From the NCBI GenBank assembly GCA_964270895.1, contig OZ185443.1: a stretch of 64,000 bases of DNA. The stretch is one strand, 5' to 3'. The translations under genes were made by a program, and so were the position numbers. Of the stretch, positions 1 through 64,000 are shown piece by piece. Source of the stretch: Podarcis filfolensis. Taxonomy: Eukaryota. The stretch's first letter is position 1, and every line of letters starts with the position of its first letter. Under the pieces are notes generated by a model. That model saw only the letters and a list, made by a program, of their open reading frames with translations. It did not search any database and had not been told where the DNA came from.

Positions 1-351
1 CTTTCAGTGGGGAAAGCTTTTGCTTTTATATTTTCGTATTTCCACCCAGCCTCTCAAAAATATTTTACCCATCTCTTGTGGTTTCTTCTTCCATTTTCTC
101 TTCCATGGCCATGTACATTCACTTTTTTGTCCTGTTTCTTCTGATATCCCCCCTTTTCCATTCCCGGTTTGTCTGTTGTTGATTATGTTATATATTAGCC
201 TTTTACCTCTCTAATTTCCTTCAACATCTCCTCAGTTCCTTTTCCCTTAGCGGAGGGAGACATTTCCCTCCTCTCAACTGCCAACCTCTCTGTCTCCCCG
301 GCCCCATTGTCTCAGCATGGAAGGAGTTATGGGTGCTGGCATGAGTATATT
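1..351. repeat. Third (partial) copy of the local duplicated unit also found at ~6890-7250 and ~9320-9665
   Basis: Near-identical text in three places, e.g. CCCCCTTTTCCATTCCCGGTTTGTCTGTTGTTGATTATGTTATATATTAGCCTTTTACCTC. Ends at GGGTGCTGGCATG(A/G)GTATATT, where it fuses to the RAPGEF2 duplicate. Confidence 0.9.
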
Positions 352-1559
352 TTTCCCAAGTAGTTTATAATATTGCAACTGAAGCTAAGTTTAAGCCACT
401 AAAGAATGAATTTTAAAAGATCTTGGGGGTTTTAATCTCAGTTCAAAATGACACCTGCATTTGCAGCATCACAAACGTATGTTCTTGTATACAATTTTGT
501 GAAGTAAAACTAAAAGTGCATTATATTATTTTATATTATATTTAGCAACTGACAAATGCAGTCACTCATAAACAAAAACACTGAGATTATGCACCATAAA
601 ATTGTAGGTCTTTTCTGAACTGCAATGTTCAAGCAGTATTTGTGAGTTGAAGAATCATCAAAAGATTATGGTAGCAGTGGTATGGCTTTCCTGTCTTATC
701 AAAAGTGTTCTCAGATCTATTACAACATTGCTTTCCAAACACTGTTGGAGTAACAGACACTTCTATAAACAAGGACCATTTTTAGTGCAAAGATGTGGCT
801 ATGATGATCAGTAAGTGTTTGTTACTGCCAGATGGAAGTATTGTAATGAGTAATACAGTAAAGTCTATTCAGAAACTGCAGCTGTAAAATGCTGTGAGTC
901 ATTCCCTTAGTATACTAGCAAAAGAAGCATGTTATTACCAGAGGTTTAGAAGAGACATAACCAGCTCATTTGGGTGCACTGGTGATATTGATTATAAAAG
1001 CCCTCTGTTGTCTGAAACATAGATATCTGACTTTCAGCCTTGCTTTCCATAGTTAGTTGAAATGGTCAAGAAAAATGTCTGAATTCAATGATCCTAACAT
1101 TAAATGTTTTAGAGCTGCAAACAATTTTTTACAGAGGCCACCAACTGTCAAATCTACTTTTCTCTCTCAGATGCCCTAATCTTACTGCCCTTTACAAGAA
1201 GTATTAGTTTCCCTTTTCATTAATTATTTTTATCTGGAGTACTGTAGCCTGGTGCATCACAGCTACATTTCCACCTACTCTGAAATTTAAGTGCAGATTA
1301 GGATATATTTGAGGTCTGCTGGGGATTGCTTTCCTTCAAGTGGCTTCCCTGTAAGACTGAGATGGAATAGTTGACATGATTGCACTTGTAGGTGTGTGCA
1401 CCACTTTATATCTTAATACAGGGTGATTAATAATGAAATATACCGTTTCAACACACCATAAAAAAGAAGAATGTAATATATATTACCTGTAACAGAATTG
1501 CAGGGGAATGTTTAAAGTTTTTTTAGAAACAGTCACAGATGTTCTATATGTGCACCTAT

Positions 1560-1868
1560 TGTCACACATCGAACCGGTAATCCTTATCTGCTGAAACATG
1601 ACTCACCCTACGTGCTGATTTTCCCGGGCTTCGTTGAATGATGGTGCAAACACTACTGGCTTCTTCCGATACACACGGTTGTCCAGGACTTCTAAGTTTG
1701 CACAATCAGCCTGTAGTTTCACATTTTTTATGCCAATTGTAGATACATTTTCTGCTTGGAGGTTTTTCCCCCGAATCACAACCAAAAATGCCATCACACA
1801 ACAGTTACAGATTCCATTTTGCTCAATTCAAGAACACGAAACACCTTCTCCACTGCAGACGCAGCCAT
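1560..1868 (-). pseudogene. Degraded N-terminal (HTH DNA-binding) part of a Tc1/mariner transposase
   Basis: MAASAVEKVFRVLELSKMESVTVV*...(frameshift)GEKPPSRKCIYNWHKKCETTG*LCKLRSPGQPCVSEE...IQRSPGKSARRVS resembles the recalled N-terminus of DD37D/DD41D-like transposases (WxxxFxxTG...SPGRP...RSPxKS). Contains stops and a frameshift and lies inside the TIR element. Confidence 0.75.
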
Positions 1869-1947
1869 TTTGCCTGACTAGTCACATGAATCGCATGCTA
1901 TCGCCTATGTCACTTCCCTCAGTAGTGGAACACAAACTTTATGAGTA

Positions 1948-2189
1948 CACTGGTACCTCGGGTTAACAACTTAATTCGTTCTGGAGGTCTGTTCTTAACC
2001 TGAAACTGTTCTTAACCTGAGGTACCACTTTAGCTAATGGGGCCTCCCGCTGCCGCTGCGCCACCGCGGCGCGATTTCTGTTCTCATCCTGAAGCAAAGT
2101 TCTTAACCTGAGGTACTATTTCTGGGTTAGCGGAGTCTGTAACCTGAAGCGTATGTAACCTGAAGCGTCTGTAACCCGAGGTACCACTG
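1948..2189. mobile_element. Tc1/mariner (Tigger-like) MITE nested in the 1419-2285 element
   Basis: TIRs CA(C/G)TGGTACCTCGGGTTA / TAACCCGAGGTACCACTG; TA flanks at 1946-47 and 2190-91; internal AACCTGAAG repeats; second copy at 5606-5818. Confidence 0.88.
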
Positions 2190-3130
2190 TACATCTACCT
2201 CACGGTTCGCAGTTATGATCCGTGTCGTTGCCTGTTACTGTCTTACAGCATCTGGAAACTGTATACTTCATTATGAATCACCCTGTATATTAAACCTTTG
2301 CCCAACTAATTTGTAAAGATCCCTCTACCTGAACTGCACATTTCCTCTCAACAAATTCAACTAAGGAAAATCTAAGCTCTAGTAAACATCTTACATAAGG
2401 TTGCAACCTGAAACTTAATGCCAAAATAAAAAAGGCAAGGCAGTAATCTATTCTCTGGTTCAAAATTCCAATCTGGCAAAACACTGAAAAGGCTATCAAA
2501 GCTTGGAATATGACTTTTTCACCATACAGAATAATTGCGAAGGAAATTTTTCATTCTAAGTTCATGATCTGTATTGCCATGAACATCCCCATACTAAAAT
2601 GTTGAATTACAAATCCACTAAACACAACAAGCATTTTTTGTTCCTTCTCTACTCCCCCAAGATCTATGTAACAGCAATTCTGACAGGTTGAGTTCTTTCT
2701 GCTCTGGTACATTCGATTTCCTGAATGCCTCTCCCATCTCCAACACAGTCCAAAGTAGCAAGAAAACTATTGAGACTTTACATTTTCTGAAGTTTCAAGT
2801 ATGAATTGTGGCTTAAGATTATAGCCCAACTTTCTTTAAAGCCCTCAAGGGAGCATTATACGTTAATGTTAAATAAATAGAGTACATAAAACTGATTCAA
2901 AAAGAAACACCACTAAAGAAAAATGCCTAGCAGTGTATACTAGAAGTGATTTTAATGTGCTTGTACCATTTTACTTGGTTGTAAACTGCCTGGTATGTAT
3001 CTTTTTATGACAGGTGGTATATAAATGGTTTACAATAGATAAAACAATAATACTTGTATACAATAATCAACAAATATCATACAATATAGTTACTTCATTT
3101 CTCCTGTCTATAAATAAGCAATACTTTGTA

Positions 3131-3602
3131 TTGTTGTTGTTGTTGTTTAGTCATTTAGTCGTGTCTGACTCTTTGTGACCCCATGGACCAGAGTACGCCA
3201 GGCACTCCTGTCTTCCACTGCCTCCCGCAGTTTGGTCAGACTCATGTTTGTAGCTTCGAGAACACTGTCCAACCATCTCGTCCTCTGTCGTCCCCTTCTT
3301 CTTGTGCCCTCCATCTTTCCCAACATCAGGATCTGTTCCAGGGAGTCTTCTCTTCTCATGAGGTGGCCAAAGTATTGGAGCCTCAGCTTCACGATCTGTC
3401 CTTCCAGTGAGCACTCAGGGCTGATTTCCTTAAGAATGGATACGTTTGATCTTCTTGCAATCCATGGGACTCTCAAGAGTCTCCTCCAGCACCATAATTC
3501 AAAAGCATCAATTCTTCGGCGATCAGCCTTCTTTATGGTCCAGCTCTCACTTCCATACATCACTACTGGGAAAACCATGGCTTTAACTATACGGACCTTT
3601 GT
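3131..3602 (-). mobile_element. 5'-truncated BovB (RTE clade) LINE
   Basis: Uninterrupted RTE C-terminal ORF (KVRIVKAMVFPVVMYGSESWTIKK...WCWRRLLRVPW...LRLQYFGHLMRR...HGVTKSQTRLND*), (CAA)n tail, target duplication ATACTTTGTA, empty site near 35632. Confidence 0.95.
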
Positions 3603-4009
3603 ATACTTTGTATACTTTGTATACTGTTCACTAATACTGAATGTGAAGCTTATTGACCGCATGTGTCTCCTTGTCAGTCTCTTAACTCCACATTTGGAGA
3701 AAATAATTTTCCTGTCTTATTACCTACACCCCAAGAGATATTTATCCAGAAATTCTACCTTGAATTGTTCTACTTAGTTTTGGCTGCTTCTCAACTATTT
3801 TCAGGTTCCAGGGACAACTACATCCATTTCCATTACCCCAGCCCTTTTAACATTGATTTGCATGCCCCCACTATCTGCACAGTGACAATGATAAATAACT
3901 GCTAACTAATAATAATGGTACAAATTTATTGCAAAGTATTTCAGTAGATCAGACTATTTATGTGTCCTAAAAAGAAGAAAAACAGAGTATTTCTCTGTGA
4001 ATTTTCTCA

Positions 4010-4109
4010 GTGTGATTTGCCAACCGCCCACTGCGTCTTGGTTGTCGAACGTTTTGGAAGTCAAACAGTTTTCCAGAACAGATTACGTTCAACAACCGAG
4101 GTTCCACTG
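4010..4109. mobile_element. One-ended Tigger-like MITE remnant
   Basis: Ends in AACCGAGGTTCCACTG followed by TA, the same TIR class as the 1948-2189 MITE; no matching left TIR. Left boundary approximate. Confidence 0.6.
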
Positions 4110-4500
4110 TATTTTAAAAAGAAAGGGGAACAGAAATAACACTAGTATGGCCTTTGTATCCAATAGGATGTGCACACTTTGCTTTTGTGCTTGAATAGCT
4201 GCACCCTCATGGTACAAGCAGCTGTTAGATTTAATTGCAGAAAAGCGAGGGTAATCCAAATGTAGACTTGGAAACTGCACTGTTCTGGGACGTAAATAAA
4301 TGCCACGAATAATTCCGTATTAAAACTGTAGTACTTAACAACAAACACAAGAGGTCTCCTTAACTATGTATTTCAGATGCTGCTTTATCTCCAGTTAGCA
4401 CACCAACACCAAATATATATTCTGCAAGAACTTTTTTTAAAATACTGCACAACATACCATTTGGTAAAATCTTAGAATTACATAAGAACTTGCTGAAGAC

Positions 4501-4870
4501 TAGGGGTGCGTCGAAATTTGGTTCAGTTTGCATTTTGCGATGAAGCTACCTAATTTACCTTTCAAGAAACAATATGTGAACCCAAATACAGCTGTCCTGT
4601 AAAATTCACACTAAGTGTATATTAGGAGACAGTGTACATAAAAATGCACATACCCATGAAAATAACATGCAAAACACCTTATACTGTATCTTGAAAGGAT
4701 GTATATATTAGTCAAAACTGTGTGCAAAATGTATTTATTAGGAGAAATGGACTGAAATACTAATCTTTGTGGGAATGTTAAAAAAAATGCAATCTGATGT
4801 GAAAATATGGTGAACTGAATTTAAGATCCGGAAAATGAGAAAGTTGAAATAGGCAAATTTTCCATCCCTT
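4501..4870. mobile_element. hAT-like MITE (degenerate)
   Basis: Ends TAGGGGTGCGTCGAAATTTG / CAAATTTTCCATCCCTT; candidate 8-bp TSD CTGAAGAC / CTGAATGC (imperfect). Confidence 0.5.
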
Positions 4871-5463
4871 CTGAATGCACATGCCATATGGTTACTATCA
4901 CTTTAAATGAAACAGCAAATACAATATATAGGCTCCCTGTATTAGAGGTAGTTGTGGAAATTTCAGTTCCATCAAGTTTTCCTGCACTAAGATTCTGCAG
5001 TTTTCACTCATCAAATAGACACTTACAGTCTTCAATCAGGTCACCATTTATTTCTTGAAGTTTTAAAGCCATATGTCCGGATTTTGCTGGACATTTGATC
5101 TTACTTGTACTGTTAGGAAAACAGTCTGGTCTAATGGCAATTTACTTTGGAACATCCTGCCTATTGATATCTGGAATGCGCCATTGCTGTACACAGTACA
5201 TACCCTTCTGGGCACCTACTTAGAACATTTTTCTTTAGGCAAGCCTATCCAGGCATGTAGACGTCACATGTGTTTTATCTCTTTATGTCTTGCCTAGAAG
5301 TTTTCTTACAATCAAGAAGTATGTGAATTATATTAGATGAATAAAAATTTCCGCTTGGCCTTCTCTCATCTTTTGCTCCTAGTTTGTCCTATGGGAAGTG
5401 GGGGGGGGCGAGGATATGGTTCGGTTGCTTTCATTTTTCTTTCTACATCTAGCGAGTGGCGCT

Positions 5464-5608
5464 GGGGACGCGGGTGGCGCTGTGGGTTAAAGCACAGAGC
5501 CTAGAGCTTGCCGATCAGAAGGTCGGCGGATCGAATCCCCGTGACGGGGTGAGCTCCCGATGCTCGGTCCCTGCTCCTGCCAACCTAGCAGTTCAAAAGC
5601 ACATCAAA
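5464..5608 (+). mobile_element. Squam1/Sauria SINE, 5' half
   Basis: GGGGACGCGGGTGGCGCTGTGG...GATCAGAAGGTCGGCGGATCGAATCCCCG...AGCAGTTCAAAAGCACATCAAA matches the recalled lacertid Squam1 head and the copy at 40524. Confidence 0.88.
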
Positions 5609-5818
5609 CTGTTCTTAACCTGAAGCACCTGAAACTGTTCTTAACCTGAAGCACCACTTTAGCTAATGGGGCCTCCTGCTGCTGCCACGCCGCCGGAGCA
5701 CGATTTCTGTTCTCATCCTGAAGTAAAGTTCTTAACCTAAGGTACTATTTCTGGGTTAGCGGAGTCTGTAACCTGAAGGGTATGTAACCTGAAGCGTCTG
5801 TAACCCGAGGTACCACTG
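5606..5818. mobile_element. Second copy of the Tigger-like MITE lacking its left TIR
   Basis: Collinear with 1990-2189; right TIR TAACCCGAGGTACCACTG plus TA. Confidence 0.88.
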
Positions 5819-5888
5819 TACATCATCCCACTCACATTACAAGCACAAGAGGTTGATGCTGAACATGACAGCCAGCTCTCACATTTCA

Positions 5889-5943
5889 CAGATTTGTAGA
5901 GTTGGAAGGGACCCTAAGGGTCATCTAGTCCAACCCCCTGCAA
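5889..5943 (-). mobile_element. CR1-type LINE 3' tail fragment
   Basis: GTAGAGTTGGAAGGGACCCTAAGGGTCATCTAGTCCAACCCCCTG, the reverse complement of a typical reptile CR1 3' end; similar fragment at 39678. Confidence 0.7.
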
Positions 5944-6454
5944 TAAAGCAATCTCTACTAAAGCATCGGATTTTTGTATCAGATACGTATTTTACCACAT
6001 AGACCTTGAGAAGCAACAGAAAAATCTGAACAGACAGATGGCAAAGTGTGCTAATTCCACCACATAAGCCCATCTGAAAACATCAGAAAGCTGTGCTTTT
6101 AAATATAGACTGTCAGCATTCCAGCTTTACATAAATATACAACACAGAGAAAAAGGTTGTGTATGTTTTTCTGTATATCACAGCATAACCAATATGAAAG
6201 TTAGCTGAAGCTCAGTCCATTTTTTATAAAGCAAGTTTCCAGGAAGGTACACCTTCAGTTTACTTCCTCCCTCTCCAAAATGGATGACCATAGGCTTGGC
6301 AGTCTGTCATAGCTGCTGCTTTTGTGATATATTCTAGCTTCCCTTTCACCTTCTAAATAAAGGGATGGCTTTGCAGCAAGCCAGCTTCCCGATTCATTCA
6401 CACACTCTTCTAGGCATACTGCTAGGAGACAGTGTCCTAAAGTGACTAAGGCTG

Positions 6455-7935
6455 CAGCCCTATTCCTTCCTAACAGGGAGAAAGCTCCATTATACACACT
6501 GGGACTTACTTCTGAGTATACATGTACAGGATATATGAAAGGTTTTATACTTCACCAGTTGGATTAAAAGGAGCATATAGTATTATTTAGGATTAACTAG
6601 ATCATAAATTATTAAACTGCTTATCCCCAGGCCCACTAAGATGGCTGAACATGACTAAGACCCACCAGTCACAAAATGGTGGTGCAGGGGCAGAAGAAGT
6701 TACAAAATGGTGGCAAGTCAGACTTTGGCACAAGGAGCTGGCAATCACTTGCATGATGTCCTACTGATATCAAATCAATCTTTGGAAATGGCTATTTTTT
6801 ACCTCAGCATTTTCCTTGCAGCAAGGAATCCACTACGTCAGTTTTCCTCGTGCTAAATACAGGCACTTTTTCTGGTGGCATTGGGAAAGCAGATCCAGCT
6901 TTAAGTGCGGAAAGCTTTTGCTTTTATATTTACATATTTCCACCAAGTCTCTCAAAAATATTTTACCCATCTCTTGTGGTTTCTTCTCCCATTTTCTCTT
7001 CCATGGCCATGTACATTCACTTTCTTGTCCTGTTTCTTCTGATATCCCCCCTTTTCCATTCCCGGTTTGTCTGTTGTTGATTATGTTATATATTAGCCTT
7101 TTACCTCACTTTCTAACTTCCTTCAACATCTCAGTTTCTTTTCACTTAGCAGAGGAAGACATTTTCCTCCTCTCCCCTGCCAACTTTGTTTTCCCTGCCC
7201 CGTTATCTCAGCATGCAAGGAGTTTTGGGTGCTGGCATGGGTATATTGAACACATTTAGTGAAGGATTTTGTTTTAAAATAAGCTTCTGTATCATGTATT
7301 TGTACATTAACAGATATTTTAGGCTATATATTTTCTGGTGGGAGTGTTTTCTTGCAGGAGGGGAGCTGACAGGAAAAAAATAAAAATCACCTTTAAGGAC
7401 AATCAAAGATGAAGGAGAAGAATGTTTGGAGGGGCTTTTGACTTTGCAGCAGAGGGATGGGAGGGGGGACGGTTGTGGGGAAAGCATCCATGTTGAAAGA
7501 ATAGTAACTCTGGCCAGAGAATAAGAGATTACATTTACTGCTGGAATATCATCTTGACTGTGAGTCCTGCAAGCCCTGCTCCCTGCCTTCTTCCAACTGT
7601 CCTGGGAATGACTGCAGGTAGAAATGATGAGGCTGCTGAACAGACTCTGGGTGGGGGCATTGCTTAGGGATTTTTTGCAGAGGGGGTGTTATTGTTGCTG
7701 TTATTGATATTAATTTGTGTAGCTTTATTTTGCAGCTTTATTATGATTTATGTGGAAATTGTTCAGTTTGGTTGTGTACTTTTTGATGTTTTGATTATCC
7801 CTTCTGACTACTTTTGCTGTATTTTGAATTGTGCATTTCTTTGCATGGCATAAGCCACCTGAAGCATGGCTATAACTGGAAAGGTGGCATGCAAATAAAA
7901 TGATGTATGTATGTATGTATGTATGTATGTATGTT
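6455..7935. repeat. Local tandem duplication, copy A
   Basis: Collinear with 7955-11315, from CTGCAGCCCTATTCCTTCCTAACAGGGAG to the (TATG)n end. Confidence 0.9.
7905..7932. repeat. (TATG)n microsatellite at the copy A/B junction
   Basis: TGTATGTATGTATGTATGTATGTATGT. Confidence 0.9.
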
Positions 7936-8328
7936 TACTGCTTGGAAACCTATTCCTGCAGCCCTATTCCTTCCTAACAGGGAGAAAATTCTATTATACA
8001 CATTGGGACTTACCGTACTTCTAATTATATATGTACAGGATTGTGCTGTAATGTTAAAAGAAATACAACTGACTGTATTACATTATAAATCCACCCTTCC
8101 TACAAGGATGATGAATGGGTGACAATATTTACAGAAGCAATATATAAACTGTGCTGATCTCTGTAAACAAAAAACAAAAAATACACGTAATAAATACACT
8201 ACATAATTTATCTCAGTAATCCTCAAATTCTGTAGCACAGAACATCTTTAGTACATATAACTGATAACTCTATGTCCACTTTGGCAAAACAAAAAACAAA
8301 AATACCACAACCAAAGCATAAACAAACC

Positions 8329-8464
8329 CATGGACAGGGAACTGCAGTTCTTCCAGATGTTTCTGGACTACAACTCATATCATCCCTGCTCATTGGCCAT
8401 GATGGCTGCGACACGTGAGCGTTGAAGTTCATCAGCATTTTGAGGGCCACAGATCCCCCATTCC
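8329..8464. mobile_element. Common lizard palindromic hAT-type MITE (degenerate)
   Basis: CCAGATGTTTCTGGACTACAACTCATATCATCCCTG...CAGCATTTTGAGGGCCACAGATCCCCCA matches a recalled abundant squamate MITE. Confidence 0.55.
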
Positions 8465-9710
8465 TACTTTAAATTGTTAAAGTAAGAACTTGGCTGTAGA
8501 AGAATTCCCACCACCGCTACCCCCCATAGAAAGATTTAAGGAGATTGCTGGATTTTGACCGTAATAAATTTGTGCAGCCTTTGCAGTTAGAATATCAAAG
8601 TGAAGCACTGCTGTCAAGCACACAATTTCTCATTGGCAGGCTGCAGTGTGTGTATTGATTCAGTCCACCTAACTCCATGCTTTTAAGATACTGACACACT
8701 TCATCTGAAAAGGTGTATTTCACAGCCGAAGGAAAGTGACCTTCATGAACAGTATTTTAAAAACTATAAGGATGCAACTTCAGAAGTGTGCATTCATATG
8801 TTGTTCACGCGCGCACACATATATCTATATTATACATATATGTTATTATCATGCTATTATTACAGAATCAGAAGCAAACTTTGGTTATCGGATGGTACAT
8901 GGAAGTATAATGTATACAGAGTAGGAATTAAAATAAACACAATGTGTAAACTGGTAAAAATATATGAATGAAGCTTTTATGCTTCACTATTTGGATTAAA
9001 AGGAGCAGATAGTATTATTTAGGACTAACTAGAACATAAATTATTAAACTGTTTGCTCCCAGGGCCCACTAAGATGGCTGACAATGACTGAGGCCCAGCC
9101 GTCACAAAATGGTGGTGCAGGGGCAGAAGTTACAAAATGGTGGCAAGGCAGAGTTTGGCACAAGGAGCTGGCAATCTCTTGCATGATTTTCTACTGGTAT
9201 CAAATCAATCTTTGGAAATGGCTATTTTTTTACCTCAGCATTTTCCTTGCAGCAAGGAATCCACCACATCAGTTTTCTTCGTGCTAAATAGTGGCACTTT
9301 TTCTGGTGGCATTGGGAAAGCAGATCCAGCTTTAAGTGGGGAAAGCATTTGCTTTTATATTTCCGTATTTCCACCCAGTCTCTCAAAAATATTTTACGCA
9401 TCTCTTGTGGTTTTTTCTCCCATGGCCAAGTACATTCACTTTTTTGTCCTGTTTCTTCTGATATCCCCCCTTTTCCATTCCCGGTTTGTCTGTTGTTGAT
9501 TATGTTATATATTAGCCTTTTACCTCACTTTCTAACTTCCTTCAACATCTCAGTTTCTTTTCCCTTAGCAGAGGAAGACATTTTCCTCCTCTCGCCTGCC
9601 AACTTTGTTTTCCCTGCCCTGTTATCTCAGCATGCAAGGAGTTTTGGGTGCTGGCATGGGTATATTGAACACATTTAGTGAAGGATTTCATTTAAAAACA
9701 AGCTTTTGTA

Positions 9711-10308
9711 CAGGGTGGATAAAAATCAATGATTTAAATTTTAAAAGATCAGATTTTTTATTTAAATCGGATTTTTTAAAATTTAAATCGGATTTTTAAA
9801 ATAAAATGCTTTTGGAGGAAAAATCTTTCTAAAGATATTTTTCTGTTTAAGTTACAGCATAGTCCAAAGGCTATACTGGAAATACGGATTTGTTTTAAGT
9901 TTTTCATGTGTGCTAAAACTCAGTCTAGGTTTGTTTATTTTTTAAGCTCAACCACATCAGTTAACAAACATGGATACATATGCTATAATATTATTGATTT
10001 AGTTAAATAAATTGTTTAAATTGTTATTAAGGAAACGATTATTTTTCTCCTTCCAATAAAGTACAAATATAAAGTTATTAAACCTCACAATAATTTCATA
10101 ATTATCTGTCTATGTATTTCTAATAGTATAACTCAGTGACTTTTTTATATAAGTGTAAAAACTAATCTGAAAATTTATTATTCCAGAAATGAAACCTTCA
10201 TCTGGTTGTAAATATTAAGATTAAACCACCAAGAATGAGTCTTTCTGTAAAAAAAGTGTGATGTAAATCAAGTCTTACTGACTAGTAATTTAAATCAAAT
10301 CCACCCTG
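9711..10308. mobile_element. hAT-superfamily non-autonomous element
   Basis: TIRs CAGGGTGGAT / ATCCACCCTG; 8-bp TSD CTTTTGTA / CCTTTGTA; single site CTTCTGTA in copy A near 7283. Confidence 0.88.
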
Positions 10309-10615
10309 CCTTTGTATCATGTATTTGTACATTAACAGATATTTCAGGCTATATATTTTCTAGTGGGAGTGTTTTGCTGCAGGAGGGGACTTGACAGGAA
10401 AAAAATTAAAAGCACCTTTAAGGACAATCAAAGATGAGGGAGAAGAATGTTTGGAGGGGATTTTGACCATTGCAGCAGAGGGATGGGGGGGGGGGAGAAA
10501 GCACCCATATTGAAAGAGTAGTTATTCCGGCCAGAGAATAAGGGATTACATTTACTGCTGGAATATCATTTTGACTGTGAGTCGTGGAAGGCCTGCTCCC
10601 TGCCTCCCTGCCTTC

Positions 10616-10901
10616 CTTTCTTTCTTTTTTTAAATAAACATTTTTATTCGATTTTCCAATACATTTATTTTTAAAAAATTCATATACATATTCATATACA
10701 GAGATTCCTCCAAATCTCAGGACTAACCCCCCCACCCCTCCCTGGATCCCCATTTTAAACATTTTAAACTGCATCTTCTTCCAGACTCTAGTATATCAAT
10801 CGATATTTCCCATGGTCATTTTTACACTACAAGTGAAATAAAAATCCTGCCAATGTTTCCATCTGCTTACAGTGGTTTTTATGTAAACATTTTTATTTGA
10901 T
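10616..10901 (-). mobile_element. 5'-truncated L1-like 3' end
   Basis: Flanked by the 12-bp direct repeat CTCCCTGCCTTC (10604-10615, 10902-10913); A-rich tail with AATAAA on the minus strand; absent from copy A. Confidence 0.6.
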
Positions 10902-10980
10902 CTCCCTGCCTTCTTCCAACTGTTGGGGGGGGGCACTGTCTAATGATGAGGCTGCTGAACAGACTCTGGGTGGGGGCATT

Positions 10981-11047
10981 GTTAGCTGCCCTGAGCCCAA
11001 CTTCAGCTGGGGAGGGCCGAATATAAATAAAAGTTTATTTATTTATT
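10981..11047 (+). mobile_element. L2-type 3' tail fragment
   Basis: GCCCTGAGCCCAACTTCAGCTGGGGAGGGCCGAATATAAATAAAAGTTTATT resembles the reverse complement of the L2 tail at 23460-23510; absent from copy A. Confidence 0.7.
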
Positions 11048-12028
11048 ATTGCTTAGGGGTTTTTGCTGAGGGGGTGTTATTGTTGCTGTTATTGATATTA
11101 ATTTGTGCAGTTTTCTTTTGTACCTTTATTATGATTTATGTGGAAATTGTTTGGTTTGGTTTGGTACTTTTTGATGTTTTATTTATCCCTTATGACTACT
11201 TTTGCTGTATTTTGAATTGTGCATTTCTTTTCATGGTGTAAGCCACCTGGAGCATGGCTATTAACCGTGGAACGGTGGCATGCAAGTAAAATGATGTACG
11301 TATGTATGTTTACACTGGCGACTCACAGTAATCCTCTCAAAGTCAAGTTTTAATTAAATGGTAATTCTGTATCTTGGCTTTATCAGCACGGGTGTGTGTG
11401 TCATATGGTATAATGCTTCTTCATTTTTTTTTAATTGGTTCACATAGAAAATTGCCATGTCAGGAAGAAGACTAGGTTTTAACAACTGTATTTCCCTGGC
11501 ACCTGCTTTTCTATTTACAGGGATTTCCATTATTACTGACGAGCACTCAGACATCTGAACCCCCACCTGAAATAGTACTGCTCAGATACAGTTTTATTGA
11601 GAATGGGGCTTAAGTGGCTTTGCAAATCTGTCAACATTGACTGTGAATTGTTGGAAACATAGTTAGGAAAGAAAGGAGCACCAAGCTGAGAAAAGGCAAC
11701 AAAAGGGTTGAAGGCTGCATTCTTCTAGAGTTGGTTTTAAAACAAACATGATGCCAAGGAGCTGAGTCTTAATTAATTAGCATCATTTAGTGAACATTAG
11801 CGTAGCTGTCGTTATATAAGGCCAGGGCTTTACAAGTCTTGGTGAAATGTCATTGTATAAGCTAAAGATCTGCTGGTGTCGCTATACTAGCTCAGGACAG
11901 CCTCTAGTAGTGGCACAGAGACTAGCAAGCACAGCTGCACATGCAGTTCTCTCCCATATATATGAATAGCAAAGCCTAAGAAAACATCCAAGACAGGACA
12001 AAACAATACGGAGATCATTAACATTATA

Positions 12029-12034
12029 TTTATT
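12029..12034 (-). terminator. RAPGEF2: Polyadenylation signal AATAAA of RAPGEF2
   Basis: TTTATT on plus, at the end of the conserved-looking UTR block. Confidence 0.75.
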
Positions 12035-12090
12035 TATATTCCAGCTTCATACAAACTGGATAGAAGCATAAACATAGTACATTTCTACCA

Positions 12091-12238
12091 NNNNNNNNNN
12101 NNNNNNNNNNNNNNNNNNNNNNNNNNNNNNNNNNNNNNNNNNNNNNNNNNNNNNNNNNNNNNNNNNNNNNNNNNNNNNNNNNNNNNNNNNNNNNNNNNNN
12201 NNNNNNNNNNNNNNNNNNNNNNNNNNNNNNNNNNNNNN
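12091..12238. other. Assembly gap or masked run (148 N) inside the 3'UTR
   Basis: Run of N. Confidence 0.99.
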
Positions 12239-12310
12239 CACTTGACATCACAGAGTGAACTGAGATTAGCAGTCCTATGGTCTACAATTACTTAATGCCT
12301 ATATAACATT

Positions 12311-12317
12311 TGTGCAA
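12311..12317 (-). promoter_or_regulatory. miR-19 7mer-A1 seed match (TTGCACA)
   Basis: TGTGCAA on plus, within the 3'UTR. Confidence 0.5.
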
Positions 12318-12675
12318 CTTGTGATACAGCTAGGTTTGTTCTGTCTTGCTATATGCACATGTGGTCCATACCCTATATAATGAAACTGGCAAATGCATAT
12401 TACATGTAAAATTACAAATGTATAATTGACAATGTGATATATGAGCAAATAAGACAAAAGCCATGAATACAGGAGAAAGAGAATAATTAAATAAAGCACT
12501 GACATAATTCAATACAGTGAAAAAACACTGCAATTTGATCTTTAGAAGTTGAAGTTATTTACGTTTATCTACTGATCAATATGATCAGCTGAGTTCAATG
12601 AAAAAAAATTCCAAGACCAGCAGTTCCTCACATCTGAGTACTGCTCAGATTGGCAGCCTTCACTTTTCCGGAGTC

Positions 12676-12683
12676 TGTGCAAA
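12676..12683 (-). promoter_or_regulatory. miR-19 8mer seed match (TTTGCACA)
   Basis: TGTGCAAA on plus, in a conserved-looking UTR block; Rapgef2 is a reported miR-19 target in mouse neurogenesis. Confidence 0.6.
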
Positions 12684-13559
12684 ACCAACACAAAAACAGA
12701 AAGTAGGGGGTGTCATTTCATTTCAGTCACTCAAGGATTAATAGCAGCTGTGAGCATGTGATTGCTACCCGATTGGCCTTCTCTATACATGCAGTGTTCC
12801 ATAAAAGTAATCCACAGTTGTGAATGTTTTTGCACTGCTAAGGCTGGTAGATCTTCAGAGATTGCTCCTCTTTATAAAAAGGTATCACTTCCTAATGCAA
12901 AGCCAATAAAAAGAGCCTATTACATCACTATTAAGGGTTGGCATTAGTTGCAGTGTCCTGCATTGCCTTAACTGTAGTATTATCCTCATAATTTGTGTGT
13001 GACAACTGTTAGTGTATTACAAGGATGATAAAAAGGAAAAAAATATTTGAAGTAAAAGATGGAATTGCCATTTGTCAAAGTGCGACAAATGTTTTTATTC
13101 ACCATTCTGTATTCCTCAAGGCACAGGAAAGGGATGCAAAATGGATTTGCATCTATTAAAATGCAAGACTAATTGTCCTGCATCAATATAGATGCAAATT
13201 AGCAATACCAGCAATTCCAAAACTGATCAACTGTGCTCCAAGTGTGGAACACTAAAAATGAAGGTTGAAGGTCAATGAAAGGCCGAATCCTCCCTATAGA
13301 CCACCCTTACTTAGATACACTATAGCTTTTTAAAAACCGCTTCTTAAAAAGTACAAAATAATACTGAAATTATGCAAGTGTAACTCCCCCCCTCCGAATA
13401 CAACATTTAGAGTAGCAACAAAGGCATTGTAAACAAGCAAACAAGCACTGTGTACTTGAAGGAATTCAACATGTTTCTCTTAGTAGGGTAAAGGCCAAAT
13501 GTAGCTTGTCAACTAGTTGATTTCATTATCCCAACGAGGTGAAGTGCACGGATTGTGAT

Positions 13560-14745
13560 CAGCGGCAGGGCATGACCCGGTGGTGCCTGGGGTGGGTGGG
13601 AGCGTGCCACACAATGGCAAAAGGGCACGCTGTGGGGTGGGGTATGCCATCGGAATGACTGCGTCCTTCTCGGCCGTCCTTCCTCGGATCTTAATCACAA
13701 TCAGAGGCGTAGAGTGAGGGGTGCTGGGGGGGCGTCGCCCCAGGTGCAATCTTGTGAGGGGGGTGCTGGGTGCCAGAGCTGCTGCATCCTTCTCAGCTGG
13801 AGGGCAATAACTTCACAGTATTTCACATGCAGGGGAGAGATGTGGCAGCTTCATGCACCAGCCTCACACTGCTTTTGTGGGGATTGTGGGACCTGTAGGG
13901 CGCTCAAGCCACTGCGTCCCCCTCAGCCACCCTTTGGCTAGAGGGCACCCAGAAGAGATGTGGCAGCTTGGGTACCCTGCAAAAGCAGCGAGAAGCCGCA
14001 AAAGTAGTGTGGAGCCGGCGCATGGAGCCGCCACATCTCTCCCTTGCATGTGAAATACTGTGAAGAAATTGTCCTGGCACTTTTCAAACTGTGTTGCTTG
14101 AAATGCACAGTGCAGCGTTTTCCCCAGCTACCGCTGTTGCCGTCTTCCACATCACAGTATCATTCATATTACAGCTGTATGAGAGGACTAAAAAATTCTA
14201 AATAGGCCAAGGCTTTACAACCGAGCGAGGGTATCTCTTCTCCATCATTGAACCAGCCAGAAATACATGTCAGCATTTTTCTTAGTTGGGAATCAAAAAC
14301 GTGTACTTCCAACATCTACACATCACAATGAATAACTGACTGTACTTCCCCAATGCCTGGAAGCATTTAAAACCTTCCTCAGATCTTAATCACGATTACA
14401 GGCATAGGTTGGGGTGTGCTGGGGGGGACATCGACCCGAGTGCAGTCTTGGGAGGGGGGCACAGGGTGCCAGAGCTGCTGAATCCTTCACAGTTGGAGAG
14501 ATGCAGCAGTGCCGTGTGCCGGCCCCACACTGCTTTTGAGGGCAGCGCAGGACCTGCAGGGTGCCCAAGCCACCACATCTCTTCTGGGCGCCCTTTAGCT
14601 GGAGGGTGGCTGAGGGGAACACTGAGGGTCCCATGTTGCCTGCAAAAGCAGCACGGGGCCAGCGCATAAAGCCGCCACACTCCTCTGGCTGAGAAGGAAG
14701 CAGCAGCTCCGGTGCCCTCAGCAGCCCCCACCCCACTATACCTCT
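13560..14745. mobile_element. Composite hAT-like insertion in the 3'UTR: MITE copies plus inverted host DNA
   Basis: Starts CAGCGGC and ends CTATACCTCTG; candidate 8-bp TSD ATTGTGAT (13552-59) / AATGTGAT (14747-54). Palindromic MITE at ~14395-14745, second rearranged copy at ~13702-14040, inverted host copy at 14041-14393. Confidence 0.75.
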
Positions 14746-15131
14746 GAATGTGATTAAGATCTGAGGAAGGTTTTAAAAAATGCTTCCAGGCATTTGAGAA
14801 GTGCAGTCAGTTATTCATTGTGATGCGTAGATGTTGGAAGTTAGAATGATACTGTGATGTGGCAGACAGCAACAGTGGTAGCTGGGAAACTGCTGCAATG
14901 TGCATTTCAAGCAACACGGTTTGAAAAGAGCCAGGGCAATTTCTTCACAGTATTTCACATGCAAGGGAAGAAGAGTGCGGGAGGAAGGGGGAGAAGCCCC
15001 ATGCTGCTTTAAGGCAGGGAAGGAGGCAAACAGGTCCACCATCCTTTAGAGTTCCAAGGCTCCTATACTAGGGGCGTCGTCTTGTGCTCTCCTTTAAGTT
15101 GGCTCACGCAGGATCCAGAAAGCCCCAGTTC

Positions 15132-15157
15132 TTAGACGGCAGAGACTTGCTCATCTT
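15132..15157 (-). CDS. RAPGEF2: RAPGEF2 terminal coding exon: (E)DEQVSAV*
   Basis: Acceptor TGTTTGCAG, phase 1 entry, TAA at 15132-34; C-terminal S-A-V class I PDZ ligand. Confidence 0.96.
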
Positions 15158-16666
15158 CTGCAAACACAACAGGATAGGAGGTAAATACATCTTAAGGTAT
15201 TTAGAACTAAAATAGCCAATGTATTTATATGTTAGGCTTGTTCACTTGAAACACTAAACCCATAGTGTAGCATGCACATTCACTCCCCATGCCCTCTCCT
15301 GTGCAGCCAGGATCAGGACTTTGGAAAAGAAGGTAAATACTAGCCATGAATTCTCGCTAGTTGGTACATAGGAATCAGATATTAGAGTTTAACTAACCAA
15401 TTTATGTTTTGAAACAAGCCAGCTTCATAACCTATGGTTTTAAAGTTGGTCTGTTTAGAACAGGGCTGGCAAACCTGTGGCACACTGACTAATCTTGACC
15501 CACAAGGCCATTTCGCACACCCACTTGTCCATCAGTTAGTATCACTGATTGAAACCAGCTGCTTATTACAAGGACAAAGTACCTCCCTCTGTTATCTGTT
15601 TCAGCAGCATGTTCACCTGGTGAGCAGAGAGTTATAGGATCTGGCTGGTAACAGGCATACACAGCCAAAGCCCTGCAGTACACTTTAAACCACTGGTTGG
15701 GTTGTTTGCAAAAGGGCTTTCAAATATCCCTTGATGGTGCTTTGAAGTCCCAAAAGTGCAGGCTTCAAAGCACAATGCTACCTGATGCCCCTATGACATC
15801 AGGTGATTGACAAGTGGACAGCACTACTCACATGTCAAATTACAACCTCCAGAGGTGGGGAGATAAGGATTTGGTTTACCAGTCAGAAAAATGTCCCCAG
15901 CCCACTTTAGAAACTAACCAGAGTCTGTTTTAAGCTCCAATCTCTAGCTGATCAGTAATAAGTCAGGTTTCTTTAACACTGGAAGTAAATACTAGCAAAA
16001 GCCTTCTCAGGCTGTCCAGCAGAAGCTGAAGGGATGAAGCAAGAGCCTTTGTTTGAGTTTGTGTACATAGTGCTAAACCACAATTTTACTTTTGCATGTG
16101 AACCAGCTCACTGTGTTTACATCTCTCTCAAGTAAATACTGAACCTTATGTTTCTTTCAGCATGGCTCTTCCATTTACCCTTTAGATTAAAATACCATTT
16201 GGCTGCTTTGCCATCTCCACTTTAATTTTACCAAATCAGACTGTTTTTAACATTCAACTCAGTAAAGTTCTAATGTTTACACCTTTGCTACAAACATTAC
16301 ATGGCCCTGCACTTGACTCAATATTAAGTTAAAATCCTGAGAGCATTGATGTGCTGCAGAGGAAGTGCAAACTTTACAGCTTTTTAGTCTACAAAGTATT
16401 TGAAGACCTCTTCGATTTTACAGCCCATAGAAAATCCTCCCTCTCAGAACCAAGATATACACCACATAAAACAATCAATAAATGATTGGATGAGCTGATA
16501 GCACTTCCGTCATATGAACAAGAAACAAAGTCAGAAACACTTCTGAGCTCAGAGCTGGATAAAAGTACACGCCCTCTCTTGCACCTGCATAAATGTTCTG
16601 GATGCAAAAGAACTTATGGAAACAAACCCTTAACTTATTATTTTCAAAATGTTATAAGATGTTTAC

Positions 16667-16972
16667 CATCCTCCTCTGTGGAAAACCCTTGAGACTGATA
16701 GTGAACCAGATGTGGGTCTGACTCATTTGGTTTGTGCCACTGAGGTTTGCCCACAGGCCTGCTAGATGGAGGACCCTGTGGTTGCTGCTGTGAAGCTGAA
16801 GTCCCAGGGGCTTCACTTGACCGTGCCACCATCCTAGACCTCTGAAGTGCCACGTTGTAATCCGGAGGTTTTCGGGCTGGGTGGGAAACTCCTTCAGCAA
16901 AGTCAGCAATAGGTATTCCTACATAACCAGGCGGGGTTGGTGGTGGTTCACGATAGCGGCCCTCTTTTCGAG
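16667..16972 (-). CDS. RAPGEF2: RAPGEF2 exon: (A)[16 protein letters not shown]...PPDY...GFSTEED
   Basis: 306 nt, AG/GT, phase 1-1; two PY motifs. Confidence 0.97.
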
Positions 16973-17291
16973 CTGCAGTAAAATAGTGCATCATCAGCAA
17001 TCATAATCATTTACATATATTTGTTACAACTACTATCTATGCCTGTACTTAGTTCTATTATGTCATAATCCTGGTAGCTCTGATGTGCTTCCAAGGGAGT
17101 TGAACAACTTGGCATTAAAAACAACCACAGTATGGACATGAGGCAGCCCAAAAGTAAAGGCATTTACATTTCACTGAGTCCAAATGGGAGTTGAGCACAT
17201 TCTTAAAACTTTCCCATTCAAATCAATGGAATCTAAAACTGCTTAATTCTGGCTGGATTATACAGGCACATCCATACCAAATACCTATACA

Positions 17292-17437
17292 CAGTGGCGT
17301 AGCGTGGGTTGTCAGCACCCAGGGCAAGGCAAGTAATTTGCGCCCCCTAACCCGTGGATTTGCGCCCCCTAACTCTAACCCCCAGATGTTGCGCCCAGTG
17401 CGGCCGGCCCCCCCTGCACCCCCACGCTACGCCACTG
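17292..17437. mobile_element. hAT MITE (146 bp)
   Basis: Perfect 17-bp TIR CAGTGGCGTAGCGTGGG / CCCACGCTACGCCACTG; perfect 8-bp TSD CCTATACA (17284-91, 17438-45). Confidence 0.93.
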
Positions 17438-18689
17438 CCTATACACCTACATATTAATTTTATATATATTATGCAATTAAAAACATAGACATAAGCAAAG
17501 CTACAAAGAAAAAGAACAAGTGAAATAGAAGATAACTAATACAAAACCTGAGCCAATTATAGAAAGCAGCTTGTGATAACACTTAAATTATGTATATAGG
17601 GCATGGTGACATCTTGAAAAAGAATCTCAAACTTAGATTTGTAAAGAACACAGTTGATAAAAAGACACTGTGAAGCATAGACATATATGACTGTGCTTTC
17701 ATCTTCTAGCAAAAAAAGAGAAATAGCACTAACCCACTTTGCATATTGAAGTATATACAGTTCTCTCACTTGAGGTGATATTCTGACAAGATTCATGTTT
17801 TGCCTAATTCTCTCAGCATAGTTAAATAAAAATAAAAAGTATTTATAGTTCAAATAATAAAGCACATATATTGTGCTCAGGTTCAGAGTTCTATACTCCT
17901 TCCTTACGCATCATTAATATACTTTTAAATGCCTATATTGTCTTTCCAAAAAGAAGTTATCCAGGATGGTTCACAAAACAACATAAAGAATAAATACATG
18001 AATTAGCTGTAATAAGTGAAAAGGAATCTTAAAATCCAGGAAGTAAAATATTTAAGATAAGCCAAAGAAATGAGCTCCCTATTATGTTGACTGGAGAAGG
18101 GGGGGGCATGGCAAAAATACTCAACGACTTAAGAGTGAGGGCAGGAAGATCATTGTGTGATCATGTAATCATGTAGCCCAGGGATGTGAATTTCAGGACA
18201 AGGGACTAAATGCAGTCCTTTTGGACCACTCTAGTCAACCCTTGGCCACACACCTCACTGGTTCTGCTCCATACCCATCCTCTGAATGCCTTTGCCTGGT
18301 TGGAATATGAACTGTGATAATGTTTCTCACTTGCCAAAATGGAGAATGGAGAGAAATCTCTCTGTCTGCATCTGCATGCATACATGTTTGTGTAAAAATG
18401 AAGTAGCCACTGTCGTTGATTACTGAATCATTTTGGTTTGTGCATATAGCTGATGAGTGCTCAAAACGTCAGAGAGAAAGAATAGTGTGAAGTCAAGGGA
18501 TTACCCATGAAGAATATATCCCAGGGACCGCCAGTCTGTTTAGACAGTGTCAGGGGGACATTTCGCCTTTCCCATATTTCTGTTGAAGGTTGTGGGGTTC
18601 CCCTTGTCACTCTACACACCAGAATCTGTGACATATGCAGACTGGCATAAAAAAGTGTGCTGTCAGGAAAGAAACACAGGAAACAGCCT

Positions 18690-18860
18690 GCATTTCCTAA
18701 GGCAGGTTATTTGCCCATCCAGTTCAGTTTTATTGCTAACGGGCAGCAGCTCTCCAGGGTTTCAGACAGGAGTCTTTTGTCAGCCCAGAAGATGCCAACA
18801 ACTGAACCTGGACCTTTTGCATGCAATGCAGTGCTCCACTCCAGATCTACAACCCTTTCC
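18690..18860 (-). mobile_element. Squam3-type tRNA-derived SINE (degenerate)
   Basis: Reverse complement resembles 28171-28368 (TTGCATGCAAAAGGTCCAGGTTCA...CCTGTCTGAAACCCTGGAGAGCTGCTG). Confidence 0.7.
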
Positions 18861-19397
18861 CATTTATATCCTGAAATCCTATAGCAAGATTTATTCAAAT
18901 CCTTTCATCTCCTGCTCTCCAACACCAGCATCTTCACCTTTTTATATCCCTAGACAAGTTTAAATCTGCATTAGTGATTAAGGCATAGAATAAAATTGTG
19001 CTAAACAACTGCATGGAGGTATAGGGCAGAGCACACTAGGGCTATATTACTAACATACACAGAGAGAGAAAACTGTACCCCCATATTATAAGACATTGGC
19101 CTAAGCATATTAACAAACTAGAAAGGAAAAGAAAACAAGAGTTTATGTTAATGACTGAAATGTGGGCAGTTCTGAGGCAAGATAAAAAAAATTAACTAAA
19201 AAATAACAATGGAATATCTGCAGGAGGAAGCATCACTTCAGCACAAAAGGCTTTACTGAAAAAGCAAAACACAAGTTAAGACTATGAGCTGGCTATATGT
19301 TTTGCTTAAAAAAAGATTAAGAAAAAATATTTGTAAAATAAATTCATATTTATAGCAAATATGTAGGATACTTTGTGGTAGACAAAGGTAAACTTAC

Positions 19398-19957
19398 CAA
19401 TAAGACCCTTTGTATTACTTGTTGACACAGCTATATGAGCTGGCATGGGAACTGGCTTTGAATCCTCTGCTGTCATAGATGTTATGCTACTGGTTTCAGC
19501 TTCAATTGACACATCCTTCCCACCCCTCCGTTTTATGGTACCTGTATCACCTTCAGAGTCCTCTCCCCAGTAGCCTGTGGAGGATGCCCAGCTTGCTCTG
19601 GACTGTGCTTGATCAAGGCCCTCCCTACCTTGACTCTGCCTGCCATACTTTGTGCCATGATCGGAGAACATCATCGGGTCCATGTGGCTGCCTGAGGCCC
19701 ACAGTCCTGCCCCATCGCCTGAACTATCGAAATGAGCATGTCCAAAAGGAAGAATCTCCCAACTTCGCTGGTGCTGTATTGTCTGTATGTTGTCATGGGA
19801 ACCACTTGAACAAGAAGTCCAGCTGCCACGGCCACTATCCGCTGCATCAAGTGATGCTCGATCTCCCTGATCCTGTGACAGCTCCTCAGTGCTAGGAGAA
19901 GAAAGCATGGTTGCCCCAGCATACAAGCCTCTGTTCTCTGACAGTGGTGGGTAGTAG
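19398..19957 (-). CDS. RAPGEF2: RAPGEF2 exon: (G)[12 protein letters not shown]...DSGRGSWTS...STSNTKGLI
   Basis: 560 nt, AG/GT, phase 2-1; contains the DSGRGS beta-TrCP-type degron (19822-19839). Confidence 0.97.
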
Positions 19958-21486
19958 CTAGAAGAACACAGGAACAAAATAATTAATAGGCATAAAGCAA
20001 CAATGTTGCCACTAGCAATTAGAATATCAAACCACAGTAACAATTTGCACAAAGCATTTTGTTCAATTTGTAGTACAGATCAGTTAACTCTAAAGACGTC
20101 TGTGCTCAAATTCACATGCTTCAGTAGCTGCCAAATATACGTCTAATGAAATTGTTGTGATACTTTGTGCACCAACTGAACACTAGATCAGAAATGTCAT
20201 TTGTGTGTTTTTCAAAGATTTTTCAAATTGTGAATCTGGTAAGAGTATTAGGAGCATGCATTTTCCACATTCTTCCCCTAATATCTCTTGGAGAGGCAGG
20301 TATATCATCTAATACTTATCAAAATAATTGGGGAAAAGATTTAGGACATTAGTCACTAAACACTATCTGGAATTGGATATGACAAAAATGTCCCTCAACA
20401 AAAAATCAGTGCACATTTAAAAGAAACTTTTTACAAGTTCATTTTTCATTGGTGCTTAGAGGTCTCTTGGTGTCTTAAATGGTGAATTCAGCCCTTTAAT
20501 ATTTAGTGAAAGAATTTACATTGTATTCATTCTGTGGTAGTTTAAACACAACTTTTCCCAAATATTGATTCCTTAATTTTGAGAATTTTATAAATGTAGT
20601 CCCCAGCACTAACATTTTCTAGATTTCCAATTTAACATACTAATTTGCACTGCCACCTACTCTCTCTTTTCCCTTATTGACAATAATTTACTTTTCTTTG
20701 TTCTTCTTGATGAAGTGCTTCTCTAGTCCCACTTGCTGATTCAAGTTGTATTTATTATCTTCATTATTCTGTTTTTATATTTGATAAGTTTGAGTGTTTG
20801 TCCTTTCCAGTATCTGAACTAAATATTCCTTCCATCTGTTATTTATTTTATTAGCTATTGTTTTAATCAGTTTAAAGTAGTTTAAATGAGGTCCCTCGTT
20901 GATATTTTGTTAATTTTTGCCTAAGCAGTAGTGTGAGAAACTTGAATTCCATGATTTTACTTGAAATATCTGGGTGCATATCAGCTAGGATTTAAAACAG
21001 ATTTCCAATTAAAATAAGTGTCTCTTCTGTCCTGTAAGTTGCAGCTTCTTTTAAACTAATAAATGTAACCAAGATTTCTCTCAAGCATTCACTAAACAAC
21101 AACTCAAAAAACTTGGGACCATTCTATTTTTAGATCCTATTCTAAAAGACACCTCAGTCCAAGCCGATCGAAGTTTGTCCAAATGTACATAATTACACAA
21201 GCGTTCTTTTAAGAAGACTACTAGGTTTCCCCTCTCCATTCCTTCTGGAAGACCCCTACATTTTAAAATAAATAACAGGATATTTTGGAAAGATCGGGCC
21301 AAGAAAGCATTATGCATTATGGGACACAGGTTTGCAGTGTTTTGCTTTTCCTTTAAAGGCAGAGTCACTCAAGTGATGCCTTGTAACAGAATACATGTTC
21401 CTAAAATCTGCTCATGAGAGAAAAAGCATCTACAGCTCTAGAGTAGGCTTTTGATAAATGTAATTACACTGACATGTACTACCTAC

Positions 21487-21712
21487 CCTATGCTGTACTG
21501 ATCTGGTTCAATTATGGCTCTTCGGTCAATCCTGCCCACTCCAAGATTAGTCTCCACAATGCTGACGGAGTGCCTCTGCCTCCTGTCATCATGTAGTGAT
21601 ACCGGCATGGAGTCAAATGAAGAGTTGCTGACAATGCTGGATCTGGAAGAAATTTCACTATGACCAGAGTCTGAAAAGTTATCCACGGTACCACTGGGAG
21701 CCAGAGTATAAC
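21487..21712 (-). CDS. RAPGEF2: RAPGEF2 exon: [22 protein letters not shown]...EPDQYSI(G)
   Basis: 226 nt, AG/GT, phase 1-2. Confidence 0.96.
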
Positions 21713-22524
21713 CTGTACAGGGAAGAGTGATTATAACCATTTTGATCATAAAAATTTCAGCATTTGTATAAATATTCAGATTATGCAGCCCCTGTACCAA
21801 AATTACTTTTTAAATTGTTGTTTTACGTCTGAGAACAAATAATTTATAAGGGGGTATTTATAGTATCATCTTATTTTTAAGACAGAGAATTTGGGGGGAG
21901 AAAACATTAACAGATGATAATTTAAAGATTAAAAAAAAATTACTTGCAGTTTCAATATCTAACTAACATGATTCAAATGGGTTCTACACTGTATGCCTTT
22001 GCCATCCATTGGGATAGAATCTGAATAGAGAAAACCAACCGTATCCCTGGACAAAGCCCACAGCAATCCAATTATAGGAATCTAATTTTGCTTAAAGTGA
22101 AATAAATTTGGGGGATGGGGCGTGCTGCCACACATATGAACAATAGTAAACATGCTTGGTTCCACAGCCAGGATTGATGCATATGGGAAACATAAATGTG
22201 GTCTCATTTGTAGAGGAAGCTTCATCATAATTCCAAAAAGAAAATACTTTGCATGAAGATTTTTATTCCACACAAATTGTCTTCATCGTGATACCCTTAT
22301 ACATTTCTACCCATCCTTGATACTGTGGGAGGCTGCACACATGAATGGTTTCAGCAAACAGGGCTGAACAACTCATATTCAACAACATTATGGTTCTTGG
22401 CACTTGGATATGGGGATCGTTAGGCTGCTTTATCTCCTTCCCCAACTGCATCTGAGAAGGCAGGAACATAGGAAGCTGGTTGTGCTGAGTTAGGCTGCGG
22501 GTTCATTTAGCTCAGTATGCCTGC

Positions 22525-22575
22525 ACTCAGTATTGACTTGTACTCAGTATTGACTTGTACTCAGTATTGACTTGC
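22525..22575. repeat. 17-bp tandem repeat x3 (ACTCAGTATTGACTTGT)
   Basis: Three consecutive copies are readable directly. Confidence 0.85.
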
Positions 22576-22771
22576 ATCAGGATTTCTGACAGAAAATGTT
22601 CTGGCTTGCATACTTAGAATGTGACAACTTTGTGCTTTTAGGAAATATCTGCCATGCTAAACCTCAACTGACTACATATTTGGCATCTTAATTAGGTTTA
22701 AACAGTTATCACTAACAATTACAAGAGAGGTGAACTTGTGAGAGGTGAGGAGTATTTAGACCCTGGCATAC

Positions 22772-22924
22772 TTTTCCTTGGAGAGCTCTGTGGCGAGGTG
22801 GGAGGAGAAGATAACTGTGAAGATGCATTTGAAATTGTGTCCTCTGCTTGTTTCTTATGACGATCCAAGCTTCCCTCTTCAGAGAGTGAAAGAATTTTCT
22901 TTAAAGCTTGTGGAGAGTTTATGC
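22772..22924 (-). CDS. RAPGEF2: RAPGEF2 exon: (G)[17 protein letters not shown]...SPQSSPRK
   Basis: 153 nt, AG/GT, phase 1-1; donor A|GTATGC. Confidence 0.93.
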
Positions 22925-23439
22925 CTTCAATAAAGAAGAAGTAACACATCTGATATAAATTCATGCACTTTTTCTTGCATATTCAAATGAGGCCATTTCA
23001 TGGACCATGGATACTACCATTACTATGATATTTTAGCCCACCCTTCTTTTGCAGATCTGAGGGCAGTGTACATTACATACCCACATTTATTATCACAACC
23101 CCCCAGTAAGGTTATGCTGAGAGAATATGCTTAATGGGGATTTAAAGCTAAGTCACTCCAGCCACTACTCCACACCAACATACAATTTATTCAAAGAAAA
23201 TTATATGCAATTAATAAAAACAAATTTAAACATAACTATTCAGCCCAAGTAAAATGTAGATTAGACCAATGTTTCTGTTTTACATTCACTTGGAAAATGT
23301 GTTTGGTTCTTAGTTCTCAGCCATTCATGGAAAAACATTGACTACAGCTAGTATCCCAGGTTATCCCCTCCCTCAGGCCTGCAACTGAGACAGAAACCTG
23401 CAGCTTAAACATGTCTGAAGTGCCATTAAATTTAGAAGG

Positions 23440-23884
23440 TAATAATAATAATAATAAATTTTATTTATATCCCGCCCTCCCCAGCCGAAGCCGGGCTCAG
23501 GGCGGCTAACAACAATCAAATAATCAAACAATCAAATAATCAAACATTCTAAAAATATTTCATTATAAAAATTAATTAAAATCAAGTTGATGGCAACCAT
23601 TAAACAAAATTCTGTGCAGGTTGCCAGAGGAGGGAGTCACGCTGCGCCCTGACCAAAGGCCTGGTGGAACAACTCTGTCTTGCAGGCCCTGCGGAAAGAT
23701 GTCAGGTCCCGCAGGGCCCTAGTCTCTTGTGACAGAGCGTTCCACCAGATTGGAGCCACAGCCGAGAAGGCCCTGGCTCTAGTTGAGGCCAGCCTAACCT
23801 CTCTGAGGCCTGGGACCTTCAGGATGTTTTTATTTGCAGACCGTAGGTTTCTCTGTGGGGCATACCAGGAGAGGCGGTCCCGTA
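23440..23884 (-). mobile_element. 5'-truncated L2-clade LINE 3' end
   Basis: Minus strand reads RDRLSWYAPQRNLRSANKNILKVPG...RAFSAVAPIWWNALS...FRRACKTELFHQAF, then a GGGCGGGATATAAAT tail and (TTA)n. Confidence 0.88.
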
Positions 23885-24548
23885 AATGGCTACTTCACTG
23901 ATTCCATGGTGTTATATATATATAATCTATGTCTTCAAAGTAAGTATAAATGAAAAATAGAGTTAAAGAACATATAGACTCTACAGACATTGATTACAAG
24001 ATCAGGAACCATGGTTAAAATTGGATAGGTGTAAAAATGTGCAGTGGATGTCATCCGCTTCAGAGTGCTGTCAAGACTGGGCTTGCATTAGCAGGCCCCA
24101 ACATAGGAAGAAGAGGAAGATTGGTGGGGACTAGAGTCAGAGGTGGGGGGGAGGGGCTCTCTAGCAACTGTCAGCTCCCTTAGCACACTACAGTTCCCAG
24201 GATTCTTTGGGGGAGGAATGACTTTTTAAAGTGGGATGATACTGCGTTAAATGCAAACTACAGATGAGACTTTTGTGTGATCTCTTAACATTGATTTTGT
24301 TACACTTTTTAACTGAACCTTCCATTTCCAAAACACAACAGTAATAACAATGTATTAGAACCTGTGTTTTCCCCACCTTTGTTTGCAGTTGTTCAAGATG
24401 CATACCTGTCATTTGTAAAAATACAATCCTGAAACATGGAACTTCAGCTAGTAATTTGAAAACTTTTTTTTAATGCTCTTGAGAATTTGTTTACCCATTT
24501 TTAACATAAAATTGTTTTCTACCGAACAGAACAATCTGCAATACTTAC

Positions 24549-24734
24549 CAAAGGGTGGAAGGTCTTTGACTGGTACTTTCTTACGAGAAGGATAAAGTGA
24601 TACAGCAGGGACCTGCAGTGCTTGGTTTGCTTTGTGCTGCTGTTGCTGCTGCACTTTCTGCTGGATCCCTGACCTATGTGCGACTGGGGATGTTTCAGGT
24701 TTTCCAGACCGTTTTTCCCCTGGAGTCTTGGGTA
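24549..24734 (-). CDS. RAPGEF2: RAPGEF2 exon: (L)[16 protein letters not shown]...QQQQQHK...KDLPPF
   Basis: 186 nt, AG/GT, phase 1-1. Confidence 0.96.
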
Positions 24735-25195
24735 CTTTAAATAAAAAGTAGAATTAAGATTACAGTTAAGACTACCTCAAGAGTACTTGATTTTATATTA
24801 AACGGTGTCCGGAAGAATGATCAATGATGGAAAAGAGATATCCTCTCTCGGTTGAAAAACCTTGGAATTTGTTAGTCCTCTCATTCAGCTATAATATACT
24901 ACCACAAACTATAGTAAAATGATGCCCTGATCAGCAGTTGGAGAGCCAATTAGGTAATGTATGCCATTTAAGAAACAAGTACCACATATGCCAACTGTAA
25001 TATTGTCTACAATTTGCAATGGCATGGAATAACTTGTTTTCTAGTGATCAGCTTGATTAGAAACACATACTTCTCTCAATGATGCTGTGGCCAAGCCTAA
25101 GCCTGAGGGACAGTTAAGCTGTAGGCTAAATAAAGATAAATTAACAGCTCATTTGCCATGACTGAGGTGCACACCCAATTAAGAAAAATGCTCAC

Positions 25196-25419
25196 ATGTA
25201 TTGCTGGCTGGTTCACATTGTAGAGAGAGTGCCTGAAGGCTCTCTTCATCCATTTCCAGATCCAAATTGGAGAGATACTGCTTGACTTTCCGAGCCATCT
25301 GAGCATCTTCATATAGCTTTTTGGCATTGAGGAAGGAGCTGCGGCGGACCCGCTTTTTATGTCCACCTGTTTGTGCAACATCAAGGACTGCTGCATTTGT
25401 ACTGCCTTGACTGAGAGAC
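25196..25419 (-). CDS. RAPGEF2: RAPGEF2 exon: (G)[16 protein letters not shown]...[18 protein letters not shown]...EPASNT
   Basis: 224 nt, AG/GT, phase 2-1. Confidence 0.97.
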
Positions 25420-26696
25420 CTGGGGTGAAGAAAGACAAGATGACATGTAACTTAGCTCATCGCTGCATCCTTCAATGACTTGAAACATGCAAAGGTCTGC
25501 ATGAATGTCAGTCTATGGTCAAAGCTTACATGCCTCATTCAAGTAAGTCATACAGCTACAATAGGAAAAGGATAAAAATAAAGAACAACAATCAGTTGCA
25601 ATTGTGAATATGGATTCATTAAAGTCAGCCCCTGAGAATTACTCTGCTCCAAGTATGAAATTCCATGTCATTGGGAAAATGGTTAAACTCTCTCCCAGTA
25701 GCCTTGAGTATTACAAGGACAGAAATATTAAGGCAGGCTCATGCAGCAAGGTGTCTCAGACCAGTAAACAGTGGTCAAGCCTCCTGAAACTCAAAATCCA
25801 CTACTCTCAAAATCAGGCAGGAAATATCCACTTTGTACTTTTCAGGTGCCTCTATTAAAACACTTAATTCCATCTGCAATGTGCCAAAAAGTCTACTGCA
25901 TTTTCATTCCCCACTTCCCTCGCCTTAAATAGGACTTCATGTTAAATAAAAATGTTCAATTAGTTAATGAGGAAGCATGCAAATTTGGATGTGTTTATGT
26001 ATGGGAGCTATTTTGCTTCTAATATGTTAACAGCAATAATGAAGGCTGGTTTGTAGAAAGAAAATTTAGTTAGTTGAGCTGTTAAAAATCACAACATTGG
26101 AATAAAATTTGTGGATTTGGATGGTTCTATTAACTTGTGTGGCGTATAAATTTACTGCTTATTTTTATCTGAACCACCATCATGTAACCCCATTTTGGTA
26201 TACTCTTCCCATTGAAACTGGTTACGTATGTATATATGTTACGGATAATGCAAGCTGAGAGGCTAATCTGCATAACAGCCAGCCATTGTGCACATTCATC
26301 ATGACTCATGGAGAATGTGCACCTCAACTGTCCATAAAGATAAAATTGTGCATATTTCCTGGCCGATACGCATACTCTCAAAAACATGATCATTTTTCTC
26401 AGCATCTCAGCATCATTTTTTACATTCTTTGAGCAATATGCATGTTATCCTGTCACTAGATATACTCTACAATAGTATGTCCTCTTTTCCATGCCGCTCA
26501 GCTGTTCTGCACAACCAACTGACTCTGGCATCTCTTCTCCACAACCCAGCTGTCTCCCCACTGTTCAGCGATGTTAATGGATACATGGGAGGTGAGTGTA
26601 TGCAAATGGACTGGGAGCTGAGGGGTGCATGTGTTAATTCATTCACACAGAAGTTCCCAGTGTCTTTATGCGGGATGGAAAGACAGGTAGAAGTAG

Positions 26697-26766
26697 AGGG
26701 GTGTGTGGGTGGGTGTGTGGGTGTGTGTGAGTGAGGGAGGGGGAGGGAGAGAGAGAGAGAGAGAGA
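26697..26766. repeat. Mixed (GT)/(GA) simple repeat
   Basis: GGGGTGTGTGGGTGGGTGTG...GAGAGAGAGAGAGAG. Confidence 0.8.
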
Positions 26767-27321
26767 ACCACCCACACTTTATTCCTTACACCTTACACTC
26801 TTATGCATCCAAACACATATATGGTTGTATGTATGTATGTAGTGCTTGTGTTGGAACAGTGTCCCCTGTGAATTCTGTGTGAATATTCCCAAAGAATGTG
26901 GGGGAAAACCTGTCATGATATGCACATTCCTTGAGGTCTGCTAGAGAATATGTATACTTGCTGGATAATGTACAAAATGTTGTTGAGATATGCTCAGTCC
27001 TTAAGACCATATAGAAAATTGTTTTGCATGGACAAATTATGTCCACTCAACTCACATTATCCCTAACATATATGAGGCAATTTTATGAATTCTAGATCAA
27101 ACCAATGAATCTCACTGCTTTGCACTTCTTTAACATTTCACAGCTCTTGGGTTTATAACCTCAAGCAAAAGCAGCACTGGATTAAATCTGATGCAGGTAC
27201 AGAAGGGTTAACAAAAGGAGGAAAATGCCAGAGCACCAGAAAATTAAGGGAAGCAGGTAGGAAACAATGCAGATTTACAGAAAAGGAAGTTTGTCTGTAT
27301 GTGTTCTCTCCAACCACTTAC

Positions 27322-27345
27322 CCCAAACTCCTCCACTTCTTCTTC
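27322..27345 (-). CDS. RAPGEF2: RAPGEF2 24-nt microexon: (R)KKKWRSL(G)
   Basis: CTTGCAG|GAAGAAGAAGTGGAGGAGTTTGGG|GTAAGT; phase 2-2; restores the recalled FRTRKKKWRSLGSLSQ. Confidence 0.95.
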
Positions 27346-28170
27346 CTGCAAGTGAGAGCCATGAGTATTGAAGCATGGATTTAAGGAAGAGACAGAGAGA
27401 TTATAAGCTCAGAAAGAAAGGATCAGACTTCAGGACAAGCAGTACCAGAAAGCCCAGAACAGCCTTCTCTCAGTCAGTCAGCATAATACATTAAATAGGT
27501 GTCTATAGAGTGCCCATAAGATTAAAGCTCATTTCACACTAAACTGAATTCATCTTGGATTACTTACACCTTTAGCGTAAAATAGTGTTCTAAAATCTGG
27601 AGTGAATTTTGTTTCTATCCTCTTTCTGCTTTTCAGCTTTCACTTAATATAATTTCCTTTTAAAACATTTATTCATTCAATATGCATTTCCTATACATTG
27701 AACCAAAGGGGTTATTTTAACTATCCCAACTGATTCAATGCAAACTCTGCTTATATCTATTTTATCTAAGTAAGAATAAGACTAGTGATTAAATATCTAT
27801 TATTTCTCTTGTTCTCCATGACCTTTAAACAATGAACGTAACATAACTACGCAATGACAGGAAGAGCCATTTCCATCTGTACTGCCTTTTCCTGATGGGG
27901 GCATTTGATTCTATGATTCTATGATTGGTTGCAACACTTACCCACCCCTGTGAATCAGTTAGTTTACACAACATTATAATTAGAGACCAGACAAGAGGGG
28001 AAAATGTATTACTTGAATATTTCTTAAAACTCAAAACTTGCAAAACAATGGCTTCAGTCTAGCAAGTGTATGCGTCATAATTATTTAATAGTTTAAGTTA
28101 TACTATGAGATTTCTGAAGCAGTCTTCAACACTGAACTCTTGAACTGCTTTTCTTGTTAATTGCTTTTTG

Positions 28171-28368
28171 GGGAAAGGGCTGTAGCTCAGTGGTAGATCA
28201 TCTGCTTTGCATGCAGAAAGCCCCAGGTTCAATTCTTGGCCTTGACAGGCAGGGTTGGGAAAAGAGCCCTGCCTAAAATACTGGACAGCCACTGCTGGTC
28301 AGCATAGGAAGTTCTAAGCTTGATAGACCAATGGTCTGACTCAGTATAAGGCAGCCTCCTATGTGTTC
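28171..28368 (+). mobile_element. Squam3-type tRNA-derived SINE
   Basis: A box (TAGCTCAGTGG) and B-box-like (GGTTCAATTC) head, plus tail GACCAATGGTCTGACTCAGTATAAGGCAGC(C)TCCTATG. Confidence 0.85.
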
Positions 28369-28989
28369 ATATGAGTTTAAAAGGAAACATGGGTGATCTT
28401 ATTTAGAACTCACTATTGGCACAAAAGCCCAAATAACTTGTAATGCAAGAACAAAATACACATCTAAGATCAAAACAAATCTCATGTATGTTTGTGTTTG
28501 AATTCATTTGTGTTAGCAGTATATTTGTAATAGTAGAATATCCTTCATGAATGCACATATGTAGAAATCAAACAAAACCATTGTAAGAAAAAGTGTTGCG
28601 TATAATGGTGAGGAAGAATCAAATTCTGGGTAAAAAGCAAGCATGGTCTACTTGCTATGATTGGGCAATGCTCATTTGTCATGAACTTTAGGAAGCTTGG
28701 CGTAGATATCAAGAGGACAACACAGATGAAAGGTGTTACTCATCTTGATGAAAAGACAACTGCGTACTTTCAGGCTGATATATAAAGAGAATATCTGATT
28801 GCTGTCAAATAACTTGCAGCTAATTAGCTGGAGAAATAAAGACAATTCTATGTCTTACGCTTGTTCTCTGAATGCAAGCATTAAACACTAGCCAAGTTTA
28901 AAGTATGTATCTGTAACACAAGACAATCTTAGCTCAATGGTTTTTATTTCACACTTCAAGTGTGTTAGTCTTTGGTCAAAAGAACTCAC

Positions 28990-29113
28990 CTAGTCCTGAA
29001 CATTAAAGCAGGATCCATGTTAACAGAAGCCATTCGACCCACATGGCGAATCTCTTTTGCGATCATTCGTAATTTCTCAAAATTGACCAAACCTTCCACT
29101 TTGGAATCATTTC
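28990..29113 (-). CDS. RAPGEF2: RAPGEF2 exon (CDC25): (G)[24 protein letters not shown]...ALMFRT
   Basis: 124 nt, AG/GT, phase 1-2. Confidence 0.97.
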
Positions 29114-29235
29114 CTACATTGCCAAAAGAATGATAGGAAATAACTATAGTACTCTGCAATTGGTCAGTGAAAGTAAAAACACAGGTGTTGCCATCACCAA
29201 AGAGTCAATACAGAAAAAACACTTGCAACATTTAC

Positions 29236-29447
29236 CTTCATGGAGGAACGTAAGGTCCTTTTTGATTACAGGGAACAATGGAATAATAGGAGGCTGTAGA
29301 TTTTGGCTATTCAGGACATTGCGATATTTTGCCATGTTCCTAGATGGATCAAATAAATCCTGAAGATCTTGAAACAATTTTTCATATTTGCTTGGAAGTT
29401 TTTCCCAAGTAGTTCGTAGTCTTGCAACTGGAGCTAAGTTTAGGCCA
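29236..29447 (-). CDS. RAPGEF2: RAPGEF2 exon (CDC25): (S)[17 protein letters not shown]...[19 protein letters not shown]
   Basis: 212 nt, AG/GT, phase 2-1. Confidence 0.97.
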
Positions 29448-32322
29448 CTAAAGAATGAATTTTAAAAGATGTTGGGGGTTTTAATCTCTATTCAAAATGA
29501 CACCTGCATTTGCAGCATCACAAACATATGTTCCTGTATACAATCTTCTGAAGTAAAACTAAATGCATATCATATCATATTTAGCAACGGACAAATGTAG
29601 ACACTGGTAAACAAAAACACTGCTTTCAGAGATTATGCACCATAAAATTGTAGGTCTTTTCTGAACTGCAATGTTCAAGCAGTATTTGTGAGTTGAAGAA
29701 TCATCAAAAGATTATGGTAGCAGTGGTATTTCCTGTCTTACCAAAAGTGTTCTCTGATCTATTACAACATTGCTTTCCAAACACTGTTGGAGCAACAGAC
29801 ACTTCTATAAACAAGGACCATTTTTAGTGCAAAGATGTGGCTATGATGATCAGTAAGTGTTTGTTACTGCCAGATGGAAGTATTGTAATGAGTAATACAG
29901 TAAAGTCTATTCAGAAACTGCAGCTGTAAAATGCTGTGAGTCATTCCCTTAGTATACTAGCAAAAGAAGCATGTTATTACCAGAGGTTTAGAAGAGACAT
30001 AACCAGCTCATTTGGATGCACTGGTGATATTGATTATAAAAGCCCTCTGTTGTCCGAGACATAGATATCTGACATTCAGCCTTGCTTTCCATAGTCAGTT
30101 GAAATGGTCAACAAAAATGTCTGAATTCAGTGATCCTAACGTTAAATGTTTTAGAGCTGCAAACAATTTTTTACAGAGGCCACCAACTGTCAAATCTACT
30201 TTCCTCTCTCAGATGCCCTAATCTTGCTGCCCTTCACAACAAGTATTAGTTTCACTTTTCATTAATTATTTTTATCTGGAGCACTGGTGCCTGAGATTAT
30301 TGACCACCTTTGATCCCCAAATCAAGTTTCATCAAGTATATTAGCAGAATAAGTTACAGTAATTTAACACAGAGGCATGAAATTTAACAAGGCATGAAAG
30401 TGACCAGTCTCAAATGCAGGCAGACAATGTAACTTATTTTACTTAATTTGAGTTGGTTAAAAGAATTCCTGGCTTGGAACTCTATCAATAATGCCCCCAA
30501 ATCACAGTGTTCCATGCCCAGGCTTTTCTAAATTGATGCTAAATATAACTTTCCGAAATCACTGTCACCCATAGTGAAAAGGCAAAGGAGCATCAGCACT
30601 GTGAGAAAAGTGGGCATCCTGAGTGTACTGATTAAAAATCCCTATCTTGCCTATGTTCACGTATCAGACTACAGGAAGGTTTAGTAGAAATGGCATGAAG
30701 TTGTGGAGTGAGGAGTGCTTGAGAGAGGTATTCGGTCTGTGAGGGGGATTCTGTCAGGAGGGTTCGTTCAGACAAGTGGTAGAGCTGAGGAGAGCCAAGA
30801 ACTCTCAGTATATGCTCTAAGGTTCTGAATTGCAGAACACTGTTAAAATAGAAAAGGCACAGTCTCCCACGGTGTTTACAGGAAAAAGGGTCCTCAGAAG
30901 GAATACTCTGACATGAAAGGGCAGTAGTGATTCCCAGGCCAAAGAGGATTTGGGGGTCTGTAAGGAAACAGTCCAGTTAAAATGCTAAATTCCTGAAGTG
31001 TGTGTGGAAAAGTCTGATCTATGAAAGATGTGTAAAAGAAAGTAACCTTAAGCCTGAACAGCATACAGCCTATAACTTGAAACAGTATACGTTTTAATAA
31101 AAAGCAACAGCACTGTGCCATGAATAATCTCACTGTTTGATATATTTCTGTGGAAGAAAAAGAACCAAAAACTCCTTGTTTACATCTGTTATAATAAAGT
31201 TTGTTTGCAACCTGTTTTCCCCAAAGAAAAACCCACTGTCGCTCGTGATTCATTCTCTATTGGGGGAATTCACCTGAGGGAAGGGAAACTGAGGGCTGGC
31301 ACAGCGGTGCCAGGGAGGGAAGAGTGCTGTTGCGTTGTCCCAGAAGTCCCTCCACATCGCCTGCTAGTTTCAAATGGTAATATGTCAAGACCAATGCTAT
31401 CAATACTTGCTGAGATTGCTAATAAATGCAACAAAGCAAAGGTTTCCTTACCATGGAAGCCTTCAAGTACAGTCTAGGGATTGTAATTGCATTCAAAAGC
31501 CGAATAGCAGGCTCACATGAGGCCTAAACAACAACCAAATGTGCTTCATACAAAGTGACAATCTGTTTTGAAACGACCCTTTCAAAAGGAAGGTAACCGG
31601 AAAATTCAGAAGTGTACTTTTTGTGGGGGTAGGAAGGAGGAGAACCAAAGATTTAAGGCTGCCTTGTCTAACAATTAGCTTCTACTGCATTAAGTTAAAA
31701 ACCTGTGTAACCTATAACTGGGATTTTGAATGCCAACATGCAAACCTTTTAAATGATACTAAATGAACTGGATTCATACAGGACTGTGTGCAGTCTTTCA
31801 CACATAAAACATACTCCATGGTTGCATACTAAGTGGAAACAGAGATAGATAAATGACTTCTTTTGTAATTTTGCTTTTTCCAAGTCTGTTCCAAAGGATA
31901 TTTTGATTTCTAGAGATAACAAATGCTTATAAAAATGACAAACACAACAAAGACTAATACATTTATAATGACACACGTGATCATGGAGTAGAGTCTACTT
32001 TCATCAGATATATCATTATGATGTTAGCAATGACAAGCTTGCAATGCTAATTTAAACAGCTTTTCATGGAAGAATCCTCTAGCCTTTCAACCAGTCTTGC
32101 TCTTTTTGGATTAGGATTTTGTCTAAAGCTGCTGCTGAGGACTGTTAAGTTAATGAAATATTACTATTGTAGTATTAAATTACTAATTCATAAAACAGTA
32201 AAATGTACACATAGTATCTTTCTTAAAATTTAGTATCATCATTATGAAGCATCTATTTACACTTTATTTCTTATAAATTGTATGCAAAATCATTGGGGGG
32301 GGGGTGATCTAGTCTTGTTTAC

Positions 32323-32706
32323 CTTATTATTGCAAACATGGAGTTGAAGTTCTTGCATTCCCTGCAGTGCAATGCTATCTTAATGAAGTGCTTAATTATC
32401 TTCATCCTTTTCAGCTGGTTGGTTTCTCGCAGAATCTCAGATGCCACCCAAAAGGTTTCTTGGTTTATTACTTCTTCAAACTTTTTCAAGTTAGTACAGC
32501 TAGACTTAGATTTCAGTTTAAACAAGTCATCTATGTATTCTGTAGGTTCAATGTTACGGAACAGTTCAAAGTTACGCATAGAGAGTTGGGTTGCCACCTC
32601 AACAGTACTGAGTTGCAATAAAGAAATTTGACTCTCTCTCAGCAATTCCTGAGCATCTTCATCTGAACACAAGGTTTCTGTCTCCATGTTGTTCTTCAGA
32701 TAATAC
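32323..32706 (-). CDS. RAPGEF2: RAPGEF2 exon (CDC25 start): (R)[12 protein letters not shown]...NFNSMFAII
   Basis: 384 nt, AG/GT, phase 2-2. Confidence 0.97.
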
Positions 32707-32861
32707 CTGGGAGAGGGGGGAAGAGGGAATAAAGTTTTCTAGAAATGAAAACACTAATAGTAATGGAAAGCAAAGGTAGCTTGCTTAGAATTTAAAAATC
32801 AGTATATTTAAGAAGTACATTCAATTATATTCTGAAATGGCAGATGATGTACGAGTCTCAC

Positions 32862-33102
32862 CTTCCACTAAGCTGTATTCTGTCAGCAAGCTTGGAAAGT
32901 TGATCTGGAAGCCTCCTCTGCTTGATTACTCCCTCTGGAGTGACTGAAACTTCACATAAAGAATATGCATCTGGGGTGGTGGTTAGAGCAAATTCTCGGA
33001 TTGCTTGAATAACCACTTCCTTTGCAGTTGTGTCCTTACTGATCATAATGTAGCGGCTTTGTTGGTCTGCCTTAAAAACCCTCAGAACCTGGTCTGGTAA
33101 AT
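32862..33102 (-). CDS. RAPGEF2: RAPGEF2 exon (RA domain): (D)[25 protein letters not shown]...RIQLSG
   Basis: 241 nt, AG/GT, phase 1-2. Confidence 0.97.
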
Positions 33103-36100
33103 CTGTAGGGAGGGGGGGGAATCCTATTACAGCATATAAACCATATAATAGAGTAAAATTATTTATTTTTCAGCCAGTATCTGAATAGGAACAGATACAC
33201 ACTTAATTTTCTTTAGTTGCCATCTTGCTCCTGTGAAACTGTTCTAGTCACTATCCTTCTTTTGGATCATCATTCTTTTTTCTGCCAATGATCAGAAGTC
33301 ATTTCCAAGCAAAGCAAAATGGATCAACATGCTGGCTTTGTGCCGTAAACGTTTATAAATTGCTAACCACAAAGTATATAATCAGTGCATTCAGCTTTGA
33401 TACTACTGACTGCATACTGACATGCTACTAAATTGCAGTTTATTCTTAAATGAATGAATCTCAAGCTTGCCCCTCCCTCCATTCCAATGGGGACATGAAA
33501 ATAGAAAATACAAAATTACAAACTGTATTTTTTTATTAACCATAGTATACTGAACCAAGCCAACTTCAAATAGGAGAGGGCATGAGTGATTAAGTAACCT
33601 TCATTTTAAGTCATTATGAGCTCATAAACCAAAGTATGCCTGCCTCAGTAGTTGCCCTACAAGACACTCTAAATACTCATTAGTGCCTGTATGGCCCCAA
33701 TTTTTTAGCTTGCTATATAATTTCCTGATGACTGGGTGGTGATGGACCTTTATTTCTTAGCACTTATCAAATATTATTGTTTCAAACTGAAAGGAAGGTG
33801 TCCAGGTCAACCAATAACTTAATGTTTCTTCAAAACTCTGTTTTTTGAAGTAATTATGTAAACAATCAAGAAAAGGTTGTGTCATCAGGTTTTTATAAAT
33901 TATTCATCTGTCAACACACACAAAAATTCAGTTTCCTTCCTTTCCTTCCTCTTAAAATACTGTATACATTGAGTGATTGACAATGGCAATCTAGAAAAAT
34001 GAAACAATTCAAACAAGGAACAGCAAAAGGGGAGAGGTTTATATTGGAGGTGAAATGGATGCCATAAGCAAGTTTATTTTTACTTATTGCGGTTAATCTC
34101 AAATAAAAAACGTAGCACTAGAAATCATAAAAATGTAGTATGATGTAAAGTATGGGTACAGATTTAACCCTTGCCCCAAATAAAGTCCCTTATTCCCCTG
34201 CTCTTTTCACCTACGGGGTGGGGCGGGATCCATGTTTTGCAAAGCCAGACACACACACAAAACCCACAGCTGCCTTTTGTTGAAATGAAGCTGGCAGTTT
34301 CTGTTGTTTTTGCCTCCTACTTATTGTGTGAACGAGAACAGTAGGCTGTAGGAGAGAGCAGTGTTCAGCCCTCTCACCCGCTCTTTTCTTGCTGGTTTCT
34401 GCACTAATAAACAAACCTCATCACACAATCAACTCTATTCCCCAGCAACAAGGGATAAAACCACATTGTATCCATTCACGTCCTTGCCTGCTCTCGATTA
34501 TCCTCCCCAACTTCATCTTCAGTACCTCCCCCTTAGTTCTGTTGACATGTTACCAAACCACTGGTTACCATTTCTACCAGTTCTCTCCCCCTTTCTTCCT
34601 AACTCCAGATGCATCACAGCTACATCTCCACCCACTGTGAAATTTAAGTGCAGATTAGGGTATATTTGAGGTCTGCTGGGGATTGCTTTCCTCCAAGTGG
34701 CTTCCCTGTAAGACTAAGATGGAATAGTTGACATGCATGATTGCACTTGTAGGTGTGTGAACCTCTTTATATCTTAATATATTAAACCTTTGCTCAACTA
34801 ATTTGTAAAGACCCCTCTACCTGAACTGCACATTTCCTCTTAACAAATTCAACTAAGGAAAATGTAACCTCTAGTAAACATCTTACATAAGATTGCAACC
34901 TGAAGCTTACAGCAAGGCTGAAATAAAAAAAGGCAAGGCAATAATCTATTCTCTGGTTTAAAATGCCAGTCTGGCAAGACACTGAAAAGGATATCAAAGC
35001 TTGGTTTTGACTTTTTCAACTTACAGAACAATTGTATAGGAAAATGTTATTGCAAGTTCATGATCTCTATTGCCATGAACATCCCCACACTGAAATGTTG
35101 ATTTACAAATCCACTTAACACAGCAAGCATTTTTTTGTTCCTCCCTAAGCACTACTCGGCTCCTCCAAGCTCTACGGAACAGCAATTCTGACAGGTTGAA
35201 TTCTTTCTGCTCTAGTACATTCGATTTCCTGAATGCCTCCCCCATCTCCAACACAGTCCAAAGTAACAAGAAAACTATTGAGACTGTACATTTTCTGAAG
35301 CTTCAAGTATGCATTGTGGCTTAAGATTATAGCCCAACTTTCTTTAAAGCCCTCAAGGGAGCATTATACGTTAATGTTAAATAAATAGAGTACAAGAAGC
35401 CAATTCAAAAACAAACACCACAAAGAAAAATGCCTAGCAGTGTATACTAGAAGTGATTTTAATGAACTTGTACCATTTTACTTGGTTGTAAACTGCCTGG
35501 TATGTATCTTTTTATGACAGGTGGTATAAAAAGGGTTTTCAATAGATAAAATAATAATACTAGTATGTAACCATCCACAAAGTAATATCACACAATATAG
35601 TTACTTCATTTCTCCTGTTTATAAATAAGCAATACTTTGTATACTGTTCACTAATACTGAATCTCTCTGCTTCTGAGAATCTATATGCCCACGTATCTTT
35701 CAGGCCTTTCATTAAATGTGAAGCTTATTGACCGCATGTGTCTCCTTATCAGTCTCCTAACTCCATGTTGGAGAAAATCATTTTCCTGTCTTATTACCTA
35801 CACCCCAAGACATATTCATTTAGAAATTCTACCTTGAATTGTTCTACTTAGTTTTGGCTGCTTCTCAACTATTTTCAGGTTCCAGGGACAAACTACATCC
35901 ATTTCCATTACCCCAGTCCTTTTAACATTGGTTTGCATGCCCTCACTCTCTGCACAGTGACAATGATAAATAAGTGTTAACTAATAATAATGGTACAAAT
36001 GTATTACAGAGTATTTCAGTAGATCAGACTATGTGTCCTAAAAAAGAAGAAGTATTTTTATGTAAAGCAGACATGGAAATCCCAACTCGTGGAACATAGT

Positions 36101-36164
36101 TTTTGTACCCATTTACACCTATCAGAAGTAGCCCAAAGGACACCCATGAAAATTTGAGACTTAC

Positions 36165-36322
36165 CTGGGGTTGTGTTGAAATCTAAGATGCGGTGATGTG
36201 ACTGCATTAAGTCAGGATTGCTTGAAGACAGTGTTCCACTGACCGGCAGAGCAGGAGGAATGTGCTTGGACTGCCTCAATCCCACAATGCTGTCATCCTG
36301 AGATTGGCCAATTCCAATATCG
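36165..36322 (-). CDS. RAPGEF2: RAPGEF2 exon: (N)[17 protein letters not shown]...SSSNPDL...DFNTTP
   Basis: 158 nt, AG/GT, phase 2-1. Confidence 0.97.
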
Positions 36323-36714
36323 CTACGACGATGGGAAAAACAAAAGTATTTAGTGCTTTTATATTATCGTGACCTATATTGCTTTATTTCCCCCTGTATT
36401 TCTGATTTCCACATAAGCCATTCATCTTACAGATTTCTAAAGTATAAGCATTGCTTTGGCAAACTTACTCAACAGGAAGTTTTAACCAAAGCCATATTCA
36501 CTAGTAAGGTACCAGCAAGATTGGAACTGTTACACCTAAATGTTGATTATAAATAAAGCTCAGGATTTTGTTTTTAATGTATGCAGAATACATGAAAGTA
36601 TGTGATAAAATTTCCAGCAGCCCTGCCCCCTTTTTTTGGAAAAGAAATGTTGATGTATTTATTTTATTCTTCATGAACCATTTCTACACAGAGATTCAAC
36701 TCGCTATTGGGTAA

Positions 36715-36830
36715 TGGTATTATTTATTAAATTTATATCCTGCTCTTCCTCCTAATGGAGCCTAGGGCAACAAACAAGTGATAAAACATTAAAACATCTT
36801 AGAAACAATTCTAATACTGATGCAGATTTC
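36715..36830 (-). mobile_element. L2-type 3' tail fragment
   Basis: TTTATTAAATTTATATCCTGCTCTTCCTCC...GCCTAGGGCAA resembles the tail at 23460. Boundaries approximate. Confidence 0.55.
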
Positions 36831-36911
36831 AAGGCAATAACCAATACAATAAAACTACAGACTGAGTTGACATAATGGAAAACACTCTGCGGTGCTGTGC
36901 ATCACACTCAC

Positions 36912-37158
36912 TTGTATGGTTTCTGAGGCAAGATACTGATGCGGGTTTTGTCTAGTATCTTCTTGAGCTTGTTTCGCCCACCAACAGTGTTGGCTTTGCT
37001 CTTCTTGGTTACCTTTTCCAATCCTATCACCTGCTCAACATCAACTCCAAGATCTGGTATGGAATAACGGCTTGCTTTTTTAATATCACCAATTTTAGGA
37101 AGATGAGGAGCGCCGTTTCTTTTCTCCTCTGACAATCTTGTTAGAAGTTCCTTAAAAA
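36912..37158 (-). CDS. RAPGEF2: RAPGEF2 exon: (V)[15 protein letters not shown]...[10 protein letters not shown]
   Basis: 247 nt, AG/GT, phase 1-2. Confidence 0.97.
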
Positions 37159-38219
37159 CTGCAGAAAAGACGGAAAACACATAGAAAATAAACTCAAAAG
37201 AAATACATCAGACCCTTCTTGCACAGGCTATGAAAAGCAAAGAGGCATTTCACATTTGAACAAAATCCATGCTTGGATTAACGATACTTCTAAAAATCTA
37301 TTCCTGGGCATAGAATTAAGCCTCAAAATAAGTTGTTCACCTTATACCTAATAAAGAGAGTTTAAAAATCCATACATAGCTAAAGAGCAAGGGCACATTT
37401 ATGTCAGAAACAAGAAAAAAGCTATGGCATATTTCCTTCCAGAAGGTCAACTGAAATCCTACAGTGGCAAGTCTAGGAAAGCCATAACACAATAGTTATG
37501 CACGTTGTCTCAACATATTCAGAGGAATGCTGCGAGGTACAAAGGTCTCTAAGAATGATTTTCCACGAACAGTTTTAGTAACTTTACGCTGCTTCCAAAA
37601 TCATTTCACACTAAGGGTCTTGGCTGTAGTTACTTTAGAAACATTATGCAGACATACATATTATCTTATGTATGAAGTTAAATTTCATTACTGCAATAGT
37701 CTTTTCTGACCTTAATCTTTCCTAAACTTCAAAAGGGAACATTTGTAATTTAAGGTTACAATTCCCACTTAAGAGGAAGTAAACCCCACTGAACTAAGTT
37801 GGACAGCAAATACATTCCATTTCTTATTATGATTTTTTTATCAGTTTTTAGCATTGTTATAAAATATTATAACATCTGTACATTTTGTTCTTATACAGCA
37901 GTAACTATGGAGACTGAAACATTTATTGCAAATGTGGATGTCTTGCTTTCTACCTTCAGTGAATCTTTTTCCACACCGACCTTGCCTGTGGAAATTCTGT
38001 TCTGCACAATTTAAAGATGTGTTCTGGAATGCACCGTAAAACATGGTCAATACTCATCTATGGTTGTGCATTGCAGAAAAAGATGGCAAGTAGTGAACAA
38101 GCTGTCTTTGTGCTTTTAAGGACATCCCGGTGAGGGTACTCCTGGTCTCATCGCAACACAATTCTAAAACCATTGCATTATAATAAAAGTTACACTTAAA
38201 CCTATGGCTTTAAACTTAC

Positions 38220-38328
38220 CAAATAAGTTAGTTTTCACAGTGATAGACAAATGTGTGTTATTTCGAAGAATTTCCATGGCTTTAGACAGCTGAATGTTTT
38301 CAAAATTTTGGCCATTTACCTCCAATAT
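38220..38328 (-). CDS. RAPGEF2: RAPGEF2 exon (PDZ C-half): [36 protein letters not shown]
   Basis: 109 nt, AG/GT, phase 0-1. Confidence 0.97.
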
Positions 38329-38434
38329 CTAGAAAGAGGAACAAAAGGATTGAATCCTGGCAATTCATAACGATGAAGAGTCTCCACTACAACTATTTGC
38401 ATTCCAAGAACCTGATGAAATTTAATTTACATAC

Positions 38435-38638
38435 CTGATCACCACGTTTCAAGCCTGCTTCAGTGGCTTTGCTACCTGAATCAACACTGTCAACAAAGAT
38501 TCCAAATCCCTTTTCAGATCCTCCCAATAATAAGAAAGGCAAAGGGGCTTCCCGAGATGGCTTTGTTAATGTTATCATTCTTCGTTTAGCTTTAGCAGCA
38601 CATGCAATATTTAACAGCCTCAGATGTCCACCCATTTT
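38435..38638 (-). CDS. RAPGEF2: RAPGEF2 exon (PDZ N-half): [10 protein letters not shown]...[14 protein letters not shown]...GLKRGDQ
   Basis: 204 nt, AG/GT, phase 0-0. Confidence 0.97.
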
Positions 38639-38727
38639 CTGTAGGGAGAGAATCCAGAGCCATTTGTTAGATGTAAAGTCACCTCAGTGTAGGACAGCAA
38701 GTCTCTTACTTTGCCAATAATCCATAC

Positions 38728-38835
38728 CTCTCTTTCTAAATTGTTCTCAAATTCTTCCAGAAAACGAGTCATTGCAGAATCTCCCTCAAAATCATTGAAG
38801 TGATTGTTCACCCACAACAATACTACCCGTGTAAC
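38728..38835 (-). CDS. RAPGEF2: RAPGEF2 exon (REM): [36 protein letters not shown]
   Basis: 108 nt, AG/GT, phase 0-0; followed by an 89-nt intron. Confidence 0.97.
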
Positions 38836-39677
38836 CTGAAAGAAACAATATAAATTCTTTATATAAATGCAGTTTTAAAAACCCAAGGAAAACTATTTTT
38901 CAGCTGCTTTCTTATTTTAGACATTTCCCCAACACCATATACTTCAGTATCTGATCTAGTGACATTTTTTTTAAATTTCTAGAAGTCCACCAGGTTAAAA
39001 AAAAGAAAAAGCAAGAAACTGGGTTTTAAACATAAAGCTTCACATTTGTACAAAATCCTTCACGTACTTCTTTTCAGAGAAGAGAAACCTGTTATCCTAC
39101 ATTTTTACCACAGGACTTCTATGCAAATAAGAAACACTACCATATCTCTTCATGAAACTATAGTGTTGAAATGGTAGCAATTTAAAAAGAATTGCTTCTG
39201 AAGCAATAGGCTCCAAACAGTTAACTGTCTTACAAAAATAACAGATTAAAAAATAAATTTGGGTTACTTTTTCTTCTTTTTTAAAAAGGCCTAAAGGCCA
39301 TTTCCAATTTTGCATGTTTCTGTAATATGCTTTTTAGCTATGCTACCTTAGTTCAAAAGGAAAACTTTGCTCCTGCTGTGTCAGCAAACCGAGTCACTAT
39401 CAGAAGCCACTATTCATTATATAGATTTTAATAACATGGAATCAATACAACTACCACTTCTATGCACTAACAAAACACAAAATTCAATGCAGTCTTTCGT
39501 TACAATGAGTTTAAAGAATCCATAAATAGACCTTGACAGGAACCAAAATTCCGACAATGTGCTGTTGAGAACCCGTTACCCTTCAAGTTTCTAAAATCCC
39601 TGTTCTGCTACAATGCCACAAATTTGAAAGTAACTGCTTGAATTCTTAGACCTAACATGAATTGAGGCATCCAAACA

Positions 39678-39750
39678 CAGAATTCTAGAATTGTAGAGTT
39701 GGAAGGGACCCCAAGGGTCATCTAGTCCAGGTACCAGCAATGCAGGAATA
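39678..39750 (-). mobile_element. CR1-type LINE 3' tail fragment
   Basis: AGAATTCTAGAATTGTAGAGTTGGAAGGGACCCCAAGGGTCATCTAGTCCA. Confidence 0.7.
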
Positions 39751-40523
39751 TTTTGCCTAACATGGAAAGAAAGAAGCAAGGGACTTTGTAGATCACAGAG
39801 GTCTGCTCCCTTCTCCCCTGGATAACCCTGTTGGATCTGTCAATAGATCTTTATCTTCATAGCCATTAAAGGCTAGAAACAATCTTTCAGGATGCTGAAT
39901 TCTATGCACCATAAATTTAGTGCACAGCTGAGGAACTGGACCTGGCTAGTGTATTGTAACCTTCCTTGCTCCAACCCATTGGCCAAGTGGGTGGTGGTGT
40001 CCACCTGTAAATCACCTGGTATCATTATGATGTCAGGTGACAACCTGAAAGGAGCTCACAAAGCCCCTTTGAAAGCCAGTTTTCGGCACCAATCAGTTTA
40101 CAAGCTACCCCCTTGACAGTCCATTTGCTAGTGGTCTGAATATAAGCCGCTTACAAACATATTCCAAAGGGTGGCTGTCAGCACCCAACAGCTGATGAGA
40201 GCTGAGAGCCCTACCAGCTGCAGTAGGGAGTTCCTGATGAAGTGCAGCCAGTCAATCTCAGTGAAGCTCCCTTTTTGAGCACTGAAGGACAATCCTGTGT
40301 GTTTCTGAATGTGGTTGTCAACTCACCACTCTGCTGCTTCCAGCTGGGGCCTAGGACTGCTCTGCCCATTTCTAACTCCAGTTAAAGCTTTTTAACCTCT
40401 TTCACATATTTGGCTAAAATCTAGTCAGACATGAATGTCAAATGTGAAAACTTTAATCTGATTAACACAAACAAAAGTTTTTAAAACTGATTTTCAGGTC
40501 CAGATGAAGATGGGTACATTTAA

Positions 40524-40875
40524 CGCTGTGGTCTAAACCACTGAGCCTAGGGCTTGCTGATCGGAAGGTCAGCGGTTTGAATCCCTGCGACGGGGTGAGC
40601 TCCTGTTGCTCGGTCCCAGCTCCTGCCAGCCTAGCAGTTCAAAAGCACATCAAAGTGCAAATAGATAAATAGGTACCACTCCAGCGGGAAGGTAAACGGC
40701 GTTTCTGTGCGCTGCTCTGGTTTCGCCATTAGCAGCTTAGTCATGCTGGTCACATGACCCGGAAAAACTGTCTGTGGACAAACATCAGCTCCCTTGGCCA
40801 GTAAAGCGAGATGAGCGCTGCAGCCCCAGAGTCGTTTGCGACTGGACTTAACTGTCAGGGGTCCTTTACCTTTTT
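40524..40875 (+). mobile_element. Near full-length Squam1/Sauria SINE
   Basis: Head GCTGTGGTCTAAACCACTGAGCC..., core GTGCAAATAGATAAATAGGTACC, tail GACTGGACTTAACTGTCAGGGGTCCTTTACCTTT. Confidence 0.92.
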
Positions 40876-41093
40876 TTCATTACATGCATTGCTACAAGTA
40901 GTGAAATAGACATAGGTGGCCAATCAGATTATATACATTCTTTTTCTCCTCCACTGAAATGTTATCTCCAGTGGGGGGGGGGAATATTGCCTGCTTTGTT
41001 GTCCAATTAAACTAACCGATACCACTTTACAATTTGTTTAATTAGTGTATATTAAAATACGGTCATATTTTAGAATGTCATTATTAATGCAAC

Positions 41094-41258
41094 CTTATCC
41101 CTGAGGCTAGGATCATTGAACCACTCCAATAACTTCTTCCCCACTTCCATCGGGCTGGAAAGAAATGTCCTGTAGGTCAACAGGAAATCCTCGATAAATG
41201 TTGGATCAACCACTGAATGTTCTTCCACCAAATGCATTGTCAACCTTTCCGGCGTTCC
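41094..41258 (-). CDS. RAPGEF2: RAPGEF2 exon (REM): [32 protein letters not shown]...SLRDK
   Basis: 165 nt, AG/GT, phase 0-0. Confidence 0.97.
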
Positions 41259-41545
41259 CTATAAAATGTAAATGTTCAAATATCAATACACATGAATGCA
41301 TCTCAGCTTGAGCCTTTTTTTTTCCTTTTTTTTTGTGTCTCACTGAAGTTAACATACATGTACTGGACCAGATTTACACAAAGTACCATACACAGCAATT
41401 AAGAATAGTTCTTTGGTAGTTTTTCTCATTAAAAAGTCTGAAAAAAGATAGCATCTGTATAACATTAGGATATAAATCAAAAAGACTGTGGTTTGAAAGA
41501 AAAGGATAAACTGCTATTAGGTATATTATAGTATAAAAAATATAC

Positions 41546-41698
41546 CTTGATAACAATGTGACCCTTTCTTGTTCCAGTGCGATCCAATTCCCTATGTTCT
41601 TTAACCATAACAATCTCTCCTTCCTCTTCTACCTTCTGCATGTTTTTCTCCACTTGGTTGAGGATGCGGCAATAATCTTGCTGGGCTATGCACACAAA
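41546..41698 (-). CDS. RAPGEF2: RAPGEF2 exon: [19 protein letters not shown]...RKGHIVIK
   Basis: 153 nt, AG/GT, phase 0-0. Confidence 0.97.
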
Positions 41699-43520
41699 CT
41701 AGGGAAAATAGATTGCAAGAGACAAGTTCAAAGGTAATGGTTTCTAAAATGTTAAGAGTACTTTGTCCAACCTGCCCTGCTGTCTAGAATACCTTAGTCC
41801 CAAGTGTAAGGGATGCTATAGATTTGCCATCCTCAAATGTAGCAGAAACTATGAAGTCAGACCTTTAACTTCATGAGATTGATTAATAACCCCCATTAAA
41901 GCTCATTATTATTAACTTCTTTTTACTTTTATGGCACATACATATTTTTCTAAATTAGTTTTCCAGCTAAATGCAGAATAAATGCAGAAGTTGAACTTCT
42001 ACAGGTTCCACTATTTCTCTGATTTTGGAACTGTTCACTATCACAAGGGGTACCATAAGCAATTTTTCTGTTATCACTGCAGATAAAGTGCTTTATGCAA
42101 TGAATATCCAAATGTGCCTTATGATCATTTCTGCTACACTAAGTGGTTGAATAAGCCAGGATGATATATTCTGTTATAATTCTTGCCTTAGGAAAGTGCA
42201 TGATTAATTGATAAAATATGAATTAATGCCTATCAAAGAAATCTCATATCTCTATCCTTCTCCTATTGCCCTAAATAAAAGCTAAATCTGACTTGACATT
42301 TATTTTAAGGAAATTCCTAATTTCCATCTTGAGGGCATATAAAAAGTAAATGATGAAAGGAAAATGCCTTTTTAACAGTTGCTTCTACAATTAAAATAAG
42401 CAGCTATTTCCCCTTTTTAATCAGAATATTATTGCCAAGCATAATAAAGTAAAATAAAATATGTGATTCCTTCCACCTGACAGTCATGTCCTCACCCTTT
42501 CACAACATGCAAGTTTTTAACTGAACACACCACACTTGTGCAATGTCCAATTTTTATCACCCAGGCTTGTTGATGAACTATTTTGGTTCTAGAAATGAAT
42601 GTATTCCCTTTTATACTGGAATGTTTAAAATTACAGCTTTTTATATTCTTGGATACAACTGCAGCTGAGATTCTCCCTCTGTCTAACTGCCAACTGCAAC
42701 TGCTGAGGCCATCAGAGGGAGAAGCAGCAGCAGCAGCAAGGCACTCCTCTCTCTATCTGTTATGAATATGAATCTAAATTATCCTGCATTTAATACAAAC
42801 TAATTACGTTTTGTAAGCCACATTGGGCGGGCTCTACCTTGAAATACAGCATTTAAGAACAAAGAAAGAAATGAATAAATATTCATATATTTCAAATTAA
42901 TATTCTTTCATTTAAAATTCATAAGAATGTGATCTTTACTAACAAGTGCTGCAAATAGGTTCATTAACCACAAACACGGGATATTCATTTTGGTTTTTTG
43001 ACAGATCAATGAGGCCACGCTTGAGACACTGAAGTTATATTACAGCCACAAGTTTACATCACTTAATGTTCTCATATTTATGGCACATAATGGCTTTGTT
43101 CAGCTGCAATACAGTTTAGTGCTATGTGAGTGAGCCTCAGGCTGGCCAGCTCACCTCTCCATATTCCTCCTTTGGCACAGCGATGGGTAGGAGTACAGAA
43201 GCAGTCACTTCCATTTTTAACTAACTTAAGGTTTTAGCTAACTGATCAACCCCAGTTGGTAGTTGTCCAAACCTGGATAACCGTTGGCTGTTCTTTTTAT
43301 GGTTTAGTAAACAACTTCATACTGTGGTTTATTATTGTTGTTGCTACCCTTGTTATATTAATTGCCTTCTAAATTTATAGTTTCAAGGCGATTTAAATGT
43401 AAAATAATTCTTAAAAAAAATAAAACACAAACCTATTTAAAACAGGATGAAGACTCTAACAAGTAGTCAGTTGTTAAGACCCATTTATCCAGATGGGAAA
43501 GCCTGTTGACATTTCCCAAA

Positions 43521-44238
43521 CCCATAGATCAGGCATAGATCTCCAGATCTATGGCGTGCGAGCGGCAGGGACTCCTTTCTGAGGCTCCCTCTGCCTTCGC
43601 TGGTGTGGGTGAGCTACCTTTTTCTGGAGGGGAGAGAGATCGCCCGCTCACCCCTCCCCCTCCTCAAAGATGGAGGGAGCCCTGGGATGGAGCCTGACAG
43701 GCTCCTTTCCGAGGCTCCCTCCACCTTGGCTGGTGTGGGGGAGGTGGGCAAGCTACCTCTTTCTTCTAGGAGAAAGAGATAGCCCATTCGCCCTCCACTC
43801 CCAGAAGATGGACTAGGTGGTAGTAGCCAAGAGCACCGAACCTGTCAGGCTCCATACATTTGACTGCCTTCACCCAAGCAGGCAGGCTGCCTCTTTCTTC
43901 ATGGGGTGGTTGTATTCCCTTGGAAGAAAGACACAGCCCACCCTCCCAGGTGAAGGCAGCCAGGCAGTAGCCAAGTGTATGCTTTGCCCCAGCACCACCA
44001 TCAGGCAGCCTCTGCACCACTTCACAAGGTGTACGGTGCAAGCCACCCTATCCAGCCTTGCAGAACAGGGCTGCCTGATGCTGCTGGCGAGCGTTGGGCC
44101 TAGTATCAGCATCAGGGAGTCTCTGTACCACGAGGCTGCCTTCACCTGGGTGGCTGGGCTCCATCTTTCCTCCTGGGGTCTAGCACTCACAAAGCTGTTT
44201 TTCCTCAGCCGCACCCAACTGTCCCAGAGCTGATACCA
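43521..44238. repeat. Unclassified GC-rich element with internal direct and nested inverted repeats
   Basis: Direct repeat ~43570-43660 / ~43700-43802; perfect inverted repeats of 14 bp (43688-701/43841-854), 17 bp (43945-961/44134-150) and 12 bp (43999-44010/44069-080). Confidence 0.65.
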
Positions 44239-44686
44239 TATGACAGCAGGTGTGAAGAACGTCAAGCTGCGGCTGCAAAGACACACTAGAGTAGTGTACT
44301 CCTGGTGCGGGACTTACATTTGTTGTCTTTTGCATTTTGTGTCAAATGCATGCTCTGCTTTGTTCCACTTAGGAACTGTTCATGTAAATTTAGTGCCAAT
44401 TGTGCCTTGTTGGAGATTGGCTCCACTTAGAACTCTCCAACTGGAACTTCTGAATGAAGTCATCTCTTCCAAGAGTGGCACTTGCATTTTGCACTGAATT
44501 TAAATCCACCGCCAAATGCAAGAATCACTCTTGGCAGGAATCTTTGCAGCTTGAGTTCAAGCTGAGACTGCAAAGGACAAAAAAAACGTTCCTTTGCAAG
44601 CATAGCTTGAATTCATCCTTAGACCACAAAGGAGGAAGTGGATGCTCTTAAGAGTGGCTCCTGATTCCTTTGCCATGGGTTCAAAG

Positions 44687-44865
44687 NNNNNNNNNNNNNN
44701 NNNNNNNNNNNNNNNNNNNNNNNNNNNNNNNNNNNNNNNNNNNNNNNNNNNNNNNNNNNNNNNNNNNNNNNNNNNNNNNNNNNNNNNNNNNNNNNNNNNN
44801 NNNNNNNNNNNNNNNNNNNNNNNNNNNNNNNNNNNNNNNNNNNNNNNNNNNNNNNNNNNNNNNNN
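44687..44865. other. Assembly gap or masked run (179 N)
   Basis: Run of N. Confidence 0.99.
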
Positions 44866-45086
44866 TGATCCTGACCACCTGCCAAAAGTGGCCTGTGGAA
44901 GGTAAGGGAATTCTGGATCCAACCCACTGGCCAGCTTTATCATAGAGTAACCACATATTCTGATCTCTTCCACACAGCTGTGCTGGAGAAGAGAGGAAAA
45001 CACACCAATAATAATTCAGCATTACATCTGAGCCTGTCATATATTTGCATATTATTCTAACAGGTAATTCAGATTTTATTTTCTAC

Positions 45087-45245
45087 CTGGCAATCATCCA
45101 CTTTGGTTCTCATTACTCCTTTCATGTATTCTTTGTCCATGGTAGGGGAAACACCAAAACTGTTTCCCATGCATAATATTTCTGATCTTCCTTCAGGATG
45201 GGTCACTTCCACAGAACCATTCAAAATAACAGACCAGGAGTCCAG
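45087..45245 (-). CDS. RAPGEF2: RAPGEF2 exon (cNMP domain): [31 protein letters not shown]...VDDCQ
   Basis: 159 nt, AG/GT, phase 0-0. Confidence 0.97.
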
Positions 45246-45750
45246 CTAAAAATGAAACATAGAGTTTGAGACATACAAACATAGGAAAACCATTTCACCT
45301 TTTTAGGTATCATTGTGTGAATTTGTTTTTCAATAAATGCTTGCAAAAGGGAAATGAAAAAAGCGGGAAAGTACACATATACATAATAAAAAACCACTTC
45401 AAGATCCTGCAGTTTTACCAACATAAACTTTACACATGTACAGAGGTTAAAGGAGATGCAGACATATCTACTGGATATGCTGCCTTATTTATCAGCTACT
45501 TTTAAGGCAAAGAAGATTAAACATTGGATTTGCTTCTGCTATAAGCAGTATGGAACAAGACAGCTAACCTTTTCAGACCCATGGGTCACATTTGAGCTTG
45601 CCAAACCATCCGAGGGCTGCGTGACACATGGCTCCTGATCTCTCAAGCTCTTTCTTACACTTGCTTGCTCTGCTCTCTCTTCAGGATCTGCATGCAGACA
45701 GGTACACTTCGAGCACACTTTCCCCATGCCTACAACACTCACTGATATCG

Positions 45751-46110
45751 CTGATATCACACACCAAATGCTGTTATCACACACCCAACACTGATATCGC
45801 ACACCCAATGCTGATATCGCACACCCAACACTGATATCGCACACCCAACGCTGATATCGCACACCCAACGCTGATATCGCACACCCAACGCTGATATCAC
45901 ACACTAAACACCGATATCACACACCCAACGCTGATATCGCACACCCAATGCTGATATCGCACACCCAATGCTGATATCACACACTAAATGCTGATATCAC
46001 ACACCCAACGCTGATATCGCACACCCAATGCTGTTATCGCACACCCAACGCTGATATCACACACCCAACGCTGATATCACACACCCAACACTAATATCGC
46101 ACGACCAAAC
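45751..46110. repeat. Minisatellite, 18 x 20 bp (CTGATATCGCACACCCAACG consensus)
   Basis: Units start every 20 nt from 45751 to 46091. Confidence 0.97.
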
Positions 46111-46573
46111 CAGACAGCATTCTATCGCTTTCACTCCTGACTCTCCTCAACTCCTCTGATCAAAAGATGCTCTAAGCCAAGCTGGCAGTTTTAGAACACG
46201 GAGGGTGGGACAGTTGGCAGTTATAGATCACTGCAGTTGCTGCAACTAATTTGCATCTGATGTTATCTGTCAAACTGAAGCCTTGCGGTTGCAAGGAAGG
46301 GCTTGCAAATACAGGAACATAGGAAGCTGCATACATTTAATACCATTTTTCACTGGCATAACATTCAGCCTACATTACACCCATCTGTGATCTACTACAA
46401 ATGTGAAAGTGAACTGAAGTCTAAGTTCAAGCTACATCAAGAATATTCTGTTCAGCAAATAGTTATCTGTAAGCACCGGTGCAAAAATATTTTATTGGGG
46501 GGAGGGGTTTAAGAACATAAAAAAGAAGTTTTAGATCTCTCAGGAAGGACCACTGAATTATGTAACTACTTAC

Positions 46574-46710
46574 CTCTTCTCCATCATTTAGAACTATGGT
46601 CCCCGCCCTTTCTACGACTGCAAACACCATCACAGCACAGAGTTCTCTCCTCACTGACATTGTCATATTAGCAAAAGCGGGTAACTGATGCATGAATTCC
46701 AGGAGTTGTT
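46574..46710 (-). CDS. RAPGEF2: RAPGEF2 exon (cNMP domain): (E)[26 protein letters not shown]...LNDGEE
   Basis: 137 nt, AG/GT, phase 1-0. Confidence 0.97.
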
Positions 46711-47027
46711 CTAAAGAATAATGAACTCACTGAGTTAAACATATATAAGCAATGACAAGTACTTGATAATGAGATTTTAGGAATATGCCATGGGATTCTA
46801 AGCTTGTATTATTCCACAATGTGTTGTGTACTGTATTTTCATTATATTCTACAGGTTTAACAAGTCATAAATCATACTACATTTCAAGCATTTTACAACT
46901 TCCTTTTGTTTATTATATTAAAAATCTTTTTTTTGTTAAAGTGTCATTTAGTAAAATTTTGGAAAATAAAATACATGTTAAAGAAACTGCAAATGCCACT
47001 AACATCTTCCTCTGATGGGTTTCTTAC

Positions 47028-47205
47028 CAATATCATCATCTGTCCTGTCTATTGGGTCTTTCTCCAGGCAATCTCTAACAATATCCCTGCTCATTAGAGG
47101 ATCAGAAGCCCTCTCAATATCCTCTTCATCATCATCATCCTCAGAATCCACTGCTGTCTCTGGTAACCCACTCAGATCCATATCGCCAGCTTCACTCTCT
47201 GTGGC
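47028..47205 (-). CDS. RAPGEF2: RAPGEF2 exon: [31 protein letters not shown]...RTDDDI
   Basis: 178 nt, AG/GT, phase 0-1. Confidence 0.97.
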
Positions 47206-50200
47206 CTGAAATGATCATTAAGTATCGAGAAAAAAACATTCAGAGGCCTCTTATAATACTAAACACAACTCAAAACATGTACATGAAGCGAATTTAATAT
47301 TTACTCCACGGACAAGCCAAGGTTCATTTTTTCTCAGCACTTTTCCATTACCTGTGGGAAGTATATAACAGGAATTCACTGTATTTTGGGTAAAGTAGAC
47401 ACACCTGGAACATACTTAAATCGAAAGCAAGATTAATATATTTGTGGGTGCTGCTTAGTCCCATTTTCAAACCCATTTAAGTATTACATGTTCGCGATGA
47501 AACCTAGAACACTGACATCAATTAATCACTCACTTCAGTCATGAACTCAGCAGGTGAGCACCACCAAAGGCAAAGCAGAGCTACCAAGAAGCAAATGGGA
47601 TGCTTCAGCATGCTTTGGGGAGCTCTTATGTTTTGTAGAAGTACAGATAATTTTCAAGAACAGAAACCTAAGAGCCTCTACCCCTACTCCATGCAAAGGA
47701 ACAGCTCAATGAGGACTTGGCATGCTCACTGGCCACAGAATAATGTCTGATTGGGGCAGAAAAATTGGGGTGCTGCTGGAATGCAATAGGGTATCCTACA
47801 AGAGGACATGGATGGAACCATGAATAGAAAAACTCCACGCTGCAGCATCTGGATGCAGGTCACATTTGTATCGTAAAATTGCAAACAGCCAGTCTATCAG
47901 ATATGGGAGTTAACTTCCAGACACTGTACGTGTACCAGAGGGGAAGAACACTATCTCCCAATTCTAATCTGCTCTGTCGATCATATGGAAATCAGAAAAT
48001 CCAGCCAACACATGGCTTAAGGTCATTAATAGGTACCTAGAGGTGAATACATTTTATTATTTCAGTTCTAAGATGAAACACTTAATAAATCCCAAACATA
48101 TTTGCCTGCCGTCTGAAATAAAGCTGCTTTTTCTGCAGAAGTAGATTTAATGCCACAGCATCTGCTAAGCTTCAACTGTTATGATTTGAAGACGATGAAG
48201 ACTATTGAGAATGCTCTGTAAACCATTGCTTTCCAAACTGATGTTTACTAGACTTGGGGCTAAAATATTAAAGGTCAGATAGCAGTAGAAAAGGTCAAGT
48301 ATGTTTTTTTTTTTAAAAAAAGTTAATTTGAGATATGAGATTATATGAGATGCACATGCTAGACTTTCCACAGATATTCTATCCTTATAGAATTTTAAAA
48401 AGTTGTTTTCAATTGACAGCTGAATAAATGCTCTAGCATAAAAATTGTGGATTTGACACTCTAGCCAAGCTATTCCAAGTATTGTACTGAAAAGACTTTT
48501 CCTGCTGGAACAAATTTATCTGCCCCCCCCTAAACTTTTTGTTTTAGTCTTAACTGATAGTCCCTTTTCACTTATAGACTCCATTTAGAGGTATTAAACC
48601 ATTAACCACCCAAATACACTGTGCTTTATTTCAGCCCAATGATGTGGCCATGCCAGATTTGTTCAGCTAATCTAGTATCATCTACTCTAACAGGCAACAG
48701 GTTTCCAGGACCTCAAGTTTTATCTCTGGTTAAAAGCCATTTTAGCAGAAACTCTAAGGTCCATAAACATGACCTAGTATACAGTCACTTTCTATGTTTC
48801 TTGAGCAAACAAATTATTAGCCATGTTGAACACAAACTATACTATTTGCATAGACTTTATCTTTAAGGATCATAGACCGCATGCTTCTGTAAACCAGGAG
48901 GCGGCAGGAGAGGGCTTTTGCACTCATGCCCTGCTTGTGAACTTTCTATTGGCATTGGGGCTGGCCACTGCAGGAAACAGGATGCTGTGCTACAAGGGTG
49001 AGAAAACTTTCTGGCCAGAGAGTCAAATTCTTATCCTCCCACCCCTGCTGGGCCAAATATGACAGGTGTGGGGGGCTTCACAGTGCAGAATCCTGATCGT
49101 AGGGTATTTGCAGTGCACTTTGAAAGCTTTTTTGGCAAATAGCCTTGCACTGTTGTTTAAACCTCTGCAGTTCAGAAAGACCTTTCTATGATGCAACGGA
49201 AACACTTGTCTAGATGCACCCTAACTGAAAGCAAATATTCAAAAATTGAAATGAAGCAACAAGACCATGTCAATTGTATAATATTCCTAGTGACAGATTA
49301 TTATACATGCCTTTGCTTCCTAAGCCTAGGCTTTAATTATCAGCCACTGCTCTGTTTCAAGGAGTTCGTCAGGATTAGCTTTTGCTGTATTTGTGGACTA
49401 GTACAAATGATACACACAACTTCAAACTGAATAAACTGTACTGGGGTGGAAGAATTCAAGTTCAAGCAATCTGTTAAGCATCTAGGTATGTAGTGAAATT
49501 ATGTCAAATTGGAATATCACTTGTGTTAAGTTTGGCTGAATATGATGAAGTTTCTCTTTTTTTCTTTTTTGGGTGTATGAGTATACTTAATCAATTTATT
49601 AAAAGCTACCTCTGCAGGGTGGCCAGGTTATATGGACAGCTGATGATAATGCCATTAGGTCAGACCATGCATCAAAGTCCAATAAAAGGTTATGACCACC
49701 ATATGGATGCATAATTATTCAAAAGTGGTTCATGGCAGCCTCTACATAAAGACCACATTTTTTAAACTGGCACCATAACATCCATTTATTATTTTTTCAA
49801 TAGGTAACAAACGAGGAAGGTAAGTGCCCCTTAAATTAGTGTGGCCAGGCACCGTGGTGTACTGGTGTACTGACAGCTCTTAACATCCAAATTGAAGTCT
49901 AAATCATGAGGTATGGTGACTGCAGCCTTTGGGCAATGTGGGGAAGGTATTGGATGTTTGGTTACCTAGTATTATCCATCCAATTGCCACTGTCAGTATT
50001 TTTGAAGATACAATCTAGCCTTAAAGGCCAGGAATTTGTTACGGACGTGGAATTTGGGATAGCACAACATTCCAAGGAAAGCTTGAATGCTACACAATAC
50101 TACTGTTTTGCAGGGCAGAGAGCAAACTGCTTACCCTGACCCTGCAAAAGTATTAGAATTTTTCAGTATATTCAAAGGGACCTCAATGACCTCTTACAAA

Positions 50201-51999
50201 TAATGATTGTAGGAGATTTCATATTGGCAAGTAATTCTTGTTTTAAATGGATTTGTCTTTTATGTATAACACATGACATACAATTTTAGAAACAAACATG
50301 AATATTTAAACAGGAATATTCTCAGATTATTGCCGAAAGCATCTCAAGATTCAGCTTCATGATTTATTCAACTCAAAAGGACGTCTATGAATATATTTTC
50401 ATTGCATAGTTGCTCTTAAACCTGCAGTATTAAATACTTCATATGAAGCAAATACTGGAAAGAGTTAACTGAGCACACAACACCATAAGTAATATTTGCA
50501 GCTACTATTTTTTACTCCATAATCAAACATAAGGTGAACCATTACTTCTGGGTGTGATTTGTGAATGTCTCCATAAGAAGGTGCCCAAACAACTAAAGGA
50601 AGAAACCACACTAACAAAACCCACAGTGTAGTCAGTAACATTAATATGTACATAATTTACCATTTTAAAAAGAATAAGTATAATATATATGGATATCAAC
50701 CTTCTGAGAACTACAAAAGTCTCTTATCTTCCACAATTCATTTTCTAGTTCATTTATTTGTGTCTACTAGACTATGTTAAATAACAAATGATGGATAGTA
50801 GTTTTTATTAAGTGCTTGTTCAATTCAATAAAGTAACATACTCATCTATTTCCCAACCTATAAACAAAGTTACCTGCAACAATGTGAAAACAGAAAGTAG
50901 TCTCTAGTACAGCACCACAGAACAAAACAAAATATGCATTTTAATTTCTATTGCTCACATGTCATAAACAACTACTAATTCTACATAAGCATAATACCAG
51001 CTCTCTCAAATACTTTACTGCCCCCTCCTGAGACTGTTGCCCTTTCCTTTCAAATTACTTTCTTCCACACACTTCTCACTGGAGGTTACTGTGGTGGTGG
51101 CCTTTGCACTCCCAAATTCTCCCTGCTTCTGCTGACCTCTCATTCCACTGCCTCCCAAATTCATTCCACAAAAATCTGTTCCCCTTTGCATGTCATCTCT
51201 ATATTTCTATCCTGTATCACCTCCTGGCCACTCTCAACTTTCCATTCAGACTCTGACAACTTCTGTACCTTCCTCTTGAACTTAACATTCATTGTCTCTG
51301 TGACACAGCTGCTTCCCATCTCCTGTCCCTCATTCCTTCTATGTTTGCTTTGGGATGCATTCCCCAACATACGACTTTGGGCATTTTCTTGTTCTCTACT
51401 TCACTTGGAAATGCTCAGCTTGTGCCACAGAGTTCATCCAATCTGAGCAACACATTCTCTCCTTCAACATGCACACTCTCTGCCTTCTGTATATTCTACT
51501 TCTTGCTCCATTTGTCACCTGTAGTCAAGTGGTGAAAGGCTTTCTTGGAAACATTGCCTAGTTCTCTGCCATGTCTCCCTTATGCTCTTCAGGGGTTAAG
51601 TACAGTTCATCAACCAACTCTAGATTTGTTTGCCCCAGCTCTCTCAACTAACTATTGACCCCTCTAAATACCCCAGCCTTTAGCCAACATCCTCAAGTCA
51701 ATCTCTTTGAGTCAAACAACACATAATGATGAATACATAGCCTAATGATATGTGGTCATTTTTAAAACAGCTGCTGCCAGGAGGAAAGGACAATACAGGT
51801 AGGATCCTATTGTGTAGGAGGAAGGTTAACCCTTCCCCCTTGCATTATGTTTCCGACATACATTGCATACCAGTTTACTGTTTCTCACCAAACTAAGGGG
51901 AAAATTTTGCTTGGACCAAAATGCGGGTGTAAAGGGTAGATCCACCTCACACACATGGTCCTGATTTACTCATGTAAATGAGAATTTCTGTTCATCACA

Positions 52000-53330
52000 C
52001 AATCATGAACACAGTATCCAAAATGCACATCTTTCCTCTCATTTCTAGCTATTTTGCCTCTTAAACCTACTTCAACCAATTTTTGCTTTCTCTTTGGTTG
52101 ACCATTATGTTGTCCTTTATTACCTGCCCCATGATCCTGACTCCTGGGTGTCGTATCTTTTTATCACAAATATCCTTCCACATATTAAATTTCTCCACAT
52201 CCTCTGGCTCTTTCCTTTCTGCATTTAAATATGCCTCTCTTTTTCACATTCTTAAAAAAATAATCTGAGCTTTACCCTTTGCTTTCGAATCACTGGACTG
52301 TGCCACGTACTTCCCTGTCTTAAATTTCTCTCAATTCCTCTCAGAGTTCCCTGTAATCTGGCTTCTACCTCTTGAACTCCACTGAAGCTACCCTCATCAA
52401 ATCACTCCTCAATGCCAAATCCAAAAGGTCTCTATCTATCTTCTTCTTCTTCTTCTCATTGGTGCCTTTGTTGCCTCTAATACAGTTCATTACTTTTTCT
52501 GCTTCGCTCCTTTTACGTACTCTGTTTCTATGGCTCTGTTCTTAGCTGGTTTATTTCCTATCAGTCTAATTACTCGATCACTGTTTCCATAGGGAAAGTT
52601 CTTCTCTGCTGAACCTCCACAGGGAGTTATTCTCAGCCTTCTGCTATTTTCTCTAACTATACTGTTCCTTAGTGACTTCATTAAACTTTGTGGCTTTCAG
52701 TACACACTGATGACACCCAACTCTACCTCTCTGCCCAATAACATTCCTTCTACATACAATCCTTCATTTCCAACTGCTTTTTGGTTTCCCTGTTTTATGT
52801 TTCATTGTTGTCTCAATACATACAGGGCTGAACTTTCCTACTGAACCTTACTGTCTTTGCACATGCTCCTTATCCATTGATAAGATTACTACCCACTTGT
52901 TGATCAGACACTTGCTGATCAGCTTTGTGTTTATCTTTAATTCCTCCATTCCATTTTATACAATCTGTTAAGTCAAGTTGCTTCTCCCGGTACAACATTA
53001 TGAAAATAGCCCCTCTGACTTTTGTGCAGAAGTTTGGTTCATGCTCTAATCATCCCCAAACTTTAATTGCTACACTATTCTCCTCTCTAGCTTGCTGTTG
53101 TCACATTTAGCCCTCTCTCATCTCCATCCTCTATTTTGCTGCCAAAATCATTCATTGACTAGGCTATAAAACCACCCTCCCATAACACCTGCACTGGCTG
53201 GCTCTTACCTTAACCATCCTTACCCTCTCTGCTACTGCTTCCATGTTGAACATTAGATTTGTTAGTTCCTCCTGGTAGAGACCTGTACTTTGTTATCTTA
53301 TAAAGCACCATACACATTATGGCACAAGCA
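52000..53330 (+). mobile_element. Old L2 LINE, reverse-transcriptase region remnant
   Basis: Around 52617-52730 reads PQGVILSLLLFSL...DFIKLCGFQY..(A)DDTQLYLS, the degraded PQG...YADD signature. C/T-rich; boundaries approximate. Confidence 0.65.
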
Positions 53331-56191
53331 TAAAGGAAATTGACTAGATACTTGCAGAATAAGGGGCACATGAACCAACGTACTAAGTATGAAGAAAAGA
53401 CTTTGAGATGACACAAGGCCAATATCCGTAAGTACAACTCTAATGGGATAAAGATACTGTATTCAGGATCACTTATTCTGCAAGAAGCCTCCAGATGTAA
53501 AAGTATTGAACAATGTAGCTTTCTTTATATCTCAAGATTGTGTATTCCCTTCTTGGTTCAGCTTTTTGATTTGGCTTGTAATTTTGGATGGTTCACTGCA
53601 TCAGAAGAGCAAGACTAAACAAATGCCTGGCTGCTCAATTCTGTTGTAATTCAATGCTTAATAAGGTCATCCAGATGGAGGGAGTCCCTAAAGGAAACAG
53701 GTTAAGCAACAGACCTGTTGGAAACAAGGAAAACACTAGGTACCCCCTTGATTTGGGGGACAATAGGGTATAAATAAGTCGTGAAATTGCACTAGTTCCC
53801 TGAGTTATCATCTAGACTGAATATCTTGGCTAAATAATCAGTGCTATATTGTAATAGTCACATGATACAGCCAAAGACTGAAGCCATTATATTAATATTG
53901 TTGAATCAATATATGTTTGCCTAGTCTATCACTTACAATGATTTTATCTTCTGGATTTAGTTCGGCCAAAGGCTATCTTTTGCTTTGTTTTTGGTTATTC
54001 CACCTTCAAAACCCCAGGGAAAATTAAGCTGCTCTTTGAATTGCTTATTATTATTTTTAAGAAAAAAAGTATCAAAGAAGTGAGAAAGTGTGGAGAACGT
54101 CTCATGGGTAGGTGCACAATTTTGTTGTTACTTTCAAGTTGGCCAAGGCATGTTTCTTAATGTTCTTTCAATCATTCTACAAATCATCTCGCTGGTACTC
54201 TATCTACCATTCTTCAACCTTCCTGTGTGTTTTCCTTTTCTGGAAACTCCTTAAATTCTCAGCTGGACTCAGCTGTGTACCTGACAACTGCTCATTGTTA
54301 TGGTTTTAAGTGAAGGCCTTTTACTTTTAAATAAATCAGTGCTGAGAGGCATTAAAAGGTAAAAGGAAAGACTTCCATTAAAAAGCAAAATCAGCAAGTG
54401 CACCATGCTCAGGAATTCAGTATCCAGCCTCCCTTTCCCACCACACTTCATTTAAAGTTCAGTAGAAAATGTTGTGAGGTAATTCCTCCTATGGATCAAA
54501 AATCCCAGGCAGACAGAGAGACTGTGGAGTGCTAATAAATATTTAAAGTATAGAGAAATGTACACCCAAACCATGGACACCTTGGAGCAATAAAGTAAAT
54601 TCTAAACCCTGTGCTCACCAAAAATTTCAAAAGAAATGCAAAAGTGTCCTGAGAATGGGGGAGGGGTGCCTCTTTTCACAGGTTTTTGTGTGTGTGTGAA
54701 ACTGGAGGCAGCATTTGGCTAATGTGCCTTTGTCTGCGTTTTCCAGTAAGCAACTAGGACAGGTGATCCCAAAGGATGTGATATGCACTAATTATTTGAT
54801 TCATTTTAAGGTTCACCAGTAAAAAAACACATTGGCCCTAAAAATACAGTGTTTTGCTTCCAGGAATCCCATTTGCTTCACACTCTATTTCGGCTAGTTT
54901 CCTGTTGCTGGGAGTTAGCTAGTATAGGGAAGGTTTGATCTGATAGTATATTTAGAACATATTGTTCACTGGACACCAAACTTATCACTTGACAATTATC
55001 AGTTCAATGGAGTTGACCAGCAAACTGGCCCAATGATTTCCAAAACTTTAAACTAACCTACAGACTGCTTGAAGTGCCCCACAGGCACAATATGTCTAGC
55101 TGCAGATCTGCAAAGGCAGAGGAGGGAAACCCTGCTTTTTCAGGGGTTTCACTTGAGCTTCAGGAAGTACCAGCATCACAGTCTCTGCCTACCATGGGGA
55201 GGGGAAAGCCGCCTTGCAAGACCCGAACATAGGTTTTCCTCATCTGGTGTGGGAAAGCAGCGAGGAGGAAGAAGCCTATTTTACAAGCACCATTAAACTC
55301 AAGAGAAGCCTCTTTCACAGAAGATCAGAAAACAGAAGGGAAAATCCTGTTTTTTAATTCCACTGTGAAAAGGGGTTTCTCTTGAAGACACATTGCTTGT
55401 AAAATACCAGCATCTGTCTCTCCAGCCCCTGAAATGGCTTAAAGCGGCCAAGTGCTGTTAGAACCAGCCACCTGCCTCTGTCTAAAGGGAACATGAGGGC
55501 TGGCTTAAAGCAGCAAAGTGTCATTTGACCCAGTCTCTCCCATTCTTTAAAGAGCTGTTTCAAACAGCATTTTGCTCTGCTTCTCCTTTCAGCAGGAGGA
55601 AGACAGCAGTGGTACTCTCTCCCCTTCATCCTTAAATAAGCAGGGAAGGGGTTCTAAACCCTGTCCTCTTGCCCAACAGTTGGTACCACCAGCAACATCA
55701 GCTGATGGGTGGGTGTAGCTTGGGAAAAATGGAACCCCTTAAGTGACCCAGGGGCTGGCAGTTCCATTCCCCTGATTACATTATAGTTCTTCCACAAGAC
55801 TAGAGCAAACAATCTTCACACAATCGCCATAACCATTCTAGATCACATCTTTGTATTCCAATCAATACAAAAGCAGAGGGGTCAAACTGAGCTGCAGACT
55901 ACATATCTATAATCTGACCCTCACCTTCTCACAATATTTGTTTTATTGTGGGACAATCAATCCCAACCTTTAGTAATTACATCCTACATTTATTCTGAAT
56001 TCTAACTTTTTTCCCTTAGGCATTTCTTAATGTACAATTTAAGACATAATCATAGAATGAACTTGCAGAAATGCCCCACCACTATCACCAACGGCTGTTT
56101 ACTTTGTTCTTCGTGACAATGTTTTAGACTCTGAAAGTGTTATGAACCATATCCCTAAATCTACTAATTATTTCCCATTACCTTACATACT

Positions 56192-56341
56192 AGAAACATA
56201 GGAAGCTGCCTTATACCAGCTCAGACCATTAGTCCATCTAGCTCACTACTGTCTCTGCTGATTGGCAGTGGCTCTCCAGAGTTTCATACAGGAGTCTTTC
56301 CCAGTCTTATAAGGAATGCCCGGGATTGAACCTAGGACCAC
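56192..56341 (-). mobile_element. Squam3-type SINE
   Basis: AACATAGGAAGCTGCCTTATACCAGCTCAGACCATTAGTCCATCTAGCTCA..., the reverse complement of the Squam3 tail and body. Confidence 0.8.
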
Positions 56342-57141
56342 TAGCACAACCCTTCTCAAACTGTATGTAATGTGCTTACATTGAAACATGTTTAGTCCCA
56401 GGCTAGGCTCTTCCTGTTCTACTTCACTTTCTAATCTGAGTTGTAATTATTTTAACCTGCTGTTTCTAATCATTTATTTGTTTATTTCATGTCTGCTCTT
56501 GGCCTGCACTGGGAACTATTTGGTTGAAGGGCACTTGATATGTTAAATATAACAGTAAACAAAAACAGTGGAACAAATAGTAAGATGTCACTTGTAGAAG
56601 GTTAACTATTTCATGTGCATGCATGAGTAAACTGATTGAGCTGTTCAAAAGTAAAGACCCTTTTGTAAGAAACAAGTTTTATTTATGACATCTGGATAGT
56701 TTGCCTTCCACTTAAATGGATGGCAACCCATTGTGAAATTGCTATGACTGCACTGAAATAACAAAGCATGATGTTCCCACCATTATCTTCATATTATCCA
56801 GATTTCTACCAAATTACTAATTACCCAGAGTAAACAAGGTCTTCCTCCATTAAGCATGTAGGAAAGTGTGTATCTCAATCAGTAGGGCTATAAAGTGGCA
56901 TTTGCCTCCAAAGGTTCTAACTGGCATTTGCAAATGAATCTGTTTTCTAATAAAAAAATTAAAAAAATACATGAACACAGAATAGGGAAAGGAGATGTAT
57001 GGGCGTGGGTATAAGATTCTGTAGACTATGAAACTAACCACTACAATTTAACCGAATGCTCCCAATCTCCATGTAGTGATTTTGCTGGTTGCCATTTTTA
57101 AAATGCTGACTTAGCTCAATTACAACTGTTCACTATCATAC

Positions 57142-57273
57142 CTGGTAGATATCAGACAGGCTGCTGCTTCCAGAGTCGCTAGTGATACTACATCCTGAAT
57201 GACTAGATGAAACGTGGGTCACCTGTGGGTGGAGACTGTCAGTAAGGTGCAGTTTTGTGAAATCTGCAGGAAG
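57142..57273 (-). CDS. RAPGEF2: RAPGEF2 exon: [44 protein letters not shown] (most 5' coding exon found)
   Basis: 132 nt, TCTACAG acceptor, GTATGA donor, phase 0-0. Confidence 0.97.
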
Positions 57274-59019
57274 CTGTAGACAGAAACAGAAAAGGCATAA
57301 TTAAATTGTGTACCTAAGCATTCACTTCATAAACATTTGAATGATTAACAGTACTCATCAGTACTAAAACCATACAAAATTCATTAAGCAAATCCTTAAG
57401 GACAGAAGGGTTGAGAGGGTGTTTCAAATGTATGCTTTGTAAATATGTGACAAACATAAACATTACTATAGCTGTTGCTGTAAATGTAAGAATGGAATAT
57501 GACTTGCTAAGAACAAACCCTTTAGCGACCATTTACTCATGATTCCCACTGGAATCATGCAAACGGTCTCAAAGGAATCAGTGGGAGTTACCATGACTAT
57601 ATTTAGGATGGTAGTCACTGGCTTTTGTGAGATGAACACCTGTTAATGTACAAATACTTGTGCCAAGTAGGGTTGAGGGAGCAATGCTTAAATATTGGAA
57701 TATGTTTCAAACTTGTTTGATTCAGTTTTTAGAAACTAATGAGAAGTGGGAAAATATTACTTCATTTGTGAGGCAGAAATGCAAAACTATAGCTATGTAT
57801 CATGCAACATGTAAGCGACTGAAATTGTGTTAAACAAAGAAAGCTCTGAAATTTCTATAGTCTGGTTTTTTAAAAAACAAAACATGATGCTCATGGCTAG
57901 CATAACCTCTCAACTGCTATGTTGTTGTTTAAACACAGGTTGGTTGACAACGTAAAATACTTTTTTGGGGGGGTGGTACTATTTTTTTCTAAGCAGTAAT
58001 CTGAAGTAACAAATAAATAGTAAAATAATTTATCTCTCTAACCCTTAATTGTTCATTCAGAACCTATGTTCATTTTATGCTTCTCCCATAGTTCACAAAT
58101 TTCCAGAGGAACCAAAAGATACAGACCCCTGTGATGCATGCATACTTAATAAGAATTTGGAGTTAGTTTCCCAAGTTTTAGACATCCTTACCAGTGGTTT
58201 TTCTGGAAAGTTCCCACACTCCAGACCCTCTCATTCAATTAGAATGAAAGTGGATAGGGGAGTGCATGGGACAAGAATAATAAACTTGCCTTTGCTATCT
58301 GCTCTAGCTACTTTCTTTGTTTCCAGTTCCCCTATAGGAAATGAACCATCAGAAGATGAAGCTCAGCTAGATTAGTCTCTATCTGGTTGCCCTCTACCCA
58401 AACTATGGCTTTTAAAGAAGTTACAAGACACTACTGAAAAGCATGGCTCCAAAGAGCCACACAGTCCTCTTTAAATATTTCCACAGCTGAGCCTGAAGCA
58501 ATTCAGCTGATATTGACAGTGGGAGGTTATGGAAGAAGCTACTACTTGTCAGCTAAGCACAGTAATAAGATCATTCCAAAGCACTTCCCCACTACTAGAT
58601 TCTACTTTTGAAATGCAGAGCCTACATAAGATCACCGTTTCCATTGTAGAGAGCAACATCTCCCTACATCACCTAATAAGAACACTTATACAATCTTGCA
58701 CAACTCTAAACCTAATCTACCTTGCCTAGTTTTTCACTTAAGAATCTTATTATATTGTTTAACTAAATCATTGCACACACAAAATAACATCCATTAGTAC
58801 AATGGAACTTCCCTTCTCCTACTCACCCTGCCCCCTCAAACATGCCCCCAGAGCATATTTTGGGGTAGCGCAGGGAACAGGCGGTAAGTGAAAAGGAATG
58901 GAAAATTACGTTCCCTTTGCAGAAGTCATTCCACACATACACAATAATTTAGTTGGATACAACTCTAAATATCTGCATGTTAAACTAAGTGCATAAAACC
59001 CCCACTTCTTGAACTGCTC

Positions 59020-59322
59020 ATATGTAGACCTAAGACAAACCATGGCTAAGTGCAAACATGTGGGTTCCTCAAGAGGAGATTATGGCCACTTTGGTCCTGC
59101 TTTGGCCCTGCTGCACTGCAGCAAACTAATTCATGGCTTGGCTTCATGCTGCAAACAAGGTTTGTTCTTGGTTTATAACTCGTTGCTTGTCTGGAGAAAA
59201 CAAACCACAAGCCATGGTTTAAATGAACACACTTGATAAATTCACAGCAGTGCAGCAGGACCAGATAAGATTAGCTACAATCTCCTCTCTGGGAGGCTGA
59301 ACACACAAAGCCATGGTTTGGC
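59020..59322. mobile_element. Palindromic MITE-like element
   Basis: AACCATGGCT...AGCCATGGTT and CCTGCTGCACTGC...GCAGTGCAGCAGG inverted pairs. Boundaries approximate. Confidence 0.55.
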
Positions 59323-59324
59323 GT

Positions 59325-59327
59325 ACA

Positions 59328-59397
<70 letters not shown>
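59325..59397. repeat. Compound (AC)n(AG)n microsatellite
   Basis: Direct reading. Confidence 0.97.
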
Positions 59398-59401
<4 letters not shown>

Positions 59402-59471
59402 CTTCACAGGTCAAAACGTTTACAGAATACCATCACCATGTATAGAGAATACTACAATGTAGAGTTATGAT

Positions 59472-59473
<2 letters not shown>

Positions 59474-59508
<35 letters not shown>
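59474..59508. repeat. (GT)n microsatellite
   Basis: Direct reading. Confidence 0.97.
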
Positions 59509-59511
<3 letters not shown>

Positions 59512-61779
59512 GGTGGCCACACCTCCAGTTGGTTTGTAGGCCCCAGAAAGTTGGCCAAGGTGGAATTAGCCCTACCCTCAAAACAAGCTAGCCACCCTTG
59601 CTCTACAAATGTTCTTCTTTTTTCTGGTATTCAGGACTGCTCTTTTGTTCTTTTGTCTCTATCAAAGCCAGATTCCAAAAACTAAAGCAGAATTACATGG
59701 TGCTGTTAAACACTGATCTAGGAAGCACCATTTTGTACTAATTAAAACTAGCATACTGATGAAGAGTATTACCCAAGAGTCATTTATGGGGTGGGGCAAA
59801 TGGGGAAAAATAACAGAATACAGAAGTGTTTGTTAAAAGTAGCCTAGAGAATATGGATGCAGAAATGTGAATTTGTGATTGTCACTATAGTTCACAGCTA
59901 CTGTACTTTAGTTTTATTCCACCAAAAAATAGAATAGTCAGTTACAATTCTAAAGTGATTGTGATTAAATATTTAGGAAAACAAATTATGACCCATTCTA
60001 AAGCAGCAATTTCTCAATGTTAAAGCTCATCAGTATTTCAATAGGAAATTATAAGGAATAACTGGGTCTCTTACTTAAGGAAAGTATGAAAGGGCCATTG
60101 AAATGCTCTGTTAGTCATCATTTCTGAGTGACCTTATAAAGAATCATAACTATGGCTGACACAGATTAACAAAGTCCAAAGACAAAGGCATTTCAAGGTC
60201 CTGTGGTAAATTATTAAAATAGATTTTCTATATTGTTTCAATTCTACAAAGCTAACATAAATACATTTTTAAAGTGTACTGTTCTGGAATCTTGACTATA
60301 CCACAGGGTTGTCATACACTATTCCCTCTCAGGCCCTTTCCAGCAATATGATTGTAACACTGAGCTACTTTGCAGAGTGGAGGTAACTCACACATTCGCA
60401 GCCACATCACCCCCTATAATATGATACAATATTGGACTTTGTTGTGCAGGCCATTTTTTTCAATCTGCCTTTGCTGCTAACCATTTTGTTTTGGGGTGCC
60501 CAGTTACATTACTAAAATCCTTTGTATTGTGAGGATAACATGGTGAGGGAGAAAATAATGTATGCCTCATTGAGATCACTGGAGTAAAGATGGGATATAA
60601 ACTGAATAAACAAAATTAACAAATGTACTTCACCCACCCACCCCCAGTCCATTTCCCAACAAACTCTCTTTGCCCGTTACGCTCACTCAGCAATCTATTA
60701 AACTCCCAGGCTTCTCTCAAAACAGTTTAGTAATGAGTACGTGAAGGGAAACCCTTCTGAATTCCTGTTGCCTAACATTAGCCATAAAAATGCATTTCAA
60801 ACAAAGATTACAAATATTTTATGCAACTCATGGGTAATAATGACACTTACTAGACATTCCTCTTGACCTAACACAACAAACTATTTCCCCACAGTGCAGA
60901 GATATATTTTTCCCTAAACAACCCCAGCAAAGTCTGTAGAAGAAAAACACACATATCTTGCGAACTTTTGAGCATCAAAAGTCAAGTGGTTAACAAAATC
61001 AGAACAGTTTCTTATCCTTTCTATCCCCAAATCGGCATGAACCATCCTCAAGCTTACCTTTCCTATGATGCCAAGTTTAAAATCAATCCATTGAACTATT
61101 TTCTAACTGTACTGTCTTCCCTCCCCCCAAAAAATTATCATTATAATGGCAGGATTCAATATAGCTGGCTCACACTTAACATAGTGTCAATACTGTGGCC
61201 CTATAAATCCTGACAAGTGATGGTTAACACTTCATGCATCTGTTCTTTAAAAAATCTTCTATAATTTATTTTGAACAAATTACATCCTCACAAGAATACA
61301 ACTAGAAATGCAAAAATGAAGGAGGGGCAGATTTTAAAAGAGAGGGAAAGAAGAAATGAAATAAAATTACCGACCAAGTAATAATACAAAGGCTTTGCAC
61401 AATGTAGTACAGTAAGCAACATTAGGCACAAGGTTGTCATAACAATACTGTAATTCAAACAGTAATAATAATATAATTATATTTTCTTGTTCTTCCAGGT
61501 GTAAGAGAGTGTTATCCAATACCTCTTTACTCAGGAAACAATGTTACCACATTCAAAGATATACAAAGGCTGGGGGGTTATCTCTTATTAGCGAAATCAA
61601 CAAAGTCATGTATCAATTGAAGTGGACTGCAGCCCACAAAAGTACAATATCATAAAAGCATACTGGTCTTTATTGGTTTTGCAGCCTCTTTTTTCTTTTT
61701 GCTCCTATAGACCAACACAGTGACCTGTCTCAAAGTTGTTCACGCAGAAATGCCAACACACATTCAGCACTCTTGCTAC

Positions 61780-62040
61780 TAAAATGTTTTCCCCTCAAAT
61801 AGCTACACTGGCATTCTGTCTATCCTTACCTTCAAGTTCCCTACATAGCCTTGCCTCCCATATCTCACATTTCTAATATTCCAATACATCCCTCCCCATG
61901 ATATTCTCTCAAGCTCCACCAACATCCAAAGATCTCCTGCTCCTTCAGTGGCAACCTCCTCTCCTTGCTGCACTGTATGTTTGGAATTTCCTTCAATGAT
62001 ACCAGCATGATGTCAGCTCTCTGACTTCATAAAAACAACA
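61780..62040 (+). mobile_element. Old L2-like 3' fragment
   Basis: CTACACTGGCATTCTGTC...CTTCAAG...CATAGCCTTGCCTCCCATATCTC...TGTTTGGAATTTCCTTC follows the degraded LHWLP...APxxWNxLP pattern. Confidence 0.45.
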
Positions 62041-64000
62041 TATGCGGACACCTCATTAGTTACTCCTGTCCTAACTATAGATCAGCCTGTAAGGAAGCCT
62101 AAGCACATGTGACCAAAATAATCACATAATGCTTCCCTATTAATTTCTGGAATAATTGAACACTGCCAGTTGAACAATAAGATCTAGGTTAAAAACAAGG
62201 TTTGCAGTTATTCGTCTTATACACTTCTTATTTCAAGGCAATTCATTTTCTTTCCTAACCAAGTGAAACATTGGAGGAAATATTAGTTGTATGGTTCAGT
62301 AATTTACAGGGCGGCAGTCAATATACCTAATTACAGAATAATGAACTGATTTCTATTGATTTCATTTATAGACATGCTGCACAAGGACATGCCCAACATA
62401 GTGTTAAATCTAACAGACAGTTTACACTGGAATGTAACTAATTAATGCTTTATGTTTGTATAGTTTTAGACAGCATGGAGTAGTTACTATAATTTCACAT
62501 ATATACCCTTCCACATCTGCTCTACAAACAAACTGTGGGGAAATATGCTACCCATAAAGGTCAGTGGACACACCAACTAAACTGCTCATTTACATAATAA
62601 GCATTATTTCATAGTTTTTGTTCATATATTACAGAAATAAGGGCAATTTCCAACAACAACTTCATGGATCAAGGAAAAACTAAGTTACAAGTCAGGTGTG
62701 TGTGTGCGCGTGCACACGCACGCACACACATTCAAGATTCATAATATATCTAGAAATAGGCAACTTAAGACAACAAATCTAGATGATGATTTATTCTCAA
62801 AAAAGAGATATGTGTTAGAATAAAAAATGATTTCAAATACAAAGTATTACAACAACTGCATTAGTATCAATTGTTGGTGCCCTATGTGAAATAAGTTAGC
62901 AGGGACTAAAATTTTTCCTGTACTTACTCCAACTTTACAGAACAATCTTCTAAAATGCCCAATGAAATCAAGGAGTACCTGTTGCTATAGCTGCTTTGAT
63001 GCTAAACAGGTATGGTTTGATTGATGCTAGGCTGGAAAACCACAGGAAGCCACATTTAAGTTGTTCTAAGCTTCCAAAAGAAGACCAGAACCAATGTAAA
63101 GTAAATAGCATGATTGTCAGGCTATGGCTGTCAAATAAAATGGCTAATTTTGGGTCTTGACCTCACTGGCTAAAAAGACCTTCATTCTTGTCATTGTACC
63201 CTTTACTGGCACCACCACTTGCTTCATACAACCAATTGCCTATGCGAAATGGAACCTATTAACCTTTTAACATATAAGATGCTAAGCAAACATAGAAACC
63301 ATAGGAACTATAGAATTCTACTATCATCTACTTCTAGGGTATTAGAGGAGTTCTTATGTTCAAGTGCACATGTTCAGCTACAATCAAATGGATTTAAGCA
63401 GCTCCCAACCTCTGTGCTGAATTATTGCATCTGAGTTTGTGTATAGTAATCTGTTTTGTGTGATTTATTATTCACTGGTTTCCAATTAATCATCTCCCTG
63501 GAATCCTGAGATCAAGCAATTGTCTCTATGTATTATTGTAAAAAATTCCTTATTGGCAGGTATTATAAAGTCATATTTTACAGTGGGAAACATAAAGATA
63601 AATGTTACGAACCACATCTCAAAAAGTCATTAACAGAGCTTTTTTGAGATCCCCCAATGCCTTTACAAAGAGAAAGTGACCATGTGAGCAGATATCATAG
63701 CATTCTAAAAAGCGACAGGTGATGTTTGAAAAATTAGGTGGAAGCCGTATAATCAGATCTGCTGGGAAAGGGAGTTCCTGGCCGAAGCTGCTGGACAGTG
63801 GAAAGGCATTAAAAAGCTCCAACTGGTATCCCATTGAGTTATTCTATGCAATCTACAGAGGTATTAACAATTAAAATATTAAATAAATAATGAGCAACTA
63901 CAAGGGAAAGCTAAAGGTGGTATTCAACCAAGTTTTACTCAAACCCATTGAAGTTAATGGACCTAACTTAGTTATGTTTATTAATTTCAATAGGTTTCAT

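Follow-up and report, generated by a model that had tools for sequence, protein, structure and literature searches.

Partial gene duplicates and unprocessed pseudogene fragments lie near their parent gene in direct orientation, contain introns, are low in copy number, decay neutrally and collect transposons. Many young duplicates are incomplete in structure from the outset. Simple tandem duplications outnumber complex ones. Template switching is known to yield complex duplications whose junctions carry microhomology, and is often accompanied by inverted segments or filler sequence; the DUP-normal-DUP rearrangements of human genomic disorders (FoSTeS/MMBIR) are the described system of this kind considered here. 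Processed pseudogenes are likewise non-functional partial gene copies, and capture by Pack-MULE or Helitron elements stitches together non-contiguous pieces of one gene.

The locus described here lies in a window of 64,000 nucleotides (contig OZ185443.1 of the assembly GCA_964270895.1), the whole stretch of DNA analysed, from the lizard Podarcis filfolensis, in which positions 1-4003 are very probably the neutral relic of one local duplication of part of RAPGEF2. It shares with partial gene duplicates all the properties listed above but is extremely reduced, with ~2.3 kb retained out of a parental span of at least 29 kb, and would therefore not even receive a pseudogene annotation. Like the DUP-normal-DUP rearrangements, it consists of collinear pieces of a template lying within 35 kb, joined through microhomology of 2-3 nt without added sequence; unlike them, it is old and occurs in several lizard species instead of being new or pathogenic, all its pieces are direct, and its one-step origin is one that we infer. 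A processed pseudogene differs from it in that the RAPGEF2 copy is almost wholly intron, has no poly(A) tail or flanking duplication and lies beside its parent, and Pack-MULE or Helitron captures differ in that the composite has no bracketing termini, is single-copy and received its transposons later. A search of the literature for a RAPGEF2 duplicate in lizards returned nothing.

The coding exons of the parent gene in the window were delineated from open reading frames (ORFs) and Pfam matches, each exon being searched singly (Table 1). The exon ORF at 19309-20079 shows 83-89% identity to RAPGEF2 or RAPGEF2-like proteins and 36% to a RAPGEF6-like protein, and by this similarity and its domain order of REM, PDZ, RA and RasGEF on the minus strand the parent is assigned to RAPGEF2, not to its paralogue RAPGEF6. 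In a search of solved structures, the RasGEF exon matched RAPGEF4, CDC25 and SOS, while the RA and PDZ exons returned no RAPGEF2 entry; the large C-terminal exon gave no usable match in the ESM Atlas. Runs of N occur in the window at 12091-12238 and 44687-44865.

Table 1. Coordinates of the RAPGEF2 relic, its later insertions and the corresponding parental and 3'-flank segments in the window
Feature	Position	Strand	Source or content
A'	1-351		Copied middle of a ~1.5-kb unit 3' of RAPGEF2; paralogues at 6899-7247 and 9330-9666
Block 1'	350-1251	-	From 29399-30293; intron, splice acceptor and first 49 nt of a RasGEF exon
Block 2'	1253-1418	-	From 34610-34779; intron upstream of the RA exon
TIR DNA transposon, non-autonomous, 867 bp	1419-2285		TA target-site duplication; terminal inverted repeats of ~34-51 nt
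Nested MITE, ~242 bp	about 1948-2189		Own 21-nt TIRs, TA flanks; very high-copy
Block 3'	2286-3131	-	From 34778-35642; intron
LINE 3' fragment, 5'-truncated, 480 bp	3132-3611	-	Simple-repeat tail at left end; 11-nt target-site duplication
Block 4'	3612-4003	-	From 35632-35662 and 35715-36070; intron
A1, paralogue of A'	6899-7247		Within tandem unit 1 (6452-7918)
A2, paralogue of A'	9330-9666		Within tandem unit 2 (7956-11309)
RAPGEF2 coding exons in window	16647-47214	-	ORFs and Pfam; REM, PDZ, RA, RasGEF, then a long C-terminal region
Parental segment, block 1	29399-30293	-	Left end within RasGEF exon 29447-29236
Parent-only 4.3 kb	30294-34609	-	RA exon (within 32861-33169) and first RasGEF exon (within 32322-32738)
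Parental segment, blocks 2-4	34610-36070	-	Intron between the exon ending at 36165 and the RA exon

Comparison of the window with itself (self-BLAST) showed that 350-4003 is collinear with 29399-30293 and 34610-36070 and lies in the same orientation. Identity to the parental segments is 93.3% with gaps for block 1', 92.9% for block 2' and 89.4% for block 3'; in block 4', the left part (3612-3642 against 35632-35662) matches at 100% and the right part (3640-3979 against 35715-36051) at 92.7%, the match extending by eye to ~4003/36070. Homology in block 4' stops ~100 nt downstream of the parental exon ending at 36165. On the left, A' is 90.1% identical to 6899-7247 and 87.3% identical to 9330-9666, and begins at window position 1, where a leftward continuation is possible. 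The parental exons in the 4.3-kb interval match the RA domain (E=3.7e-13) and RasGEF positions 1-93 (E=1.8e-25) in Pfam; since these exons are ancestral, the interval is truly missing from the copy. In read-derived contigs, all the blocks and A' are low-copy, with depths ~1-2x that of single-copy contigs, and the blocks are therefore not interspersed repeats.

These results bear out most of the structure given in a preliminary description of the locus, namely a direct, local duplicate of part of RAPGEF2, introns included, downstream of this minus-strand gene, with four collinear blocks in the same orientation, without the 4.3 kb that holds the RA and first RasGEF (CDC25) exons, and joined to a copied 3'-flank unit in the middle of an exon (29399 falls within the RasGEF exon). 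The block matches and their order in that description also stand, but blocks 2' and 3', and blocks 3' and 4', do not adjoin, being parted by the 867-bp and 480-bp insertions. Its ~55-bp deletion near 3640 is recovered by alignment as an AAT-flanked gap of 55 nt in the copy at 3642/3643, and its short microhomology (TGC) between blocks 1' and 2' is found at 1251-1253, although an alternative alignment leaves 1 nt shared there. At 350/351, between A' and block 1', ~2 nt (TT) are shared. Both junctions thus carry the few-nucleotide microhomology without long homology that is expected of template switching. The three collinear pieces (A', block 1' and blocks 2'-4') abut at microhomologies of 2-3 nt, and the composite contains neither an inverted segment nor filler sequence. 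The large gaps relative to the parent measure ~22 kb between A' and block 1' and 4.3 kb between blocks 1' and 2'.

In a three-way alignment of A' with A1 and A2, A' is the outgroup, with 18 unique changes against 5 and 5 in the other two. Between A' and unit 1 lie 2.45 kb of unrelated sequence, and A' is therefore not just a further repeat of the local tandem array. Units 1 and 2 show four large differences, of which at least three are transposon insertions with target-site duplications and the fourth (920 bp) is ambiguous.

Both of the insertions that interrupt the copy postdate the duplication. The 867-bp TIR element is missing from the parent at 34778/34779, and the word depth reaches ~10^6 over 1940-2193, in the region of the nested MITE, with loose contig ends at 2191-2193. 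The two copies of the target-site duplication of the LINE fragment (3121-3131 and 3612-3622) correspond to parental positions 35632-35642, and a repeat search returned a 9-nt repeat at 3597-3625. Word depth over the fragment is also ~10^6, and loose ends at 3602 run on into the full element. The ORF of the fragment resembles the C-terminal part of a reverse transcriptase, and the element is putatively RTE/BovB-like; the ORFs of both insertions gave no match in Pfam.

The sole coding sequence in the copy is the 49-nt exon stub (398-350, minus strand), derived from a parental exon that matches RasGEF positions 93-166 in Pfam. It carries 6 changes in 49 nt, including a stop codon where the parent reads CGA, and the ORFs that cross the two key junctions are just 34-43 aa long. 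The copy lacks both a promoter and any usable coding capacity. For annotation, positions 350-398 nevertheless call for caution, since the exon stub there is dead but its splice acceptor is intact. Neither the copy nor the parental blocks contain RNA families recognised by Rfam (gathering thresholds, whole window), and ARAGORN found nothing over 1-12000. A retained intronic RNA gene therefore does not account for the patches of low divergence within the copy. The sole Rfam match in the window is a tRNA-like one at 28182-28240.

The stretch is present in sequencing runs of six organisms from nine studies. Contigs bridging its junctions were obtained from independent short-read runs of three of these organisms (A, B and F; three studies). 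The junction between A' and block 1' is bridged in organisms A (180-471, 0 differences), B (1-545) and F (210-471), and the right end of the copy in organisms A (3788-4082) and B (3574-4066); the junction between blocks 1' and 2', together with the left end of the TIR element, is bridged in organism B only (contig 547-1531). The ~22-kb junction occurs even in the most diverged of the holders tested. The preliminary description had named spanning long reads as the check on an assembly chimera, and the bridging of the junctions by independent short-read contigs refutes a chimera at that level; contigs of this kind do not cross the two high-copy insertions. That the copy is an artefact of assembly, whether by a chimeric join or by false duplication of a haplotype, is thus a negligible prospect, the divergence of 5-9% from the parent also far exceeding the haplotype level and the copy having private transposon insertions. 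Block 3' is low-copy in organisms A, B and D. In organism F there is almost no contig depth over 2339-3006; if real, this would be a further loss of sequence in one lineage, so that deletions of ~1 kb do occur here.

Substitutions between the copy and the parent amount to 4.8-8.7% per block (4.8% in block 1', 4.8% in block 2', 8.7% in block 3' and 7.7% in block 4') and to 6.7% when pooled, and those between A' and its two paralogues to 7.3% and 7.5%. Between species, the copy has diverged by 2.7% (organism D) and 3.3% (organism F), and the divergence of copy and parent is ~2-2.5x these values; the copy is old relative to the species splits. The flank differs by 1.5-2.1% in the same species comparison, the copy thus changing at least as fast, and the copy is under no constraint.

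The simplest reading of the relic is a single origin from a template of at least 29 kb: its three segments follow one another without intervening sequence in the order and orientation of the parent, and each is low-copy. The same arrangement speaks against an assembly of blocks from separate events (small duplications or templated insertions at different times), which we consider improbable. According to the preliminary description, very different divergences of the blocks would imply independent events, and blocks 1'-2' do differ from blocks 3'-4' (4.8% against 7.7-8.7%, chi-square p=0.009). However, the mismatch density is just as patchy within single blocks, ranging from 0 to 10 per 100 nt inside block 1' (p=0.0065) and from 2 to 14 per 100 nt inside block 3' (p=0.018), so that the difference between the blocks is not tied to their boundaries and does not establish independent events. 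Patchy gene conversion or local rate variation explains the heterogeneity equally well; gene conversion might be suggested for the low-divergence patch at ~650-950, where shared derived changes in organisms D and F fit too. The two transposons inside the copy could bring to mind capture by a mobile element (Pack-MULE, Helitron-like or LINE transduction) or a retrocopy, but each carries its own target-site duplication and sits within the copy, not at its flanks. Around 350-4003 there are neither inverted repeats nor target duplications; terminal inverted repeats occur only in the internal 867-bp element and its nested MITE, and the copy is low-copy. Being mostly intron, it was not made from spliced RNA, and any such origin is extremely remote. 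A processed pseudogene was rejected in its own right, as intron is kept and there is neither a poly(A) tail nor a flanking target-site duplication. It had also been proposed that the locus is a snapshot of a dosage-sensitive duplicate being silenced, in which an additional RAPGEF2 would be harmful and selection would now be favouring deletions that strip its exons. The near-complete loss of exon sequence with retention of intron pieces would agree with this, as would the two very large gaps, which exceed the usual neutral decay. Yet the duplicate is only a 3' half-gene without promoter or 5' exons, placed downstream of an intact gene, and therefore could not raise the protein dose; the relic is old, common to several species and not in the course of being made, and what remains of it evolves without constraint. 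The pooled divergence of 6.7%, the presence in six organisms, the two later insertions and the promoter-less half-gene speak against the snapshot, and selection on dosage is scarcely credible as an explanation.

For the manner in which the relic was formed, we favour, with no more than even confidence, a one-step origin by template switching in which the large gaps date from the duplication itself and were followed by neutral drift. One local direct duplication templated by the 3' part of the RAPGEF2 locus would have joined the 3'-flank unit A, 0.9 kb of intron with the 49-nt exon stub, and 1.46 kb of intron upstream of the RA exon, the ~22-kb and 4.3-kb gaps being made at birth by replication-based switching of the DUP-normal-DUP, FoSTeS/MMBIR-like type. 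The relic afterwards drifted neutrally and acquired the TIR transposon with its MITE, the truncated LINE, the 55-nt deletion, small indels and the stop codon. Across 3.7 kb of aligned paralogous sequence of comparable age (copy against parent and unit 1 against unit 2), the largest clear gap that is not a transposon measures 55 nt. By that standard, deletions of 4.3 and 22 kb would be exceptionally large, an argument that draws on a control of limited size within the window and on deletion rates in other vertebrates. The identical end product is given by a simple tandem duplication of ~32 kb (roughly 4004-36070) followed by two microhomology-mediated deletions (~22 and 4.3 kb) during neutral decay of the promoter-less left copy, which we regard as a distinct possibility, though on balance doubtful. 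The way in which A', block 1' and blocks 2'-4' adjoin, in parental order and orientation, would suit a once-complete copy; microhomology of 2-3 nt is typical of end-joining deletions, and the 55-nt deletion, with a like junction, certainly occurred in the copy. The possible lack of 2339-3006 in organism F hints at ongoing loss, and the simple kind of tandem duplication is the commoner one. No intermediate was seen, however, even the most diverged holder tested having the 22-kb junction; large differences between paralogues of similar age at this locus are mostly transposon insertions; and the loss of >80% of 32 kb in two hits, with the rest nearly gap-free, would be unusual for neutral decay.

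The relic is thus best seen as an unremarkable, neutrally decaying trace of a local duplication, showing no sign of function and of little biological weight. A modest practical use lies in the junctions and the two dated transposon insertions as clean rare-genomic-change markers shared by related species, and if the one-step origin by template switching is true, shared junctions could date the clade. The locus also provides a small worked case in which large differences between paralogues reflect mostly transposon insertion and not large deletion.

The 3'UTR of RAPGEF2 itself contains a short templated patch from the gene, 14166-14251 matching 24897-24821 in inverted orientation, which would also fit a one-step origin of the relic by template switching. 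Taken together with this patch and with an inverted self-copy in the same 3'UTR, a relic made in one multi-switch replication event would make the 3' end of RAPGEF2 a recurrent template-switching hotspot in this lizard lineage, a proposal that we consider unlikely.

The stretch 1-4003 is a relic of a partial duplicate of RAPGEF2 and its 3'-flank unit, an ordinary kind of feature of which this is a new instance; the duplicate was nowhere described in the literature searches. Blocks were delimited by comparing the window with itself, and all the collinear, same-orientation blocks of the preliminary description were recovered with parental strand and order kept, the homology of block 4 reaching about 4003/36070 as judged by eye. 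About 2 nt are shared where A', the copy of the 3'-flank unit, joins block 1 (350/351; the 22-kb junction), TGC, or a single base in an alternative alignment, where block 1 joins block 2 (1251-1253), and AAT lies at the flanks of a 55-nt gap of the copy at 3642, which corresponds to the ~55-bp deletion reported at 3640. Neither inverted repeats nor a target duplication bracket the whole composite, and Rfam and tRNA scans gave no match in the copy or the parental blocks.

Features of the duplicate, its parent and the bridging contigs (identities count gaps; divergences are substitutions only)
Feature	Position	Strand	Counterpart	Identity (%)	Divergence (%)	Remarks
A'	1-351		A1, 6899-7247	90.1	7.3	self-comparison
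A'	1-351		A2, 9330-9666	87.3	7.5	self-comparison
Block 1	350-1251		29399-30293	93.3	4.8
Block 2	1253-1418		34610-34779	92.9	4.8
Block 3	2286-3131		34778-35642	89.4	8.7
Block 4	3612-4003				7.7
Block 4, first piece	3612-3642		35632-35662	100
Block 4, second piece	3640-3979		35715-36051	92.7
Blocks pooled			parent		6.7
TIR element	1419-2285					867 bp, terminal inverted repeats, TA target duplication
LINE 3' fragment	3132-3611	-				5'-truncated, 11-nt target duplication
RasGEF_N	38623-38874	-				Pfam
PDZ	38396-38683	-				Pfam
RA	32861-33169	-				Pfam
RasGEF positions 1-93	32322-32738	-				Pfam
RasGEF positions 93-166	29147-29461	-				Pfam
A'/block 1 bridged	180-471; 1-545; 210-471					organisms A (no differences); B; F
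Block 1/block 2 and TIR element left end bridged	547-1531					organism B
TIR element left end bridged	1306-1512					organism A
Right end of copy bridged	3788-4082; 3574-4066					organisms A; B

Minus-strand stop-free stretches of the parent carry Pfam domains in the order RasGEF_N, PDZ, RA and RasGEF, and a 257-aa ORF (19309-20079) has 83-89% identity to source-named RAPGEF2(-like) proteins and only 36% to a RAPGEF6-like one; the parent is therefore minus-strand RAPGEF2, with the copy situated downstream in the orientation of the gene. The left breakpoint falls within the exon 29447-29236, of which the splice acceptor and first 49 nt are retained at 398-350 with 6 of the 49 positions altered, CGA to TAA among them; with A' adjoining at 350/351, the proposed mid-exon fusion to a 3'-flank unit copy is borne out. 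At the right boundary, the next exon upstream has its end at 36165, which places the limit of the copy about 100 nt into the intron. Pfam also places RA and RasGEF 1-93 within the parent-only 4.3 kb (30294-34609), in agreement with the claim that the RA and first CDC25 exons are missing; since these exons lie there, the segment is absent from or was lost by the copy and is not a parental gain.

The copy is split by two insertions which the parent lacks and which were overlooked in the initial sequence reading, a TIR element, with a nested ~242-bp MITE having its own 21-nt inverted ends, and a LINE fragment. In read-derived contigs, word depth is near 10^6 over both insertions and about single- to double-copy over the duplicated blocks, and loose ends lie exactly at 2191-2193 and 3602. 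Positions 1-4500 are present in runs of six organisms from nine studies, and contigs from four runs were aligned to positions 1-5000; one of organism B (3574-4066) also crosses the LINE right end and the 55-nt gap. Assembly chimera is excluded at the junction level by bridging contigs from organisms A, B and F, the last being the most diverged holder of the stretch. As junctions are bridged and breaks are confined to the two high-copy insertions, the rearrangement is no chimera at these junctions and is older than the splits of these organisms. Organism F (run X16) has almost no contig depth over 2339-3006 (block 3') and one contig with 90 unaligned letters directly left of 3612. A different or missing block 3' or LINE insertion in that species could account for this, as could low coverage.

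Very different block divergences had been put forward as a sign of independent events. The divergences are significantly unequal (p=0.009), but mismatch density is equally uneven within block 1 (0-10 per 100 nt, p=0.0065) and block 3 (2-14 per 100 nt, p=0.018); thus, the heterogeneity is on a fine scale and does not follow the limits of the blocks. The copy diverges by 2.7% from organism D and 3.3% from organism F, as against 2.1% and 1.5% for the adjacent flank, indicating that the relic is unconstrained, and the duplication would be roughly 2-2.5 times older than the D and F splits, provided that the copy and the parental intron change at comparable rates. Downstream of RAPGEF2, a ~1.5-kb unit is tandemly duplicated (unit 1, 6452-7918; unit 2, 7956-11309), A1 and A2 being its equivalent parts. 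When the three are aligned, A' takes the outgroup position (18 private changes versus 5 and 5 for A1 and A2). The units are 3.6% diverged in the part matching A'; elsewhere they are 6-9% diverged, which puts all the duplications at a roughly similar age.

The segments A', block 1 and blocks 2-4 adjoin one another directly, with the order and strand of the parent, and unrelated sequence of 2.45 kb lies between A' and the tandem units; the simplest reading of this arrangement is one event whose template spanned 29 kb or more. Both gaps would arise together if replication switched templates within one event of the DUP-normal-DUP kind, and we favour, with about even confidence, such a one-step origin over later erosion. 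The lean rests on a largest clear deletion of only 55 nt across the 3.7 kb of paralogous alignments of comparable age within the window, on at least three of the four large differences between units 1 and 2 being transposon insertions with target duplications (the fourth, 920 bp at 8042-8959, is ambiguous), on the deepest-diverging holder already having the 22-kb junction, and on a templated patch from RAPGEF2 in its 3'UTR (14166-14251 versus 24897-24821, inverted). Less probable is a complete tandem duplication followed by neutral loss of 22 kb and 4.3 kb, a route to which the lack of inverted or filler segments in the copy and the near-zero depth in organism F, a possible sign of continued loss there, lend weight; both routes give an identical end product, with nothing in it separating them. 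Other explanations, taken together, appear improbable.

The observation stands and its interpretation only in part. The silencing of a dosage-sensitive duplicate is unsupported: the relic is old, common to several species and drifting, and even a complete copy of the span would have been a promoter-less 3' half-gene downstream of intact RAPGEF2.

Unit 2 carries later insertions of a TIR element (~9711-10312, ~8-nt target duplication) and a retroelement-like sequence (~10606-10901, ~10-nt target duplication), and a ~63-nt piece (10986-11047) matches 23512-23441 inverted. In the right flank, 4009-4175, just beyond the duplicate, is moderately repeated (word depth ~450-3800 versus ~10-40 nearby). 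Further on, 5478-5611 and 5890-5932 match intronic parts of RAPGEF2 that lie outside the span copied (40524-40657, 87%, and 39687-39729, 95%, both same strand); they are mutually non-collinear, adjoin a second MITE copy (5627-5824) and are probably repeat fragments. The 3'UTR region 13678-14968 has inverted and direct self-matches. An Rfam tRNA match within a RAPGEF2 intron (28182-28240, plus strand, 39.4 bits) is probably a tRNA-derived SINE head; beside it, 28258-28364 pairs with 56302-56196 inverted (76%). An intronic minisatellite (45722-46108) has ~4-5 copies of a ~80-nt period at 84-91% identity.

Follow-up and report, generated by a model that had tools for sequence, protein, structure and literature searches.

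Does the 3'UTR of RAPGEF2 in the lizard Podarcis filfolensis contain an inverted copy of a part of itself and, if so, where does this copy come from and what would it do to the mRNA? The question is raised by one locus in the window, which is here the whole 64-kb stretch of DNA that was analysed. In this locus, a first-pass annotation had described an inverted repeat downstream of the RAPGEF2 stop codon, a palindromic MITE between its arms and a long fold-back dsRNA expected in the transcript, and had read the whole as a lineage-specific regulatory structure built from the UTR of the gene.

Position of the inverted repeat in RAPGEF2

RAPGEF2 ends on the minus strand of the window and its 3'UTR runs from 15131 downward. 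The penultimate coding exon is contained in the ORF 16644-17000(-), whose relatives in databases include sequences named Rap guanine nucleotide exchange factor 2. A TTTGCAG acceptor (AG at 15159-15158) precedes the last exon, which begins at 15157, codes for ..(E)DEQVSAV and shows the TAA stop codon at 15134-15132 of the minus strand. No AATAAA or ATTAAA is found in mRNA sense from the stop to 13099, and so none ahead of the inserted block described below. The region of the distal poly(A) signal (12090-11995) is 93.8% identical to positions 4721-4816 of a squamate contig, L002, which has an AATAAA at 4777; a RAPGEF2 3'UTR of about 3.1 kb is expected, with the block within its first third. Downstream of the gene, the window contains many other duplicates of RAPGEF2 pieces (87-93%), which point to a locus with a history of complex rearrangement.

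The repeat search finds three inverted matches in this 3'UTR: 14040-14124 with 14884-14968 (93%), 14120-14165 with 14844-14889 (91%) and 14305-14368 with 14778-14841 (94%). BLAST aligns 14040-14165 to 14968-14844 with 92.1% identity over 126 nt (E 8e-47), and E-values so low exclude a match by chance. Global alignment gives 92.8% identity (116/125) for the first pair of segments and 95.7% (88/92) for the second, which reaches 14397/14747, that is, 14305-14397 against 14747-14841. All three approaches place the repeats where they had been placed before, the second arm being slightly longer. The two arms, 14040-14397 and 14747-14968, are separated by a spacer of 349 nt and lie 3' of the stop and 5' of every AATAAA/ATTAAA signal; inverted repeats of at least about 200 nt, less than about 1-2 kb apart, are present within one 3'UTR. 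The earlier figure of about 170 nt between the stop and the native arm was close, the exact distance being 163 nt. The features of the region are collected in Table 1.

Table 1. Features of the RAPGEF2 3' end and of the inserted block, in mRNA order (window coordinates)
Feature	Position	Strand	Remarks
RAPGEF2 last coding exon	15132-15157	-	Sequence read; same exon end in L002 and L005
RAPGEF2 proximal 3'UTR, 163 nt, conserved, outside the duplex	14969-15131	-	Alignable to L002 and the mRNA contig L005
Native arm, conserved UTR, 222 nt	14747-14968	-	Orthologous to L002 3040-3256 and L005 about 1170-1390
Complete GC-rich MITE, copy B, ends CAGGCATAGG.../...CCTATACCTCTG	14398-14746		Folds on itself; not in L002 or L005
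Inverted copy of native 14747-14841, with inverted target site ATCACGAT against the MITE end	14305-14397		95.7%
Filler, 139 nt, splits the inverted arm	14166-14304		14166-14290 resembles RAPGEF2 intron; 14291-14304 unassigned
Inverted copy of native 14844-14968	14040-14165		92.8%, E 8e-47; also L002 3040-3169 at 88.6%
MITE inner module, copy A, own hairpin	13837-14039		Against inner part of copy B: 74.6% inverted, 62.2% direct
Direct repeat (second sense copy) of native-arm nt 1-36, with AUGUGAA	13801-13836	-	92%; matches L002 3040-3078
MITE left-end module, copy A, starts CAGAGGCGTAG	13703-13800		81.6% to 14398-14497
Inverted copy of the native arm's final 25 nt with target site (..ATCACAAT)	13678-13702		Repeat search, alignment
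GC-rich terminal module X, starts CAGCGG, left end of the block	13560-13677		Weakly similar to MITE left arm
Left target-site duplication ATTGTGAT	13552-13559		Single ATTGGGAT in L002
First AATAAA past the RAPGEF2 stop	13094-13099	-	Beyond the block; not conserved in L002
Conserved AATAAA, likely main poly(A) signal	12029-12034	-	About 3.1 kb past the stop, 1.5 kb beyond the block

Orthologous sites in other vertebrates

The orthologues L002 and L005 come from a search with the penultimate-exon ORF, after which the contigs with coding matches were compared. L002 is a 5.8-kb genomic contig from another squamate, whose exon is 86% identical at the DNA level, and L005 is a spliced mRNA contig from a more distant vertebrate, whose ORF ends in ...EEEEDEQVSAV and shows no intron at the last exon junction. 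The comparison covers these two, the contigs of P0001 and P0008 ending short of the UTR. Positions 2776-3256 of L002 align to 15230-14746 of the window with 80% identity, a stretch that contains the last exon, the proximal UTR and the entire native arm, and positions 3248-4511 align to 13559-12300 with 75%. The UTR of L005 aligns to 15159-14835 (75%), crosses the insertion point, where it is aligned with L002, and then matches 13468-13426 at the spacing of an uninterrupted UTR. Both contigs therefore show an empty site, in which 14747 is joined directly to 13559 without the MITE. The UTR beyond the block is alignable for more than 1.2 kb and the last intron of RAPGEF2 shows no alignment to L002.

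Within the native arm, the first ~75 nt, including GCATGTGAAATACTGTGAAG, are nearly invariant in the comparison; the arm also holds the right target-site duplication AATGTGAT (14747-14754) and an AUGUGAA motif at about 14960. The proposal that the paired native segment is conserved proximal UTR is borne out, as L002 and L005 align through the arm and skip 13560-14746. On these alignments 14747-14968 is genuine conserved proximal 3'UTR, found also in an mRNA of another species, and the arm at 14040-14397 is, by the same comparison, a local inverted duplicate of it interrupted by filler. Since both contigs carry the arm and skip the block, 13560-14746 is an insertion specific to the lineage of the window. 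The arms are not two independent retroelement (SINE) copies, the native one being orthologous UTR in L002 and L005.

The same contigs bear on a different reading, in which the whole region, the native arm included, consists of nested insertions of a single transposon family and nothing was copied from the UTR. This would fit with the start of the arm (36 nt) being present also inside MITE module A (13801-13836), and with CCTTCCTCAGATCTTAATCAC, which resembles a MITE terminal repeat and is present three times. However, in L002 and L005 the arm occupies the orthologous position, in one run with the stop and the downstream UTR and without any MITE, and no other copy of the arm is found in the window; the reading is very improbable and, on the alignments, already refuted by the two contigs. 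CCTTCCTCAGATCTTAATCAC, which seems to be the outer inverted repeat of the central palindrome, was considered as the MITE terminal repeat and rejected, as it is native UTR present in L002. The proximal UTR at 14969-15131, considered as a degenerate MITE half, was likewise discarded, being conserved in L002 and L005.

Composition of the inserted block

The inserted block spans 13560-14746 (1187 bp), 385 nt downstream of the RAPGEF2 stop, and is a mosaic that combines GC-rich MITE modules with four copies of neighbouring UTR sequence and with the filler (Table 1); the left limit of 13560 in the first-pass annotation is its exact left edge. On the plus strand its edges read GG-ATTGTGAT|CAGCGG ... 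CCTCTG|AATGTGAT-TAA, while L002 reads GG-ATTGGGAT-TAA, so that an 8-bp target-site duplication, ATTGTGAT (13552-13559) and AATGTGAT (14747-14754), corresponds to a single ATTGGGAT in L002. This duplication fits nTnnnnAn. The termini of the block are of the CAG...CTG type, starting with CAGCG and ending with CTCTG, and the internal modules end in CAGAGGCGTAG and CAGGCATAGG. Lizard hAT elements have as hallmarks an 8-bp target-site duplication and a terminal YARNG, with CAGAGSCGGYCC as the terminal inverted repeat of Anolis hAT-N and NTCTAGAN, likewise nTnnnnAn, as an Anolis hAT target site (PMC3014272). The block shows the 8-bp duplication, the terminal YARNG / CAG...CTG and the empty site in a relative, and it is best described, from these boundaries, as one composite insertion of hAT-type MITE modules bounded by a target-site duplication.

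The MITE that had been proposed between the arms is present at 14398-14746 (copy B), is GC-rich and forms its own hairpin. Modules A and B are 75-82% alike, or 86% once CpG-type changes are removed, and the host-derived copies show 92-96% identity to their sources. The true MITE end is CAGAGGYRTAG. By eye, about 20 nt at the left end of module A match the right end in reverse complement; for the outermost left end of the block (module X), only about 7/11 positions match, and the block termini resemble each other poorly beyond CAG.GG. In global alignment, the left 100-nt end is about 62% identical to the reverse complement of the right one. An origin of the left half of MITE B as a recent inverted copy of its right half was rejected, given this ~62% against 93-96% for the arms. 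No further MITE copies were found within the 64-kb window, and ORF translations of the MITE and the UTR arm gave, against protein collections, nothing or low-complexity matches with E 7e-6 or weaker.

The filler that splits the inverted arm resembles a RAPGEF2 intron ~10 kb away: 14166-14251 is similar to 24897-24821 (80%) and 14249-14290 to 25215-25174 of the same intron (93%). The two intron pieces are in swapped order and overlap by 3 nt at the joint. A circular RNA as the source of this permuted filler was considered and dropped, as the source is intronic and shows no sign of a coding exon. The inverted target site lies directly against the MITE left end twice, at 13695-13702|13703 and at 14390-14397|14398.

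Occurrence of the block in DNA and RNA runs

Presence was scored as the share of sampled 31-mers found in sequencing runs, per organism label. DNA runs of organisms A (two samples), B, C, D and I contain 0.65-0.98 of the 31-mers of 13560-15131, the share of organism I coming from a second search on the block alone; with block-only 31-mers, the DNA runs of organisms D and I give 0.64-0.67. Flanks alone, without the block, could give at most about 0.22. The block is present in a number of close relatives but not in L002 and L005, which are more distant, in agreement with the lineage-specific structure that had been proposed.

These data also bear on whether the inverted arm is an assembly artefact, that is, a chimeric fold-back read or a mis-joined palindrome. 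Palindromes are classic in long-read and assembly errors, and the DNA run with the highest share of 31-mers may be the own sample of the assembly. However, an independent sample of organism A, X3, contains 0.81 of the 31-mers and, together with organisms B, C, D and I, exceeds what flanks alone allow; moreover, such an artefact would give identical arms, whereas the observed ones mismatch at 13/217 aligned sites (~6-7% divergence), and with L002 as outgroup the native arm shows 9 derived changes and the inverted copy 10. An artefact is extremely improbable, and the inverted duplication is, judging from its divergence, real and old and not an assembly fold-back.

In RNA-type runs (n=18, contig sets of 65-145 Mb) of organisms E-H, 0.11-0.30 of the block-only 31-mers are found. 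The runs of organism E contain about 0.48 of the 31-mers of 14760-15131 (by subtraction) against about 0.30 for the block. These shares are consistent with transcription through the block, short of proof. Genuine DNA may nevertheless be missing from the mature mRNA, either by a non-canonical end before or inside the block or by removal of a cryptic intron, in which case cytoplasmic RAPGEF2 mRNA would have no fold-back dsRNA. Such a loss would agree with RNA-type shares of 0.23-0.30 for the block against about 0.48 for the proximal UTR, and the weak hexamers AATGAA (14819) and AAGAAA (14945, 14283) exist; on the other side are the lack of AATAAA or ATTAAA from the stop to 13099, the block-only 31-mers in 18 RNA-type runs of four organisms, and a UTR past the block that is 75% conserved over more than 1.2 kb, with 94% in the AATAAA region, next to a last intron that is unaligned. 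We regard a block missing from the mRNA as rather unlikely: with no canonical signal before the block and conserved UTR and poly(A) signal beyond it, the block should be in the mRNA.

Origin of the block

From the junctions we infer the following order of events. The MITE would have inserted at ATTGTGAT in the RAPGEF2 3'UTR, and a replication or repair strand would then have folded back on its terminal inverted repeat: the nascent strand, with one terminal repeat just copied, would anneal to the other repeat and extend outward, giving flank'-MITE-flank. In this way the right-hand flank, that is, the target site plus 219 nt of UTR, would be copied in reverse onto the other end of the MITE, and later template switches would add the intronic filler, the 36-nt sense copy, the 25-nt copy and extra MITE pieces. 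The inverted target site that abuts the MITE left end twice suggests that the flank was copied after the MITE was already at ATTGTGAT, with the switch at the end of the terminal repeat. As expected for a fold-back, the inverted copy of the flank is joined exactly to the end of a possible priming inverted repeat (14397|14398, 13702|13703), and, as expected for template switching, the filler pieces overlap by 3 nt and 36-nt and 25-nt copies of the UTR are present. Modules A and B share 75-82% identity, lower than the 93-96% of the host-derived copies, so that a single-event history is not assured.

Instead of fold-back template switching, the hAT transposase could have built the block by alternative transposition, of the sister-chromatid or the reversed-ends type. 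The block is bounded by hAT-type ends and an 8-bp target-site duplication and contains at least two MITE-end modules, and in maize composite insertions have transposon termini around duplicated flanks joined with filler DNA, sister-chromatid transposition yielding inverted duplications (bioRxiv 10.1101/2020.08.10.245175). However, the host pieces, which include the inverted target site, stem from sequence right beside the insertion site itself and measure only 25-219 nt, against 12.8-23.6 kb in maize, and an autonomous element or a second flanking MITE is not seen in the window. Alternative transposition is unlikely here. The choice between transposition and fold-back copying bears on the origin of the block only, not on the RNA consequence.

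Predicted fold of the transcript

Folding was computed on 15131-13640 and also in a 1832-nt context. In the 15131-13640 fold, the MFE and the centroid structures both pair the two arms, and in the 1832-nt context the native arm is predicted to pair with its inverted copy with a mean probability of 0.915. The predicted inter-arm pairs are 206 (202 Watson-Crick and 4 G-U), with a longest helix of 38 bp; MITE B and MITE module A form separate predicted hairpins, the former capping the stem, and the filler forms a side bulge. The imperfect stem of ~210 bp with a hairpin cap that the first-pass annotation had drawn is thus recovered by thermodynamic folding, at ~206 bp and with the MITE hairpin as its cap. 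An Rfam scan of 12400-15400 matched no family.

By the usual definition of seed matches, the AUGUGAA of the native arm is a miR-23 site of the 7mer-A1 type. The predicted probability that this site is unpaired is 0.2-0.9 without the block and about 0.01 with it, so that burial of the conserved element, as anticipated, also follows from the model, while the second sense copy (13836-13801) is predicted to be about half unpaired. The RAPGEF2 mRNA is predicted to fold into about 206 bp of imperfect dsRNA over a conserved element.

Discussion

Taken as a whole, the explanation preferred here, that is, a composite MITE insertion with fold-back copying of the flank, a block contained in the mRNA and ~206 bp of dsRNA comparable to an inverted-Alu pair, is held with moderate confidence. 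Long 3'UTR dsRNA is known mainly from SINE pairs of primates and rodents, and mouse CTN-RNA contains an inverted SINE pair. Human inverted Alu pairs in 3'UTRs (IRAlus) undergo ADAR editing, may be retained in paraspeckles and may reduce translation (PMC526178, PMC4378195, PMC3458544, PMC11263572). Like IRAlus, the RAPGEF2 locus shows two opposed arms of ~200-300 nt in one 3'UTR, with an intramolecular long imperfect dsRNA predicted between them. In contrast to them, one arm is the own vertebrate-conserved UTR of the gene and the other is its local inverted duplicate, instead of two SINEs; a MITE hairpin makes up the predicted loop, and the structure belongs to a lizard. The predicted RAPGEF2 fold-back belongs with the known 3'UTR inverted-repeat dsRNA, and what is new is the conserved UTR of the gene itself as an arm.

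The block also shares features with three other kinds of rearrangement or element. Maize Ac/Ds (hAT) composite insertions likewise show hAT termini around duplicated adjacent host sequence and internal junctions with microhomology or short template-switch filler from nearby DNA (bioRxiv 10.1101/2020.08.10.245175), but they measure 12.8-23.6 kb, involve two elements with reversed ends and lie at a new insertion site, whereas the RAPGEF2 block measures 1.2 kb, lies at the site whose flank was copied and shows an inverted copy joined precisely to the MITE end. In templated fold-back insertions, a 3' end uses a short inverted repeat to fold back and prime synthesis, and neighbouring sequence is thereby duplicated in inverted orientation, as proposed for RAPGEF2; those at breaks are mostly 5-34 bp (PMC11724301), whereas the RAPGEF2 copy has 219 nt, a 349-bp palindromic MITE would serve as its pivot and more template jumps would come after it. 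Finally, as in MITE-derived hairpin RNAs and miRNA genes such as hsa-mir-548 from Made1, a palindromic MITE in a host RNA forms a hairpin (PMC1784062), but the RAPGEF2 element is without an Rfam match and the main duplex is host-derived flank instead of MITE.

By analogy, the block in the RAPGEF2 mRNA would act like a human inverted-Alu pair, burying a conserved element and offering a substrate to ADAR or dsRNA-binding proteins. Any such effect may be small, as both arms have decayed to the same degree. That derived changes are equally frequent in the native arm and in its copy speaks against selection, after the duplication, on the pairing or on the native element. The earlier description of the structure as regulatory is left without support by this decay (9 vs 10 derived changes), and a tolerated, near-neutral structure is the default reading, as neither symmetric decay nor ~6% divergence hints at selection for pairing. 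A more ambitious possibility, which we think quite unlikely, is that the inverted arm is a selected cis auto-antisense that would mask the conserved RAPGEF2 UTR element, including the miR-23-type site, in this lizard clade, with the 36-nt copy at 13801-13836 as an accessible relocated or back-up site. If so, RAPGEF2 output would depend on ADAR or helicase activity, and a transposon would have made a new regulatory layer from the own UTR of the gene.

Under the preferred explanation, the locus would be a clean fossil of a palindromic hAT MITE possibly triggering fold-back copying of its flank: a junction exactly at the terminal repeat, an inverted target site and templated filler tie transposon biology to replication-based rearrangement. 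The insertion is also a natural experiment, in which one lineage is predicted to sequester a conserved control element that is free in relatives. RAPGEF2 is a neuronal Rap1 exchange factor, and altered dosage could affect the phenotype; if RNA data show editing or changed expression, the locus would become a tractable case for reporter assays.

Composition of the RAPGEF2 3'UTR insertion

The inverted arm, a copy of the proximal RAPGEF2 3'UTR carried by the insertion and predicted to pair with the native segment in the mRNA, is interrupted by a 139-nt filler (14166-14304). This filler matches two intronic pieces located about 10 kb upstream (24821-24897 and 25174-25215), the order of which is swapped in the filler relative to the intronic sources, with a 3-nt overlap between the two filler pieces. 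Since their identities to the intronic sources are unequal (80% vs 93%), one of the pieces may be older or of other source. Sequence comparison identified no source for the filler positions 14291-14304. At 13801-13836 the insertion also repeats the 36 nt of the proximal UTR that are most conserved; this second copy is in sense orientation in the mRNA and includes the AUGUGAA site. In the predicted fold, around half of this second copy would be unpaired and the original element would be buried. In L005, a spliced RAPGEF2 mRNA contig of a distant vertebrate without the insertion, the gene caller of a public collection shows a 179-aa antisense ORF (964-1503, minus strand), which spans the GC-rich proximal 3'UTR and is probably spurious.

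Repeats and duplicated segments around RAPGEF2

The window contains an array of tandem repeats whose units are about 80 bp long and 84-91% alike (45722-46108), an imperfect palindrome of 177 bp and 70% self-complementarity, possibly another MITE (43610-43786), and two runs of N, one within the RAPGEF2 3'UTR (12091-12238) and the other at 44687-44865. Just past the conserved poly(A) signal, the region shows tandem-like duplicated blocks with deletions, and downstream of the gene there are duplicates of upstream RAPGEF2 segments.

Duplicated segments in the window
Feature	Segment	Counterpart	Identity	Remarks
Tandem-like duplicate blocks	6452-7918	7956-11309	83-92%	
Tandem-like duplicate blocks	1-351	6899-7247 and 9330-9666	83-92%	
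Direct duplicate pair	350-3979	29399-36051	87-93%	riddled with deletions
Direct duplicate pair	5478-5611	40524-40657	87-93%	riddled with deletions

The duplicates of RAPGEF2 segments are about as old as the UTR arms, suggesting that the RAPGEF2 locus went through a burst of complex rearrangement.

What the first reader, a model, noticed from the sequence alone, without database searches (positions are those of the whole stretch)
14166..14290. Templated fragments of RAPGEF2 from ~10 kb away stitched inside the UTR insertion
14166-14251 is the reverse complement of intronic 24821-24897 (with a 9-nt insert). 14250-14290 is the reverse complement of 25174-25214 (38/41 identical), which spans the exon end and 5' splice site at 25196. 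The two pieces are joined by GA microhomology in shuffled order and embedded in the inverted UTR copy. This multi-template mosaic is the pattern expected from replication template switching (FoSTeS/MMBIR) or Pol-theta templated insertion. In the transcript these pieces are antisense to the gene's own pre-mRNA, including a splice donor.
Basis: partly seen in the sequence, partly recalled or inferred. Interest (0 to 1): 0.8.

Follow-up and report, generated by a model that had tools for sequence, protein, structure and literature searches.

The report
Repair patch copied from RAPGEF2 itself
A 139-base patch in the tail (3'UTR) of a lizard's RAPGEF2 gene was copied, back to front and in shuffled order, from an exon end and an intron of the same gene about 10.5 kb away; it is an old scar of error-prone DNA repair, a known kind of mutation, and probably has no function.

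Summary
Window 14166-14251 is the reverse complement of intron 24821-24897 (69/77 identical, plus 9 extra bases). Window 14249-14290 is the reverse complement of 25174-25216 (39/42), which spans the exon end and 5' splice site. The pieces share TGA at their joint and lie in permuted order. Another 14 bases (14291-14304) have no source in the window.

The 139-nt patch interrupts the left arm of a palindrome. The right arm is native 3'UTR and shows the empty site (only TA is replaced). Another squamate's contig (L002) has a continuous UTR. So 13560-14746 is a lineage-specific insertion. It is bounded by an 8-bp duplication (ATCACAAT/ATCACATT) and CAG...CTG ends, which looks like a hAT-type element that later gained inverted copies of its own flank.

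Patch-to-donor divergence (K2P about 0.08-0.11) matches arm-to-arm divergence (about 0.07). The event is therefore old and is not an assembly artefact.

Best reading: filler DNA laid down by template-switching repair synthesis. I cannot separate MMBIR-like synthesis from a pre-joined 395-bp circle or tandem duplicate, from an RNA template, or from Pol theta. In the transcript the patch is antisense to a splice donor, but nothing indicates function. It is a new example of a known kind and of modest interest.

The parts
14166..14251 (+). Patch piece A: inverted copy of RAPGEF2 intron 24821-24897, with 9 extra bases at about 14198-14206
   Evidence: blastn E 6e-15; 69/77 identical outside the 9-nt gap; K2P 0.112 +/- 0.041
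14249..14290 (+). Patch piece B: inverted copy of 25174-25216 (last 21 nt of the exon plus first 22 nt of the intron, including the 5' splice site). It overlaps piece A by TGA (14249-14251)
   Evidence: 39/42 identical; blastn E 2e-9; K2P 0.075 +/- 0.044
14291..14304 (+). 14 orphan bases (AATCAAAAACGTGT) between piece B and the resumed inverted UTR copy
   Evidence: No k-mer of 10 nt or more, and no match with 3 or fewer mismatches, elsewhere in the window
24821..24897 (-). Donor of piece A, inside the intron about 300-375 nt downstream of the exon's 5' splice site
   Evidence: single copy in the window
25174..25216 (-). Donor of piece B: end of coding exon 25196-25419 plus 5' splice site GTGAGC
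   Evidence: the exon aligns to another vertebrate's contig L005 at 83% while the intron does not
14028..14165 (+). Left-arm segment q: inverted copy of native UTR 14844-14980
   Evidence: 90-93% identity; K2P 0.076
14305..14395 (+). Left-arm segment p: inverted copy of native UTR 14748-14841 including the target-site copy
   Evidence: 94% complementary; K2P 0.069
14747..14980 (-). Native 3'UTR (right arm), with the empty site of the patch at 14842-14843 (TA)
   Evidence: Aligns to outgroup contig L002:2776-3256 at 80%. The left arm equals the right arm apart from the 139-nt patch replacing TA
13560..14746 (.). 1,187-bp lineage-specific insertion in the 3'UTR that hosts the patch. It has G-rich foreign sequence, inverted copies of the upstream UTR flank, CAG...CTG ends, and 8-bp direct repeats at 13552-13559 and 14747-14754
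   Evidence: L002 joins window 14746 directly to 13559. L002 has no G-rich element and no A/B. The interior has no source in the window
15132..15134 (-). RAPGEF2 stop codon (...EDEQVSAV*); the 3'UTR runs from 15131 towards lower coordinates
   Evidence: There is no AATAAA/ATTAAA on the minus strand between 15131 and 13100. UTR conservation with L002 continues to about 11945

Best explanation
The patch is filler DNA left by error-prone repair of a break in the germline of a lacertid ancestor. First a foreign, G-rich, hairpin-forming element inserted into the RAPGEF2 3'UTR. It has hAT-like ends and an 8-bp target-site duplication. It then acquired an inverted copy of about 230 nt of the UTR just upstream, so a palindrome formed. 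Either during that synthesis or at a later break between segments p and q, a free 3' end was extended on DNA of the same gene 10.5-11 kb away. It copied 77 nt of intron, let go, and re-primed 395 nt further back at a TGA microhomology (inside a looser 13-column similarity). It then copied 42 nt across the exon end and splice donor. It picked up 14 bases of unknown origin and was joined back with loss of only 1-2 bases. What is shown: the donors, the orientation, the permuted order, the joints, the empty site, the absence from an outgroup, and the age. What is inferred: the break, the order of copying, and the polymerase pathway (MMBIR/SDSA-like template switching). The patch is most likely neutral.
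For: Both donor matches are far above chance. The patch interrupts an otherwise colinear inverted copy of the UTR, and only TA is missing at the site. The native arm and the outgroup L002 both lack anything at that site, so this is an insertion into the left arm and not a deletion from the right. There is no target-site duplication, poly(A) tail or terminal repeats around the patch. TGA is shared at the A|B joint. Because the patch lies inside a copy of the local flank, it must have been acquired in situ. The host insertion is itself a mosaic of about 10 junctions in 1.2 kb, with three copies of the flank+TSD+element-end junction, so template switching evidently happened here repeatedly. Patch/donor divergence (0.075-0.112) equals arm/arm divergence (0.069-0.076) within error. 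Substitutions polarised by L002 fall on both arms. Together these indicate an old, real, neutrally evolving structure. Multi-template insertions with 2-12 bp microhomology or 'microhomeology' are the described MMBIR signature (PMC8421209).
Against: The q|A junction has no microhomology, and the two right-hand junctions cannot be scored because the 14 nt are orphan. The donors lie 10.5-11 kb away, whereas described MMBIR templated insertions are usually copied from within about 100 bp (PMC8421209). Returning to within 2 nt of the departure point fits a simple break plus patch better than an ongoing replication excursion. A pre-joined circular or tandem template explains the permuted order with fewer steps. 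No relative closer than L002 could be retrieved for this stretch, so the order of events is untested.
Confidence: 0.5

Rival explanations
1. One contiguous template with a pre-formed A|B joint. A 395-bp circular DNA (microDNA-type), or a transient or polymorphic tandem duplication of 24821-25216 closed at the TGA direct repeat, or a rearranged paralogous copy outside the window, was copied or inserted once at the break. The shuffled order then needs no second template switch.
For: A and B have the same orientation and lie 277 nt apart in the donor. Read across a circle junction they form one continuous 119-nt stretch. TGA occurs as a direct repeat at both ends of the 395-bp unit. According to a review (PMC8414719), DNA flanking about 80% of microDNA circles has 2-15-bp direct repeats. 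The 200-400 bp microDNA size range is from my own knowledge. Other RAPGEF2-derived duplicates of the same age exist nearby (350-4001 vs 29399-36066, K2P 0.05-0.09).
Against: No circle, tandem duplicate or second copy of the 24.8-25.2 kb region is present in the window. The direct duplicate ends at 350 against an unrelated repeat rather than continuing towards that region. The 14 orphan bases and the 9 extra bases still need extra steps.
Confidence: 0.2
2. RNA-templated patch. Unspliced RAPGEF2 pre-mRNA, possibly the nascent transcript tethered near the 3' end of the gene, was reverse-transcribed at the break, as in class 2 templated sequence insertions.
For: Both donors lie in the transcription unit that contains the break, upstream of it. 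The patch has the class 2 features: no TSD, no poly(A), a microdeletion, and non-templated bases at a junction (PMC5110952). LINE reverse transcriptase is available in this genome (BovB/RTE-like fragment at 3147-3662).
Against: Piece B crosses an unspliced exon-intron boundary and A is intronic, so there is no splicing signature to prove an RNA origin. The permuted order still needs a jump on the RNA. DNA templates explain the same data.
Confidence: 0.12
3. Polymerase theta-mediated end joining alone produced the templated insertion.
For: Templated, sometimes multi-step insertions with short microhomology are the hallmark of this pathway (PMC5068794 and PMC4032859, listed). The A|B joint shares 3 nt.
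Against: From established knowledge, such inserts are typically a few to a few tens of nucleotides copied from sequence flanking the break. Here the pieces are 86 and 42 nt, copied from 10.5-11 kb away, and one junction has no microhomology.
Confidence: 0.08
4. Gene fragments were captured by a transposon elsewhere and carried in (as in Pack-type or Ds-like elements), or the patch is itself a small transposon.
For: The host insertion has hAT-like ends and an 8-bp duplication. Ds-like hAT elements of maize carry filler DNA that is occasionally matched to gene fragments (PMC3260210).
Against: The patch interrupts a copy of the local UTR flank, which can only have been made at this locus, so capture happened in situ. 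The patch has no TSD or terminal repeats. Donor A is single-copy in the window.
Confidence: 0.04
5. Assembly artefact (a chimeric or fold-back read).
For: Palindromes are a known artefact of some long-read libraries (own knowledge). No independent contig of the same species covering the site could be retrieved.
Against: The arms differ by about 7% and the patch differs from its donors by about 9%, with changes on both arms when polarised by an outgroup. Artefacts would give near-identical copies.
Confidence: 0.02

Closest known systems
MMBIR/FoSTeS templated insertions (MMB-TI; Osia et al. 2021, PMC8421209)
   Same: The insert is copied from intact donors, uses more than one template, is in inverted orientation, has a short microhomology or 'microhomeology' at a switch point, and returns to the original sequence.
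   Different: The donors are 10.5-11 kb away rather than within about 100 bp. One junction has no microhomology. 14 nt are untemplated or of unknown source. This is a fixed, old germline event in a lizard, not a somatic or cancer event.
Class 2 templated sequence insertion polymorphisms (Onozawa & Aplan, PMC5110952)
   Same: A patch from a distant transcribed region fills a break. There is no TSD or poly(A), and there is a microdeletion and non-templated bases at the joints.
   Different: Here two pieces of one gene are joined in permuted order and the donor is the host gene itself. An RNA origin cannot be shown.
Filler DNA in hAT (Ac/Ds-like) non-autonomous elements and abortive gap repair (PMC3260210; gap-repair model from own knowledge)
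   Same: Foreign filler, occasionally from genes, lies inside an element with 8-bp TSDs. The host element is internally rearranged.
   Different: The filler sits in an inverted copy of the element's own flank. hAT family membership of the host element is unproven, because no other copies were available.
Polymerase theta templated insertions (PMC5068794, PMC4032859)
   Same: Templated filler with microhomology at a repair joint.
   Different: The length and the donor distance are well outside the usual range.
Reintegrated microDNA / small eccDNA (review PMC8414719)
   Same: The inferred 395-bp unit is bounded by a short direct repeat, and the permuted order equals a circle junction.
   Different: There is no evidence that a circle existed, and only 119 of the 395 bp are present.

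Membership tests
MMBIR/FoSTeS templated insertion | Inserted sequence is copied from another locus that stays intact | tested here: met
   Donors 24821-24897 and 25174-25216 are intact within the gene
MMBIR/FoSTeS templated insertion | Two or more template switches in one insert | tested here: met
   There are at least three segments (A, B, 14-nt orphan) in permuted order
MMBIR/FoSTeS templated insertion | Microhomology at the junctions | tested here: inconclusive
   3 nt (TGA) at A|B, 0 nt at q|A, and the other two junctions cannot be scored
MMBIR/FoSTeS templated insertion | Template close to the insertion (about 100 bp in the yeast and MMBSearch definition) | tested here: not met
   The donors are 10.5-11 kb away (PMC8421209)
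Pol theta (TMEJ) templated insertion | Short insert copied from sequence flanking the break | tested here: not met
   139 nt in pieces of 86 and 42 nt from about 10.5 kb away. The typical range is from own knowledge.
Pol theta (TMEJ) templated insertion | Dependence on POLQ | not testable with these tools
   Needs genetics
Class 2 templated sequence insertion | No TSD, no poly(A) or poly(A) signal; NHEJ-type joints (microdeletion, microhomology, non-templated bases) | tested here: met
   Only TA is lost, there is no direct repeat, and there are 14 orphan bases (criteria from PMC5110952)
Class 2 templated sequence insertion | RNA intermediate | not testable with these tools
   The donors are unspliced pre-mRNA or DNA, so there is no diagnostic spliced joint
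hAT-type non-autonomous element (host insertion 13560-14746) | 8-bp target-site duplication with an empty site in a relative | tested here: met
   ATCACAAT / ATCACATT flank the insertion, and L002 has a single ATCCCAAT
hAT-type non-autonomous element (host insertion 13560-14746) | Target preference nTnnnnAn | tested here: met
   ATCACAAT fits (consensus from PMC10368747)
hAT-type non-autonomous element (host insertion 13560-14746) | Short terminal inverted repeats | tested here: inconclusive
   The outer ends are CAGAGG... and ...CCGCTG, with only about 8/16 matching
hAT-type non-autonomous element (host insertion 13560-14746) | Multiple copies in the genome | not testable with these tools
   No other copy is in the window. 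ORF-based searches were blank, which is weak evidence
microDNA/eccDNA-derived insert | Circle of about 200-400 bp bounded by a short direct repeat in the source | tested here: inconclusive
   The geometry fits (a 395-bp unit with a TGA repeat), but existence of a circle cannot be tested

The most novel reading that the evidence does not exclude
The antisense patch, exposed as a 139-nt bulge in a giant 3'UTR hairpin, pairs in cis or in trans with RAPGEF2 pre-mRNA at the 5' splice site of exon 25196-25419 (42-nt duplex, -61 kcal/mol) and at the downstream intron (-104 kcal/mol). This would modulate splicing of a frame-shifting exon or recruit ADAR or RNAi, giving this lizard lineage a self-targeting autoregulatory loop.
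Probability: 0.03. Interest if true: 0.6.

Novelty: new member of a known kind. Interest (0 to 1): 0.3.

Why it matters
This is a clean natural example of a multi-piece templated repair patch fixed in a vertebrate germline. Both donors, the empty site (in the paralogous arm and in an outgroup) and the age are all readable in one 64-kb window. It shows that a hairpin-forming insertion in a conserved 3'UTR can become a local hotspot for template switching, and that the host gene's own exon and intron can serve as filler. It does not reveal a new mechanism, and nothing suggests that it changes RAPGEF2 function. Its value is as a well-documented case for surveys of templated insertions and fold-back rearrangements in non-mammalian genomes.

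Tried and rejected
1. I looked for a better or contiguous source in the window. blastn at word sizes 7 and 11, over the whole window and between the downstream region and the gene body, found none.

2. I looked for a source of the 14 orphan bases and of the 9 extra bases in piece A. k-mer and 3-mismatch searches found none.

3. I tested whether other small gene-body matches downstream are further templated patches. They are not. 10979-11050 vs 23441-23512 is a SINE tail inserted in one copy of a local duplicate. 5478-5611 and 5890-5952 are a tRNA-derived SINE head and a common repeat.

4. I tried to retrieve the UTR of closer relatives or independent contigs of the same species through ORF handles. 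Eight exact look-ups (plus P0001 contigs that stop short at 15579) and two homologue searches failed. Only L002 reaches the site.

5. I looked for an outgroup for donor A. The representative search gave L005, which aligns only in the exon.

6. Rfam and tRNA scans of 12300-15300 found nothing.

7. The idea that the palindrome is one long-TIR transposon is rejected. The right arm and the supposed 'TIR' CCTTCCTCAGATCTTAATCAC are native UTR and are present in L002.

8. Assembly artefact is rejected on divergence.

9. A possible 7-nt extension of piece B after a 9-10-nt gap (GTGTAC vs GTGCAC) is too weak to claim.

Full report
**Setting**

The window carries the 3' two-thirds of RAPGEF2 on the minus strand.
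- The penultimate coding exon (16647-17000) matches proteins named Rap guanine nucleotide exchange factor 2.
- The last coding exon ends ...EDEQVSAV with stop codon 15132-15134, so the 3'UTR runs from 15131 towards lower coordinates.
- Earlier notes of this scan call the genome a lacertid lizard. A BovB/RTE-like reverse-transcriptase fragment and Sauria-type SINE pieces fit a squamate.
- No AATAAA or ATTAAA occurs on the minus strand between 15131 and 13100.
- UTR similarity to another squamate continues to about 11945. The stretch in question is therefore, by inference, inside the mature 3'UTR.

**Observation**

- blastn with word size 7 finds 14166-14251 against 24897-24821 (minus, E 6e-15) and 14239-14290 against 25226-25174 (minus, E 2e-9).
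- Local alignment gives piece A as 69/77 identical plus 9 extra bases, and piece B as 39/42 over 14249-14290 against 25216-25174. The two pieces share TGA.
- The real patch scores 74 bits; the best of 100 shuffles scores 32.6.
- Donor B covers the last 21 nt of coding exon 25196-25419 and the first 22 nt of the intron, including GTGAGC. Donor A lies about 300-375 nt further into the same intron.
- In gene order B precedes A, but in the patch A precedes B. The order is therefore permuted, and simple deletion within an inverted copy cannot explain it.
- The foreign stretch extends to 14304. Its last 14 bases have no source in the window, and neither do the 9 extra bases in A.

**Context of the patch**

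- The left flank (14028-14165) and the right flank (14305-14395) are inverted copies of 14844-14980 and 14748-14841, at about 93% identity.
- Aligned to the reverse complement of the right arm, the left arm is colinear except that 139 nt replace TA at 14842-14843.
- There is no target-site duplication, terminal repeat or poly(A) around the patch.
- As RNA the region is predicted to fold into a very long hairpin (-577 kcal/mol, z -28.6), with the patch as a bulge.

**Outgroup**

- A 5.8-kb Logan contig from another squamate (L002) was found through the penultimate exon. It aligns to window 15230-14746 and then directly to 13559-12239.
- L002 has one copy of the arm sequence, no G-rich element and nothing resembling A or B.
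- Hence the right arm is native UTR, and 13560-14746 is an insertion in the window's lineage.
- The patch is an insertion into the left arm, not a deletion from the right, because L002 reads straight through the site.
- The UTR is alignable at 77-80%, while the last intron is not alignable at all. The UTR is therefore constrained.

**Nature of the host insertion**

- It is bounded by an 8-bp direct repeat, ATCACATT upstream and ATCACAAT downstream in transcript sense. L002 has a single ATCCCAAT.
- It has CAG...CTG ends.
- Eight-bp duplications and the nTnnnnAn target pattern are hAT hallmarks (PMC10368747; PMC3260210).
- The terminal inverted repeats are weak, and no other copy could be found, so family membership is open.
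- The interior is a mosaic with two kinds of content. One is G-rich foreign sequence in direct and inverted partial copies (65-83% alike). The other is copied native sequence: three copies of the junction 'native flank + target site + element end' (at 14770 reverse, 13678 and 14373), a direct copy of 14933-14968 at 13801-13836, and the inverted arms p and q.
- In the central palindrome, identity is near 100% in the native-derived part and drops to about 78% exactly where the foreign sequence starts.
- I read this as an imperfectly palindromic element onto which an inverted copy of its upstream flank was later added by fold-back (snap-back) synthesis. This step is inference.
- An unverified note of this scan reports a similar 'MITE carrying an inverted copy of its own flank' elsewhere in the genome.

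**Age**

| Comparison | K2P distance |
|---|---|
| q/Q | 0.076 |
| p/P | 0.069 |
| A/donor | 0.112 |
| B/donor | 0.075 |
| Direct duplicate 350-4001 vs 29399-36066 | 0.047-0.086 |

- All of these lie within error of each other.
- Contigs of the closest relatives found (L003, L004) differ from the window by only 3% but stop at 15579.
- Polarised by L002, substitutions fall on both arms.
- The structures are therefore old and evolve roughly neutrally, and they cannot be assembly artefacts.
- The patch may date from the same episode as the inverted duplication, but this is not shown.

**Mechanism**

- The patch interrupts a copy of the local flank, so it was acquired in situ. Capture elsewhere by a transposon is excluded.
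- The features point to templated filler laid down during break repair: intact donors, inverted orientation, several segments, a 3-nt microhomology inside a looser similarity, a 1-2-nt loss at the site, orphan bases, and no TSD or poly(A).
- This matches the MMBIR-type signature (PMC8421209) and the class 2 templated sequence insertions (PMC5110952).
- It fits Pol theta poorly because of the piece lengths and the donor distance.
- Three points limit the claim: one junction has no microhomology, the donors are far away, and the return to within 2 nt of the departure point looks like a simple break plus patch.
- A rival that I cannot exclude needs only one template. This would be a 395-bp circle or tandem duplicate of 24821-25216 closed at the TGA direct repeat. 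Read across its joint it gives A then B contiguously (direct repeats at microDNA borders, PMC8414719).
- An RNA template (unspliced nascent pre-mRNA of the same gene) is also possible and leaves no distinguishing mark.

**Function**

- In the transcript the patch is antisense to the exon end and splice donor, and to the intron piece. Predicted duplexes are -60.8 and -104.1 kcal/mol, against about -12 and -23 for shuffles.
- The exon is 224 nt long, so skipping it would shift the frame.
- The UTR is transcribed about 10.5 kb after that splice site. By general knowledge of co-transcriptional splicing, this leaves little opportunity for action in cis.
- No conservation or expression data could be obtained. 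I treat a regulatory role as unlikely (about 3%).

**Verdict**

This is a new example of a known kind of mutation, of modest interest.

Noticed in passing
window 13552-13559 and 14747-14754; 13560-14746: The 1,187-bp UTR insertion is flanked by an 8-bp direct repeat (ATTGTGAT / AATGTGAT on the plus strand) fitting the hAT target pattern, and it has CAG...CTG ends. Its interior holds three copies of the junction 'native flank + target site + element end'.
   Followed up: partly
window 12239-15131 vs L002:2776-4872: The RAPGEF2 3'UTR is alignable at 77-80% between two squamates, while the last intron is not alignable at all. Conservation stops near 11945, close to an AATAAA at 12029-12034 (minus strand), which is a likely poly(A) site.
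   Followed up: partly
window 10979-11050 and 23441-23512: This inverted 72-nt match looked like a second templated patch but is a SINE 3' tail (…GCCGCCCTGAGCCC…ATATAAATAAA…). It is inserted in one copy (10308-11309) of a local duplicate whose other copy (7283-7918) shows the empty site.
   Followed up: yes
window 350-4001 vs 29399-36066: This is a direct partial duplicate of RAPGEF2 introns that skips 30294-34604 (including exon 32319-32687), with a 4-nt overlap at the joint (1248-1251). It is interrupted by a BovB/RTE-like reverse-transcriptase fragment (3147-3662). It is in the same age class as the patch (K2P 0.05-0.09).
   Followed up: partly
window 6452-7918 vs 7956-11309; 1-375: A local segmental duplication of about 1.5 kb units at 88-91% identity lies downstream of the gene. 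The first 375 nt of the window belong to the same repeat.
   Followed up: no
window 45749-46102: A 20-bp minisatellite with 17.7 copies at 88% identity (consensus unit CGCTGATATCGCACACCCAA) lies in a RAPGEF2 intron.
   Followed up: no
window 43572-44178 and 59031-59325: Further imperfect palindromes (61-70% complementary) lie in introns. They show no detectable similarity to the G-rich element in the UTR.
   Followed up: no
window 5478-5611 / 40524-40657: tRNA-derived Sauria-type SINE heads occur in both places, and a second common repeat occurs at 5890-5952 / 39687-39749. These are dispersed repeats, not gene-derived pieces.
   Followed up: partly
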